Below are positions 1-64,000 of a stretch of 64,000 nt of DNA, in pieces. A program made the position numbers and the translations under genes. The stretch is taken from positions 19,220,001 to 19,284,000 of the forward strand of contig OX442314.1 of the NCBI GenBank assembly GCA_949358305.1, read 5' to 3'. This stretch comes from Strigamia acuminata. Taxonomy: Eukaryota. The notes below the pieces were generated by a model. That model had not been told where the DNA came from. It did no database searches and saw only the letters and a list, made by a program, of their open reading frames with translations. The stretch's first letter is position 1; each line of letters starts with the position of its first letter.

Positions 1-1476
1 TTAAAAATCATTTCAAGTAATTCTCCGACGTGAGAAATAATCAAATTAAAAGTCAACCTTGGCAGTTGGCATCGCAATAATATCTTGGTTCAGGCCATAA
101 TTTATCCACACACCTTATAAATTAAACGATTCTATTTAAAAGTGCTTAAACTCTTATTAAGCGAAGACGCCACCTTTTACATTTCTTGAACTTTGGTTTG
201 GATTTACTTTCGTAAGCAAAACAGTACGTACACTGATGAATTCTTACAATTGGTTTACTGCTGCGATCTTTATTTTTATATTTCTTTTCCATTTTCTCGG
301 TACCACCAACTGTAGTTTTATTTTTTGCAGTTGACTTAGAAACCAAAACAAAAAAATATATAATTAAATAAATAAATAAATAACGTAGAAATGTGACACA
401 ATTTAATTGGCCACTCGTAATTACCAATCGTTTAAAAGCTTGTGGCGTTTCATCAATTTCCCTTATGTGTTTCTTTCTTCCGTTCCGAATTCTTTTCATG
501 AAATCTGACGTTTCTTGAATCAGTTTGCAGTCGTAATATTCGTCCACGCAATCACTCATTTCTTTAAATACCTCCACTTTAGCTTCTTTAGTGTTCAATA
601 AATTTTTAATCCAAGGAACTTGTTCTGCTTTCACACCTAACAACGACAACAGTTCCTCATTCCATTGCTCAACTAAAAACGTTTCTAATAATTTCGGTTT
701 AAAATTCGGCTTCAGATAATCTTCCGGTATCGTCCAATACTCTTCGTTATCGTTAGTTAAGGTTGGAGCAAACTGCCACTTATAAAACACATCACAAAGT
801 GCGCAACCAAACGCGAATCCTAAACATTTCGTCACCAATTCTTTTAACTAAAATACAAATGAATAAATTACAACTCCCGAGTGAGGTCTCACATTTTTTC
901 TCACCTGAACTTCAGGATTTTTCATCTTTATTCCTTGAATCAATTTCTTTTCTAATAAAAAATGAAAAAATATTTTATTAAAGTCTAAAAAAAAAATCCA
1001 TGTGTTATTTTACTTGAAGATATAACAAGCATCGGTCGAATCACCCTTTCCAAACAGTAATGTGATCTGCTCTGAACCGTTCCTTGCAAGAACTGTTTAT
1101 GGACGCACTCATTGATGTAGGTTGTCATAATTGGCCAATGCCTGTAAATCTATTAAATGAATATATATATACATCTACATCATTTCATTATAAGAGCATT
1201 TTTCTGCGATGGAAGATTTACCATGCACATATCGTAACAGGAAGGGTGCAGACAGAAAGTTAGCCAAAATCTAAACCAGAATGTAATTCCCTGAAACATT
1301 AAGCCAGATATAAGATTTACTGTATTCTGAGTAATAAAAAAAATAATTACTTGATTACAAATCATAGCTTCAAACATCTTTGGTCGATTGAGAACAAAAT
1401 TAGGCCCACATCCAAATTTTAACATTGTATCAAAATGAGTCATCACATTCTCCGTGTTCAAATGAATATATCTCAT
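1..1476 (-). CDS. Multi-exon MYND-type zinc-finger protein, paralogue 1; 3' end runs off the left edge
   Basis: Starts MRYIHL...GCGPNFVL at ATG 1476. Exons align with the + strand gene at 1788. Splicing near 173/113 joins CTYC...KKCKR to CVDKLWPEPRYYCDANCQ, which fits the MYND pattern CxxC...CxxC...YC...CQ. Some internal exon boundaries are approximate. Confidence 0.65.
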
Positions 1477-1787
1477 ATTGAAGTTTATACCTTTTTTTAC
1501 TTTCTCGTAAATTTTAAACGATTCTGGCTTGATTCTGAGGGTATAAAGTTTTTTACATAAAATTTTACAAACGTAAATTTTAAAAAAGAAAATGAAGTGG
1601 AAGAGACTGTAATCTGGTGAAGAAATTTGTAAGTTCTTTTAAAATGCACATTAAACAATAGTGTTTATTTTTTATTTTTTCATTTTCAATGCAAAAGACT
1701 ACAAGTTATCAAAATGGCAACAAATTGGAAAGAAACTCTTTGGCATAAACCCAATAACGTAAAATTTACAAGATCTTCCAACTGACC

Positions 1788-3902
1788 ATGAAATTTATCC
1801 ATTTGAGCAAAAAACAGCAAAAAACTCCTTATGATATGATTATAAAACATGGATGTGGGCCTAATTATGTTCTAAAACGTGAAGATAAATTTAGGAAAAT
1901 GATTGAAGAACAGGTAAATAGAGGTGTAGTGATAACAGTCAAATCGCTTACAACATTTTTTTGTTTTACTATACAAACGTAATTACTTTCAAAGGGAGAA
2001 ACATTTTGGTTCAGGTTTTGGTTTACAGTTTTCTACAATCCAACTTGTGATTACTTTCGAATGGTATGATTGACAACCAATTGAACGTAGATCCGTAATA
2101 GTTTTGCTCATACAGTTACACCACACAGATTGAAGAGAGTTTTCCAATTATGATGAACAATGTACACAAATACTGCCACTTCAAATTTCTTCAGGGTTTG
2201 TGTAGATTATGATTCTAAATTGCTGAAAGTATTTAAAACTTTATTTCATTTTCAGTTTCTACATCCAGTGCTGCAGATTACTGTGTGAATCTAATTAGAT
2301 CATTGAAGATATTACCAGAAGGTAACGCAACTTTCATCGTTTAAAGTTAGAATGATAATTAATAGTACTCCAAAACCCACCGCCATGTTTAAAAAAAAGA
2401 AATAAACGTTTAATTTTACGTTATGATGTTTCTTAGAGAAGCGAGTTAAGATTGACGTAAAGGAAAACAATGTAGATCTACAAAGGGTAATTTTACGTGG
2501 AAGTAAGCATAGAAAATAATGTCGGTATTAAAAAGAACTAAATAAGAATTTTTTACTACCATAAATTAGTACAATATACTGTATAATATTTTAATTGGTA
2601 CGTGACGAAAAAAATTGAGCTTGTCACTTTTTATTTTATTTAGTTACAAGATGAAATTCTTACTGCGGCAAATGTATCATTTGGAGTATCTCTTTGCGTC
2701 GTGTTTTACTATTGGTTAAAATCAGATGATACAAACAGTAACGCTAAAAATTATTGGATGATACCTCCAGAATATCTAGATCCACAGTTTGAGCCGGGAT
2801 TATTAGAGAAATTTCTTGCAAACGTGTGGAAAGAGAAACTACCAATATTATTGGGAGAAGACATAAATAATGTTCCTTGGTTAAAAGAGCATGTGAGGCG
2901 TCATGAACAAATGAAGAAATCGAAAAAAGATCCAGTTCACAATCATGTGCTGACTGAATGTATTAGAGATACCGCAGAAGAGTTGAGAACTTTACAAAAT
3001 GAAAACTTGCAAGCTGTACTTGCAGCGGAAGGTGATGTTCGCCCCTCGCGATCGCGACGGAGCAATAAAAAAAGAACAAAACAACTGGTAAATAACAACA
3101 AATTAATATTTTATGCATCGCAGTCGAGCCCTTTCTGCAGCATAAGAGATTCAGCATTGCTCCGACCGCATTGCCACTTTTGCAGCTAAAGGGGTTTATC
3201 TGACAATTTGATTGGCTCTCAGCAGTAAGGCCGGTCTTAAGGCAATTGAATCAATTGGATCCAATCGGGCCCCATAATAGGAGAGTCCAATTTCTATGAG
3301 GGTCAACCAAAATGATCCAAATTGGGCCCAAGACCGGCTCTGCTCAGCAGTTAAATGATCGCCGAGATCCAATCAAACTCAAGTGTGTGACAAACAATAA
3401 AGACCTTCTTATTTTAGTATTTAGACGTGAGATATCTGAAGTGCAGTAACTGTTCAGCCGTTGCATCTCGCAATGATAAATTTGCACATTGTTTGAAGTA
3501 GGTGAAAACTTATCAATAGTATGGTAATAATAAATAAGCATATGCTATTATCTACTGCAGATGTATAGAAGAAAATTGGCCTAATCCAAAATTTTATTGC
3601 AGTATTAACTGCCAAGGTAAAACTTTTTTACATTCGTAAAATGGTGTTCGTAAGTCGTTCAATATTTTTTCTTTTTTTTTCCAGTTAAACATTGGTACAA
3701 TTCCCATTTGAAAGAACACGTTCAGTACAAACAGGATAAAATATGTAATGACATTGAACAAGAAATGCTTGGCGGTTTTAGAATTATTGTTAGAAGATAT
3801 ATTTTTGTTTGTTTAATAAGTATACTTGTAGTTCGTTTGTTTCCATCTATCATTGATTATTGTTCTACGATTTTTAATGCTATTGCGGATAACCTGAAAT
3901 AA
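1788..3902 (+). CDS. Multi-exon MYND-type zinc-finger protein, paralogue 2
   Basis: Starts MKFIHL...GCGPNYVL and shares TFWFRFW and YW.IP..YL.P.F.P.LLE.FL blocks with the - strand gene. Last exons 3418-3497, 3561-3616 and 3685-3902 splice GT-AG in frame to CSNC...HCLKC...FYCSINCQVKHWYNSHLKEH. Confidence 0.65.
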
Positions 3903-4305
3903 AATCAAAGACTGTCATTATCATTTTCTTTCTTACAAGTTATATCGTTGTAGCAGCGTAAAAACTGCTTCAAAAATTATAACTTCAAACCAGTTTGTTT
4001 ACATAAGTTCGAATTTAATCAGGCAGGTAAATGATTCTACATGTATAGAAGTATAGTAAGTATCTGCTTTGACATCGAACATTTCTTTGAATTGATAGTT
4101 TAAGATCGAACATATAAATATTTGAAGTATATTGACATTTTACGCAGGTACATTGCACTCGAGAACTGTTTGATTGAAATGATAAACCTGCAAACAAACT
4201 CCAATACTATCTCGCAATGCAATCAAAATCAAGATACCGGTATATTACTTTAAACGAACATTCTTAAGAAAATAGCAATTGGTTGACATCATGATTTCGT
4301 TTACA

Positions 4306-7300
4306 ATGAAGCGAGAAAGGTTTCTGATTTACAAATATACTAGAAGGCATGTAAAGACATTTTTGCAAATGATACAAGAGAGTAAAACTTGCAATCAGCC
4401 TTTAGTAGGAGTGCGCTATATGAATAGCAGTAAACACGTTGCATTCAGAGCTATGTGGTTTGGTCTTATATTGTGCTGCCTCTCAGTTTGTGGTTATCAA
4501 ACGCATGAGCGTTTTACTCATTATTTTGATTTTCCAGTTAGAGTAGATGTTGATTTTAGTGAAAGTACAAATTTACTTCTACCATCTACAACCATCTGTT
4601 CCCAAGATACGGATTTATGGGTAGAATATGTCAAAGAAAATCCAAAGTTGCAAGAAGCAATGCAATTACATCAGCAAAATCTTCCTTGTGCGAATCAACT
4701 CTTCAAATTCTATCAATCTATAAATAAAAGCAACGTTGCAGATATTTGGAAAATGTTCAACACCTCTTCGGTTATAGAAGAAAGCAATCTGTGGAAGGTA
4801 ATGTTTTTATAGCATGAATAATTATTCTTATTTGTTAAAAATTAATTTAGGGAACCAAAAAGCTTCGCAATGTGAAATCAACGGCTGTCAATTTACCAAT
4901 GGGCATTTGTACAATGTTTACGTTCGGTAAGTATTTGGAAGAGAAATTATAGAACTTTATTTTTATCATAATAATTTTAATTACAAACAGACAATAAAAA
5001 TAATGATACAGCAGCAAATGAATTGCATGTGACAGTCAGAAAACCTAACGGAGGTTGTGATCGAAGTTCGGCAATAATGGTAAGAAATTGCTATGCACCT
5101 AGGTGCGGCACAAAAAATTATGAACACGTGAAATTTGTTTGTTTTCAATTGATCTCGTCATTTTATGGTTTTCTAACCTATTCCAATCGTTTTTTCACAT
5201 CAAAATATGCAAGAAACCTTGTTTTTTAACATGGAAACTTTTATTTTTCTCTCGTAATCAACTAAAATGAAAAAACACCCTGGTTCAAAAAATTATGAAC
5301 AGTTGGTTAACAATGATTTATGACAATGTAGGCAATGATTTAGTACCATTTAATACCAAGTAAAGTTACCCTACTTTAGTATGCCTATGTACACCCTGTC
5401 TAACATGGAATTAATTAGTGATTTTAATGTGGTGTTAACATGGTCTGCGACGCATTTTCCATTTGACTGTAAATAAAAATCAGTCTGCTCGAAAAATTGC
5501 TAATGAATTGAGTGTAAATGTATAAAATACCACATTTACTTGAGTTTTGAAGAAGAATGACAATAGTAAGTAGATGAAAAAGAAGGCAAAACCCTTCCTA
5601 AAAAAGAAGCGCAAAGAAGACCTTTGAAAAATACTCATCTTCTTTATTTAAATTATGCCAATAGTATTTATTGCCATCTGGGTCATTAAGGTTGAACTTT
5701 TTTCATCACAGAAAATTATTTTTTTCCATTCTGCATCCCAGGTTTAATATTTTTTTGCCCACTTTAATCTGTCTTCTTTGCGCTTCTTTTTTAGGAAGGG
5801 TTTTGCCTTCTTTTTCATCTACTTACTATTGTCATTCTTCTTCAAAACTCAAGTAAATGTGGTATTTTATACATTTACACTCAATTCATTAGCAATTTTT
5901 CGAGCAGACTGATTTTTATTTACAGTCAAATGGAAAATGCGTCGCAGACCATGTTAACACCACATTAAAATCACTAATTAATTCCATGTTAGACAGGGTG
6001 TACATAGGCATACTAAAGTAGGGTAACTTTACTTGGTATTAAATGGTACTAAATCATTGCCTACATTGTCATAAATCATTGTTAACCAACTGTTCATAAT
6101 TTTTTGAACCAGGGTGTTTTTTCATTTTAGTTGATTACGAGAGAAAAATAAAAGTTTCCATGTTAAAAAACAAGGTTTCTTGCTTATTTTGATGTGAAAA
6201 AACGATTGGAATAAGTTAGAAAACCATAAAATGACGAGATCATTTCAAAACAAACAAATTTCACGTGTTCATAATTTTTTGTGCTGCACCTTAATTGTGC
6301 TCCTGTGAAAATAAGTATATCTTAACCATTTACTGGCAGATGACATTTCAAGATAATAACTTTAAATCTGATCTGAAACAATTCTGGCACATTCCGACTA
6401 ATTTCCAAGTGGATGTTAACGTCCAATGGATTAAGGTGGCTGTAATAATATAATACATTCTTTTTAACTTTTGCACCATTGGCTATTGACCTGTCCACGT
6501 CACAAATAAATAATAGAAAAATAGTACGGAGTACTAAAAATGCAACGAGACATCTAATGTATTCTTCATGCGTTCGTTCCATCGATGAATTCGGATTCGG
6601 GGAGGGAGCGATTCACAAGTCAGCCATTAAGTTCAGCAAGATTTGCGTAAGAATTTATTTAGCATAAACTATATAGGTGGCACTAGGAATGCGCAGCGAC
6701 ACAAATTAACATAGAATTCAACATGGAGTTCAGACATTCCAGTATCTACCTCAAAAGGACGTTGATCGAAAAAAGCAACTACCGTATAATATAATAAGGA
6801 TGATAACGTAATAATGATTTTTATTAGTTAGTCGGGTCTGGGTACGGTTTCAATCACAGTTTCGAGCACAGCTTCACAGTCTCTGTTCTTGAACTTGAGG
6901 TCTTCTTATTGGTTAAGATTACACGATTCAGTTATTTGTATCCTCGAGCTTGTAATGCCAAACCAATGAAAATTTGTCGCAAGTTTTTGTCTCGTTGTAT
7001 ATAAACATTAGTCTTTTCTTATAAAATTCTTTATTCTTAATGCAGTACAATTTTTTACCAACAAACAATCGAAGTACAAGTTGCGTTTCTGTGCAAGAAT
7101 ATTTAGATTGCTCAATGTCCTGCCATCAGTGGTTGTACGATCAACTTAATAAGAAGTACAATTGGAGTATTAATTGCAAGTAAGTAACATTTTACTTTTA
7201 CACAATCATAAATACTTGTTGGGTAAGAAGAATCTGGGACTGTGCACAGTTTAATTAAGATAAAACTTATATTTCGTCTGAATATAGATACCCATTTGAG

Positions 7301-9261
7301 GATGAAGTCGATTTACCCTTGTGCAATACACCTTTACAGAAATTTGAATTTAGTACGTTAATGGCTTTACGTTTTGATCCATCTAGTTGTCACTGCGTGA
7401 GACATTGCGATAATCATGCATTTGATTTAAGCATGTATTATTATTTTAACAAAGATCCAGGAAGTAATATTAGAATTATAAAACACAAATACGTAACATC
7501 GTTTAACGAGATGTACGATTATGATGGTTTTACACTTCTGGGTGATGTTGGTGGAAACGTTGGCCTTTTATTGGGATTATCGGTTCTCTCGCTGTGCGAA
7601 ATATTGAATTGCATATTCTTACGGATTAAAACACAGAGAAAACTTAGAATTTTTAGAAGGTCCCTTCCAAATAAAAAAATGTGGTCTATATTTAAAAAAG
7701 AAATGATTAGAATTAAGATGACTCAAACCCATGCATCAATACCACTGACCCGATTACTGAAAGATAATCAGTTAAAAACTTTGAATATTTTGATGATCAG
7801 CATTTATTTCGCGCTTGCAATTCTATGTTCATCTTTTACTTGGGACAGAATGCGCTTTTACTGGAAATATCCCACTAAAAACATAGTAATAGTCGATAAG
7901 GATAAATGGGTTACATTTCCAACAATCACAATATGTGCAGCAAATACATACGTTGGGAATCTAAGAAAATTATATTATGAAAAAACTGGCAAAAGAACTT
8001 GCATGACATTAGATAACTACGTAGATATGGCTGGAATCTCAATTAAAGAGATGTGGGAAAAATCTGCAACAAGTTCTTTAATTTACCACCAACCACCATA
8101 TGCGCAAAGTTATCCTTTGGATTATGTAAATATAATTTTGATTCCATTATATTAGAAATTATAAACTTTTTGTTTAGGAGTTTTTTGACATTGAGAAATT
8201 TGATCGATATATGATGAATGCAACTACAACCTATTCGAATGTTTCGACCATTTACGGAAATTGTGTACAATATGACAGAGGTAGAAAAATAATATACGAA
8301 AATAAAAGATGAAATTATAAAACTCAACATATACGGTAATTTAGGTAAACAATATATGTTTGGAACTACAGCGACGTTTTCAAAAACAATATTGAATCGT
8401 ATTAATGGCTCTGATTGCGAACCTTTAGTGATATCTGTAAGTGAAAGTCTTCTATTCTACTTGTATCAATAAAAACATCGTTCCAAATTTACAAATGCAT
8501 TTGTTACTTAGATTTTTCTATCGCCTAAAAATTGTCCAATGCACTTTGGGTTGTTAAGTAGATTAGAAGTACCAGTGAATAGAGTTTCAATTATTACATT
8601 GAAATACAGAAAAGTAAATCGTGTAGTCTTCACAATAAAATAAATCGAAAATTCAGTAAACAACTTATTCAACTTATTCATTTTTTTAGCTGTACAGATT
8701 GAAGACTCCCAATTACAATTGCCAAGGAAGGAAAAAAGCTCTTAAATGTTTTACCGCATGTCGTGAAGAAATACTAATGAAAAAAATACCATGCAGGAAA
8801 GTTTGCATTTTTGTACTTAAACTATTGTATCATTGATTTGAGTAGTATCAGGTCTAATTTAAGTTCATTATTCTAACAGATTGCCCTTTATGCCTGAAAG
8901 TAATAAAACTGTATGCTGCACAAATTCAAGCTTTGCAATCATTGCAAAAAGAATGTACGACAAAATCTATTTAAAGAAAATGACAAATGAAGAATGTTAT
9001 TGTGTTTTACCTTGCACCGAAGATGTGTACGAATATCATGACTTCAGTGAGCCTCAAGAGGAAATGCACACTTTCATCAGTATATTTTTCGGCTCGACTC
9101 TCTTTGAAACTATACATGAAAAATACTGCTATGAGATAATCAAATGTATCTGCGATATCGGTTCCATTCTCTCAGTTGGTTTAGGTTTTTCGGTTTTAGT
9201 GTTTTTTGAAACACTGCAATATATCACTGAAAAAGTCTGCCGTTTGATTCATATAACTTAG
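4306..9261 (+). CDS. Two-domain (tandem-fused) DEG/ENaC family channel, copy A, ~836 aa, 11 exons
   Basis: Exons 4306-4797, 4851-4926, 4991-5079, 6340-6435, 7046-7179, 7288-8125, 8178-8280, 8345-8436, 8512-8613, 8690-8796 and 8880-9261 sum to 2511 nt in frame. Motifs: TM1 + LPSTTIC; Cys-rich thumb; TM2 YDGFTLLGDVGGNVGLLLGLSVLSLCE; second TM1 + FPTITIC; second TM2 CDIGSILSVGLGFSVLVFFE. The model needs a GA donor at 8797. Confidence 0.88.
5102..6290. mobile_element. Foldback/long-TIR non-autonomous element in intron 3 of copy A
   Basis: Near-perfect inverted arms of ~520 bp (5102-5621 and 5771-6290) around a ~150 bp spacer. The equivalent intron of copy B is only 54 nt. Confidence 0.8.
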
Positions 9262-12200
9262 CATGCTTTCAAAATGTAGCCTACACGACACTGTAATAAT
9301 ACATTATGTGTTAAAAGTACACATTCTATAACATGTGTACAGAATACTGTATTTGTAGACAATATTCTGTGTAACTGCAGTTTATGGTTTCAAATTTATA
9401 CCTCATATAATTGTAATGTACACTTTAAGTAAGTTGCAGTAAATCGAGCTTTACAAATATAGTTTAGTTTGTTGAATATAGATATTTGAGTATTTCTCTG
9501 CTGTTTAATATAAAAAATTAACTGTTGCAATTGCGCTTGCTAATTTTTCTGCAGCACAGGAATTATGAAATAAATTGCATTATCAGAAAAAATGTTGGAA
9601 ATAACAGCTTTGACTTGTCTCCATTTACAAACTTCAATCGAATAGTTCATAATAAATGTTTAATGAAAATAATAATAATAATCATTTCAAAGGAAATCGT
9701 AAGTGAAATCAACTTTGAAAGTGTTGGAGAAAGGAGAGAAAATGTTGAAAACTGATCATTGCGGGAAGATAAAAGTGTTGCAATAAAATAATATACCAGT
9801 GAGTAGATTGATAAGAATTGCTGAAGCTAAATAAATTATAAACTTTCAAGCACACGACTCAATCGTATCTGAATTACAATCGGTATTGGTTTTATTTGTG
9901 TAAAAAAGCATTCTAGGGCGGCAAGTCGATTATAGCGACGTCGACCCCCAAATAATTCAAAGTTCTATGTGCAAAGTATTTATTTGAACTAAACTGTAGG
10001 CAAAGCACAATAAATAACAAGACAAACAAATGTAACTTTTGTAATGTCAGGCTGCTTAAAATATACAAGACTAACACAGAAGCTGCAAATTAGAGTAGCT
10101 ATGGCACAAAAGATCGGTCCCCAAGTTTCCGTGTCAACTTGCGAGATATATTTTTATCAAGTAAGCAGAATCTAGCTGTTTAAGTATTAATGACATATTG
10201 TGCTGGAGCAGTGTGTATGAGAACTGATTGAAATGATAACTCAAGAAATGTGTTTTTCCATACTATCTTTACAATCAGTATCGATACAATGTAGTATTTG
10301 AAATAATATAAAAGCGTGAGTTTGTGCGACAAATAGCACATGCAGTTTAGTTGTCATTTCATCAACTTCATTTACAATGAATGGTCGAAAATTTTTAATC
10401 TACAAAAACACCAAGAGGCAAGTAAAGATCTTTCTTCGCATGGTAGAAAATAGGCAGAAATACACCCTACCTCTTGTAGGGGCATCTTACATTATGAGCA
10501 GTAAGCATGTTGTCTTTAGAGTCATGTGGTTTAGCCTCGTAGTATGTTGTCTCTCAGTCTGTGGATATCAAACGCGTGAGCGTTTTGCATATTATTTTAA
10601 TAATCCGATTAGAGTAGATGTTAATTTTGAAGAAAGTACTCATTTACTTCTGCCATCTACAACCATCTGTTCTCAAGACACGGATTTATGGGCACAAAAT
10701 GTCAAAGAAAATCCAAAGTTACAAAGAGCAATAAATTACAATTTCCAAGATGTTCCTTGTGCTAATCAACTGTTACAATTTTTCTACGAAATAAATAAAA
10801 CTAATGTTGCAGAAATTTGGAAAATGTTCAATACTTCTTCAGTTATAAAAGATAGCCATTTATGGGAGGTATGAAGTATATTGATATTGTAATCAAGTGT
10901 TCTCCACATACTAAAATTAATTTAATTAGGGAAAGAAACGACTTCGCAATGTGCATCAAACTGCTGTCAATTTACCAGTGGGTATTTGTACAATGTTTAC
11001 GTTTGGTAAGTATTTGGAAGAGGAATGAGTGAACTTTAATTTTATTCTGTTTGATGCTTTGCATTGATCAATTACAGGTAATGAAAGTCAAAATAAGAAA
11101 AAAAATGAATTGCATCTGACAGTCAGAAAACCTGATGGCGGTTGTAACAGAAGTTCAGCAATAATGGTACGCATTTAATTGTGTTTCGGTCTGGAGTATA
11201 TATCTTGGCATTTACTGCAGATGACGTTTCAAGAAAACAATTTTAAATCTGATCTGAAACAATTCTGGCACATTCCAACTAATTTTCGAGTGGATGTTCG
11301 TGTAAAATGGATTAAGGTAACAATATTGTGCACACGTACAGTTTCAGTGTTGAATGCGCAAAAATCATTTTATTCTCTAAAATTAATAATTATTTGACAA
11401 AACAGAATGACCACAAAGAATTTTTTTTACAAAAACGTAAAAAATCAAGACTACCGGTACCGTATTTCATTTCATGCTGATTATTATTAGTGTTCCATAA
11501 TAAATGGAAAATATACAGTACGGTACTTATATGTTTACAACATTTGTAAACAACATTTGTGTGATATCCACTGTGTTGTGTGGAATAGATGTTTGTAATC
11601 ACTTCGGGCCTGAGTCACAAGTGAAACTAGTGGAAAAAGAACTACGCTACAAAGTTGGCTACGTGTTTATTTACAACAAAGGTGGGTTGCCCGGTAGATA
11701 CCCGGCAACCTTACAATGATCGCTTAGCGGAACGATTTGCGGATGCAACACTCTTCCCCCCTCACAAGATGAAGCCTGTGAACCAGAAGATAGTGTTGGC
11801 CATGAGGAGGGTGCATCCAACAAGCAACAGAGTGGCGACCTATAGTCGTCAATGCGCAGTAGACAGCAAACGCCAAAGGGTGGCCGCGAGCAAGCATCCA
11901 AAGGAGTTGGCAACAAATGAGCACCTGATGGTCGGTGACGAGATGGCGCCAGAAAAACGGCGATAATTGAGCACCAGACGATGGCAAATGGCGAGCGCCA
12001 AAAGGTAGCAAAAAGCGGCTGATGAACATCGGAGGCAAGCACTTGGGCAGCGAAAAACATGGCTCTTCAAAGCAGAATGTGACCATTTCTTTTCACCTAT
12101 AAGGTTGACAATTAAGCACATGAATTAAATAAATAGTCAAATGAATACTGTTAGGGCTAAACAAAGAAAGAAGAGAAAGGCGCGAGAACAACCAACGGAA

Positions 12201-14258
12201 TTGTTCGCGCGCAGAAACAATAGGTTGAGAAAATGGCGGCAACGAATTTGTGTAAATACACAAACGGGTGCAAAATCGTGATATTTCGCGGGTTGATTCG
12301 ACTGTGGAGCCGGAATCGTGGCCAGCTATATAGCTAGGCCGAGGTGGAAAAACGAGGTGTAAACTTCGAGACGAAACGGAAATCCTCCGTTGAAAACTCA
12401 CGAATCCAACTGGCGTAGTTCGCACTGTCGAATCGGTCTTCGGGTCCGCTTCATCTCGGTAAATTACCGTCGGCATTGGCGCAGCAATGGTCTTTGGGCT
12501 TCGTCGGGGGCGGCGGGCGTTTACTCCGCAGCCTTTCTTTGAGGAGGTCCGGGAAGGATTCGTCTGACAAGTGAGTAGTTGTTCAGACAAATCAAGTTGA
12601 AACTTGGCCAACTCTTTTATCACCGGTCAAAACAATGCAAATGTAGCAGAGCTGTGACAGCGTGGTGAACGTGGTGAGACGTATACTCAAAACCAACATA
12701 ACTTTGACCTATTTCACTGGTGTAGTGGCACAAAAAAGTAGCCCAAAACACCAGAATTGTAATCGAACTCCAGACATTGTGATCGATTACCAACATTGTC
12801 AAAGGTGATGCTTTGACACAGAACTACTTTTCCACGTAGTATAACACAGTACACAGTTAGGCGAAAACCAGCTGAAATAGGTCAAAGTTATGTTGGTTTT
12901 GAGTATAGGCAAAGAGTGAGTAATAATCCTAATAAACAAATTTATTACTTAAAATTTGGCCGGAAAATCGGCCAAGTGCGCATGCGTGGCGTGCACCTGG
13001 CACACTTCATGCCTAGCTACGGTGCAAATTAGGAGCTAGCCATAGCAACCCCCCAATTTGGCAGTTTGGTTTCCATGGCAGTCGTAACCTTCTGTCTAAC
13101 AGCCGAAAGCATTTGGCATTTGTGCAAATAAAATGAGTATTTTATTCGCACAAACAAGAAAATTCACGTTATTATTTTATCAAACAATTCATTAAATTCA
13201 TCAAAATAAATTGATTCCTCAAATTACCCATTTTTTTTAGCATTTCCAAATAATTAGCAGGGACAGGAAAATGATTTTGTCACGGGCACGTCTACCCGCC
13301 TATTTTTAATTTAGAATAACCCAATCTTATTTCTTATAATATTTTCTTGTTTCTCTCACTTGTGATGATTCATCTCTATTGCTCATCTTCATTTAATGAA
13401 TGCGCAATCTGGATGATGCGCATATCATTATTTTTACAATCGAACTCTTATTTTCACCTTTCCACCCCCTTTTCTTAATTGATCTGACCAGTCACATGAC
13501 TGAGTTTTCCTCTTTCCAATCATCCTAAGTTTAATCACTTCTTCTTATGCTCTCTATCGGATAACACCCATTTCCCTTAGTAACATTTAGATTTAGTCTG
13601 CTATTATTTGCGCCTTCAACAAGCGCTCCTACATCTAACCCTATTGCGCTATTTTCAATGCCGCCATCTTTTATATTATCACTGCCCGATGATATCCCCT
13701 TTCCACTTTAGGTTAATATCACCGTGCTTCCATTCTTTTACGACTACAAACATCCGCCGTAAGCAAGGAACTGTCCAATATAAATTATGTTAGTCAAACG
13801 CGAGTATTAGGTTTCCTGAGTTTCTGGATGTCCTCATTTGAAGGAAACAAGGTTTAGGGAAATCTACGAACTTTGCCCATTACTATTGCGCGAATTAGTT
13901 TTTGCGCGATATTGTTAGGAATTAATTATACCAACAGAATTAATCGTGACAATTTATTATACGATTGTTTAGATTAAACAAGTTAAATCATTATTTCATT
14001 TTACTCAAATTTTCACAAATAAATAGGGACATTTAGAATCACAACAAGTATTAAATTATATATTTTAATTTAACATAGTACAATTTTGTTTCAACACCTG
14101 GCCAAGATTGCGTTACGATGCAGGGATATTTAGATTGCTCAATGAAGTGTCTTAGCCGTGTTTATGATTTGTTCACAACTAAAAAAATATTTATTTGCAA
14201 GTATGTTATATTTTACATGTTACAAAAATTATCTGATTCCTTATCCGAAACCATTGTA

Positions 14259-16144
14259 CAATAAATTCTCTGATGCATCAGTCTCTATCATGATGCAGAG
14301 CAAGGGGTTTAGATAAATGTAATGATGTAAAATTCAATGCCGGTGTTATTATTACAACACATTATAATTGACAGAGACACAAAACTACAAAACTGTAGTT
14401 ACCGGTATGTTGCTAAAAGAACGAATGTGGCATGCAAGGTGAGTTAGAAGTAAGAACTGATTTATTCAGATAATAGGAGTGGGGGGTATACTGTAAAGTC
14501 CTATGGACGTTTAATGCAGTCCTAACGTTCACGTGTTAAGCCTGGTTCACACTTGCGGATATGTTGCGGAATTGTTGCATCCGCGGTTTGCTACAATGAG
14601 CTGTGATTGGCTGCGGAAAAAAAATTGCGCGGAAAACTAGAAAATATTTCTAGTTTTCCGCGCGATTTTTTTCCGCAGCCAATCACAGCCCATTTGCAGC
14701 AAACCCCGGATGCAACGTATCCGCGGCGTATCCGCAAGTGTGAACCAGGCTTAACGGACGTTACGGTCTGGCGGGAATGTTTGTCATTTTAACAAAAACA
14801 AATAACATACCGGTATGTTGCAACACATGAACGTAATTTGAATGCAATGCAAATAGCTACAGTGACGAAACATGTTCCATTTGATCAGTGCTGTACTGGC
14901 CTGACGGGATACCGGAAATTTCCCGGTGGGCCCGTGACCACAGATTAGGGGAAAACACAGATGCAACACTTGCTTCAAAATCCTTTGTTCAGCGCATGCT
15001 GTGAAGGTCAAGTTGCACAGCAGCGCGCCAAGCGCTAATCACGGTACTGCGCACAGAATAACATTGCCGTATGTGAGAATTGTTTGATTTTTTTACATGA
15101 CAACATGTAATCTTTAATCATTGAAAATTGAATAATAAAATTTTACATTTTATTAATTGAAAATGGAAAAATGTAAGCACTACTGCATTCAAACAGTACT
15201 GTTCAATGTTTTTGATTTAAATTAAATATACTGTATATTAATCATTATTATTAGTTGTGGGCAGTGTTGTTTAATAAACGTTTCTGGTGTAGTTTTCTCC
15301 ACTCTTTCTGTTGGTGTATAGTTTTAGACGATCTGAGCCTTCGTTCTTGAGATATTTGCGTTAAAACATAGCGAGTTGGGACAGAAATTGATGAAATATG
15401 CAAATATCTCAAGAACAAAAGCTTGGACCGTCTAAATCTATACACCAACAGAAAGAGCGGAAAAAACTACACCAGAAACGTTTATTAAACAACACTGCCC
15501 ACAACTAATAATAATGTTTAATATATACGGTATTTAATTTAAATTAAAAGCATTGAACAGTACTGTTTGAATGCAGTAGTGCTTATATTTTTCAATTTTC
15601 AATTAATAAAATGTAAAATTCTATTATTCAATTTTCAATGATTAAAGATTACCTGTTGTCATGTAAAAAAATCAAACAATTCCCATTGCTTTTTGACTAA
15701 AAGCCAAATAAATCCAACAATTCTCATGTATGGCAATGTTATTCTACGCGCAGTACCGTTATTACCGCTGCGACGCTGCGAGCGCACAGCTCAAGGACGT
15801 ATCAACGTTGATTTCCTGAAGTGTCGCATCTGTGTTTTCCTCTAATCTGTGCCCGTGACGTTGTGAAATGTTTTCATTTCACATGGTACCGAAATATTAT
15901 TGCTTTATTTCAGTTGTGAGCAATAAGCTGGACAACCGCCATGTTTAATGCATGCGCAGGTGTGACGCGCAGTTTGAATTTGACATCAAGATGTCGGGTG
16001 CTAACTATAGTTTTGTCTATGGCCGGGATTGTCCAAGATTTTGAACTTTAAGTCACAATTTAACAAACATGGCAACCCGACCATGTTTCTGCGCAGGTAA
16101 AAATTGCTTTTTGAAAATATATACATACATCAGAGAATTTATTG
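14259..16144. mobile_element. TA-flanked TIR element containing nested inverted repeats (intron 5 of copy B)
   Basis: Ends read TA|caataaattctctgatg and catcagagaatttattg|TA. An internal imperfect palindrome spans ~14937-15852. Confidence 0.6.
14540..14750. mobile_element. Palindromic MITE flanked by TTAA
   Basis: ttaa-gcctggttcacacttgcggata ... tatccgcaagtgtgaaccaggc-ttaa; forms a hairpin over its full length. Confidence 0.75.
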
Positions 16145-16333
16145 TATTTGGGAGTTATCTGAGAAAATAGAATCAAGTTTTTTTAGGTATTTAATTAGAT
16201 ACTTTTATTTTATCTCATAGATATCCATTTAATGACGAACTAAATTTACCTTATTGCAATACACTGTATGACTATCTGACTCATACGATAGTTGCATTAC
16301 GATTCGATCCAATCTTAGAATGTTCTTGCACTA

Positions 16334-17664
16334 CTAGTCAAATCCATATATCCTCATACTCCTGTGAAAGTGATAGAAATAAAATATTTGGATTGACCTC
16401 AAATTAAATCTAGTTTGAATTAAACCTTGAAATTTTAAGCAGTTATATAGATACATCTGAAGAAAGTATAAGCAAAATCTCATGTCAATCGGACTTGAAT
16501 TAATAAAACTAGAAGCATATTTCAAAGTAACATTTGATTCATAAATCCTCATACCAGCTTGCACATGGTACAAAAATCTTCATACTCTGTATTTTAAGGT
16601 AAGAATATTTACATTCACAAAATAGTTTTGTATAAATATGATTTTGCTAGTAGGAATAGCATAAAATATTTCAATTATAGATCATTTGTCAGTAAAATGG
16701 CACCAGGAAAAAGAGATTACAGCACTAAAATATGAGTGGAATAGCAAAGTTGCACATTGATCAGAACTAAATGGCATTTGTGCCCTGGTAACATGTGCTA
16801 GGCTAGTAGCAGGTAAAATGTCAGATACAATAGAGCTTTCAGGCACATCTTGTACTATTTTTATGTGTCTTACAATTACACAGCAATCAGAGCACCACGA
16901 GCAGAGAATTCACCATTTGATCATCATATGAAAAACAATGTTCTAGATGTGTTAATGTACTTTGTCTCATTTTTGCATGAAAATAACTCAATTTAGATGT
17001 AGGAGAAGCAATTGGCATGACTGGAAGTTGATGATGATGTGCAAACAGGTGAAAAATTGAGTGGCGGTTCTGTGGCACATGTGGGTGGAATTTTCAGGCC
17101 TTGATAAACCAGATATCAGGTTTTTTCGGTGGTCATATGAACTCGCTAACCAGTAGCAGTATGATAAAAGATGAAATCAAGAACATACTGCTGTTCTTAA
17201 AGGGAATACTATAAGTTTTAAAAGGAAAATATCCTGGTCAATGTGCAACTTGTTCAATACAGTCAGGTTTCAGCGCTCACAACAGCCTTTCCTGGAGATA
17301 TTTTACTGACAAATTATCTATAATTAAAAGGTTTTATGCTATTCTTACTCGCAAGATCATATTTACATAAAGCTATTTTGTGAATGTAAATATTCTTACA
17401 TTAAAATATAGAGTATGAAGATTTTAGTACCATGTGCAAGCTGGTATGAGGATATATGAATAAAATGTTATTTTGAAATATGCTTCCATTTTTTTTATTT
17501 CAAGCCAGATTGCCATGAAATTTTGTTCATACTTTCTTTAGATCTACCTATTTAACTGCTTAAAATTTCAAGGTTTAATTACAACTAGATTTAATTTGAG
17601 GTCAATCCAAATATTTTACTTCTATCACTTTCACAGCAGTATGAGGATATATGGATTTGACTAG
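16334..17664. mobile_element. Non-autonomous Tc1/mariner-like TIR element inserted in a coding exon
   Basis: TA target duplication (16332-16333 and 17665-17666). Imperfect TIRs of ~400 bp start ctagtcaaatccatatatcctcatac and end gtatgaggatatatggatttgactag. Confidence 0.85.
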
Positions 17665-20297
17665 TAGACATTGCAATGACTATGTATTTGATTTGAGCAT
17701 GTATTATTATTACAACAAAAATTCTGAAACTAATATTAGAATTATTAAAGATGAATACATGACATCATTTAATGAGATATACGATTACGATGGCTTTACA
17801 CTGTTGGGTGATGTTGGTGGAAACATCGGATTTTTATTGGGATTATCAATTCTCTCTCTGTGTGAAATACTGAATTGCATATTTGTTTGGATTAGAGCAA
17901 AAAGAACTGATAAAATTACTTTCATGAAGTCCTCTATGTCAAAAAAAATTTGGGCCATACTACGAAAAGAAATGATTAAAAAGAAAATTACTCAAAATCC
18001 TGCATCAACACCACTTACAAGGTTACTGAAACTTAATAAGTCAAAAACTCTAAATTATTTGATGGTTGGCGTCTATTTAATACTTGCAATCCTTTGCACA
18101 TATTTTACATGGGACAGAATGTGTTTTTACATGAACTATCCTACTAAAACTGTAGTTATAGTAGATAAAGATAAGATGATTACATTTCCATCTATCACAA
18201 TATGTGCAGCAAATAATTATGTTGAGCACCTAAGAAAATTATACGTTGACAAGACTGGCAATAAAACTTGTATGACATTAGATAATTATGTGGATATATC
18301 TGGATTGTCAGTGGATGATATGTGGAAAAATTCTACAACAAGTGATGTAGTTATGAATCAACTAAGAAATGGAAGTTATTTTGTGTCTTATGTAAATGTA
18401 ATATTAAATGCATTTATTTTTTGTTAGTTTAATGTATTTATTTGCAGGATTTTTTTTATCTGGCAAACTACGATAAAATTGTGAATGTAATCTATTCTAA
18501 TATTTCAACAATATACGGAGAATGTGTACATTATGAAATCGGTGGGTGAAAATATATAATAGAAATTTACAAGTTGAATTATTTATGTTCTAAACTTTAG
18601 GTAAACAATATATGTTTGGAACCACAACAGTTTTTTCAAAAACAATAATTAATCCTGCTCCTTTTTCTTCTTGCGAACCTTCTGTAACATATGTAGGTAC
18701 AATGTTTTAGCTATCACTTTTAAGAATCAGTTTTTGGCAAAAAATATATTTTGATTGATTTTTGCTTCTTTCTTAAAATCTGTTCGCATTAACATAACGC
18801 TTTTATAATGTCATTGTACTAAACGAACGATTCTCTATAACTTTAGTCTTGCTTTGCTAATTAAAAAGTTATCCTAGAACTTAAAAAAACATTTTTATGA
18901 CCTGGATTATTTGTTATTTGATGGAGATAGTGTTACTTCAAACATGTTTCGTCTTTGTTCCTAAAATAGATTTTTCTATCACCTGAAAATTATCCGATAG
19001 AATTGGGATTGCTAAATAGAATAGAAGTACCAGTGAGACGAGTGTCAATTATATCATTAAAATACAGAAAGGTAAATAGTGTATTCCTCCAAATAATATA
19101 AAGTAAATAACTTACCATATTCTAATTTTAGCTCTACAGATTGAACACTCCGAATTATAAATGCCACGAGAGAGAAATTGCTGTTAATTGTTTTACTGCA
19201 TGTCGTGAGAAATTGCTAACTAAAAAAATACCTTGCAGGAAAGTTACTTTTTCCCGCTTTATCTACTGTTATAACTTATTTTTGAAATCTAATTTAATCT
19301 TATTATTCTTACAGATTGCCCTTCATGCCTAAAAGTAATAAAATTGTACCCTGTATAAATACAACTTCTGCAACTACTGCAAAAAGAATGTACGACGAAA
19401 TCTATTTAAAGAAATTGTCAGAGAAAGAATGCAATTGCGTATTGCCTTGTATTGAAGATGTTTACGAATACCACGACTTCAGTGAGCCTCGACAGGAAAA
19501 GCACACTTTTATCAAAATATTTTTTGCTTCAACTCTCTTTGAAATCTTACATGAGAAATACTGCTATGAGATAATTAAATGCATCTGCGACATCGGTTCC
19601 ATTCTCTCAGTTGGTCTCGGCTTTTCTGTTTTAGTGTTTTTTGAAACACTGCAATATATTATCCAGCGTCTAGCATTGCTTAAAGCGGTTGCCGTTTGAT
19701 CAAGTTACCTATAAATGAGACTACCGTATTGTATTATTAATATGCATTTTATATTATTCCGCGCAGATGCCATTCAGAATCACAATAATATGTCTAAAAG
19801 CAATTAAATCAACTAGAACTTCAAGTATAATCCCTAGTAAACTCAACTAATCTCTCAGAAACTGCTAGGTAGATGGAAATTTCCAATCAGAATTTAGAAC
19901 ATTGATTGTTTAGACAAGCATTAAAATTTTAACTTTATTATCTTTATTAGTTCAGGGCCAAATCACTTTTATGAGCGCACAATTTATGATAATAATTATA
20001 CAATTCTGTATTTGCACATCACATTTGTTAGTTGAAATAAAATGACGAGTTGTAGTAAATACAATAAAATGCATTGTGGAATTCAAACATTTTAGTAGAA
20101 ATTCAGTCACCCACTCAACACTTGAAAAAAAATTTTTTTTTTTTATTATTATTATTTGGAATTTATTTGTTAAATACCAAAGCTTCAAATTGGCGCCGGG
20201 GACCGTTTAAAAGCCGGGGTCCCAAAAATCAACGATTTGTTCTTTGACATGTTTTAAACATCTCAAAGAACGAATACCAGTAGCTTGCCTTTTTCGA

Positions 20298-20569
20298 AGT
20301 GGCTACGTTCATGTCCGACGTGAACGTATTATTTTCATGACGCGCTGTGATTGGTTGAGAGATACATTGAAATACATTGATGAAAATCCTCATTTTGTCA
20401 ACTTTGCTAAACACAGATAAGATAGGTTAAGAAAAAAAGAAGCTAGAACCTCGAAAACATTGAATTTGAGAAAAATACGTTGAGGAAACGAACCGACATG
20501 AATAGATCTCAGCCAATCACAGCGCGTCATGAAAATAATACGTTCATGTCGGACATGAACGTAGCCACT
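20298..20569. repeat. Inverted repeat pair (~60 bp arms), probable MITE remnant
   Basis: agtggctacgttcatgtccgac...gcgctgtgattgg is matched by its reverse complement at ~20510-20569. Confidence 0.55.
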
Positions 20570-21811
20570 GCCTTAATTTTTATACAGGATGTTTTGTTAC
20601 GAGTTTGATTTGTTTTCTGAAAATTCTTCGTCTTCTGAGCACATCCCAGACCCTGTCAAAACATTTTTAAATTGGAAAACGGTAATTTTTATGACCTTAA
20701 CATATACTTTTGATTGTCAATTTTCTGTTGTTAAAAAACGCATAAAAATATAATGAATGGGTTTAGTAACTTAGTGTTAAGTTTCATCGCGTGATGTTGT
20801 TGTCTGTATTAAAGGTATACACTAAAAGTCAACCCTTCAGACAGCAATAATCAATTACATTTGGAATTTTAATCAACATAAAATAAATGAGCACTTATAA
20901 CAACTCAATCATGCACGAGTAGTGCTCGTGGTGTGTTAATTTTTTATCAAATGCGCCTAATGTCTTGCTTCCTTTTTGAGTAATAATTAACCATGCATTT
21001 AAAAAGTTATGCGCTACTTGAAACATAACTTTTTAAAAAAAAGTTTTAGATGTTTTTGTTTTATAATGTTAAAAATTACAAAAAAAAGTAGAAACACTTA
21101 TAACACAGCTTTTGAATACAGCTAGGTACTAATAAATTTTCACCCAAAAAATGACTGAAGATGTACAATTGTTTGATATAAAAATAGAATTTTGCATTTC
21201 TTTATTTTTTTATTATAGATTTTAATGCTCATTTATTGCTTTCCCCAACAGTTTAACTGCTTTGGGATGATTTATTAGACGCCTAAGTACACAATTACCA
21301 GTTAGCACACCAATCGACTGTCACTGTATTATTTTATATATACTTGCCGCCCTGTCATTTTACCGGTGTGAGCAGCGATTATAGAACGCACGCAAGTGCA
21401 CCACCAAGGTACGAATATGCCTCAGCTGTCACAAGGGCAAAGACCGGACACCAGTAACCGTAAGTTGTATTTAATCAGTTCAATGCTATATAAGCTATGT
21501 TTAAACGATCTTAAATCAATTGGTTATGGTTTTGTATGACGGGCTTTCAGAAAATATATTCAAGTCCCAATCGGTGCACTTGGCCTTTAACTTTGAATGT
21601 TGGACAACTATCCAAATGATTGTCATGGCAACAAATGGATTCGCTCGGCAATACTCATAAAAGTACTCACGTAGCTTGTCAGCAAAAAGTCATTAAACTG
21701 TAAAATAATTAACTTTTGTGAATTTTTATCTTTTTATTAGTTACCGTTAGCCGCTATTGTGACGGTTGCGGCCAATTCAACTTCCTAGCTACTTCCTATT
21801 ATTAACCTAGT

Positions 21812-24800
21812 ATGAGAAACGTTAGAAGAAAACTCTTAGTAAAGGCAATTCGATTGGAATTGGAGTCAAAAGGGCTTCAAATTCCAATTGTGGGATTATC
21901 GTTTGTGCTGAAAAATCAAAAATTAGAGTGGCTAAGAATAATATGGCTCGTTATTTTATTGTCATGCATTATAACTTGCGGTTATCAAGCCTACGATCGT
22001 ATACTGTATTACTGCTCATATCCGATTAGAGTTGACGTTAAGTACAGAAGCGGTGACAATTATCTTCTCCCCTCTGTAACTGTCTGTGCTCAAGATACAC
22101 CATCGTGGATTGAATATATTGATGAGAATCCGGTGGTTGCTAGTGAGATTCAACGGTTTCAAGATCTTTATCCATGTGCCAATCAAATTTTGGTTTTTTA
22201 TAATTTCATTAATAAAACATCAGTTGATGAGATTTGGAAAATGTTCAACACAAGTTCAATTCTTGACGGCTACAATTTAACGAAGGTAAGAATCTATCAT
22301 TCATGTTTTCCCAAAGTAAGTTTAAAAGTCAGCTAACTACATGATATTTGATCGCATTCAGGGCAAAACTAATATGCCAAATATTCAAATAGACTATGTA
22401 AACTTACCATTGGGCAGCTGTGCAAAATTTGCATATGGTTTGTATTGTCCCCCTCCCTCTCAACATACTTTTCTTGAAATTAATTCTACATTTAATTCTT
22501 ATTAGATGATACAAATGATGCAATTGCTGATACATTGGTTTTTAAAATTAAAAAACCCAAAGGTGGTTGTAACAGAACTTCTAGATTAATGGTAGTTGTA
22601 TTCAAATTTGGGTCCCATTTATTGCTCCATTAAATTTCCTTGGATTTCCACTGAAAAAAAACTAATTCTCCCACTTACTGAAATTTCCACTAACGCTCCT
22701 TTTTTGTTCCACCAAATTTATACACTAAAAAAAAACTAAATCTTCCACTAAAATCAAATTAGGGGAGAAAAAACTAATATTACCACTACTACTTATATAT
22801 ATATATATATTTTTTGTGCTGCAGCTGTGCGAACGTTTGGCTAACGTCGAGGACGACCAACCCTTCCCCCGCATGGTCTACGAGCGCCCCAACAGTCGCC
22901 CGCTCCCGCAACCGAGTCCTCGCCAAGGCCCGAGTCCTAGTCCCCAGTTCTAGTCACGTGTCGGGACCTAGTCCCAACTAGACCTCGGGGCCCCTCGCCG
23001 TTGCCATAGTCGTCCATCTCCCGCTCGTAGACAATGCGGGGGAGGGTTGGTCGTACTGCTCAATATACAAGAATAAGTTCCCTCACCCCACTTCTGGTGA
23101 CAAAATTGTACGACGGCGGCCACATCTCGCCGGGCGAAGGCTGGTTCGTCCGGGGCGCATTCGTCGCGTGTCTCCCCGTTCGTCGACTCCCGCCGGTCCT
23201 AGTCACGTGTCGGGACCCAGTCCCAACAAGACCCCGGGGCCCCTCGCCGGCCGCAACATCTTCATGGACGACTTCGACTATGGCCACGCGAATGTCCACG
23301 ACGACACACCACCCTCGTTTGTTGACTCCTGCCGCTCCTCGATGAGCCGGCGGACTCCCCAATTGTTGGAAGCTACGCAAGGCGCTGCAGCAATTGGGGA
23401 GTCTAGCGACCACGCCGTGGATTATCGTGGACATCCGCGTGGCCAATGAAGATGGACCCGATGTGCATGCCGAAGGCGATGTTGCAGCCGGCGAGAGGCC
23501 CCGAGGTCTTTTTGCGATGAGGGAACTTGTTCTTGTCCTATTATTGAGCAGTACCTAAGTAGAACGTGCCTTTGGGCGAGAAAAGGAAGCAAGGTAGACC
23601 ATCGAAAGCCAGGAAGGCCTTCCTTTTGTAATAAAAAAATTTAGTAGAAATAGTGGATGTACTTAGTTTTTTATAGTGGGGAAAGTCAATAGTGGGAAAT
23701 TTAGTTTTTTTTAAGTGTATAAATTTAGTGGAACCAAAAAGGAGCGTTAGTGGAAATTTCAGTAAGTGGGAGAATTAGTTTTTTTTTAGTGGAAATCCAA
23801 GGAATTTTAGTGGAGCAATAATATATACCCTTCAAATTTCGTATACTACAGTAGTAGTGTACGGATGTATTCAAGCATATTTTTATCTCACTGTTTTTAA
23901 TAGCTTACATTTCAAAAAAACCAATTAAAATCAAATCTGAAACAATTTTGGCATATCCCAACAAAGTCGAGAACTGAAGTGACTGTTGGATTGATAGAAG
24001 TAAACATTTTTTTTTGGTTTTAAACTTAATTTCCCTATTTGTAAATGTTGCGCCTAAATTTACTCATTAGTATAACTTCGTGAAAACTTATTTGAAAACG
24101 TGTGTTTCCATCGATGAATATGACAAGTGTGCCAGAGATTGTTTTCTTAAAGAATACGAAACTTGGAAGGAATACTTCACGTGCACGTAAATCTACAGTC
24201 ATACTTCCCATACGTCATAAGAAATATACAGTTGTTCTTTTATTCTTGTTACTGTAGATATCCATTTGATTCAGAATATTTAAATGTAACATCATGCATT
24301 CCCAATAGAGTTTTATACGTGCTACACTCACTCATACCGGTGCGCCTTAATCCAGTTGCTGAATGCAATTGTTCAGAACCATGCCACGAATACGCGTTTG
24401 GTATAGACATCAATTATTTCGATGATCAAAAAGCAGACACTAAAGTTAGAATTAAAAAAGGGACTTTTGTGACTACGTTCGACGAGTTATACAGTTATGA
24501 TATAGTCACACTGCTATGTGATATTGGCGGAAACTTAGGACTTTTGTTGGGCCTTTCAATACTTTCTATCTGCGAAGTAGTACACATATCGCTTAAGATA
24601 TTTTTTATGAAAAGGGAAATGAAAGCAATCAGAACCAAATCCAGCATTATTCGGAAGAAAAAAATTGAAGAAATTTGTAAACAGCAAATGATGAAAAATA
24701 AGGTTCCACCATTCGAAACGCCAATAAGCGAAAAGATATTGAAAAATAAGAAATCCTTCGCCAGTGTATTCTGCATTACAATATATTTGACCTCACTCGC

Positions 24801-27056
24801 TTTTTGTTCCTACATTACGGTAAATAGGACGTTATATTTCCTCAGTCATCCTACAAAAACCATAGTACAAGTCTACAGAAATCAAACTATTGAATTTCCA
24901 AGTATCACAATATGTGCAGATAATAATTACATTAAAAATTTAAGATATTTGTATTACATAATAACCGGAAATCGCTTGTGTTTGCCTTTGAGTCAATACT
25001 TGGACATATCTGGAACAACAGTACATAATTTATGGAATTACTCCGCTACAAAAGAAATCATCTTTTTCCAGTATCGTAATGGCATTTACAATGATGCTTT
25101 GGTACTAAATCATCTATTTGTTGAATTTAAAGTGTGTTTATTGAAATTGCATATTATTTATTCCAAAGAAATTTTTTATTACCGCCCTTATGAACTCCAG
25201 CATTGATCAAGCAGTTCATTCTGACGTTCCAACAGTCTATGGAAATTGCGCAGAATACAATATAGGTTTGTTACGTAACAATTGATCCTTTCATGACAAC
25301 TTATGCACCTTGAATTATAGATAAATCGCAAGAATTGTTTGGAACTACAACCGTTCTTGAAAGCATGATTAATGATGTCAATGATTCTTGTTGCGACCAA
25401 CCCGTGGCAACGGTAAGCTCACGAAAAGACATCCATTAAAAACTGTAGTTACACCGTAGACCAGCGGTCGGCAACTGGCGGCCCGCGGTCCGGATACGGA
25501 CCGCGGAAGGTCGAAACTTGGACCGCGGTGACGTTTTAGCGACGTTTTTCCCTCGGTTTCTTTGGTTTTTCGGTGTTTTTCTTCTTGTTTTTTTTTTTTT
25601 TTTCATGTTTTTTAGGTTTTATTGGTATTTTTTGTGTTGTGTGTGTTTATTGGGGGATTTATTTGGTTTTTAAGTATTTTCTTAGGTTTTTAGTAAGGTT
25701 TTTAAGTGTTTTTTTTCTGGACCTCGATAAAAATTTTCAATAGTATCCGGACCCTACTTAAAATTACTTGCCGACCCCTGCCGTAGACAAAAAAGATTTC
25801 TCTGAGTTACAGCTGGTTGTTAGTTTGACCACAAGCAAGCATGTAGAACCATTAAAATTTACTGACATCAGTATTTGCCCAGTCTATTTGTTTAATACTG
25901 TAGTCCAGGCAAGACAAGTTGATCATATTTTCCAGAATCAGGACTAATGTTATCGAATCTTAATAGCTTTTTATGCCACCTGGTAGATATAGGGTACTCA
26001 AAACATATAACTGAAGAGAAGTTTTTATGTACAAGCATCGTAACTAAACAGTATACAGTCGAAACTCTTTATAATGAATCGGGATATAACGAATTATCGC
26101 TATAACGAATTGTTAAAAATGACTTGGTTGGCCAGCCATAGCACCCCATGTTAAAAATTTTCTATATAACAAATTTCAATATAACAAATTATTCGTTATA
26201 ACAAACAAATTTTATGTACACTATAATACCCATAAGCCCTTGTTATAACGAATTTTCAAAACTGATCGCAGCATCTTATACCCATATACCCATATCCCTT
26301 GCGATTCGTTATAAAGAGTTTCGACTGTACAAGTATATCATATTTCTTAGGTTTTTCTAACACAGAGAGATGTTCCTTCGTATTTTGAATTACAAACAAG
26401 GCTCGAAATTCCAAGAAATAAAATAGCTCTTATCGCTTTAAAATTTCGAAAAGTAATTATAATACGATTAACAAATTTTAAAATTGAAGTAATGTAAATA
26501 TTAAATCAAGGTAATTAGAGTAAATAGCCAAGGCCACCAATGCTTGGATAGGGATACTGCAATCAATTGTCTTATTAAATGTCATTCAAGATTGCTTTTC
26601 AAACAAATACCATGCAGGAAAGTTCAATTTTAACTTATTATTAGATAATATAAAATTATTTTTATTTATTTCGGTTACAGATTGCCCTTTATGCCTGAAC
26701 ATGATAAAGTAAAATTTTGTACAACTTCAAGTTCTGCTGAATTAGCTAGAACAATTTATGAGTACGTTTATTTAAGGAATTATCCGGATAAAAGTTGCAA
26801 TTGTTTACCACCCTGTACTGAATTAATATACGAGTACAGCCACTTCATTGAACCTCACGAGGAAAAATTTACTTTTATTCATATTTTCTTTTCAAAAACA
26901 CTATTTGAAACGATTCAAGAAATTTATTCGTATACATTCATTAAATTTATCTGTGATGTTGGGGGACTTTTATCCATTGGATTAGGGTTTACTGTATTAA
27001 CAATGTTTGATACTCTTCAAACTTTAATAAGTTTTACGTGTTCTTTCAAACAATAA
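21812..27056 (+). CDS. Two-domain DEG/ENaC copy C, apparently intact
   Basis: Exons 21812-22285, 22362-22437, 22506-22591, 23904-23999, 24071-24186, 24258-25101, 25169-25265, 25321-25412, 26351-26452, 26511-26617 and 26681-27056. Motifs LPSVTVC, LLCDIGGNLGLLLGLS, FPSITIC and CDVGGLLSIGLGFT. GA donor at 26618. Confidence 0.87.
22610..23830. mobile_element. Non-autonomous Mutator (MULE)-like element with a GC-rich interior, intron 3 of copy C
   Basis: 9-bp TSD TTCAAATTT (22601-22609 and 23831-23839); TIRs of ~130 bp starting GGG and ending CCC. Confidence 0.8.
25462..25780. mobile_element. hAT-like MITE
   Basis: 8-bp TSD CCGTAGAC; termini cagcggtcggcaa and ttgccgacccctg. Confidence 0.8.
26056..26327. 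mobile_element. Tc1/pogo (Tigger-like) MITE
   Basis: TA|cagtcgaaactctttataa ... ttataaagagtttcgactg|TA. Confidence 0.8.
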
Positions 27057-27186
27057 GTTTAACCTGTTCTTTCAAACAATAAGTTTAACGTGTTCTTTCA
27101 AACAATAAGTTTAACCTGTTCTTTCAAACAATAAGTTTAACGTGTTCTTTCAAACGATAAGTTTAACGTGTTCTTTCAAACAATAA
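27031..27186 (+). repeat. 26-bp tandem repeat x6 that includes the stop codon of copy C
   Basis: Unit gtttaac(g/c)tgttctttcaaacaataa repeated six times. Confidence 0.9.
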
Positions 27187-27550
27187 GTGAAAGCAGAATT
27201 AATAATTTGAAAGAATACGGTAATACAAATGAAAAGTATAACAAAAATTAATATAGTTGTTTTATAATATATCTCCTACAACCCTAATACGAATATATAT
27301 ATAATTGGTTGTCATTTTAATACGTTGATAGCTGTAAATTATCCGTAATAAAAAATATTACTTTTTTCTGCAAAATTGAAAACAATTTAGATGATGCTGT
27401 CACAAGAATCTTAACATCATATTCACACTAGAAGACTAGATGATTCGTGACCCAAAAAATAAATAAGTCTTTGCACCATCTGGTGAATACAGTTAGAAAC
27501 ATTCATTCTGGAGAGTTGAGCTTGACGTGTGAAGAGAAGACTTTTATTAA

Positions 27551-28652
27551 GAGATCAAATTATTGACACCCCCAAATTAATTGAAAAATCTATTTAATCT
27601 GTTTAATCTGTTTAATCTATTTAAATCTATTTAATTGCACACCAATTATTCACACACTATTTTTATTTATTTGACCCCCCATTTGTAGTTAACAACCCCC
27701 CAAAAATATTTATTTCCACACTGTTTGTTTTAACACTATTTTGCTTGATTTTTCCACCAAATTTTAAATATTCCCGGTTTCTTGTTTGCAACGCCAGTGT
27801 GGCCTTAGATGGCCTATCCCGTTTGCGTTTATGCCCAATTCGAACATTCTAGGCCTCGGGTTGCACTACCAGAAAGCCTTCCTTTATGGCTACTCCAAGA
27901 GTATGCTTGCAAACATATGTTTTATAGAATGTTGGGCAAGTACAAGTGGCTTTATCCCATTTGTCCCCAGTTATGGTTAGAAACCAGAGACACATGTACG
28001 TTTGTCGGTAGGTATCGAATCGGCGCCAATTTTGAAGCTTGGTCTGCCTCAAGTATGTGTCAATGTCTGGTTCACGCACATTGTTTTGGTTCGTGGGCAT
28101 AATAAAATAAAAATTTCGATTACCCCTGAGACGAGTCTTGACACACGACTTCAATGCTTGCCAGTTGTATGCTTCGGTTATTAACTTCAATGTACAGGTT
28201 GGTTGTAGAGCAAATAATTTAGCATTAATGGTGTCTGGTCTTCGCTCTAAAGATCAATCAGCCACCATTCGCTTCATCACTTCCATGAACCTATTAAGGG
28301 GGAGCCGGTAATGCGACTTTATCACACTATTTGTTGACTCCAGACTATTGTTTGTGCAAGGTGAGCCCAGACAATGACCAACATGCCACCCAACAAAACG
28401 ATTCAAGTACTCCTCCTCAAAGTAATCCAGTCTCCAGTTTCCATTTCTTAAGCAATAGGCTCTTTGGTGCTTAAAACGTCGAAAAGGTCGCAAAAACGTT
28501 CATGAAACTCCAAAAATGTCTTAAAAACGTTCCGGGAAAAAATAATTGAATTTGGGGGGTAGATTCAAGGATTTGGGGGCAAACTTAATGTGTGCAATTA
28601 AATATTTTAGGTGTTTTTATAATTATAAATAGGGGGTCAATAAATACAACCT
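27551..28652 (-). mobile_element. Degenerate MULE element with transposase/SWIM remnants
   Basis: 9-bp TSD TTTTATTAA. Minus-strand fragments include TNNSLESTNSVIK (MULE transposase C-terminal motif) and CTCPTFYKTYVCKH (SWIM finger). Confidence 0.75.
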
Positions 28653-29614
28653 TTTTATTAAGACTGTACATCTTTCTCAATATATACACCAATTATCCCC
28701 AAAAATTTTAAAGTCAATACCCCTGTGCCCAATTCGGAAAGTTACAAGAACTTGTTTACAAGTCAGTCTATCACAGTCCTGCATGACTAATTTAAAACCA
28801 TAAAAATGAATACCATATCAACTAAAGTTTAGTAAATATGTTTATTCTTGAAGCTATGCAGATAATTAAAGTCATATATTTTATTATCTTGACTAAATTT
28901 ACAATTTTACGATAATAAAGTATATTTATATTAAATGACCTGAGTTTTCTTTATTGACCAGTTACTTAAGGTAACAGCCTGCGTCTATGGTAGTCATTAC
29001 TGGTAGTATATTTAATCTACTTGAGATGTACAGCAGCAACTTAAAAAAAGATGCCAACTATTATGTAGGGATAAATATCAAACCAGATATAGCCTGTATG
29101 AAAATTGTCGCAAAATTGACATTCTTTGTCATTTTATTACGTAGGTAGCTGTAAATTGATTTTTTATTGCATAAATTGATTTTTTTGCATATTGTATGAG
29201 CATAAAATGATTTTTTTTTACGTGAACATTGTATTAATTATTTCAACAGTTCTGCTTCTGCACGACTTGGCTGACATTAGACATAAATCATTTGAAAATT
29301 ACCTTGCCAACCAATATTCATTAATTACCTTCATTACTTGTAATAGATATAATTAGGGTCATAACATTTAACTTGATACATAATTTACTGAAACGATGCG
29401 CGTGTAAAAAAAACAATTAAACTGCTGTATATTCTTTTTTATTGATATTTTAATGAAACTATATCCATGGCACGTGTGTGTCGACATTAGTGCAAGCAAT
29501 TCAAGTTAGCTATCAACATGCAGCAACATTTTGAGTTACCTGAGACAAATATTAGACGACGACTGTTAAAACAGATAATTCGGACGGAATTGAATTCTAC
29601 ACAACTGAAGATTC

Positions 29615-31904
29615 CAATTATACAACAGCGGAAATAAATATTGCTAATTTAGGAATTGTCTAATTTCTCCATTTGAACTCAGAACTTTAAAGAAAAGAAA
29701 AAACCACCACCAGGTTACACCCTTACTGCGGGCTACGGACAGTCCAAATCCTCAGTCTAATTTCTTCTGCCATTTTGGATTCCACGGAAAATTTTTGCTG
29801 CTTCTTTTTGGTTAGTTTTCGAATTAATTTTGCTTTTTGACGGACGATATTATCGTCGCTAACACGTCCCAACGTGGCCGCCCGCCAACCGCCAAGCAGA
29901 AGGCGGCTAGGACTGCCGTTGTCTTTGAAACGACCGACCCGAGCCAGTACGGCGTTGCTGTGGAAGAGTCACGTCAGTCGGACGTTGCCGATACCGTCGC
30001 TTCAGCAGACTGGAGCAGAGGATGTTTTTGGCTGGTTTGTCTTTTTCGGTTAAGTCCTCTTTCTGCCCCGCGGAACGCGCCTTTGGGACGCGAGGGGTGA
30101 GGCCCATGTAATGCCCGTAACATGTCTCGCTCTGTTGCTGGGGTTTTGGTTCAGGTTCACCGAACCGAGGTTTTGCCCGCTGCAAAGCGGAGGTTTTGCC
30201 CGCTGCAAAGCGGAGGTTTTGCCCGCTGCAAAGCGGAGGTTTTGCCCGCTAACAAGCGGAGGTTTTGCCCGCTAAAAAGCGGAGGTTTTGCCCGCTAAAA
30301 AGCGGAGGTTTTGCCCGCTAAAAAGCGGAGGTTTTGCCCGCTAAAAAGCGGAGGTTTTGCCCGCTAAAAAGCGGAGGTTTTGCCCACTAAAAAGCGGAGG
30401 TTTGCCCGCTACAAAGCGGAGGTTTTGCCCGCTACAAAGCGGAGGTTTTGCCCGCTAAAAAGCGGAGGTTTTGCCCGCTAAAAAGCGGAGGTTTTGCCCG
30501 CTAAAAAGCGGAGGTTTTGCCCGCTAAAAAGCGGAGGTTTTGCCCGCTAAAAAGCGGAGGTTTTGCCCGCTAAAAAGCGGAGGTTTTGCCCGCTAAAAAG
30601 CGGAGGTTTTGCCCGCTAAAAGCGGAGGTTTGCCCGCTACAAAGCGGAGGTTTTGCCCGCTACAAAGCGGAGGTTTTGCCCGCTACAAAGCGGAGGTTTT
30701 GCCCGCTAAAAGCGGAGGTTTTGCCCGCTACAAAGCGGAGGCTTTGCCCACTCAAAACAGAAGTTTTGCACGCTAGAAAAGCGGAAGTTTTGTCCGCTAC
30801 AAATCCGGAGTTTTGCCCTGTTTTTCGGATTTTTCTCTGGACAGCGCACATGGGTTGTGGCTGCAAATGTTGCTGCGCAGCTAAGGAAGTTTTTTCCGCT
30901 TCAAGGCGGACGCCGAGTTATTTTTCCCACCAAGCAGAGGTCGGTCTTGTCAGTGCACATGGGCTTCAACTGGTCAACTGATGGAGTGCAAATAGTTTTT
31001 GCAATTTTCGGCGATTCATTTGTTTTTTAGCAAATGAATTTTGTGCATTTAAAGCTTTCTCACACCTCAAATATCAGAATAGTCTTTCTTGCAATATCAG
31101 TTGAAACTATTGGTTAATGTGAGATTCTATAAGCTTTACGTGACTATTTACAAAATAAACCTCACTTTTTTCTAAGACTTAGGTTCCCATCTGGTTATTC
31201 GCCGGATCCTGAGGGGCGTGTCTCTTTCTAGACCAACTGTCCCGAGATACTCTAATATCTGGCACATAGGCCCGATTTTAACGCATCTCAAACGTCTCTT
31301 TTCCGTCCCTAATCTTTCGAGACTGTCGAGAAATCAGCGTCTGGCTACTCTTTTGGCTCTTGCATTGGCAGACAGAGCGGGTAACCTTTGACTACTCTCA
31401 GCAGACATTTGGTTTTTCGATTATTTTTGCATGGTCCCTCTGTGCGGTTCTCGTAAATCCGCGTATCTAGCGCCTCTTTGCAGCGCGTCCTTTCACGACG
31501 AGGAGTTATGTCCGGTGGTTGCTTTGCGTCGGTTCCTAAACTTTACCGCTTCTTTGAAGGGTAGTTCAAAACAATTTTTTTTTCTCTCTGGCTTGCCACC
31601 GTCTGGCCCGGTTTTCTCTACGACCATCGCGAGGTGGATTAAGGGCGTCCTCTCTGACGCGGGGGTAGATACCTCCGTTTTCTCGGCCCATTCAACCAGA
31701 GCTGCAGCCACGTCGTTCGCGGCTAGTAGGGGAGTCTTTAGAGTGCATTATCAAAGCCGCCGATTGGTCAACTGCCGATCGAATCCGCTTTGGAAGAATT
31801 TGCTTCTGTAGTATTAAGGGGCTACGAACGTTCCTAAATTAGCAATATTTATTTCCCTTAGTATAATCTAGATTTTGCTTCACTATACTAGCAAAATCCC
31901 AATT
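29615..31904 (+). mobile_element. Internally deleted DIRS1-like (tyrosine recombinase) retrotransposon remnant
   Basis: Bounded by CAATT at both ends. Recombinase remnant 31431-31811 (LCPV...TIARWIK...FSAHSTRAAATS) resembles the ORF at 61188. The left-end sequence ggaaataaatattgctaatttaggaa is inverted at ~31830-31856. Confidence 0.75.
30167..30820 (+). repeat. 23-bp minisatellite, roughly 27 copies, inside the DIRS remnant
   Basis: Unit aagcggaggttttgcccgct(aaa/aca/gca) repeated head to tail with no spacers, decaying toward the right end. Confidence 0.9.
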
Positions 31905-34722
31905 GTAGGATTATCATTTCTCGAGAAAAATGAACGACCAATGTGGATAGGAATAATATGGCTCATTATTCTATTGTCCTGTGTTGTAGCATGCGGTTAT
32001 CAAGCCTATGACCGTATACTGTATTATTGTTCTTATCCAATTAGAGTTGACGTTATGTTTAGTAGTGGTGCTGACCGTCCCCTACCATCTGTAACCGTAT
32101 GTGCGCACGATACACCATCATGGATTGAACATATTGAAGAAAATAAGACGTTTGTTAACATGGTTCAGAGATTTCAGGAAACCTACCCATGCGCAAATCA
32201 AATGTTAGTTTTTTATGATTTAATTAATAAGAAATCAGTTGATGAAATTTGGGAAATGTTCAACACAACTACTGTTCTTGACAGCTACAATCTACGGAAG
32301 GTAGGCAATAATAATTTTCAAGTTTTGTAATAAGTGTTTGGAATTGTTATCAGTATCACCGTTGTTATTCATGTTTATTAATTGTTTCGATTCACTCGGT
32401 AGTCATTTTCGCATTTGATTGTATTCAGGGGAAACGTTTGCTGCCAAATACAAATATCCAACTAAATCAGACAAATTTACCTTTGGGATCATGTTTACAA
32501 TTTTCATACGGTTAGAACCATTTTTTCCATTTTTTTGCCCTCGGTTGAAACACTAAGATATTGTATGTTTTATTATTTTATTAGATGAAAATGGAGAAAA
32601 AGCTGACGTATTAGATTTTATAATTAATAAACCCAAAGGTGGTTGCAATAGGACTTCTAGATTAATGGTAATTTAACTAATGGTAAATATATTCGATTCT
32701 TATCAAAATAATTAAATTTTACAGCTTACATTTCAAAAAAATCAAATTAAATCAAACTTGAAAGAATTTTGGCATCTTCCAACAAATTCAAGAGTTGAAG
32801 TAAATGTTGCATTGATTGAAGTAATATTTATTATTTGAATATTATTAACATAATTATTAATAATTTAATATTATTGAATAAATGTGTGTGGAAACTGGCG
32901 GTTTCCAAAGTGAAATAATTTAGTTGAGTGTTTTGACCACCGTGGCACAAGTGAAAACTTACTTGTGACCCGGATTAAATGTATTCTTGGAATTGGGGAT
33001 TATCTTAATCCCTTTGCTTTATATACTCAAAATTGAATAAAATTATCACTGTCTTTTCAAATGTAACCTTGTCTACATCGTTCTTTGAGTTTACAACAAC
33101 CTTCGATCCGAATCCGACTCCATCCGTAGTTTTAATAAGTTTAAGGAGTGTTTCATTTATACAAGTTGCTCGTGCAACGTCTCAAATGTGTATTTAGTAT
33201 AATTTTGTCAAAAGTCCTTGGCAAAAATGTGATTCTGCCAAAGACTACAAAAGATGTTCGGAGAATTGTTTTAAACTTTCGTATTCAGAAGTGCAATCTA
33301 CATACAAGTTTCTCAAATGCAGGTAAAATTTAAAATCATACACTACCTGTTCTGTTTCGAAAACTTTATCACAAACTCCCATACGTTGGGCATCAATGTA
33401 TGTATCAACGTGTACACAATGCAGTGATCCGGGTTATTCACTGTAGAAATGCTCAAATTGAGACTTAGTTTCCGAAAATAAATAATTAATTACCGGTATG
33501 TGCATGATGGCGATGACTCCAGAGCAGCTTGATGGTGTTCCTCGATCGGTGGGTGAGCGCTCTGATCGTAATCAGAGATCACAAATACACAAAGTTGATA
33601 CACACAGATGATAGCTGGATTTGCTTAAACAAAGCAAAGACAGCAGAAGTCTCAAATCACTCAAACAATAACACAAGTCAGTACTGGCGAGCAATGACAA
33701 GGTGTTTTGCAGGTTTATAGATGAAATCAAGTGTGGGTCAGAAATCCGAGGGATCGGCCTGGCACACTCCAAATCTGCTCAGCAGACCTGCGCAGAGACA
33801 ATAATTTGGTGCAACAATTATAATTGCACCACAACCCGAAAGAATTGGCCTCCCATCTCTCCCTAAGATGGGCATTATTTGACCCAGATTCTGCGCATGC
33901 GCAAAATCCGGGTCTTAAAAATTTCCGAAGGAATTTGGCCAACACGTGTGTTTTTGACAACAACAAACATGGCCGCCGCAATACCTGGTGGCAATGATTG
34001 ACATTAGCGGAGCCTGCTGATGATCATGATTTGTGTCCTTTGGACTCCTAAGATGGGTCTTTTTTGACCCAGTTAAACTTTGAGTTCAAATTATAGAAAA
34101 ACTTAAAAAATTAAAAAAGTTTCAACTGTGGTATAGTGTCTAGTGATGTTTCAAAGGAATAGTCAGCAAAAATCAGAGAAAAAAAAAATTATTTCTTATA
34201 AAAATAATGATTTTTTTAAAACAGGGTCACAAAATGACCCATCTCAGGGTTGGAAGGGTTAACTGCGCCTGCGCATCTAAATACGTCATCACAATTCCGA
34301 AAATGTTTTGTAAAATGTATACAAAATGTCGGTGACTTCTGGTGACCCCTTTACACTTTTCTCTTGCTTTTGGTAGCATGCAGATGTGTCAAACTTGGTT
34401 TTAATATTTCATTGATTTGTTTATTCCTTGGTTGTTTTCAAGATGTCGACTGACTTGTGAGTAGCAAGTCTACTACGTAGTATTCAACTCCCTCTCACTG
34501 CAGATATTATGGGAAAACATGAGCAATTCATGGCTCTTGATTTTGAATATAAACACATACAACCCAAAATATCGATTCCCATTTCACTGAAATTTAATAT
34601 TCTTGTGGAGTTTCGACTAAAATATAAAGTCAGAAGTGGGAATAAACAATTCAATGCCACAATTGACCAGAAAATCAGCATTGCAAATTGGATAAATTAT
34701 TTAACTGCTCTCTCCAATAGTA

Positions 34723-35167
34723 CAGGGTAAGCCAGAGAGATCTGACGATTTTGAAAATGTAATTACTCTGTAACTACTGTAATTACAATTTTTATTTGAA
34801 ACTAAAACCATTTAACAGAGCTAGAAATGCCATTTTTACGTCTGAAAAATGTGTTTCTTTGCTCCACACATGATGATGCGATGATACATCGTCCATTGCT
34901 CCAGGATCACTGAAATGGCATTGGTTGAGCCATTGCTTCCCCACAACAATCATTATTCTAGTCAAAATGGTTGCTTAAAGATAAGCACATAAAAATCTTC
35001 AGGTCTCTCTGACTCATAAGGAAAGTGACCATCCGAGTGATATAATTTTTCAGACATAAAAATGGCATTTTAAACTCTATAAAATGGTTTTAGTTTCAAA
35101 TAAAAATTTAAATTAGTACCAGAGTAATTACATTTTAAAAATCCTTAGGTTTCTCTGGCTCACCCTG
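34723..35167. mobile_element. Tc1/mariner-like MITE
   Basis: TA|cagggtaagccagaga ... tctctggctcaccctg|TA with ~100 bp imperfect TIRs. Confidence 0.75.
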
Positions 35168-35672
35168 TAGAACATTCACTTGACTGGACATTCTTCGAAC
35201 CAAACAAATTCTGGAGGTCATTTTATGTCCAAACCACAGAGTATAGTCTACTGTATTTCCATGCTGATGGTCTAAATATTGAAATTAATTTTTTCGTAAA
35301 TAGAAATTTTTTATCACCACAATTCTGACCCCGAGCGAGAACGCAGCATTATATTCTCATGTTCCAACACTGTATGGACATGATATATGGTGTTGATAAT
35401 ATTTTTTGTCAACAACCAATAGTAACGGTAAGCTTCTTACATCGCTTTAGACGAAATAACTTCGCTTTAGACCAAATAAATTTGATTTCTTACTGTTTGT
35501 TATTTGTAGATATTAATAACCGAGAAAAACGTTCCTTCGTATTTTAACTTAAACACCAGGCTTGAAATTCCAATGAATAAAATAGCCCTTATTGCTCTCA
35601 GATATATAAAAGTAAATATTATGACTTGAAAATATAATCATTACAAATGTCTTTAAAGATTATTAGAGTAAA

Positions 35673-38600
35673 TGTGAAAACTGGCGTTGTTAGAAGTAAC
35701 AAGGTCGCACGAGTTCGAGGGAAAGAGCACGGCGCAGCACAGAGAAGCCAACCTGCAGGTGGTGTTTTTGAGTGATATTGGATGACGCGTGACCGGAAGT
35801 GCTGTAAAAGTGTCATAAATTATCTTGTTTCACCCTTTGTTCCCCTGAATTTGTACTTGTGACCCCCAGAAATTACAATAAACTTGTTCTTAACCCAAAA
35901 AAGACATGCTTTATTTCGAGAATTCATAAAAGTTAGAAAAGTAGTAAATTTACACAGTTTTAGTCAAAATTAGTTACAAATCGACTTTGCGAATCTTCAA
36001 ATGGTGCCGAAACCCGGGAAAATCAGTGAATCCGGACAGAAATAAGTAGAAAACAGCATCGTAAAGCCGACCACGCCGAATTTTGACCGAAAATTTCAAG
36101 ATGGACGCCCTTGATCGTTTGCGCGCTCAACAAGCCACGTCCAGAGAAGGAGCCAAGCGGTTATGTAATGCGGTACTCGTCGAATTAGCCAACGTTGCTC
36201 CAGAAATCCTCGCGTTGAAACGATTAAAAAACCAGTTGTTAGCAAAGAGTGAACAATTGACAGCGCTCGACGATAAGATATCGCCGATGATTGTTACGCG
36301 TGCGGATTTGGAGAAAGAAGAAAGCGACAACGAAGATTTCCGTGAGTTGATAATCGACTCTCTTACCGATATTGAAGTCAAATTGGAAGAACTTTTACGG
36401 CCACCAGCACCAGTTATACCCCCAGCGATTCCAATCGGCGGCAGCGCCACGAGCAACTCAGGCGAAGGGACAATAAAGCTGCCAAAGTTAGTAATGCGGA
36501 ATTTCAGCGGGAATCCTGTTGAGTGGTCAAAGTTTTGGTCCAATTTCGAGTTGAGTGTCCACGGCAACGGTTCACTTACAGCAAAAGCCAAATTCGTATA
36601 TTTGAACTCAGTTCTCGAAGGTACTGCAGCAACAGTTGTTCATGGTCTCAAAATCAGCGATGAGAACTATGAAACTGCAGTGACTTTACTTCAAAATCGA
36701 TTTGGGCGAAAAGAAGTCATTGTGAACGCTCACATTCAGACTTTGATGAAACTTAAACCAGTAAAACGAGTTAGCGACCTCGTTGAGTTGCGTAGACTCT
36801 ACGACACGTGCGAATTGCATATTCGAAGTCTCGAGACTGAAGAAATCGATACAGCCACGTTTGGAATTGTATTGTGTCCATTGATACGAAATGCGGTGCC
36901 TGACGTTATTGCACTTGATTTTGCACGCAAAAATAAAGAAAACACTCACGATATGAAACTGTTTTTGGAGTTTTTCAGAGCCGAACTGGAGTTACGAGAA
37001 GAACACGTAGCCGTGAGCGACCAGACAGAGAAACCAGCCGCCAAGACGTTCGTCGACTACAAGAAGCCGACGCGTAACGACAAAATAGCCTCAGCCAATG
37101 CATTGACTACCAACGTTTCATCATCCAGTTGCGTATTCTGCGACGATGCGTCGCACAAGAAGGAAGATTGTCCGCTCAACATTCCAGATCGATTGAAGCG
37201 GTGCATGTCAAAACGAACGTGTTTTAGATGTTTGGGCAGCAAACATATGGCGCGCAGCTGTCCCCAGAAAGAGAAGTGTGTGAACTGTGAGCGGTTTCAC
37301 CATATCCTGTTGTGCGAAGCGTCGAATACCAAGCCAGAGACCGTGCTTGTGTCGACGTTGACAGCAGCAGCAATTACAGCAGAGAACACTGACTTATTTT
37401 TGCAAGTATTAATGACAAATGTGGAATCGAATTGTAAAACCAAGGCTGTGCAGTGCATGTTTGATGGCGGAAGCCACAGATCGTTTATTAGCCAGAAACT
37501 AGTGAATGAACTCGATGCCCAAGTAGTGGGTAAGCAAAATATGCAGATTTCCAGTTTTGGCGACTCTAAAACAGAGAGCGTTTGTCGTCGTCGCGTGAAA
37601 GTGACTTTAAGAAATATTACCGATACTAATAAGTTTGTTGATTTAGAATTGATCGAGGTGCCACGAATAACTCACTCAGTCGCGAGGCAGTCGGGTCCAA
37701 ACGTGCGCGAGATGTTGCGCAAACACAAGATCACCTTAAATATCGACCAGATGTCGACCCAACAAGACGAGGTGGCAATTCTAATTGGAGCGGACCACTT
37801 TTGGCGTATCGTAACAGGCGAATCGAAACGTTTAGATGAGGGATTGATGTGTCTTCACACGTCTCTCGGTTGGACAATCCACGGCGCGATCAGAAGCCAA
37901 GATGAAACGGTTAGACAGTCAGCAACCCACGTGAATCTTGTGCAGTATGAAGACCGACTCGACCACCTTCTTCAACGTTTTTGGGAGTTGGAAGCAGTAG
38001 GCATTCCCCACGAAACTCTCACCAGCGCCCAGGACGAAGATGATCAAGCAGTAGCAAAATTTAAAGAGTCCATCAACTGGACGGGTGAGCGGTACGAGGT
38101 GCGACTGCCTTGGTTGCTGGACAAATCAGAGTTGGACAGCAACTATCAAATTGCACTTAAGAGACTGTGGAATCTTGTTCGCAAGTTTAAACAAAATCCG
38201 GACTTGTACCACCGCTATAAGAAGGTTCTGGACGACCAGAAAATCGCTGGAATAATCGAAACGGCCCCAGAAGTAGCCAACCAGACTGGGTGTTACTACC
38301 TCCCACATCGACCAGTAATTCGAGAGCGGAGAAGCACCACAAAATTGCGCATAGTCTACGACGCCTCGTCGCACGCGCAGAAGAGTCGCTCTCTCAACGA
38401 CTGCCTGTTTACAGGGCCAAATCTCCTTCCAGAATTAATCAATGCCCTTTTATTTTTCAGACAATTCATTGTGGCATTGATTGGAGACATTAAACAAGCG
38501 TTTCATCAAATTTTGCTGGCGTTAGCTGACCGAGATGCGGTGAGGTTTCTGTGGATCGCGGATGGATGGGACGTTGAAGGACCAATTGTGTTGGAGATTC

Positions 38601-41600
38601 TCCGACAAACCAGAGTCCTATTTGGAGCATCTCCAAGTCCCTATCTCTTGAACGGAACGATACAACACCATCTCGAACAATATGCAGATCGTTTTCCCGA
38701 ATTAATTATGAAATTGTTAAAGAGATTTTATGTTGATGACTTTTTGAACAGTGAAAAGACAACAACAGAAGCCATTGATGTCTACAAGAAGACGTCAACA
38801 ATCATGCTCGAAGCCAATATGGAACTAGTGAAGTGGTACAGCAATTCCCCAGTGCTACGAGAGCAATTTGCTGTTGACCATCCAACTGCAACGTTCGAAA
38901 GTGAGCAAAAAGTGTTGGGCCTGAAGTGGAATGGTGAGAGAGACGACTTGTCACTAGAACTCGAGGATGTGAAAGCAACTTTGGAACGTGAATCGAACAC
39001 TAAACGGCAGGTTATTCAATTGGTTGCACAGATCTTCGATCCGTTAGGATTTGCGTCGCCGTTTACAGTTTCAGGAAAGCTGTTTTTCCAGCAGTTGTGG
39101 AAATTGCAGATTGGATGGGACAGTCGTCTCTCCCTCGAACTTCTCGAACAGTGGGAGAAATGGAAAAAGCAGTTGCCATTGTTGGAAAATATTTGCGTGC
39201 CACGACATTTTGGCTTGGATGCAGAATTGAATAATCACGAAATCCATCTGTTTTGTGATGCGAGCCCCTTAGCGTACGGGGTGGTGGCGTACAATCGTGT
39301 GCGTCACCCAAATGGAAGTTGTAATGTATTTTTTATTCTTTCCAAATGCAGGATCGCGCCAATTAAGACGATTACGTTGCCCAGACTCGAGTTGATGGGA
39401 GCTTTGCTGCTGGCCAGAATTGCGCACAGACTGAAACAATTCACCACTGCAAAAGTTACAGCTTGGACAGATTCGACAATCGTTTTGTGTTGGTTGAACG
39501 AGAAAAGGAAAGCCATTCCATTCGTAGCCAGGAGAGTGGAGGAAATCCAGATACACGTACCTTTTTCGAGTTGGCGACAGGAGTCCAGAATCCAGCAGAC
39601 CTTCTAACACGAGGGATAGATGCAGAGGCGTTGATTCAAGCGAATACGTGGTGGAATGGCCCCGAGTGGCTTGTGAAGGACGAGAACGAATGGCCAGACA
39701 TTAAAATAGACGAGAATAGCGACGAGATCGATTCAGAGGACTATTTGGCAGCAGCAGCCGTGATTCCAGAGCCACCATTGATGGACGAGCCATCAAAATA
39801 CGGCAGCGGGAGACGATTAGTACGAGTGACCGGATGGGTGCAAAGATTCGTCAAAAACACCAGAGACAAAGTTAGAAATGGCGCACCGTTGACGGTGGAT
39901 GAATTATCGGCAGCAGAGCTTTATTGGCTTCGTGTAATGCAACAATCGAACTTTGCAACAGAACTCGCAGCACTCAGCCATCGTCAGGAGTTCGCTCATA
40001 ACTCTTTTTTGAACAAAGTCTCGTGTTATATAGACGAAAATGGTTTAATGCGATTGAATACCAGATTGCGATGGGCAAAAATCGACAGCAACATGAAAAA
40101 TCCTTATGTTTTGCCCTCAAATCACATTTTAACCACTCTTATCGTTTCAGAAGCACATCAAAGAATTTTCCACGGTGGACTTGGAGAGACTTTGGCAGAA
40201 ATTCGTCAAAAGTTTTGGATGCCAAAGCTGAGAAGGACAGTAAAAAGCGTGTTACACAAATGTTTCGTGTGCAAGCAAGTGCAAGGACGTTTCGTGCGCC
40301 AGACAGAATCATCGTTGCCACCAGATCGTGTCACTCAAGCTGAGCCATTTCAAGTCGTTGGAGTCGACTTCGCGGGCCCATTGTACCAACGTAGTGGAGA
40401 AAAATGCTACATCGTCGTGTTCACGTGTGCGGTTGTTCGAGCCGTGCACTTGGAATTAGTTTCAAGCATGAATACGGAGCGATTCATTCAGGCATTGAAA
40501 CGATTTTTTGCGCGCAGAGGAGTCCCAAGCACGATCTACTCCGACAATGCGCTGACGTTCAAGCGAACAGAGAAAGAACTTTGTGTTTTGTTGAATGCAG
40601 TGAGAGGCGAACAGATACAAGGATTTCTGACCGAACGAGGCGTGAAATGGCAGTATATAGTCGAACGTGCACCGTGGTGGGGTGGCTTTTGGGAGCGAAT
40701 GGTGAAGTCAACTAAGTCCAGCTTGAAAAAAGTCTTGGGAAAGTCATCCCTAGATTTTGAAGAATTGACAACCATTCTCTCGGAAGTCGAGTCGTGCATA
40801 AATTCGCGACCACTCTCCTACGTATACACTGAAGACGAAGACAGTCACCCACTCACTCCAGCTCATTTTCTGGTCGGAAAACGAAGCTGTACTTTGCCAG
40901 ACCCCAGCCAAAAAACGATTCAACAGTTGCCATCGACATCAGTCACGATTTTGAAGCGTTGGAAACTCCGTCAACTGAAGTTAGGACATTGGTGGACGCG
41001 ATGGCAAAAGGAATATCTCACCGAGCTGAGAGTTCACCGTAAAAATGATAAGAATTCACGAGAAGTTAAACAAGGAGATGTAGTTCTCGTAGAAGAGTTA
41101 AACCAGCCCAGGATGACCTGGAAAATAGGAAGAGTCGTTGAGATATTCCGTGGACGAGACGGTCGTGTTCGCGCATGTGAGATAAAGTTACCAGTCGGAA
41201 AGAACTTGCGTCGACCAGTACAGCGATTGTGCGTTCTGGAAACTCACGACATGGAAGAGTTGAGTGGTGATACCACTCCGGCCCCAGTGTGAAAACTGGC
41301 GTTGTTAGAAGTAACAAGGTCGCACGAGTTCGAGGGAAAGAGCACGGCGCAGCACAGAGAAGCCAACCTGCAGGAGGTGTTTTTGAGTGATATTGGATGA
41401 CGCGTGACCGGAAGTGCTGTAAAAGTGTCATAAATTATCTTGTTTCACCCTTTGTTCCCCTGAATTTGTACTTGTGACCCCCAGAAATTACAATAAACTT
41501 GTTCTTAACCCAAAAAAGACATGCTTTATTTCGAGAATTCATAAAAGTTAGAAAAGTAGTAAATTTACACAGTTTTAGTCAAAATTAGTTACAAATCGAC

Positions 41601-41616
41601 TTTGCGAATCTTCAAA
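35673..41616 (+). mobile_element. Full-length BEL/Pao LTR retrotransposon
   Basis: LTRs ~35673-36001 and ~41288-41616 (one mismatch seen). TSD GTAAA. PBS TGGTGCCGAAACCCGGGA (36002-36019) is complementary to the tRNA-Phe 3' end. Inserted in exon 10 of copy D. Confidence 0.95.
36101..41292 (+). CDS. BEL/Pao gag-pol polyprotein with one frameshift near 39580
   Basis: KLPKL...FSGNP..W..FW gag motif, CCHC knuckles, protease FDGGS, RT YLPHRPV...YVDD, RNase H FCDAS...PRLEL, integrase GVDFAGP...SDNA...WWGGFWE. Split across ORFs 36083-39607 and 39463-41292. Confidence 0.9.
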
Positions 41617-42869
41617 GTAAACAGCCAAGATTACAAATGCGCGGATAGAGATACTGCAATAAACTGTCTCGTTAAATGTCACGAAAACTTGCTATTCAAC
41701 CAAATACCATGCAGGAAAGGCAGCTTAACATTTACAAATCTACGAAAGAATAATTTTTTCTTTCTTGCTTACAGATTGCCTTTTATGCCTAAAAAAGGTG
41801 AACATCAATTCTGCACATCTTCAAAGTCTGCTGAAATAGCTAGAACAATCTATGAAGATGTTTACATAAAAAAATTCCCAGATAAAAGTTGTAAATGCTT
41901 ACCATCCTGCGTTGAATTGAAATTTGAATACAGAGACTTTATTGAACACCATAGAGAAAGATATACTATTCTTCAAGCTTTCTTTTCAAAAAGTCTCTTT
42001 GAAACAATTGAAGAAGTTTATTCGTATACCTTCATAAAATTTATCTGTGATGTGGGTGGGATTTTGTCAATTGGACTAGGCTTATCTGTTTTAACATTAT
42101 TTGAAACTCTCCACACGTTAATACATTTCATAGTTTCGATTAAACGTTAAGAAACAACTGACATTTGGTAACCTAGGTTTACGATACCCAGAGGTTCCAA
42201 AAGATTTGTTTTGTTAGCAATGCATTGTTAATTTAAGTTGTGTTCTGCCCTACTCTTACTTGTTAGCTGCATCATCACTTTAGTGCCTCTTCGAGATGAG
42301 GAAGTACCATGATTGAGGATATTATTATTCTGAATCATATTATTAAAACGGCTTTGTGGTCATAAAACATCAATAAGTTATTGCACCATCTGGTGGAAAC
42401 AGTTAGAAACACTCATTCTGAAGTTGAACTTGAAGGAAAATGTTTTTATGACCATGACCGTACACAGATATAGATTTAGAGCCTTTTTATTCGAGAGTAA
42501 GATTATCCAATCCATAAGTGCAGTGCGCCCTGGCAGCGATCAGAAAGTGACAAGAACTTGTTTCCATGCCAGACCCTCACAGGTCTAAATGATTGTAATT
42601 TAATACCATAAAAATTAATACCACATCAACAAACGTTTATTAAATATGTTTATTTTTGAAACTATGCTGATAATTAAAGTCACGTATTATTTTATGTAGA
42701 TTAAATTCACAATTTACGATAATAAATTATATTTGAAATGACATGAGTTTCCTTTATTGACTTCACAATAACTTAAGTACTCGTGGTAAGAGCCCGCGTC
42801 TAGTCATTAGTGCATTCAATTTACTTTGAACATATGTAGCAACATCGTATGTCTTTAACTAAGTAAACT

Positions 42870-43292
42870 ATTGCAAGACAAATTATTCGGACATAACTCG
42901 ATTGCTAAACGACTCCAAATTCCAGTTGTTGGATTATCATTCGCTAAAAACAATCAGAGATCTTTGTGGTTAAGAATAATATGGGTTATTGTTTTATTGA
43001 AATGTGTTGTAACTTGTGGCTACAAGCATACGACCGAATAAGATATTGCTTTAGGTCGATTAGAGTTGATGTTAAATACAGCATTGGTGATGATCATTTT
43101 CTGCCCTCTCTAAACGCATGCGCTCACGACACACCACCATGGATTAAATACATTGAAAACAATCCTAGGTTTCAACGTATGCTTCAACTGTATAAAGCTC
43201 GGTTTCCCTGCGTTAATCAACTTTTAGTTTTCTCTGGACCAATTAAAACCAAATCAGTGGAAGACATTTGGAAAATATTCAACACAAGCACG
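42870..43292 (+). pseudogene. DEG/ENaC copy E: frameshifted exon-1 fragment only
   Basis: RLQIPVVGLSFAKNNQRSLWLRIIW...QAYDRIRY...CAHDTPPW...WKIFNTST with frameshifts. It is cut off by an LTR-element fragment. Confidence 0.8.
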
Positions 43293-43865
43293 TGTAGTGT
43301 TGTAAGAATGACCGCTAAATGGCACATCATTCTCGAGCAAGGTGAACGAGAGTAAACTTGTAATAAATCAGTTGTTAGCTGGCTACGAACTAAAGTGGAC
43401 GTGACTTCTTGAATATTATATACATTATATTATATTATATACATTATATTATATTATATTGGCGACGTGATAAAACAGACAATGTGGATGTAATATGATT
43501 GTGGGTGACTGTGACATTCGTGAGTGGACTTGTGAGTTTACCAGCTGTGATAGTTTCTGCGGTGTTGGTGCGGAGCTGTGAGGTGTCATGGCGGACGTAG
43601 GAAAGGTCGTGGTGGCAACGGAGGGAGCTAGTTTTGTGCAAACAGCAAGTATTCCGCCCTTCGACGTGCACGGAGAGGAGACGACTCAGTGCCAGCGCTG
43701 GAAATGTACATGATTGCTGCTGGGATTACAGCGGACGAGAGAAAAATGGCGATTCTGTTACACCAGGCCGGTGAGGAGGTATTTTCGGTTTATGAAACAC
43801 TGACGCTGGACGCCGACAGCCGCACTTATAAAGGAGTGAAGGACGCTTTGACAACTTACTTTCTG
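43293..43865 (+). mobile_element. Truncated Gypsy-like LTR retrotransposon (5' LTR, PBS, start of gag)
   Basis: TG start directly after host sequence; PBS-like TGGCGACG at 43460; gag-like LEMYMIAAGIT..RKMAILLHQAGEEV..VYETL. Confidence 0.65.
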
Positions 43866-44253
43866 TTTAAGTCCCACAGTGGCATCTCAATGGCGATTAT
43901 TAGTTTATTGTATTTATCGATTACCGGTAATGACCCAAATCGCCTCACGTTCGAGTGCAGGATGTGGCAAGTGACAAGAACTTTGTTTATATGTCAGACC
44001 GTCACAGGCCTACATGATTAATTATTGTACCATAAAAATTAATATCATACCAACCCAAGTTCAGTAAATATTGTTGTTCTTGAAACTATGCAGATATTAA
44101 AGACAGATAGCTAAGCTCTTCCTGTTATCTTGACAACGATAATAACATGTATTAGAAATGATATGAGTTTCCGTTATTAACTTTACAAAAGGTGCTCGTG
44201 ACTACAGTTTGCGTCTAGTACGTATGTGCAGTTTACTTGAGACATCCAGCAAC

Positions 44254-47200
44254 ATGTATTTAATTAAGAAAAAAATTACAAGGCGGCTCTTAGGACAACT
44301 AATTCGGACAGAACTGGATTATAAACGACTTCAAATTCCAATTGTTGGATTATCATTCGCCCAAAACAATCAAAGATCAGTGTGGTTAAGAATAATATGG
44401 GTTATTGTTTTATTGACGTGTGTTGTAACTTGTGGTTATCAAGCATACGACCGTATAAGACATTATTGCTCTGCGCCGATCAGAGTTGATGTCAAGTACA
44501 GCATTGGTGATAATTATTTTCTGCCCTCTGTTACCGTATGCGCTCACGATACACCATCATGGATTGAATACATCGAAAACAATTCGGCAGTTGCTAGTAA
44601 GATTCAATTGTTTCAGGATGAGTATCCATGCGCCAATCAAATATTGAAATTTTATAATTTAATTAAGAAGAAATCAGTTGGCGACATTTGGAACATGTTC
44701 AACACAAGTACAGTTCTTGAAAGCTATAAAGTATGGAAGGTACAGTACATTTATCATTTGTATTTTAAAAAGACTTGATAACTATTTTCTAAGAATACAT
44801 AAAAAAAGTATATTTATGTACTGTAAGACTAAATATCGAACCAGAGCCTAAATCTTATGATGAAGATGAAAATAGTCACAAAATTCTTATCACTACACGA
44901 GCATTATTTGAAAAGCCATTTACACTTCAAAACATTTTAAACATCGATTTAAACTTCAATGTAAACTTTCTGATTGTGACTTGTCCGATTTACCTTGTAA
45001 AATAGCGACTGTTAGTGTTTAGTCAAAATTTTTCGACAATGATTAAAATTTCAGATTTTTATAACTCGAAAACAACACCACGGTGTTATTTACAAGTGAA
45101 AACAATAGTTTTGACCGGATTGGAATGTTCAGGGCTGTGGTTAAACATAAAATATTGCGATTCCGCGTCAAAGAATTTCGTTCAGTAATAACGGCCAAAT
45201 TTGGCAATTTAAACTGATTTTTCGAAAGCAGCTATTGTTTTATATCATCATCTTCTAAGAATTCTCAACCATTCTTTTCTCTTCAGGGAAAAACTTTGCT
45301 GCCAAATACTAGTGTTCAACTAACTGATACAAATTTGTCGTTAGGCAACTGCTTAAAATTTGCATATGGTTTGTATTTTTTTTAATTTCATTCTTGATTT
45401 AAACATGATTTTATTTTTTATCAGACGATGCTAGTGATGAAAAGGCTAATAAAATCAATTTTAAAATAAAAAAACCCAAAGGAGGTTGCAATCGAGCTTC
45501 TAGATTGATGGTAAAAGTGATAGAGGTTTATAGAATCAGATTTCTCACCTGCCTGCTTCTCAATTTTTAACAGCTTACAATACAAAAAAATCAAATGAAA
45601 TCAAATTTAAAACAGTTTTGGCACATCCCAAGCAAATCCAGAGTTGAAATTAATGTTGCTCTAACCGAGGTAATTTTCTTTTAATTTTTCTATTTCCATT
45701 ATTGAATATTATTAAACACGCACGTAGTATTACTTTGTGCCAAACAAATGGAAAAAATGTGTTGAAATCGAAGAGTATGAGAGGTGTTACGACAATTGTG
45801 TTAAAAAAATATACGATGATGGTCAGCTACATCCTGATTACAAGAACTATTTTTCATGCAGGTAAAATTTTGCAATCACATTTTATAGTAAATTGGAACA
45901 AACTTGGTTTTCCTTTGCTTAGATATCCATTTGATCCCGAACTTATACATTTGCCACCATGCAGTCAACCCGACTTGAAGATGTACATTGTTCATGCATT
46001 TTTTCCTGTGCGCCTTAAACCATCTCTCTGTAATTGTTCAGACCCATGCCACGATTACACGTTTGATATAAATTTCCACTACTACGCCCACAAAAAAGCT
46101 AAAACAAACGTCAAAATTAGAAAAAAAACTTATTATGTAACTACATTCACTCAGCTGTACAGTTATGACATTGTCACACTCCTGTGTGACATTGGAGGAA
46201 ACTTAGGACTTCTATTAGGCCTATCAATACTTTCTATCTGCGACGTAGTGTACGTATGCTTCAAACAAATTCACATTAAAAGATGTCTGAAGAGATACAA
46301 AGCGTGTTCCTGTGTTAAAAGTAAAATCCAGCACATTTGTGAAATACAAATGATGAAGAACCAGGTCCCGCCATTCGACCTGTCGATGAGCACAAAAATA
46401 ATGAAAAACAAGCGATCTTTTTCCAGTATGCTCTGTATTGCTATATACTTGACATCATTGGCTTTTTGTTTATATATTACGATAAACAGAGCTTTATATT
46501 ACTTCAGCTTTCCTACTAAAACTATTGTTCGAGTGCGTAAAAATGATACAATACAGTTTCCAACTATCGCAATTTGTGCAGATAATAATTACATCAAAGA
46601 TTTAAGAGATTTGTATTTTAAAATCACTGGAAATCACTCTTGCTTGCCTTTGGATCAATACTTGGATGTTTCGGAAACTACAGTACAAGATTTATGGGAC
46701 AATTCTGCAACCGGAAACGTTATATCTCGTGAGCATTCCACTTCTTTGGTATGGATAAATTTATTATTACATTTAATTTTGCTAAAGAGCAGAACCTACT
46801 GTAGAAAAACATATCTAGCCTTCATGTACCTTTCAACGTTTCAAGTGCTGACTTTTCCAGATTAATACGGGTGTGGTAAATGAAAAATCAAATTCGTCAA
46901 ACATTGCCAAAATTAAGAAATTTTATACAGGTGTCCCATATTAAAAATTTATTGCACGTTTTGACCTTCATCAGAACTACAAAAATATGGCAATATAAAA
47001 TTCACTACACTTTGCCACCAAGTTACCCACCCCGGGTCCAGACCACATTTTAATCCAATAAACCAGTCAAAATAACTTTTCAATTGCAGCTACAAACATG
47101 GCTGGATGTTTGTCTTTAAGTTGGCTAGTTCGAAATCGAAATACTGTTTCTTAAAATTGTCTCACTTTTTAAAAGATATTTTTTAAGACATTGTTCACGG

Positions 47201-48210
47201 AGAATGAAAAGCTGAGATTTACCAATTATTCGACGGTGTATGGAAATTGTGCTAAATACCAGTTAGGTCTGTTATATCACTATTTTAATAATAGTAATTC
47301 ATTCTAATATGACTTCAATACTAACTGTTCACAGATGAACCGTTGGAAATGTTTGGAACTACGACTACAGTAGAAAGCATCATAAACAATGTGAATGATT
47401 CTTCTTGTGAACGACCGGTAGTAACGGTACGTTCGTTAAAATAAATCGATTAGAACATGTGCAATATTTAAAACGAATTCATAGATTTTTATAGCCCCGA
47501 AAGACGTCCCTTTAGTTTTTGAGTTACGCACAACTCTAACAATTCCAAGGAATAAAATAGCTATTATCGCTTTAAGATTTCAAAAAGTAATTATTGTCAT
47601 TGAAAATATTTAAATACGATATATTACTATTGATAGCAATAAAAATTTTATTACAGATAATTAGATTAAATAGCCAAGACGAGCCACAATGCACAAATAG
47701 AAAAACTGCAATCGATTGCTTTACAAAATGTCACGAAAATCTACTCATCAAAAAAATACCTTGCAGGAAAGTTAACTGTTAATTAGAATTAGAATTGTTT
47801 TAGTTGAAATAAAGATCTTGTCTACACTCTACAGGTTGCCTTTCATGCGTCAGAACATGAAACAACAATTTTGCACAACTTCAAGATCTGCTGAAATATC
47901 CAGAACAATTTATGAAGAAATCTACGAAAGACATTTCCCAGATAGCAGTTGCAAATGTTTACCATCCTGCACCGAATTGAGATACGAGTACAGCGACTTC
48001 ATTGAACCTTACAACGAAGAGTTTACTTTTATTCAACTTTTCTTTCCAAAAGGTCTCTTTGAAACGATTCAAGAAGTGTATTCGTATATATTCATACAAT
48101 TTATTTGTGATGTTGGCGGTATTTTGGCAATTGGATTAGGGTTCACAGTTTTAACGTTAGTTGATACTCTTCAAGCTCTCATCAGTTTTGCAGTTTCTTC
48201 TAAACATTAA
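44254..48210 (+). CDS. Two-domain DEG/ENaC copy F, ~826 aa, apparently intact
   Basis: Exons 44254-44739, 45287-45368, 45425-45510, 45574-45669, 45728-45861, 45923-46748, 47176-47266, 47335-47426, 47485-47586, 47657-47766 and 47835-48210 sum to 2481 nt in frame. Same motif set as A and C. GA donor at 47767. Confidence 0.88.
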
Positions 48211-50464
48211 AAACTAAATATTTTATTTCGATAAATAATATTACGAAACTGATTAGACTTGATACTTTGTTCAATATTTGTATTACTGGTAGTCCTATGC
48301 ATGTAAATACACAAGTGCACCAAAATTTAAAAAAAAAATTGCTTTTCATGTTGTTGCAAAAACAATTTGTTTCACACCTCATTACATCTACACTTGTTTA
48401 TAGTTTATTAGCAGACAATATGTACGTACAATGTTGCCATGCCATTGTCAGGCAACCTTACACAAATATCAACTCAAATAAAAACAGTTATTAGTTGCAA
48501 AATCTCATGAATTGACAAGTCTTGTTTACTCCTTCCTTAAACCTCACAAACTAAAAATACAGAGACGAATCTGCAGCGTTCCAGGTTTTAACTATAATTT
48601 AAACTAAATCTAAAGTTAATCAGTGTTGAAATGCCACTTGGGTCTTAGTCTCAGCAGCCGGTTGTAGTATAGGGGACACCATTGTGGTGATCTCAAATTT
48701 CATGTAAAAAAAATTTGTTGTCACCACTAAAGAAACATCTTTATTTAATTACTCTGGTTTGGCACACGGCAAACCAGCCAAGTGTGTCTTGGGGGTAAAA
48801 ACTCCCTAGGCACAGTTCTCCCCAAATTTGGCCAGGGTAATTCGCAGAGCAACCTTTTTGGTGCAACAATTCTTTTGTTGCACCAAAGTTAGCTTATCAC
48901 GCATATCTGCTGCGCAGATGCAGAGTGTGCTCAGTCCCAAATTTGGCTGCGTTCCTGGATTCCCAATTGACTTAAATACAAAAATTGATTGGATAAAGAG
49001 GCCCGGTATTCAAGTGCGGACGCAGTTGAATGCCATGTAGGTCTTCTATCGTAAAAATTTGGCTGTTTTTAAAGTGTCTAGGGTAAGTTATTACAAATTT
49101 GGAAAGTTTAAAATGTACAACTAGTTGATTAAGATTAAATACAGGAAATAAAGGAATTATCAAAAAAGGATTATGTCGTCTAGATAACTAAGGAAATGCG
49201 CGAAACAACGAGCTTTGTTGCCGCGCGGGAAAAGACAATGGAAAAATTGCGGCATCGAATCGCTGCACCAATTTCCAAAGACAAAAGAAAGAGGTAAAAT
49301 CTGACGATTTCACTGATGGTCCGGCTGAAAAGCCTGACCAAATGGTGGAGAAACAAGGGTTGAACCCTGAGATTCTGTGAGAAATTCTCCCATGGAGATC
49401 AAATTCAACCTGCATAGTTCGCCGACCGTCAAATCTTCTTTTCCAATCCACAGAAACTCGCATAAATACCGTCAGCTCGGGCGCGTCGGTCTTCAGGCGT
49501 CGTCGGACACTACAACTCAAAACCAACAACACATTGTATCTGCTTTGCAATTCACATACAGTATATTGACCGTGTTATCGTTTTGATAAGTTGAAACTCC
49601 TTGCTGTTTTCACTGCACGTACAAGTTACCGGTAGTGAAAACCAGCCTTTTCATTGTGTGTGCCAAACACCGTTTGACACACGCATTTTGCGATTCTTGG
49701 TTAGCGACCAAGACCCTAGCGCCTAGCTTGTCGCCGCCATCATGAACCAGCTTCGAGCGTCTCCGGAGTTCGCCATCGCCGCCCGAACGAATTGTGGTGG
49801 GAAAAAAGTATTTCAGCCATTTTCGCACGTAACAACCGTTACGTGCATTTATTTTGTTTCGTGACCGTTGTCGCTTTATTTCATTTCCATTCTAATTACC
49901 GTATTTATTCACTATTAGTATTCATTTTAGTCTTAATTAATTTACTGTATTTAACTAGAATAAAATTAGTGTTCATTTTTATATTTAACCAATTTGTACT
50001 CATCTAATATCCCCAGACATTTTAGCCATTTTGAGTTTAAGTCCTATAAACAGCATCTCAACTGCGTTATATTACTTATTTAGTGTATTAAAACCCGTAT
50101 CGCAGCAGTATACACCTGTTAGCCATGAGTGCAATGCGCTCTGGCTCCGCGATAACTCAATACCGACGTGACAAGAACTTATTTCCGTATCAGACCATCA
50201 CAGTTCTGCACTACCGTAAGTAAACAACATAAAAATTAATACCGTATCAACCAAGGTTTAGTAAATATTTTTGTTTTTGAAACTAAGCACATAATTTAAG
50301 TTGCGTATCCTATTCCGATTATCTTGATAAAATACACAATTTTACGATAAAAACATGTATTAAAAATGACACGAGTTTCCGTTATTAACTTTCCAATAGG
50401 TGCTCGTGGCTACAGCCTGTGTCTAGTCATTAGTACGTTCAGTTTACTTGAGACAGCCAGCAAC

Positions 50465-53400
50465 ATGTCTTTAACTAAGAAAAAAATTACAAAACGGCTC
50501 TTAGCACAAATAATTCGGATAGAACTGGATTATAAACGACTCCAAATTCCAATTGTTGGATTATCGTTCGCCCAAAACAATCAAGGATCAGTGTGGTTAA
50601 GAATAATATGGGCTATTGTTTTATTGATGTGTGTTGTAACCTGTGGTTATCAAGCATACGACCGTATAAGACATTATTGCTCTGCTTCGATCAGAGTTGG
50701 CGTCAAGTACAGCATTGGTGATAATTATTTTCTGCCCTCTGTTACTGTATGCGCTCACGATACACCATCATGGATTGAATACATCGAAAACAATCCGGCA
50801 GTTGCTAGTGAGATTCAATTGTATCAGGATGAGTATACATGCGCCAATCAACTATTGGAATTTTATGATTTAATTAAGATGAAATCAGTAGACGACATTT
50901 GGAAAATGTTCAACACAAGCACGGTTCTTGAAAGCTATAACTTATGGAAGGTAAAGTACATTTATCATTCATATTTTAAAAAAAAAACTTGACGATTATT
51001 TTCTAAGAATAAACAATAAAATGAATATAAAAAATGGATGGCAAACTATTACGTACGGTATGGCTAAATGTCTAACCAGAGCCCAAATTTTATGATGAAG
51101 ATGAAAATAGTCACAAAATACTTATCACTACACACCACCATTCGAAAAGACATTTACACTACTTAGCTGCATTCAAAAACTCTAAAACGCCTCTAAAACT
51201 TGTTTCGTGTCTGTTCGTGTGACGTCATTCCCGTTGAAAAACATGGGAAGGACGTCACATGTACAGGCACGAAACGAGTTTAAGAGGCGTTTTAGAGTTT
51301 TTGAATGCAGCTATTTCAAAACATATTAAACATCGCTTCAAACTGCAGTGATACAATAATGGCGCGCTGTAGTAAACGAATGAACCAAATGTATTATTAA
51401 CGAGAAACAATAAAAACTTCAGTTATAACTCATCATCCATCGCGAACAATACATTTGGCGACGAGGCAAAAATTTAGGCTTAAAACGATACAAAAAAATG
51501 AAATTGGACTTAATGTGCCCATAGCCTTGAAGTGTTTATAACAAGCGTGATAATCATGAACTGCAAGAGCCGGTAACAAAACAAAACAAGAATTATGAAA
51601 AGAAAAAGGGCGTTTATTTGAAATGGAATGAGTGAACATCTAAACAATACGTAATCAACAACGTCGTCTTTGAATTTTATCGCCATCTATTGTCATCGGA
51701 GAACAACATAAACATGGCTGACGAGAGCATAAGACTTTTAGCAGATCAAGTAGCAGCTTTAGCAAAGATCCAAGCTGAGGCAATAGCAGCACAAACAAAA
51801 CAAGTTAAACCAATGGTACTCATGGGAACAGTAACACCATTTAAAGGAAATACCGGTGCTGAATTTCGCAGCTATAGTTTAACATTTGAAGATTATTGCA
51901 CACTTAACAAGATAACAGATGATAGTGAGAAAAGGCAGTTGTTTTTATCAGTGGTTGGACATGAAGTAGCAGCACTCTTGCGAGATTTGATTTATCCAGA
52001 TGAAACAAGCAAGAAAACTTACCTTGACTTAAAAACAACTTTATCTGATCATTATTCAGCATTAAGCAGACCTTGGATTGAAAAACATCGCCTGGCAGAT
52101 AGAATAAGACAACCAAATGAAACCATAGCAGTGTATGTTGCAGCATTACGTGCATTGGCACGTGTTTGTAGTTTTTCTTCAAAAGAGATAGCAGAAGATG
52201 CCATTTTAACACAATTCATCCAAGGAGTAGCTAATGATCGATTACGTGAAAAGTTATTAGAACAGGATACTTTGACTTTGGAAAGCGCTGTGAAATTGGC
52301 AAAGGCAGCGGAAACAGCAGCACATGGTCAACTTATGTACGAAGGAAAGGCAATTGATGGCCAGCTACAACCATTACCAGCAACAGGTATCAAAGCTAAA
52401 CATGAAACACCAATTAATGTGATGAATGACAGTAATCAATTAGACAAGAGTGTGTATGAGATGGCTACTATTCAAAACAAACGATCAGGGTTCCAATCAG
52501 GACAGCAGCCATCCTCTGCCACTGTGCGTAGACAACTGCCGGGACCATCTTGGAGGAGCAACCAGCCATGGAGAGAGCGACAACCAGTACGACGAGATTT
52601 GTCACAAACGCAACAATACCAGACTGAACAACGGAGCAGCAGAATCAACAGTAGTGTGTGCAAACGGTGTGGATTAGACCATTATGGTCAAGTGTGCCGC
52701 TACGTAAATTTTGAATGCCGAAAATGTGGGCGTGTTGGCCATTTGGCTCGAGTGTGTCTTGCTGCAAGCCGTGATAAACTAGTACAACAACAGCAACAGC
52801 CAGTGAATAGACAACGAGGTCCATGGCAGCGTCGTGTGCCAGTTAACACTAACGTCATAAGTGAAGAAAATGAAACAAGGAAAGATAGTGCAACGAACCC
52901 AAAACCAATTGATTTAATATACCCACTAAATGTATTAAGTGTAGAGGGAGTAGGGCGATTTCCCCCCATATATGAAAAAGTAGAAATTAATGGCAAGGTG
53001 ATAAAAATGCTTTTAGATACAGGGTCGGAATTATCCATACTAACATCAGAGACATTTCGGTTTTTGTGGCCTATGAAAGAATTAGCACCAGAAGTACACT
53101 TAACTCAACTAAAATTAAAAACATTTACGGGTCACATATTAGAACCCATTGGTACAATTACAGTGCCCGCAGTTGTTAAACATACACAGTTAGATTTAAC
53201 ATTACTTGTAGTAGATAACAATAGTGATAATATTATGGGAAGAAATATAATCGATCTTTTAACATCAAAAAACCCAGCTTGTTTAATAGATAAAATAGTT
53301 GAAACTGATAAGACAGTAGCGGGAGCAGAATTTACAGAAAATATAAATGAATTTTTAGAAATTGAAAATTTAAGTACATTTGGGCACTGTGAAGTATTTA

Positions 53401-56400
53401 ACATGGAGGAAGTGCAAAATATATTAAAAAGTAACGAGGCCATATTTGATGGGGAACTGGGTCTGTATACTGGAGTACCTTTAAAGCTTGTTGTTGACAA
53501 GTCGGTAAAGCCAAGATTTTAGAGGCCTAGACCCGTACCAATCGCATTAAGAGCGAAAGTATCCGACGCGTTGTCGGAATTGCAACGCCAAGGTATACTG
53601 GTACCAATAAAATACAGTGACTGGGCGACCCCCATCGTGATAGTTTCAAAACCGGGAGGTGAAATAAGAATATGTGGTGATTATAAATCAACAATAAATT
53701 TAGCACTTCAACCAGACCCTTATCCCCTACCCAAAATTAGTGACCTATTAGCACAGCTAGCAGGAATGGAAATATTTTCCAAGTTAGATCTTAAACAAGC
53801 CTACCAGCAACGGGAGTTGGACCACAATTCGTCGTTGCTGGTGGCAATTAACACCCAACAAGGATTATTTAGAGTAACAAGAATGCCTTTTGGCATCCTT
53901 TCAGCAGCAGGAGAATTTCAAAGATTGATGGAACGGGAATTTGGTAATTTTAGATTAGTTTTGATATACCAGGATGATTTATTATTAGCTACTAAGACAG
54001 TTCGTGAACATTTAAAGCTATTAAGGGCAGTATTAGGTCATCTTAACAAAATAGGATTGAAATTGACAAAGCAGAAATGTATTTTTTGTAAAAATCAAGT
54101 TGATTTTTTAGGATTTCGTGTGACAGCTGTGGGAGTGCAGCCTTTGGAGAGGAGATTGGGTGGAATTTTACAGTCACCCCCTCCACAATCTGTGACAGAA
54201 TTACGAGCCTTTTTAGGCATGGTAAATTTTTATCATCAATTTATCAAGAGCGCAGCTACTCTTCTTGCCCCACTGCACCACCTATTAAAAAAAGAAATTA
54301 CCTGGCAATGGAAAGATGAACAAAATGAGGCATTTCAGAAGATAAAACGTGTACTAACCTCAGACACTTTGTTAGTTCATTTCAACTCTGAATACCCAAT
54401 AATCTTAGCTGTAGATGCCTCACCAGTGGGCGTTGGTGCTGTGTTGGCCCACTGTATCAACGGTTTTGAGAGACCGGTAGCTTATGCTTCTAAATCCTTG
54501 TCAGTTGCACAGCGTAATTACGGTCATATACATAAAGAGGCCTATGCATTAGTGTTTGGTGTGCAACATTTCCATATTTATTTATATGGACATGCTTTCA
54601 CAGTGTTCACAGATCACAAACCATTGGTGAGTCTCTTTAGCAAGGGAAGACCAATTCCCGAGATGGCCCCACCACGAATGATTAGATGGCTAATAACATT
54701 GAGTGCCTATAATTACACTATAGTACACAGGGCGGGTGTAGACAATTTAAATGCAGACGCACTTAGCAGACCCCCATTGTGTAACGTGACATCACCGGAT
54801 GAAAGTGAAGATGTGGAATCATTGGAGTCAACAAATCTAATGTTTATTGCATTGGATGGAAATTCCATAACTTGGGCTGAATTAGCTTTAGAAACAGCAA
54901 AGGATCAACTGTTACAACATGTAATGACGGGTATGAAGTCATCATGGCCGCACAACGAATGGAACAAAGAAGCAAGGCCGTATTTGCGATTAATAAGTGA
55001 ATTATCCATACTACGGGGTGTTTTGCTGCGTGGATCACAAGTAATCATTCCTAAAAGCTTGCAACAACGTGTATTGGAAATCTTACACCAAGGACATCCC
55101 GGTATGGTGGTAACCAAGCAAACGGCAAGATCTTTCGTGTGGTGGCCAAAGATTAACCAGAACATAGAACATTTCATCGGATTGTGCGAACAATGTCAAG
55201 CTAATAGAGCTTTGCCACCGAGACAAACACCGATTCCGTGGCCCAAGACTGTACATCCGTGGCAGCGCCTACACATAGACTTTGCAGGCCCAGTAGATGG
55301 AAAGATGTTTTTTGTGTTAGTGGATGTGCATACGAATTGGATAGAAGTAGCGTGGTTAACTCATACAACAGCAAACATGGTTATATTACATTTAATGAAA
55401 TGGTTTGCCACATTTGCATTTCCAGAAGTGATCATATCAGACAATGGTCCCCCTTTTCACTCAGAAGAATTGGAAGAGTTTTTGCAAATGTGTAGGATAA
55501 AACATTTATATTCTCCACCATATCACCCAGCCTCAAATGGTCCAGCTGAGAAGGCTGTAAGAACATTTAAAACAGCTTTGAAAGGGATGAACAAAACAAA
55601 ACTTAATTTTGAGATTGCAAAATTTCTACTCCTGCAGCACAACCTGCCTGGTAGCAAGAGTCAAACTACTCCTAGTAGTCTTGTATTTAAGTGGCCCATT
55701 CGAACACATCTACACATGATAGAGACAGAACAGTTAATAGATGTAAATCAATCTAAATTGTATACACAAACATCCAAAAGAAGATTTTTTATTGGACAAG
55801 CAGTTTGGGCAAAACTTTCTTCAAGAAAGTGGGAGGCAGGTATAATTGTGCAACAACATGGTGAAGTGATATATTCAGTAAAAATGGAAACTGGAAAAGA
55901 AAACAAATACCATGTGAACCATTTGCGTAGACGTGTAATAAATGAGACAGAAACAACAGAAAATCAAGTAGAAGCATGTAGAGTTTTGTGTGAGCGCAAT
56001 CAAGAGAAGCAAGTCAGACTACCCAAAACGTGGCAAATAGTAGAGAGACCAAAGGAGGCAAGCAAATTGACTGATTATGGTTCCTCCTATGACACGGGTT
56101 CAAGAAGAAGCAAGCGTTTCCATCCATATAAACGGGTGGTTTCTCATAAAGAGTTCTATGAACAGTTCAAATAAATGTTTTTGGTTTGAAAAGTGATAAG
56201 TTAGCTTTATTGAAGAGAGTGTATAAAAATTAAGGATAATTTATACAGAGAGGTAAATGCAGTGATACAATAATGGCGCGCTGTAGTAAACAAATGAACC
56301 AATGTATTATTAACGAGAAACAATAAAAACTTCAGTTATAATTCATCATCCATCGCGAACAATACACAAACTTCAATTTAAACTTTCTGACTGTGGCTTG

Positions 56401-59400
56401 TCTGATTTTACTTGTAAAATGGCGACTGTTTAGTCAGAATTTTTCCACAATCATTCAACATATCAAATTTTGAAAACTCGAATACAACACAATGGTGTTA
56501 TTTCCAAGTGAAAACAATAGTTTTGACTGGAGCGGAATGTTCAGGGCTGTCGTTAGACATAAAATAATGCGATACCGCATCAAAGAATATCGCTACGTAA
56601 TTTAAAATAGCAATTTAAACTAATTTTTCGAATGCAGCTATTGTTTCATATCATCATCTTCTAAGAATTCTGAACCATTCTTTTCTCTTCAGGGAAAAAC
56701 CTTGCTGCCAAATACTAGTGTTCAACTAATTGATACAAATTTACCGTTAGGCAACTGCTTAAAATTTGCACAGGGTTTGTACTTTTTTAAAAAATTCATT
56801 TCTTGATTTAAACATGATTTCATTTTTTATCAGACGATGCTAGCGATGAAAAGGCTAATAAATTCGATTTCAAAATAACAAAACCGAAAGGAGGTTGCAA
56901 TCGAGCTTCTAGATTGATGGTAAAACTGATGAAGTTTTATCAGGGCCGTCTTAACACCTTTCAGCGCCCTGGGCTTTAAAAAACAAGGCGCCCCTTGTCC
57001 CTTGTCGTAATTTTAAAAAATCATTTTTACATTTACAATTTTACAGGCCCGTTCCTAGGGTATACTTGTAGTGCACGCGTGTTTTTTGGGCATGCTGGTG
57101 CCGCACTCCAAAAGAAGTACCGGTAAGCATTTTTGTGAAAAATAAATTTTAATTAAAAAATGCATTTTTGGACCAACAAAAGCATTTCGAACATAAAAAT
57201 GCATCTTTAGGGGTGGCGCCCCCTAAGCTGTGGCGCCCGTGTGTTTTACACACTATTAACAATGTGTAGGAACGGGCCTACAAGTTCAGCTTATATTTGA
57301 ACACTCATAAAGACTCTTTGTAGGAGGCGCATGGCATACTTCTCTGCCCGGACCCCTCTCTGCCCGGCGCCCCTATCTGCCCGGCGCCCCTCCCTGTCCA
57401 GCGCCCCTCTCTGCCCGGCGCCCCTGGACTGCAGCCCAGTTAGCCCAATGGTAAAGATGGCCCTGAGTTTTATAGAAATCAAGTTTCCCAACTGTCTGCT
57501 TCTCAATTATATTACAGCTTAGGCAATAAATGTTGTTAACTATAGGCTTGTCCAATTATTAAAATAAATACTAGTACTTTAAAGAAAAAATACCAGGTGG
57601 AGGGGTTGACCCCTACTTATGGTCTAGCCCGAGACCTGACCCCAGTCCAATTTTACTAGCCAAGTTTTTTGCACGCGTTTTTGCGCGTCCAAGTTTAAAT
57701 TTGGTTATTCTTTGGTTTTTTCGCTTTTTTGCATCGTTTACCTTCATTTCACGATGGGTCCTACTAAACCGAGAGGTAAGAAGCCATCCAATGAATCCAG
57801 TGATGTTTCCAACGCCAAAAAAGCACGGGAACCGCGTGGACGCTTGCCCACAGCTAAGCCTAACGTCGTCACGACACGCGCTGATGTTCATCGCGATCCC
57901 GTCGCATCTCCATCCTCATCGAGAATCCTATTAGATGGGTCCATCGTCAACGTTCCGTCAGGCGAGGAGATCGAGCAGTTAGATGAACGTTTCAACGACG
58001 TACGGAATTCGATCGGGGCCGAATTTACCGACTCGCAAGCCGCGAAAAATTCGGCGCCCGTTACCGACTTGGGACTGTCGTCCCAAGCAATCGAGAAGCT
58101 CATATTTATGGCTTTCTCGCAAAATCAGGCAGGTGGGGCTCCTCTTCAGCGGGAGGAGTCTACCGAGCGATCCGAAATGTCTCGATCTCGTAGAGACGAG
58201 TGGGGGTCGACTCAGTCTGTAAATCACGTATGTAACCTTTTTTGAAAATATAAAAGGATTGTTTTTAAAAATATTCACACTCTCGTTTCTGACTGGTTGT
58301 AGTCGGATGTTTTAGAGTACGATTCGGACTCCACTTCTCGCTCTAGCTCGTCGGATGAAGAGCGACCGATTACCGCAAAATTGTCCCGAAAGGACCGTGA
58401 AATCTTGCGTCTTAAGCGGGAGCTTGACAAGAGAGGAAAACAGTCCGTTTCCTCGCGCACAACTCCGTCCCATTTAGACGGGGACTCAGAACGTTCGTCG
58501 GACGATTCCGATAACAACGACGAGGATGCGCCTTTTCTCCACGAAGCGTCGGCCAAAGAAATTGTGCGAATTTTAAGCAAACCGACTTCAACGGCCAAGA
58601 ATAACAGCTTTAAAGCCGATTTTCCCTGCCCAACTCGTCAGGTTCCCTTTTTGAAGAGGAAGAAGATGGACGAAGATGTGGAAGCCTACGTGGGGGCACG
58701 AAACACGTCCTTCTCCATTCCGCGAGAACGTTTTTTGCGTCGATTAAACGGCATGATGGCGCGTGTTGGATCGATTACGGCCAGAATCTACGATCGTTCG
58801 TCAACAAACGACCCCATGAACAAAGAAGAATTGCTTTACGCCAACAAAGCCATTTTCCAACAAGTTCGAAACGCTATGAATGCAATTAGCGACGAACGAC
58901 GGTTTAATGTCGTTCAGGGTTTGGGCACAAAGAAATCCGACATGGTGAAACATTTCCGAAATTCGGAGGGCGATACCCTTTTTCAGGGACAATTTTTCGA
59001 GAGATTCAGTAATCCATATTATCGATTTTGAAAAATATTCAAAAAGCACTTTTACAAAACTTTTTGTTTTTTCCTTTTAGAAAAGCAAGCCGATCAATTC
59101 GCATCGGTGGATAGAGCCAGGAGTAAAAACCCCGCCAAGGGTACGCGCCGCGATAGTCGAATCCGTCGTAATTTTAGTCGCCCCGTCGAGAATTTTCAGC
59201 GCAGAGATTATTCCCACGCACGACAGGACGACAGGGATCAGAGTAGAAGCTTCCGTACCCCGGATTACAACAAAGGGCAACAGCAGCCCTTTCGTAAAAG
59301 CCCCTTCCCCAACAACCGGGGAAGGGGTCGTGGCGGCTTCGCTAGAAACGGTAACGGCCTGGTGTAGCCACTTTTCCTTCCCCGACGTCTGTTTCTCATC

Positions 59401-62400
59401 TGGACGTTTACCTCTTTGTCACGACACTTGGTCCTTTATCACTTCAGATTCTTGGGTCCTCGATACGGTCAAAGGGATAAAATTGGAATTTTTAAATACA
59501 CCTGTTCAAACAGAATTTTGTACACCGATTTTCGACCGGGTTAAACATGAATTGATCAGAGAGGAAGTTGAGGCCATGATCCTTAAAGGGGCCGCTTATC
59601 CGGTTCTCCCCTGCAAAGGTCAAATAATTAGTTTTCTTTTTCTAGTTTCTAAAAAAGATGGCGGTTTTCGCCCTATTATTAATCTTAAACCCCTCAATTC
59701 CTTCTTAGTTTTCAACCATTTCAAAATGGAAAGTATTCACACCGCCTTGTCTCTGGTAGAAAAAGACTCTTTTATGTTTAAACTAGATTTATCCGATGCC
59801 TATTTTTCGGTGGCCATACACCCAGATTCTCGAAAATTTTTGAGATTTTTCTGGGAAGGAGTTTTATATGAATTAGGAGTGCTCCCTTTTGGATTGGGCC
59901 CCGCTCCCTTTTATTTTACTAAATTGTGTAGAGCCGTGGCAGCTTTCCTTCGATCACTTTACGTTCAGTTGGCGGTTTATTTAGATGACTGGTTCTTTAT
60001 TAATAAATCTCACGAACTTCTTACACGACAGAGGGATTTCATTTGCTTGCTTTTTCGCGCTCTCGGTTTTATAATTAATTTGAAAAAATCGATTCTTGAA
60101 CCAACTACTTCAATTACTTTTTTAGGTTTTTTAATCAATTCAGTTGCTATGAGCGTCTCTTTACCACCAGACAGGATTCAGAATATTCTTACTTCCCTTG
60201 ACAAGTTACTCCAATCAGATTCTTGTTCAATTCGAGATCTTTCTTCTATTATTGGCAAACTTAATGCCACAACAGTAGCCATTTCTGCCGCACCCTTACA
60301 TTATCGGGGACTACAACATTTAAAAGCTCATAATTTCACAGGAAATTACGAATCCACTTGTTTTATTACAGAAGAAGCTAGGTCAGAGCTTTTATGGTGG
60401 AAGCAAAATTTGAGATTTTGCAAGGGCAGATCTCTTGTTCCTAAACCTTGCCTCTTATCCTTTGATTCGGATGCTTCTCTAACAGGATGGGGAGCAACTT
60501 CTTCAGGCATTTGTATAGGGGGTTCCTGGCCCTCTTCCCTTATTAAGAAACATATTAATGTTCTTGAACTTTTAGCTGCCTTTTGGGGTCTCAAGTCCTT
60601 TGCTAAAGATTTATCCAATAGCATAGTTAAGATCAGAATGGACAATACTGCAGCAATTGCCTCCATAAATCATCTGGGCAGCCCCAGATCCCGAGATCTT
60701 ACTGCCGTAGCACAAGACCTTTGGTCTTGGGCTATGGAAAGAAATATCTCTGTTCAAGCTGAACACATCCCGGGTCGCTTCAATATAGAAGCTGACGCGG
60801 CCTCTAGGGGTAAGGTCGTAGATTCAAGTGACTGGATGCTGGATCATGAGGTTTTTAACTCGATCGATCAAATTTGGGGTCCCTTTTCTTTAGACCTTTT
60901 CGCGGCTATGCACAACGCGCAATTAGAAAACTTTTTTAGCTGGAAGCCCGACCCCGCTGCTCAGGCCTTTGATGCCTTAGTTCAGGACTGGGGGTCAGAA
61001 ATTTCATACGCCTTCCCTCCTTTTTGCCTCGTTTCTAAATGTCTTCAGAAAATCCGCAATGCTTCAACACCTACTCGAGTAGTTCTGATCACTCCGATTT
61101 GGCCTAGCCAAGCTTGGTTTCCGGTAATTCCTCATTCAAAAAATTTTCTTTCTTTTTACTAAATCGGGATTTTTCCTTTTAGCTTCTTTGGTCCCTATCG
61201 ACGGAAACTCCGATACAGTTGCCACAATTTCCGAATCTTTTGACGAATGCTCAGAAACAACCCCATCCACTTCTCCTAACACAATCTCTGCAACTGGCCG
61301 CATGGAAACTGTCGTCGGTTGTCTCGGAAACGGAGGTCTTTCAGCGAACGCTTCCAAATTGGTGGGGTCTTCCTGGCAATCCTCATCAAATAAGATCTAC
61401 GACGGACACTGGAAGTCATGGCTTCTCTGGTCTACACGAAACAATGTTGACCCTGTTCGACCATCTGCCGTAACATTAGCAAATTATCTTTCTTCTCTTT
61501 TTACGAATAATCTTGCGTTTAGCACAATAAATGCCCACCGTTCGGCTATTTCTCAAACCATTAGTTTAATTTCTTCAGTTGATCTAGGTTCTCATCCACT
61601 TATCAGACGAGTCATGAAAGGCGTCGCCAATTCACGTCCACAGGTTCCAAAATATTCCTCTATTTGGCATGTAGGCCCGGTCCTTCTCTTCCTTAAGTCA
61701 CGATTTCGTATGCTGCCTACCTTCTCCAAGTTAGAGATTAATCGCCATATCGCTACACTCTTGGCCCTTTCCTTAGCAGGAAGGGCTTCAGACCTTAAAC
61801 TCTTATCTTCCAAAGTAGTTTTTTCAGCTAACTCTTGTGTTCTTCCGCTCCTAGGTAAGAGGAAATCCTCCTCTATGGCCCCTTTTGTTCTACCCCGTTT
61901 TGAAGACAAGGAATTATGCCCAGTTGAGGCCATTAAATTTTATTTAAAACACTCAGCCGCCTTTCGCGGACCCTCTATTCAATTCTTTTTGGCATCCTCT
62001 CGTCCCTTTGGACCGGTCACTTCTTCCACTATTGCCAGATGGATCAAAGAAACCTTGACCATGGCAGGAGTAAACACTGCAGTTTTTTCGGCCCATTTTA
62101 CCCGAGCCGCCGCTACTTCCTTTGCTTGGTCAAAAGGTGTTAATATCTCTCACATTCTTCGGGCGGCTGATTGGTCATCCGCCTCTATATTTTTTAAATT
62201 TTATAATCATCCAGTCGAAAAGATTTCGACGGATTTCACTTCTACGGTTTTAGAGGCTACGAAGAGCCTATAGTTAACAACATTTATTGCCTAAGCTGTA
62301 ATATAATTGAATATTTTGCTAAGTTATGACGCAAAATATGAATTATATAAAGAGGCAATAAATGTTGTTATTTCCCACCCAACTTTTAGTTTTTGTTTTT

Positions 62401-63924
62401 CTCGTTGATTGATATCTTGACCGCCCTTACAACATTTGTTTATTGTTTTTTATCGTATTTTCAGATCGCCAATAAGTCGATCCGTCACCTCTCCTTGATG
62501 CCTTTCAGTAAATAAAGTATTATTTCTGAAACAACTTGTTTTTTATTCCTCAGTTCCTTAAAATTGGACTGGGGTCAGGTCTCGGGCTAGACCATAAGTA
62601 GGGGTCAACCCCTCCACCTGGTATTTTTTCTTTAAAGTACTAGTATTTATTTTAATAATTGGACAAGCCTATAGTTAACAACATTTATTGCCTCTTTATA
62701 TAATTCATATTTTGCGTCATAACTTAGCAAAATATTCAATTTTTAACAGCTTACAATACAAAAAAATCAAATGAAATCAAATTTAAAACAGTTTTGGCAC
62801 ATCCCAAGCAAATCCAGAGTTGAAATTAATGTTGCTCTAACCGAGGTAATTTTCTTTTAATTTTTCCATTTTTTTTTATTGAATATTATTAAACGCGCAC
62901 GTAGTATAACTTTGTGACAAATAAATGGAAAAAATGTGTTGCGATCGAAGAGTATGAGAGGTGTTACGACAATTGTTTTGTAAGACATTACCGTGAAGGT
63001 CAGCTATACCCTGAAATCAAGAAACATTTCTCATGCAGGTAAAATTAACAATCACATCTTATAGTAAATTGAAACAAACTTGGTTTTTCGATGCTTAGAT
63101 ATCCATTTGATCCCGAATTTATACATTTGCCACCATGCAGTCAAACCGACTTTTTGACGTACATTATTCATGCAATTTTTCCTGTGCGCCTTAAACCATC
63201 TGTCTGTAATTGTTCAGACCCATGTCACGATTACACGTTTGATATAAATTTCCACTACTATGCCAACCAAAAAGCTAACACAAACGTCAAAATAAGAAAA
63301 AGAACTTATTATGTAACTACATTCACTCAGCTGTACAGTTATGACATTACCACACTTCTGTGTGACATTGGAGAAAACTTAGGTCTTCTATTAGGCCTAT
63401 CATTACTTTCTATCTGCGACGTAGTGTACGTATGCTTCAAACACATTTCCATTAAAAGATGTTTGAAGAGATATAAAGTGTGTTCCTCTGTGAAAAGTAA
63501 AATTCAGCACATTTGTGAAATACACATGAAGAAGAACCAGGTCCCGCCATACGGCCCGTCGATGAGCGCAAAAATAATGAAAAACAAACGATCTTTTTCC
63601 AGTATACTCTGTATTGCTATATACTTGACATCATTGGGTTTTTGTTCGTTTATTACGATAAACAGAGCTTTACATTACTTCAGCTTTCCTACTAAAACTA
63701 TTGTTCGAGTGCGTAAAAATGAAACAATACAGTTTCCAACTATCGCTGTTTGTGCAGATAATAATTACATCAAAGATTTAAGAAATTTGTATTTCAAAAT
63801 CACTGGAAATCACTCTTGCTTGCCTTTGGATCAATACTTGGATGCATCAGAAACTACAGTACAAGATTTATGGCACAAATCTGCAACAGGAAATGTTATA
63901 TATCATGACAATTTCCCTGCTTTG
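50465..63924 (+). CDS. Two-domain DEG/ENaC copy G (recent paralogue of F); continues past the window end
   Basis: Exons 50465-50950, 56693-56774, 56834-56919, 62750-62845, 62905-63038 and 63099-63924 match F in length and phase. Introns 1 and 3 are expanded by Gypsy and DIRS insertions. Confidence 0.82.
51164..51313. mobile_element. Short palindromic MITE
   Basis: tagctgcattcaaaaactctaaaacgcctc ... gaggcgttttagagttttttgaatgcagcta. Absent at the matching site in F intron 1 (~44925). Confidence 0.75.
51344..56366 (+). mobile_element. Full-length Ty3/Gypsy (Mag-like) LTR retrotransposon
   Basis: Short TG..CA LTRs at 51344-51453 and 56258-56366 (about 3 differences). 5-bp TSD CAAAC. PBS TGGCGACGAGG is complementary to tRNA-Ser(GCU). 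The empty site is visible in F at ~44950. Confidence 0.95.
51714..56174 (+). CDS. Gypsy gag-pol with one in-frame TAG at 53520-53522
   Basis: Two Cys/His knuckles, protease LLDTGS, RT WATPIV...YQDD, RNase H DASP.G.GAVL, integrase HQGH..C..C, HIDFAGP, SDNGP. ORFs 51690 and 53571 share one frame. Confidence 0.88.
56941..57465. mobile_element. hAT-like MITE with a nested small inverted-repeat element
   Basis: 8-bp TSD AGTTTTAT; termini cagggccgtctt and aagatggccctg. Nested aggcccgttccta...taggaacgggcct at ~57045-57279. Confidence 0.75.
57754..59367 (+). CDS. DIRS gag-like ORF1, predicted spliced (57754-58227, 58303-59008, 59081-59367)
   Basis: Three GC-rich ORF pieces join in frame when AT-rich GT-AG segments 58228-58302 and 59009-59080 are removed. 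Confidence 0.65.
59330..61473 (+). CDS. DIRS RT-RNase H-methyltransferase-like ORF, predicted intron 61124-61182
   Basis: RT FRPIINLK...LPFG...YLDD; RNase H DASLTGWG..HINVLEL..DN; MT-like DLFA...YAFPPF. Splicing restores WFP-LL...HPL...LAAWKLS. Confidence 0.85.
61188..62273 (+). CDS. DIRS tyrosine recombinase
   Basis: RASDL...LCPV...AHFTRAAATS...ADWSS...FFKFY gives the R-HxxR-W-Y catalytic set. It overlaps the RT ORF end in another frame. The start codon is uncertain. Confidence 0.9.
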   Translation: MVPIDGNSDTVATISESFDECSETTPSTSPNTISATGRMETVVGCLGNGGLSANASKLVGSSWQSSSNKIYDGHWKSWLLWSTRNNVDPVRPSAVTLANYLSSLFTNNLAFSTINAHRSAISQTISLISSVDLGSHPLIRRVMKGVANSRPQVPKYSSIWHVGPVLLFLKSRFRMLPTFSKLEINRHIATLLALSLAGRASDLKLLSSKVVFSANSCVLPLLGKRKSSSMAPFVLPRFEDKELCPVEAIKFYLKHSAAFRGPSIQFFLASSRPFGPVTSSTIARWIKETLTMAGVNTAVFSAHFTRAAATSFAWSKGVNISHILRAADWSSASIFFKFYNHPVEKISTDFTSTVLEATKSL

Positions 63925-64000
63925 GTATCAATATATTTATTATTATTATTACATTTAATTTTACTAAAGAGCAGAACCAACTGTAGAAAAACATATTTAG

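What the first reader, a model, noticed from the sequence alone, without database searches (positions are those of the whole stretch)
7288..8125. Natural concatemer: two DEG/ENaC subunits encoded as one polypeptide in every copy that retains the junction exon
Seen: one stop-free exon runs from a DEG/ENaC TM2 (GDVGGNVGLLLGLS) through a basic ~50-aa linker into a second TM1 and FPTITIC motif. The same junction exon is present in B (17667-18391), C (24258-25101), F (45923-46748) and G (63099-63924), so this is not two neighbouring genes merged by a gene model. Established: ENaC, ASIC and degenerin channels are trimers of 2-TM subunits. Inference: a 4-TM two-subunit chain cannot fill a trimer by itself. 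It would need a single-domain partner (2+1), three chains building two linked pores, or one domain left outside the pore. I do not know of a characterised family with this architecture, but novelty has not been checked by search.
Basis: partly seen in the sequence, partly recalled or inferred. Interest (0 to 1): 0.92.

Follow-up and report, generated by a model that had tools for sequence, protein, structure and literature searches.

The report
Two-subunit single-chain DEG/ENaC channel family
A cluster of centipede-like genes each joins two complete sodium-channel (DEG/ENaC) subunits in one reading frame, so the likely single chain would fill two of the three seats of a normally three-part channel, an arrangement we found in no paper searched and that recurs as three-subunit chains in shrimps and crabs.

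Summary
Exon 7288-8125 runs without a stop from a DEG/ENaC TM2 through a basic ~50-residue linker into a second TM1. Gene A splices to 836 aa with four TM helices, and both halves show the same intron phases (0,1,0,0,2): two tandem six-exon genes fused. The linker is open in 5 of 5 copies (4.6% of non-coding windows are), with dN/dS 0.22-0.60; read contigs bridge it in A, B and C. Twenty uncharacterised Strigamia maritima (centipede) proteins carry the same junction. First and second halves form separate clades, pointing to one old fusion followed by expansion. A predicted homologue model gives two whole subunits (Z 19 to centipede PDPNaC1 and BRTNaC1). Decapods have a separate three-domain family. 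Correction: copy B's exon starts at 16221 and holds a polymorphic transposon. No RNA or functional data exist here; one S. maritima orthologue is annotated as a lone second half. Best reading: both halves sit side by side in one trimer completed by a separate subunit, most likely single-domain. Ten paper searches found no description.

The parts
4306..9261 (+). Gene A, intact two-domain DEG/ENaC, 11 exons, 836 aa (exons 4306-4797, 4851-4926, 4991-5079, 6340-6435, 7046-7179, 7288-8125, 8178-8280, 8345-8436, 8512-8613, 8690-8796, 8880-9261)
   Evidence: Stop-free spliced model; Pfam ASC on first, junction and last exons
4306..7179 (+). Gene A exons 1-5: TM1 and most of the ectodomain of domain 1; intron phases 0,1,0,0,2
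7288..8125 (+). Junction exon: end of domain 1 (thumb, TM2 with GLS), basic cytoplasmic linker (residues about 409-459), TM1 and post-TM1 FP motif of domain 2
8178..9261 (+). Gene A exons 7-11: ectodomain and TM2 (GFS) of domain 2, stop at 9259-9261; phases after exon 6: 0,1,0,0,2
8797..8879 (+). Predicted GA-AG intron (donor CAG|GAAAGT), same place in A, B, C, F and (GAAAGG) D
   Evidence: needed to keep the frame; X1 contig agrees with the window here; no RNA test
10377..19699 (+). Gene B, 67-69% identical to A per domain; 830 aa once the insert is set aside; junction exon 16221-18391
16334..17664 (.). Terminal-inverted-repeat element with TA duplication inside B's junction exon; absent from a contig of run X2
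21812..27056 (+). Gene C, intact, 821 aa; junction exon 24258-25101; 56% identical to S. maritima T1IPM9
31893..42150 (+). Copy D, pseudogene: exons 1-5 present, junction exon missing, exons 7-8 damaged, Bel/Pao element in exon 10
42904..43296 (+). Copy E, exon-1 remnant with frameshift and stops
44254..48210 (+). Gene F, intact, about 826 aa; junction exon 45923-46748
50465..63924 (+). Gene G, exons 1-6 stop-free, junction exon 63099-63924, cut off by the window end; two retroelements in introns 1 and 3

Best explanation
These genes encode two complete DEG/ENaC subunits in one reading frame, and the predicted four-TM chain likely supplies two neighbouring positions of a trimeric cation channel whose third position is likely filled by a separate chain, most probably a single-domain relative (2+1). 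Shown: one exon carries TM2-linker-TM1; both halves keep TM1, 12-14 ectodomain cysteines, TM2 and a GxS/T motif; both halves and the linker evolve under purifying selection. Inferred: two tandem six-exon genes fused once in a centipede lineage and the fused unit was then duplicated many times. The short cytoplasmic linker would fix the order of two unlike subunits and give an asymmetric pore: at the site matching PDPNaC1 Gly378, domain 1 has Gly and domain 2 Ser or Ala in A, B, C and F. By kinship with PDPNaC1 and BRTNaC1 and from the expansion pattern, a sensory role (protons, heat or chemicals) is likely but untested. My rough odds: made as one chain 0.88; both halves in one trimer, given that, 0.75.
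For: Stop-free 11-exon models for A, C, F with phases 0,1,0,0,2 twice. Linker open 5 of 5 against 4.6% background, at only 40-46% nucleotide identity between subfamilies; dN/dS 0.22-0.60 in six pairs; domains 0.24-0.52 except the young F-G pair at 0.75-0.77. 32 of 150 HMM hits carry a TM2-to-TM1 junction; 25 of the 32 were looked up and 20 are S. maritima proteins, those aligned mostly 18-27% identical to T1JD34. One is a single 241-aa ORF on a 1154-bp ENA contig. First domains form one clade (14 rows, SH-aLRT 96) and second domains another (10 rows, 96) (FastTree agrees). AlphaFold2 model of homologue T1JD34: pLDDT 71, pTM 0.65; residues 51-382 match PDPNaC1 9JF7 (Z 19.1, rmsd 3.7, 317 aligned) and 423-774 match BRTNaC1 8YMR (Z 19.2, rmsd 4.5, 322 aligned). 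A single-domain model (T1IGW0) lies in the same wider clade. Engineered head-to-tail ASIC chains give working channels (PMC4529235 and PMC10329638, passages). Decapod chains with exactly three ASC domains, several as single ORFs on 4.2-5.3-kb Logan contigs, fit the idea that linked domains fill one pore.
Against: No transcript or protein evidence for the window's genes. S. maritima T1JE81, the closest relative of the A/B second half (51-55% identity), is annotated as a separate 247-aa protein starting at the Met that aligns with a Met kept in all five linkers. No single-domain partner gene lies in the window, and the single-domain models are automatic and may be incomplete. The structure is of a homologue about 22-25% identical to the window's exons, from a 28-row alignment, and I could not view its coordinates; how the halves pack was not seen. 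The HG re-entrant motif is absent from both halves, although PDPNaC1 also lacks it and conducts (PMC12714832, passage). Engineered concatemers also shed shorter products (PMC4529235), so cleavage is possible. The tree is a quick search with long branches. B is interrupted in this haplotype and D and E are dead.
Confidence: 0.58

Rival explanations
1. No single-domain partner is used: the chains assemble among themselves, either two chains with one domain left outside the pore, or three chains building two linked trimeric pores and possibly larger clusters.
For: The array holds only two-domain genes. Two-domain models make up most of the S. maritima hits looked up. An engineered ASIC1a dimer gives current on its own (PMC4529235, passage).
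Against: A routinely excluded domain should decay, yet both halves are about equally conserved (dN/dS 0.30-0.41 in four older pairs). The linker is short for spanning two pores, since TM2 runs on as a helix to residue 411 and TM1 starts at 423 in the homologue model. The query favoured fused forms, so the share of single-domain genes is not known.
Confidence: 0.2
2. The fused frame is a precursor: the basic linker is cut in the cytoplasm, or domain 2 is also made from the linker Met, and free subunits assemble as ordinary heterotrimers.
For: A Met at the same linker position in 5 of 5 copies; T1JE81 is annotated from it. Linkers are rich in K and R. Engineered concatemers yield monomer-size bands.
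Against: Purifying selection and an open frame extend through the whole linker. An R-x-K/R-R site occurs in only 1 of 5 models. The Met is not evident in several more distant family members. No strong donor site is shared by all five junction exons.
Confidence: 0.11
3. Two chains form a four-subunit pore (dimer of dimers), as two-repeat members of tetrameric channel families do.
For: Two domains divide evenly into four. One paper argued for tetrameric ASIC1a (PMC4529235, passages). Second-domain TM2 differs at pore-lining glycines.
Against: The nearest solved relatives are trimers (three chains per entry; PMC12714832 states homotrimer). Both halves fold like trimer subunits. Decapod chains have three domains.
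Confidence: 0.06
4. The open junction is an artefact or chance read-through between two separate genes.
For: No RNA seen; fused ASC models in other animals (leech T1FFM7, midge A0A9J6BSR8) may be annotation mergers.
Against: Contigs bridge the junction; 5 of 5 open against 4.6%; dN/dS under 1; conserved in 20 proteins of another assembly; there is no room for a terminator and promoter in about 150 bases.
Confidence: 0.05

Closest known systems
PDPNaC1 (PDB 9JF7) and BRTNaC1 (PDB 8YMR), antennal DEG/ENaCs of the centipede Scolopendra
   Same: Best solved matches by sequence (E 2.5e-17) and by fold for each half (Z 19); compact ectodomain; no canonical HG motif in PDPNaC1.
   Different: They are 421-431-aa two-TM subunits, PDPNaC1 a homotrimer, with nine and seven exons (passages); only 23-34% local identity.
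Uncharacterised Strigamia maritima proteins T1IPM9, T1JD34, T1ITL7, T1J963, T1JBK6 and others
   Same: Same two-domain build and the same domain-1 and domain-2 clades; T1IPM9 is 52-56% identical to C and F.
   Different: Database models only, unnamed and often partial; T1IPM9 lacks the stretch around the GA-AG intron; the S. maritima genome paper's main text and long supplement do not mention ENaCs.
Heterotrimeric ENaC (alpha, beta, gamma), ASIC2a/3 and Pickpocket heteromers
   Same: Unlike subunits with different TM2 residues share one pore in fixed ratio (ASIC2a/3 1:2, PMC10329638 title and passages; ENaC recalled).
   Different: Each subunit is its own gene and chain.
Engineered ASIC concatemers
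   Same: Head-to-tail subunits joined by a cytoplasmic linker that form working channels.
   Different: Laboratory constructs of like subunits with whole tails plus a spacer; here the fusion is natural, old and joins halves only 20-23% identical.
Natural multi-repeat channels: two-pore channels, K2P, Nav/Cav, sperm CNGK (recalled, no call)
   Same: Gene duplication and fusion place several pore subunits in one chain.
   Different: Those pores are fourfold, so two or four repeats fit; two repeats do not divide into a trimer.

Membership tests
DEG/ENaC (PF00858) | ASC domain above the Pfam cut-off | tested here: met
   13 of 13 exon frames tested score 31.7-65.8 bits against a cut-off of 23.6; the spliced window protein itself could not be sent to Pfam; homologues give 3-5 ASC stretches
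DEG/ENaC (PF00858) | Each subunit: TM1, large Cys-rich ectodomain, TM2 | tested here: met
   Met twice per chain: four hydrophobic segments, 12-14 Cys per ectodomain
DEG/ENaC (PF00858) | One subunit (two TM helices) per polypeptide | tested here: not met
   Two subunits and four TM helices in one frame; this is the new feature
DEG/ENaC (PF00858) | GxS motif in TM2 | tested here: met
   Domain 1 GLS in 5 of 5; domain 2 GFS in A and B, GFT in C and F
DEG/ENaC (PF00858) | Pre-TM1 HG motif | tested here: not met
   VG in domain 1, absent in domain 2; PDPNaC1 lacks it too, and only 43.4% of insect PPKs have it (passages)
DEG/ENaC (PF00858) | Subunit fold (palm, thumb, finger, TM) | tested here: met
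   Tested on homologue T1JD34, not on the window protein: both halves Z 19 to centipede channels
DEG/ENaC (PF00858) | Trimeric assembly and cation current | not testable with these tools
Strigamia two-domain clade (family I, defined here) | Domain 1 and domain 2 each group with the same-position domains of S. maritima proteins | tested here: met
   SH-aLRT 96 for each clade; 0.855 and 0.936 in FastTree
Decapod three-domain clade | Domains fall within the decapod clade; three domains per chain | tested here: not met
   Decapod domains form their own clade (99); gene A stops after two domains; no AU test was run

The most novel reading that the evidence does not exclude
Arthropods evolved single-chain multi-subunit DEG/ENaCs at least three times (an old two-domain family and a younger repeat family in geophilomorph centipedes, a three-domain one-chain channel in decapods), and the two-domain chains assemble without any monomer, as two linked pores from three chains or as the first four-subunit DEG/ENaC.
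Probability: 0.2. Interest if true: 0.95.

Novelty: new variant of a known kind. Interest (0 to 1): 0.82.

Why it matters
DEG/ENaC channels are described as trimers of separate two-TM subunits (PMC9822975, passage). A natural two-subunit chain does not divide into three, so it must recruit a partner, link pores or change the symmetry; each outcome would be new for the family and can be tested by expression and subunit counting. The family is large in S. maritima and was not covered in that genome paper's text, so it is a candidate unrecognised sensory receptor family of a blind soil centipede. The decapod three-domain proteins would be natural one-chain trimers, useful for studying pore asymmetry with fixed subunit order.

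Tried and rejected
No whole genome was held, so partner genes elsewhere could not be sought. No RNA holder listed; this is no evidence on expression. Word-seeded homologue searches were weak: the A junction exon against longer proteins gave none of 1395 candidates, and alignment A2 returned only its own first row, so the range beyond Strigamia is untested. ESM Atlas gave only ASC clusters of 378-412 aa. The model of the reduced three-unit lobster protein (P0163) had pTM 0.43 and did not show whether it closes a pore. An extra exon at about 6828-6978 was tried and dropped: it broke the frame and has no counterpart. GT and GC donors were looked for at the last intron and none kept the frame. The careful IQ-TREE run did not finish; the quick tree on 56 rows is used; the FastTree used 115 of 131 domains after dropping eight redundant or doubtful proteins. 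P0046 was flagged with a collapsed linker and P0057 looks unrelated; neither was looked up. Paper searches found no natural multi-domain DEG/ENaC; searches used a term that matched nothing and one search returned noise, so they count little. Earlier scan findings: none.
Full report
Observation. The frame 7259-8155 is stop-free and carries two Pfam ASC stretches. With splice sites checked by hand and by a spliced aligner, gene A has 11 exons and 836 codons without a stop. Exon 6 (7288-8125) holds the end of one subunit with TM2, a linker of 51 residues, and TM1 with the FP motif of a second subunit. The introns before it have phases 0,1,0,0,2 and those from it onward 0,1,0,0,2, at matching places in the two halves. 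This is the pattern expected if the last exon of one six-exon gene merged with the first exon of its tandem copy. The halves are only 20-23% identical, so the event is old.

The array. Seven copies lie head to tail. A, C (821 aa) and F (about 826 aa) are intact; G is open as far as the window reaches; B is intact apart from a 1.33-kb inverted-repeat element in the junction exon; D has lost that exon and carries a Bel/Pao element; E is a remnant. A contig of run X2 joins 16331 to 17665, so the insert is polymorphic. Contigs of X1 and X2 bridge the junction in A, B and C. They skip no introns, belong to one study and may include the source of the window.

More than chance. The linker is open in 5 of 5 copies; 157 of 3384 non-coding windows of the same length are; the other two frames have 3-8 stops each. 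Linkers of the two subfamilies are 40-46% identical in DNA, and dN/dS over the linker is 0.22-0.60 in six pairs, on only about 50 codons each. The domains give 0.24-0.52, except the young pair F-G at 0.75-0.77, which may mean relaxed or diversifying selection.

Relatives. A profile of the five junction exons, run against 1.84 billion representatives, returned 1169 hits at E 0.001; of the best 150, 32 carry TM2 followed by TM1. I looked up 25 of the 32: 20 are uncharacterised Strigamia maritima proteins, and one each comes from a shrimp, a midge, a leech, an ENA contig and Logan contigs. T1IPM9 is 52-56% identical to C and F, so the window likely comes from a geophilomorph centipede (inference). 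In the tree, first domains of the window and of eight S. maritima-type proteins form one clade (14 rows, SH-aLRT 96) and second domains another (10 rows, 96); a second group (T1IZL2, T1IU28, T1ITG7) has close repeats and some models with parts of a third domain, which suggests a separate, younger fusion. P0011 in these clades was not looked up. Decapod proteins of 1245-1392 aa hold three ASC domains, form their own clade (99), and several are single ORFs on Logan contigs of 4.2-5.3 kb, the size of a transcript, though the molecule type is not given. A related set of 1014-1049 aa (Homarus, Cherax, Petrolisthes) has three TM pairs with a shrunken middle ectodomain.

Structure. The spliced window protein could not be folded, so I folded homologue T1JD34 (791 aa, 28 rows): pLDDT 71, pTM 0.65. 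Each half matches a whole centipede subunit: 51-382 to PDPNaC1, Z 19.1, and 423-774 to BRTNaC1, Z 19.2 (Foldseek agrees). A pTM above 0.5 for two equal halves hints that their relative place is partly fixed; this is weak, since I could not see the coordinates. TM2 continues as a helix to residue 411 and TM1 begins at 423.

Mechanism. Both halves keep TM2, a GxS/T motif and 12-14 ectodomain cysteines and are about equally conserved, so both likely line a pore. At the position of PDPNaC1 Gly378, where a change to Ser alters selectivity (PMC12714832, passages), domain 1 has Gly and domain 2 Ser or Ala in A, B, C and F; in two of six database homologues the pattern is reversed. Engineered ASIC dimers and trimers form working channels (PMC4529235, PMC10329638; passages). 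I therefore favour one chain giving two adjacent subunits, with a third from another chain, most simply a single-domain relative such as T1IGW0. Against this: no partner lies in the window; no RNA or protein data exist; T1JE81 is annotated as a lone second half starting at a Met that all five linkers keep; and cleavage cannot be excluded. Self-assembly, cleavage and a four-subunit pore are the rivals. Function as a sensory channel is inferred from kinship with antennal PDPNaC1 and BRTNaC1 (passages) and from the birth-and-death array.

Novelty. Ten searches of an open-licence library (listings seen) found no natural multi-domain DEG/ENaC; three of them were poorly formed or noisy. Term look-ups showed no mention of fused or tandem domains in PMC8438182, PMC5203786, PMC9822975, PMC10148893, PMC10507113, PMC7067487 and PMC7510291 (passages only); PMC8438182 notes 46 insect PPKs (8%) with three to five predicted TM segments, with no discussion of fusions in the passages seen. 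The S. maritima genome paper has no hit for ENaC, pickpocket, degenerin or amiloride in its main text or its long text supplement; most of its other 56 supplementary files were not searched, and bioRxiv supplements and subscription journals were out of reach. The architecture is visible in UniProt models, so it is unremarked more than unseen. Natural multi-repeat channels in fourfold families are recalled, not checked.

Verdict. Real, conserved and part of a large family; a DEG/ENaC by domain and fold but not by chain architecture. New variant of a known kind, interest 0.82. The assembly state is the open question.

Noticed in passing
window 8797-8879, 19239-19314, 26618-26680, 41715-41774, 47767-47834: The last intron of every copy that has it appears to start GA instead of GT (CAG|GAAAGT in four, GAAAGG in D); the S. 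maritima model T1IPM9 lacks sequence around the same place. A conserved non-canonical GA-AG intron, untested by RNA.
   Followed up: partly
P0074, P0154-P0159, P0033, P0100: Family of 1245-1392-aa proteins with three ASC domains in one chain (named members from Halocaridina and Petrolisthes; others on unnamed 4-5-kb Logan contigs): candidate one-chain trimeric channels.
   Followed up: partly
P0160-P0165: Decapod proteins of 1014-1049 aa (Homarus, Cherax, Petrolisthes) with three TM pairs whose middle subunit has a much reduced ectodomain.
   Followed up: partly
P0003, P0005, P0010, P0028: A second S. maritima group with close tandem ASC repeats and partial third domains, apart from the window's family; possibly a younger fusion or a longer polyprotein.
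   Followed up: partly
P0072, P0027: A 1460-aa three-ASC model in Polypedilum vanderplanki and a 944-aa two-ASC model in Helobdella; may be real fusions or merged gene models.
   Followed up: no
window 16334-17664: Non-coding element with long terminal inverted repeats and TA duplication, polymorphic between the window and a contig of run X2.
   Followed up: yes
window about 35675-41615: Bel/Pao LTR retrotransposon (Pao peptidase, RT, integrase) inserted in exon 10 of copy D.
   Followed up: partly
window 51636-56174: Gypsy-type element (gag, protease, RT, RNase H, integrase) with long open frames in intron 1 of gene G.
   Followed up: partly
window 57640-62273 and 31392-31811: DIRS-like element (RT, Dam-like methyltransferase, tyrosine recombinase) in intron 3 of G, and a similar-looking recombinase fragment before copy D (no Pfam hit for the fragment).
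   Followed up: partly
window 5051-6290: Intron 3 of gene A holds a long inverted (foldback) repeat with very high contig depth in both runs.
   Followed up: no
window 27849-28499, minus strand: SWIM zinc-finger frame, likely a Mutator-type transposase remnant.
   Followed up: no
window 146-847 (minus) and 2644-3189 (plus): Two similar-looking frames without a credible Pfam match, facing apart, upstream of gene A.
   Followed up: no

What the first reader, a model, noticed from the sequence alone, without database searches (positions are those of the whole stretch)
8795..8880. Conserved non-canonical GA-AG intron required to make the second pore helix
Seen: all five copies with this region read TGC AG|GAAAG(T/G) at 8797, 19239, 26618, 41715 and 47767, followed by an acceptor CAG|(A/G)TTGCC. 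The final exon is in frame only with a phase-2 donor at GA, which equals AG|GTAAGT with +2 T>A. The matching intron in domain 1 is a normal phase-2 GT. The GT four bases downstream gives IALYA*/IALHA* in A-C, also frameshifts to an early stop in F, and is absent in D. Established: GA-AG introns are rare but reported in some animals. Inference: either constitutive GA splicing, or a GA/GT choice that switches between full double channels and forms lacking the last TM2.
Basis: partly seen in the sequence, partly recalled or inferred. Interest (0 to 1): 0.75.

Follow-up and report, generated by a model that had tools for sequence, protein, structure and literature searches.

The report
Conserved GA-AG intron in double ENaC
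Five copies of a doubled sodium-channel gene, likely from a soil centipede, all begin their last intron with GA instead of the usual GT, and the cell most likely cuts there to make the channel's second pore helix, a rare but known kind of intron that no RNA has yet confirmed here.

Summary
Five tandem double-domain DEG/ENaC genes (closest named relatives: Strigamia maritima) carry CAG|GAAAG at the last intron; all 49 other donors examined are GT, and short-read DNA contigs confirm two of the sites. Only a cut at GA gives C-R-L-P-F-M, the motif of the solved centipede channel PDPNaC1, and a stop-free last exon under purifying selection (dN/dS 0.22-0.37). The GA flanks outscore all 43 GT donors tested in 4 of 5 copies and fit both the U5 and U6 donor classes (5 of 5, against 1 of 49). 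The GT at +5 scores near the bottom and leads to an early stop. Best reading: a major-spliceosome GA-AG intron made by one old T>A change, tolerated because its flanks are held at consensus, and used as the main route. A regulated GA/+5GT switch is not excluded (yeast HEH1 has the same geometry), but nothing here supports it. No RNA crosses the junction, so splicing is inferred. GA-AG introns are known; this is a new, old, well-kept example. The double-domain channel itself may be the more novel thing.

The parts
8797..8879 (+). GA-AG intron 10 of copy A (83 nt, phase 2; donor CAG|GAAAGT, weak GT at +5)
   Evidence: DNA contig of X1 spans it with no difference
8690..8796 (+). exon 10 of copy A, ends K-I-P-C-(R)
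8880..9261 (+). last exon of copy A: L-P-F-M, Cys-rich thumb region and the second TM helix of domain 2 (about 9139-9225)
7180..7287 (+). matching intron 5 in domain 1 of copy A, canonical phase-2 GT-AG
4291..9261 (+). copy A, intact 11-exon double-domain DEG/ENaC gene, 841 aa
10377..19699 (+). copy B, 830 aa when the 16332-17664 insertion in exon 6 is left out
19239..19314 (+). GA-AG intron of copy B (76 nt)
21812..27056 (+). copy C, intact, 821 aa
26618..26680 (+). GA-AG intron of copy C (63 nt; retention meets a stop)
29551..42150 (+). copy D, broken in this assembly (exon 6 missing, exon 7/8 deletion, insertions in exons 1 and 10)
41715..41774 (+). GA-AG intron of copy D (60 nt; +6 is G, so no GT at +5; retention is in frame)
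   Evidence: DNA contig of X3 spans it
44254..48210 (+). copy F, intact, 822 aa
47767..47834 (+). GA-AG intron of copy F (68 nt)
45862..45922 (+). matching intron 5 in domain 1 of copy F, donor TGC AG|GTAAAA, the closest canonical counterpart of the GA site
50465..63924 (+). copy G, exons 1-6 only; runs off the window before the GA intron

Best explanation
The last intron of these doubled DEG/ENaC genes starts with GA in all five copies that reach it, and is most likely cut at that G by the ordinary major spliceosome as the main route, which would give the full four-helix protein with its second pore helix. Shown: the DNA motif, the frame, purifying selection on the last exon, and flanks at full donor consensus. 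Inferred: one T>A change at intron position +2 arose once, after the gene's internal duplication and before the A/B versus C/D/F split; it was tolerated because the exon end CAG (U1 and U5 loop 1) and the intron bases AAG-T (U1 and the U6 ACAGA box) supply both contacts that normal donors usually supply one of; selection since then has held the flanks rather than the A itself. The GT at +5 is then a by-product of the +5G/+6T consensus and would act at most as a leak to a truncated, probably useless product.
For: Gene models A, B (insertion-free), C, F are stop-free with intron phases 0,1,0,0,2 repeated in both domains. Last exon: 0 stops in the GA frame in 5 of 5 copies, 8-16 stops in the +5GT frame; dN/dS 0.22-0.37 in 10 of 10 pairs, like exons 1-10 (0.32-0.40). 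L-P-F-M right after the junction is invariant in 5 of 5 and C-R-L-P-F-M is the sequence of PDPNaC1 at the same place. Donor score without +1/+2: A, B, C, F exceed 43 of 43 GT donors, D 35 of 43; the +5 site exceeds only 0-5 of 43; 7 of 7 consensus matches in four copies against 0 of 43 GT donors. Both AG// and RAG: 5 of 5 GA donors, 1 of 49 GT donors, the pattern described for compensated GC donors (PMC11732430 section 15) and for copepod GA donors (PMC5714493). Neutral chance of keeping +3..+6 across A, B, C, F is about 1e-4. The human spliceosome cuts CAG|GAAAGTAT at +1 in a reporter with an upstream enhancer (PMC6280755). Two S. maritima automated models of this clade fail at this very intron, one ending K-I-P-C-R-K as read-through of the GA site would.
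Against: No RNA read or transcript contig crosses the junction in any run laid, so splicing is not observed. In human fibroblast RNA, GA sites in donor clusters were only ever the less-used site (PMC6280755), and in the reporter the +5 GT was also used when a downstream enhancer was added. The +5 GT is present in 4 of 4 copies with an intact or nearly intact frame. A GC donor 24 nt upstream restores the frame in B, C, D, and the +5 GT has an in-frame acceptor 181 nt into the last exon in A, B, C and 19 nt in F, though each deletes invariant residues. S. maritima models outside the clade also break at the matching place in some domains (P0004, P0008, P0011), so model failure is not specific, and no S. 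maritima DNA was seen. The five copies share one origin and are not independent events. The neutral model rests on 123 fourfold columns with a saturated inner branch.
Confidence: 0.73

Rival explanations
1. Regulated choice between overlapping donors, /GAAA/GU, as in yeast HEH1/SRC1: GA gives the double channel, the +5 GT gives a chain with one complete subunit and a tail without the last helix, which could tune dose or fill the third place of a trimer.
For: Same 4-nt geometry and a change in membrane passes are described for HEH1 (/GCAA/GUGAGU; bioRxiv 10.1101/2025.06.06.658024, passages). The human reporter uses +1 and +5 depending on enhancers. The +5 GT is kept in A, B, C, F; the stop lies in the last exon, 5 codons in for A-C. 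No copy has reverted to GT.
Against: The +5 site scores above only 0-5 of 43 GT donors and its +3..+6 differ between copies; its +3 base is T in 4 of 4, whereas 41 of 49 GT donors have A. In HEH1 the downstream site is the strong, dominant one. Lack of reversion needs no selection: P(no A>T or A>C) about 0.34 under neutrality. D lacks the GT, though D is broken.
Confidence: 0.13
2. The last exon is reached through canonical GT/GC-AG pairs that differ from copy to copy, and the GA is not used.
For: 35-81 in-frame canonical pairs exist per copy; 7 pairs are shared by 3-4 copies; A has two and F one that keep both the Cys and LPFM by adding residues.
Against: No pair is shared by all five; B, C, D have none that keeps both the Cys and LPFM. 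Codons 1-60, which the +5/+181 route would drop, hold 16 invariant residues and have pN/pS below 1 in 10 of 10 pairs. It leaves the invariant CAG|GAAAG unexplained.
Confidence: 0.05
3. The same mRNA is made by another register or chemistry: the junction can equally be written AG-AC, GG-CA or CA-NA, or the pre-mRNA is altered at +2 before splicing.
For: Shifts of -1, -2 and -3 give the identical mRNA in 5 of 5 copies, so RNA-seq alone cannot tell them apart. RNA editing is raised as a possibility for GA-AG sites in PMC7072748.
Against: Only the GA-AG register puts the consensus in place and keeps the +1 G and terminal AG; no U12-type donor or branch motif is seen in the intron sequences (motifs recalled). 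A-to-U editing has no enzyme that I know of (recalled).
Confidence: 0.04
4. The +5 GT is used and a ribosomal frameshift at AGG AAA (A/G)TT restores the last exon.
For: AGG AAA is invariant; it would keep the last exon under selection.
Against: The +5 donor is among the weakest. AGG is a minority Arg codon here (16 of 146), and 0 of 11 invariant Arg columns keep AGG in all four copies.
Confidence: 0.03
5. The GA is a lethal donor mutation or an assembly error and the last exon is dead sequence.
For: No transcript was found; the array is full of transposons and holds broken copies D and E.
Against: DNA contigs confirm A and D; the last exon is stop-free and under purifying selection over dS of 0.6-1.8.
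Confidence: 0.02

Closest known systems
GA donors of the copepod Eurytemora affinis and of Oikopleura dioica (PMC5714493, whole text; PMC7072748, passages)
   Same: Exon ends in AG, A at +3, normal acceptor, needed for the full-length protein, breaks automated gene models.
   Different: There GA donors are common (about 12% of introns in the sampled E. affinis genes) and sit in recently gained introns. Here it is one intron position of ten, its twin in domain 1 is GT, and 49 of 49 other donors are GT.
Trema orientalis SYMRK intron 12 GA-AG (PMC10668435, passages)
   Same: Single rare GA donor in an old intron of a GT genome; spliced and functional, with slightly more retention.
   Different: SYMRK is a recent population allele derived from GC. 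This one is kept across paralogs at about 60% nucleotide identity.
Drosophila melanogaster GA-AG introns (PMC4528330, Table 3, passages)
   Same: Rare arthropod GA-AG introns (12 annotated, 12 with junction support), most without a similar canonical alternative.
   Different: Those are RNA-validated; these are not.
Vertebrate FGFR1-3 GA donor (Brackenridge 2003; not held, known from PMC7072748, PMC4176328, PMC5714493)
   Same: Conserved GA-AG intron across paralogs.
   Different: It is an alternative site that depends on a GT six bases upstream. Here positions -6/-5 are AT or TT, and the GA form is the only one that gives the full protein.
Yeast HEH1/SRC1 overlapping donors /GCAA/GUGAGU (bioRxiv 10.1101/2025.06.06.658024, passages)
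   Same: Non-canonical donor with a GU four bases downstream; the choice shifts the frame and changes the number of membrane passes.
   Different: In HEH1 the downstream GU is strong, dominant and gives the long form. Here it is weak and gives the short form, and no alternative use is shown.
Centipede DEG/ENaC channels PDPNaC1 (PDB 9jf7; PMC12714832) and BRTNaC1 (PDB 8ymr; PMC9974506)
   Same: Closest solved relatives (E 1.2e-17 and 7.8e-10); same short subunit of about 420 aa; PDPNaC1 has C-R-L-P-F-M at the junction.
   Different: They are single-domain homotrimer subunits; the window's genes join two subunits in one chain, and their ligand is unknown.

Membership tests
U2-type GA-AG intron | Intron starts GA and ends AG | tested here: met
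   5 of 5 copies
U2-type GA-AG intron | Exon ends in AG and +3 is A; flanks near the U2 donor consensus | tested here: met
   5 of 5; 7 of 7 matches in four copies, 6 of 7 in D
U2-type GA-AG intron | Removal gives the conserved protein | tested here: met
   Stop-free last exon, dN/dS 0.22-0.37, C-R-L-P-F-M as in PDPNaC1
U2-type GA-AG intron | Spliced RNA across the junction | tested here: inconclusive
U2-type GA-AG intron | Lariat begins at the G of GA | not testable with these tools
   AG-AC and GG-CA registers give the same mRNA
Eurytemora/Oikopleura-type genome-wide GA tolerance | GA donors at several per cent of introns | tested here: inconclusive
   49 of 49 other donors are GT, but they cover only nine intron positions of one family; no genome held
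FGFR-type composite GA donor | Canonical GT six bases upstream of the GA | tested here: not met
   Positions -6/-5 read AT or TT in 5 of 5
U12-type (minor) intron | ATCC-type donor and CCTTAAC-type branch site (motifs recalled) | tested here: not met
   Read by eye on the five intron sequences
HEH1-type overlapping alternative donors | GU four bases downstream of a non-canonical donor; use shifts the frame to an early stop | tested here: met
   A, B, C, F; absent in D
HEH1-type overlapping alternative donors | Downstream donor is a strong, conserved site | tested here: not met
   Scores above 0-5 of 43 GT donors
HEH1-type overlapping alternative donors | Both isoforms present and regulated | not testable with these tools
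   No RNA across the junction
DEG/ENaC (PF00858) | ASC domain match | tested here: met
   6 of 6 channel ORFs above the curated cut-off
DEG/ENaC (PF00858) | Two TM helices per subunit, Cys-rich ectodomain, G-x-S in TM2 | tested here: met
   Four hydrophobic regions per chain; GLS in domain 1, GFS (A, B), GFT (C, F), GLS (D) in domain 2
DEG/ENaC (PF00858) | Trimeric cation channel activity | not tested
   Single-sequence fold of a relative failed (pLDDT 32.6); no complex job was sent

The most novel reading that the evidence does not exclude
The GA/+5GT pair is an animal counterpart of the HEH1 switch that solves a counting problem: a two-subunit chain cannot fill a three-fold pore alone, so the +5 form supplies a chain with one working subunit, and splice choice sets the make-up of 2+1 trimers in a centipede sensory channel family that joins two DEG/ENaC subunits in one protein.
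Probability: 0.1. Interest if true: 0.82.

Novelty: new member of a known kind. Interest (0 to 1): 0.42.

Why it matters
If confirmed, it is a natural long-term test of how a spliceosome copes with A at +2 in a genome that otherwise appears to use GT: the twin intron in domain 1 is a built-in GT control, and the contrast (both U5 and U6 contacts in 5 of 5 GA donors, 1 of 49 GT donors) extends to GA the compensation described for GC donors. That bears on how +2T variants are judged. In practice it explains why public models of this channel clade are wrong at this point and why the family has been missed; anyone cloning these relatives of the centipede heat and proton sensors needs the GA junction. 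The kind of intron is not new.

Tried and rejected
RNA evidence: no RNA holder listed for 4200-9400. Six runs were laid as contigs (X1, X2, X3, X6 on 300-20200; X3-X6 on 41620-48300); none joins across a GA intron. X6, kind not on record, has one 182-nt piece in an F-like exon 6 and nothing at the junction. These blanks are no evidence on expression. No genome is held, so GA donors and U1 variants could not be counted; Rfam gave 0 hits in the window. Three word-index protein searches found nothing new; the profile search did. One search had five D donor coordinates off by one and is superseded. One fold request got no answer; a single-sequence fold of P0005 was useless (pLDDT 32.6) and was not searched. 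The tree is the quick version; the careful search did not finish; it holds 37 rows, built from 4 window models and 22 of the 150 hits, with D and G left out. A U-rich downstream enhancer is not special to the GA introns (T fraction 0.30-0.55 against 0.44 +/- 0.13). T at +7 in A, B, C, F would keep the +5 GT weak, but 16 of 49 GT donors have T there too and the copies are related, so it is only a hint. Literature: 'centipede' with 'GA-AG' gave 0 papers; searches for natural tandem DEG/ENaC listed none; the S. maritima genome paper has no ENaC mention in its main text, but only 7 of its 57 supplements were searched, so the unseen ones may bear on this; bioRxiv supplements were closed; the Frey and Pucker supplement has no Strigamia entry; Brackenridge 2003 is not held. 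Earlier scan findings: nothing relevant.

Full report
What the window is. The window holds a tandem array of DEG/ENaC genes among transposons. Six channel ORFs of eight sent match PF00858 above its cut-off. Models built by coordinates give four stop-free proteins of 821-841 aa: A 4291-9261, B 10377-19699 (without a 1.3-kb insertion in exon 6 that DNA contigs of X1 and X2 skip), C 21812-27056 and F 44254-48210. Each is two subunits in one chain: the halves are 20-23% identical over about 350 residues, there are four hydrophobic regions, and intron phases 0,1,0,0,2 repeat in each half. D is broken, E is an exon-1 fragment, and G leaves the window after exon 6. The top 9 profile hits, and 16 of the 20 hits looked up, are Strigamia maritima proteins; the closest solved structures are the centipede channels PDPNaC1 and BRTNaC1. 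The animal is therefore likely a geophilomorph centipede (inference).

The observation. TGCAGGAAAG occurs five times, once per copy that reaches the last intron, against about 0.05 expected. All 49 other donors examined in A, B, C, D, F, G are GT. Short-read contigs confirm the A and D sites. One X3 contig follows D through the fifth intron base and then F's last exon, a hint of a further paralog with the same donor.

The last exon is translated in the GA frame. It has no stop in that frame in 5 of 5 copies and 8-16 stops in the frame set by the +5 GT; dN/dS is 0.22-0.37 in all 10 pairs, with dS 0.6-1.8, like the rest of the gene. Thirty-nine of its first 120 residues are invariant, starting with L-P-F-M. 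The GA junction gives C-R-L-P-F-M, which is the PDPNaC1 sequence at this place. Canonical alternatives exist, 35-81 per copy, but none is common to all five; seven are shared by three or four copies and each removes invariant residues; only A and F have pairs that keep both the Cys and LPFM, by adding residues. Retention hits a stop or leaves the frame in A, B, C, F and is in frame in D.

The GA site looks like a selected donor and the +5 GT does not. Scored without positions +1/+2 on a matrix from the window's own 43 GT donors, the GA sites of A, B, C, F beat 43 of 43 and D beats 35; the +5 sites beat 0-5. Four GA sites match the consensus at 7 of 7 flanking positions, against 0 of 43 GT donors. 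Donors fall into an AG// class (U5 loop 1) and a //GURAG class (U6 ACAGA box) that rarely coincide, except at GC donors, where both are thought to compensate (PMC11732430, passages and section 15). Here 1 of 49 GT donors has both, and 5 of 5 GA donors do. On a fourfold-site tree of about 3 changes per site, keeping +3..+6 by chance has P about 1e-4, whereas never changing +2 from A to T or C has P about 0.34 (123 columns, rough). So the flanks are held, and the A needs no special pleading. Part of the exon-side constraint is also the Cys-Arg coding; in domain 1 the same position varies (AA, AA, AC, AG, AG).

Age. In a quick tree the window's domain-2 sequences form a clade (SH-aLRT 100) with S. 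maritima T1JE81 beside A/B and T1IPM9 beside C/F. T1JE81 ends K-I-P-C-R-K plus eight unrelated residues, as read-through of the GA site does in the window, and T1IPM9 drops the residues around the junction. Six other S. maritima tandem models (P0003, P0005, P0006, P0007, P0009, P0025) join this junction normally. This suggests one origin on the stem of the clade. It is indirect: I saw no S. maritima DNA, and P0004, P0008 and P0011, outside the clade or unplaced, also break at the matching place.

How it most likely works. U1, then U5 and U6, hold the site through both flanks with one mismatch at +2, and the major spliceosome cuts at the G (inferred). A human reporter with CAG|GAAAGTAT was cut at +1 with an upstream enhancer and also at +5 when a downstream enhancer was added (PMC6280755 section 5), which shows both that the cut is possible and that some leak to +5 is expected. 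Against a main-route role, that paper found GA only as the lesser site in human donor clusters; for it, copepod GA donors are constitutive (PMC5714493, whole text) and 7 of 12 fly GA-AG introns have no similar alternative (PMC4528330).

Rivals. A regulated switch has a close precedent in yeast HEH1, /GCAA/GUGAGU, where a four-base shift changes membrane topology, but there the downstream site is strong and dominant. I give it 0.13. The mRNA would be the same for AG-AC, GG-CA or CA-NA registers, so lariats, not reads, settle the chemistry (0.04). Copy-specific canonical pairs 0.05, frameshifting 0.03, dead exon or artefact 0.02.

What is missing. No RNA crosses the junction in any run laid, and no genome is held.

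Novelty. GA-AG introns are described in copepod, larvacean, fly, human and plant. I found no paper with both 'centipede' and 'GA-AG'. This is a new member of a known kind, notable for its age and its built-in GT twin. Interest 0.42. The two-subunit DEG/ENaC architecture, for which five searches listed no description, deserves its own follow-up.

Noticed in passing
window 4291-9261, 10377-19699, 21812-27056, 44254-48210: Each gene joins two DEG/ENaC subunits in one chain through a coding linker inside exon 6. S. maritima has several such two- and three-domain models, and a shrimp protein (P0037, Halocaridina rubra) has three. Domain 1 and domain 2 sequences group separately in a quick tree, pointing to one old duplication. 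How a two-subunit chain fills a trimer is open; five paper searches listed no description.
   Followed up: partly
window 16332-17664: 1.3-kb element with 434-nt inverted arms inside exon 6 of copy B; DNA contigs of X1 and X2 join across it, so it is likely polymorphic.
   Followed up: partly
window 41715-41774: In broken copy D the GA intron is 60 nt and stop-free, so retention would add 20 residues in frame; this could be chance.
   Followed up: partly
window 5101-6291: Near-perfect palindromic element (521-nt arms, 99%) in intron 3 of copy A, high-copy in the DNA runs.
   Followed up: no
window 35675-41615: Young LTR retrotransposon with a long ORF (Bel/Pao-like by my recall of the motifs; not tested) inserted in exon 10 of copy D.
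   Followed up: no
window 51636-56174 and 58303-62273: Gypsy-like and DIRS-like elements (labels recalled, not tested) with long open frames inside introns 1 and 3 of copy G.
   Followed up: no
window 44250-48300: X3 depth over copy F is 100-230 against about 30 over unique stretches, a hint of several F-like copies elsewhere; summed contig depth is not a copy number.
   Followed up: no
window 46749-47187: Copy F's exon 6/7 boundary is shorter than in A-C, and intron 6 is 439 nt; the model lacks about 17 residues here and may need checking.
   Followed up: no
window 146-847 (-) and 2644-3189 (+): Two related ORFs with no significant Pfam match upstream of the array.
   Followed up: no
window 30180-30740: Array of about 21-nt tandem units inside the insertion that splits exon 1 of copy D (by eye).
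   Followed up: no
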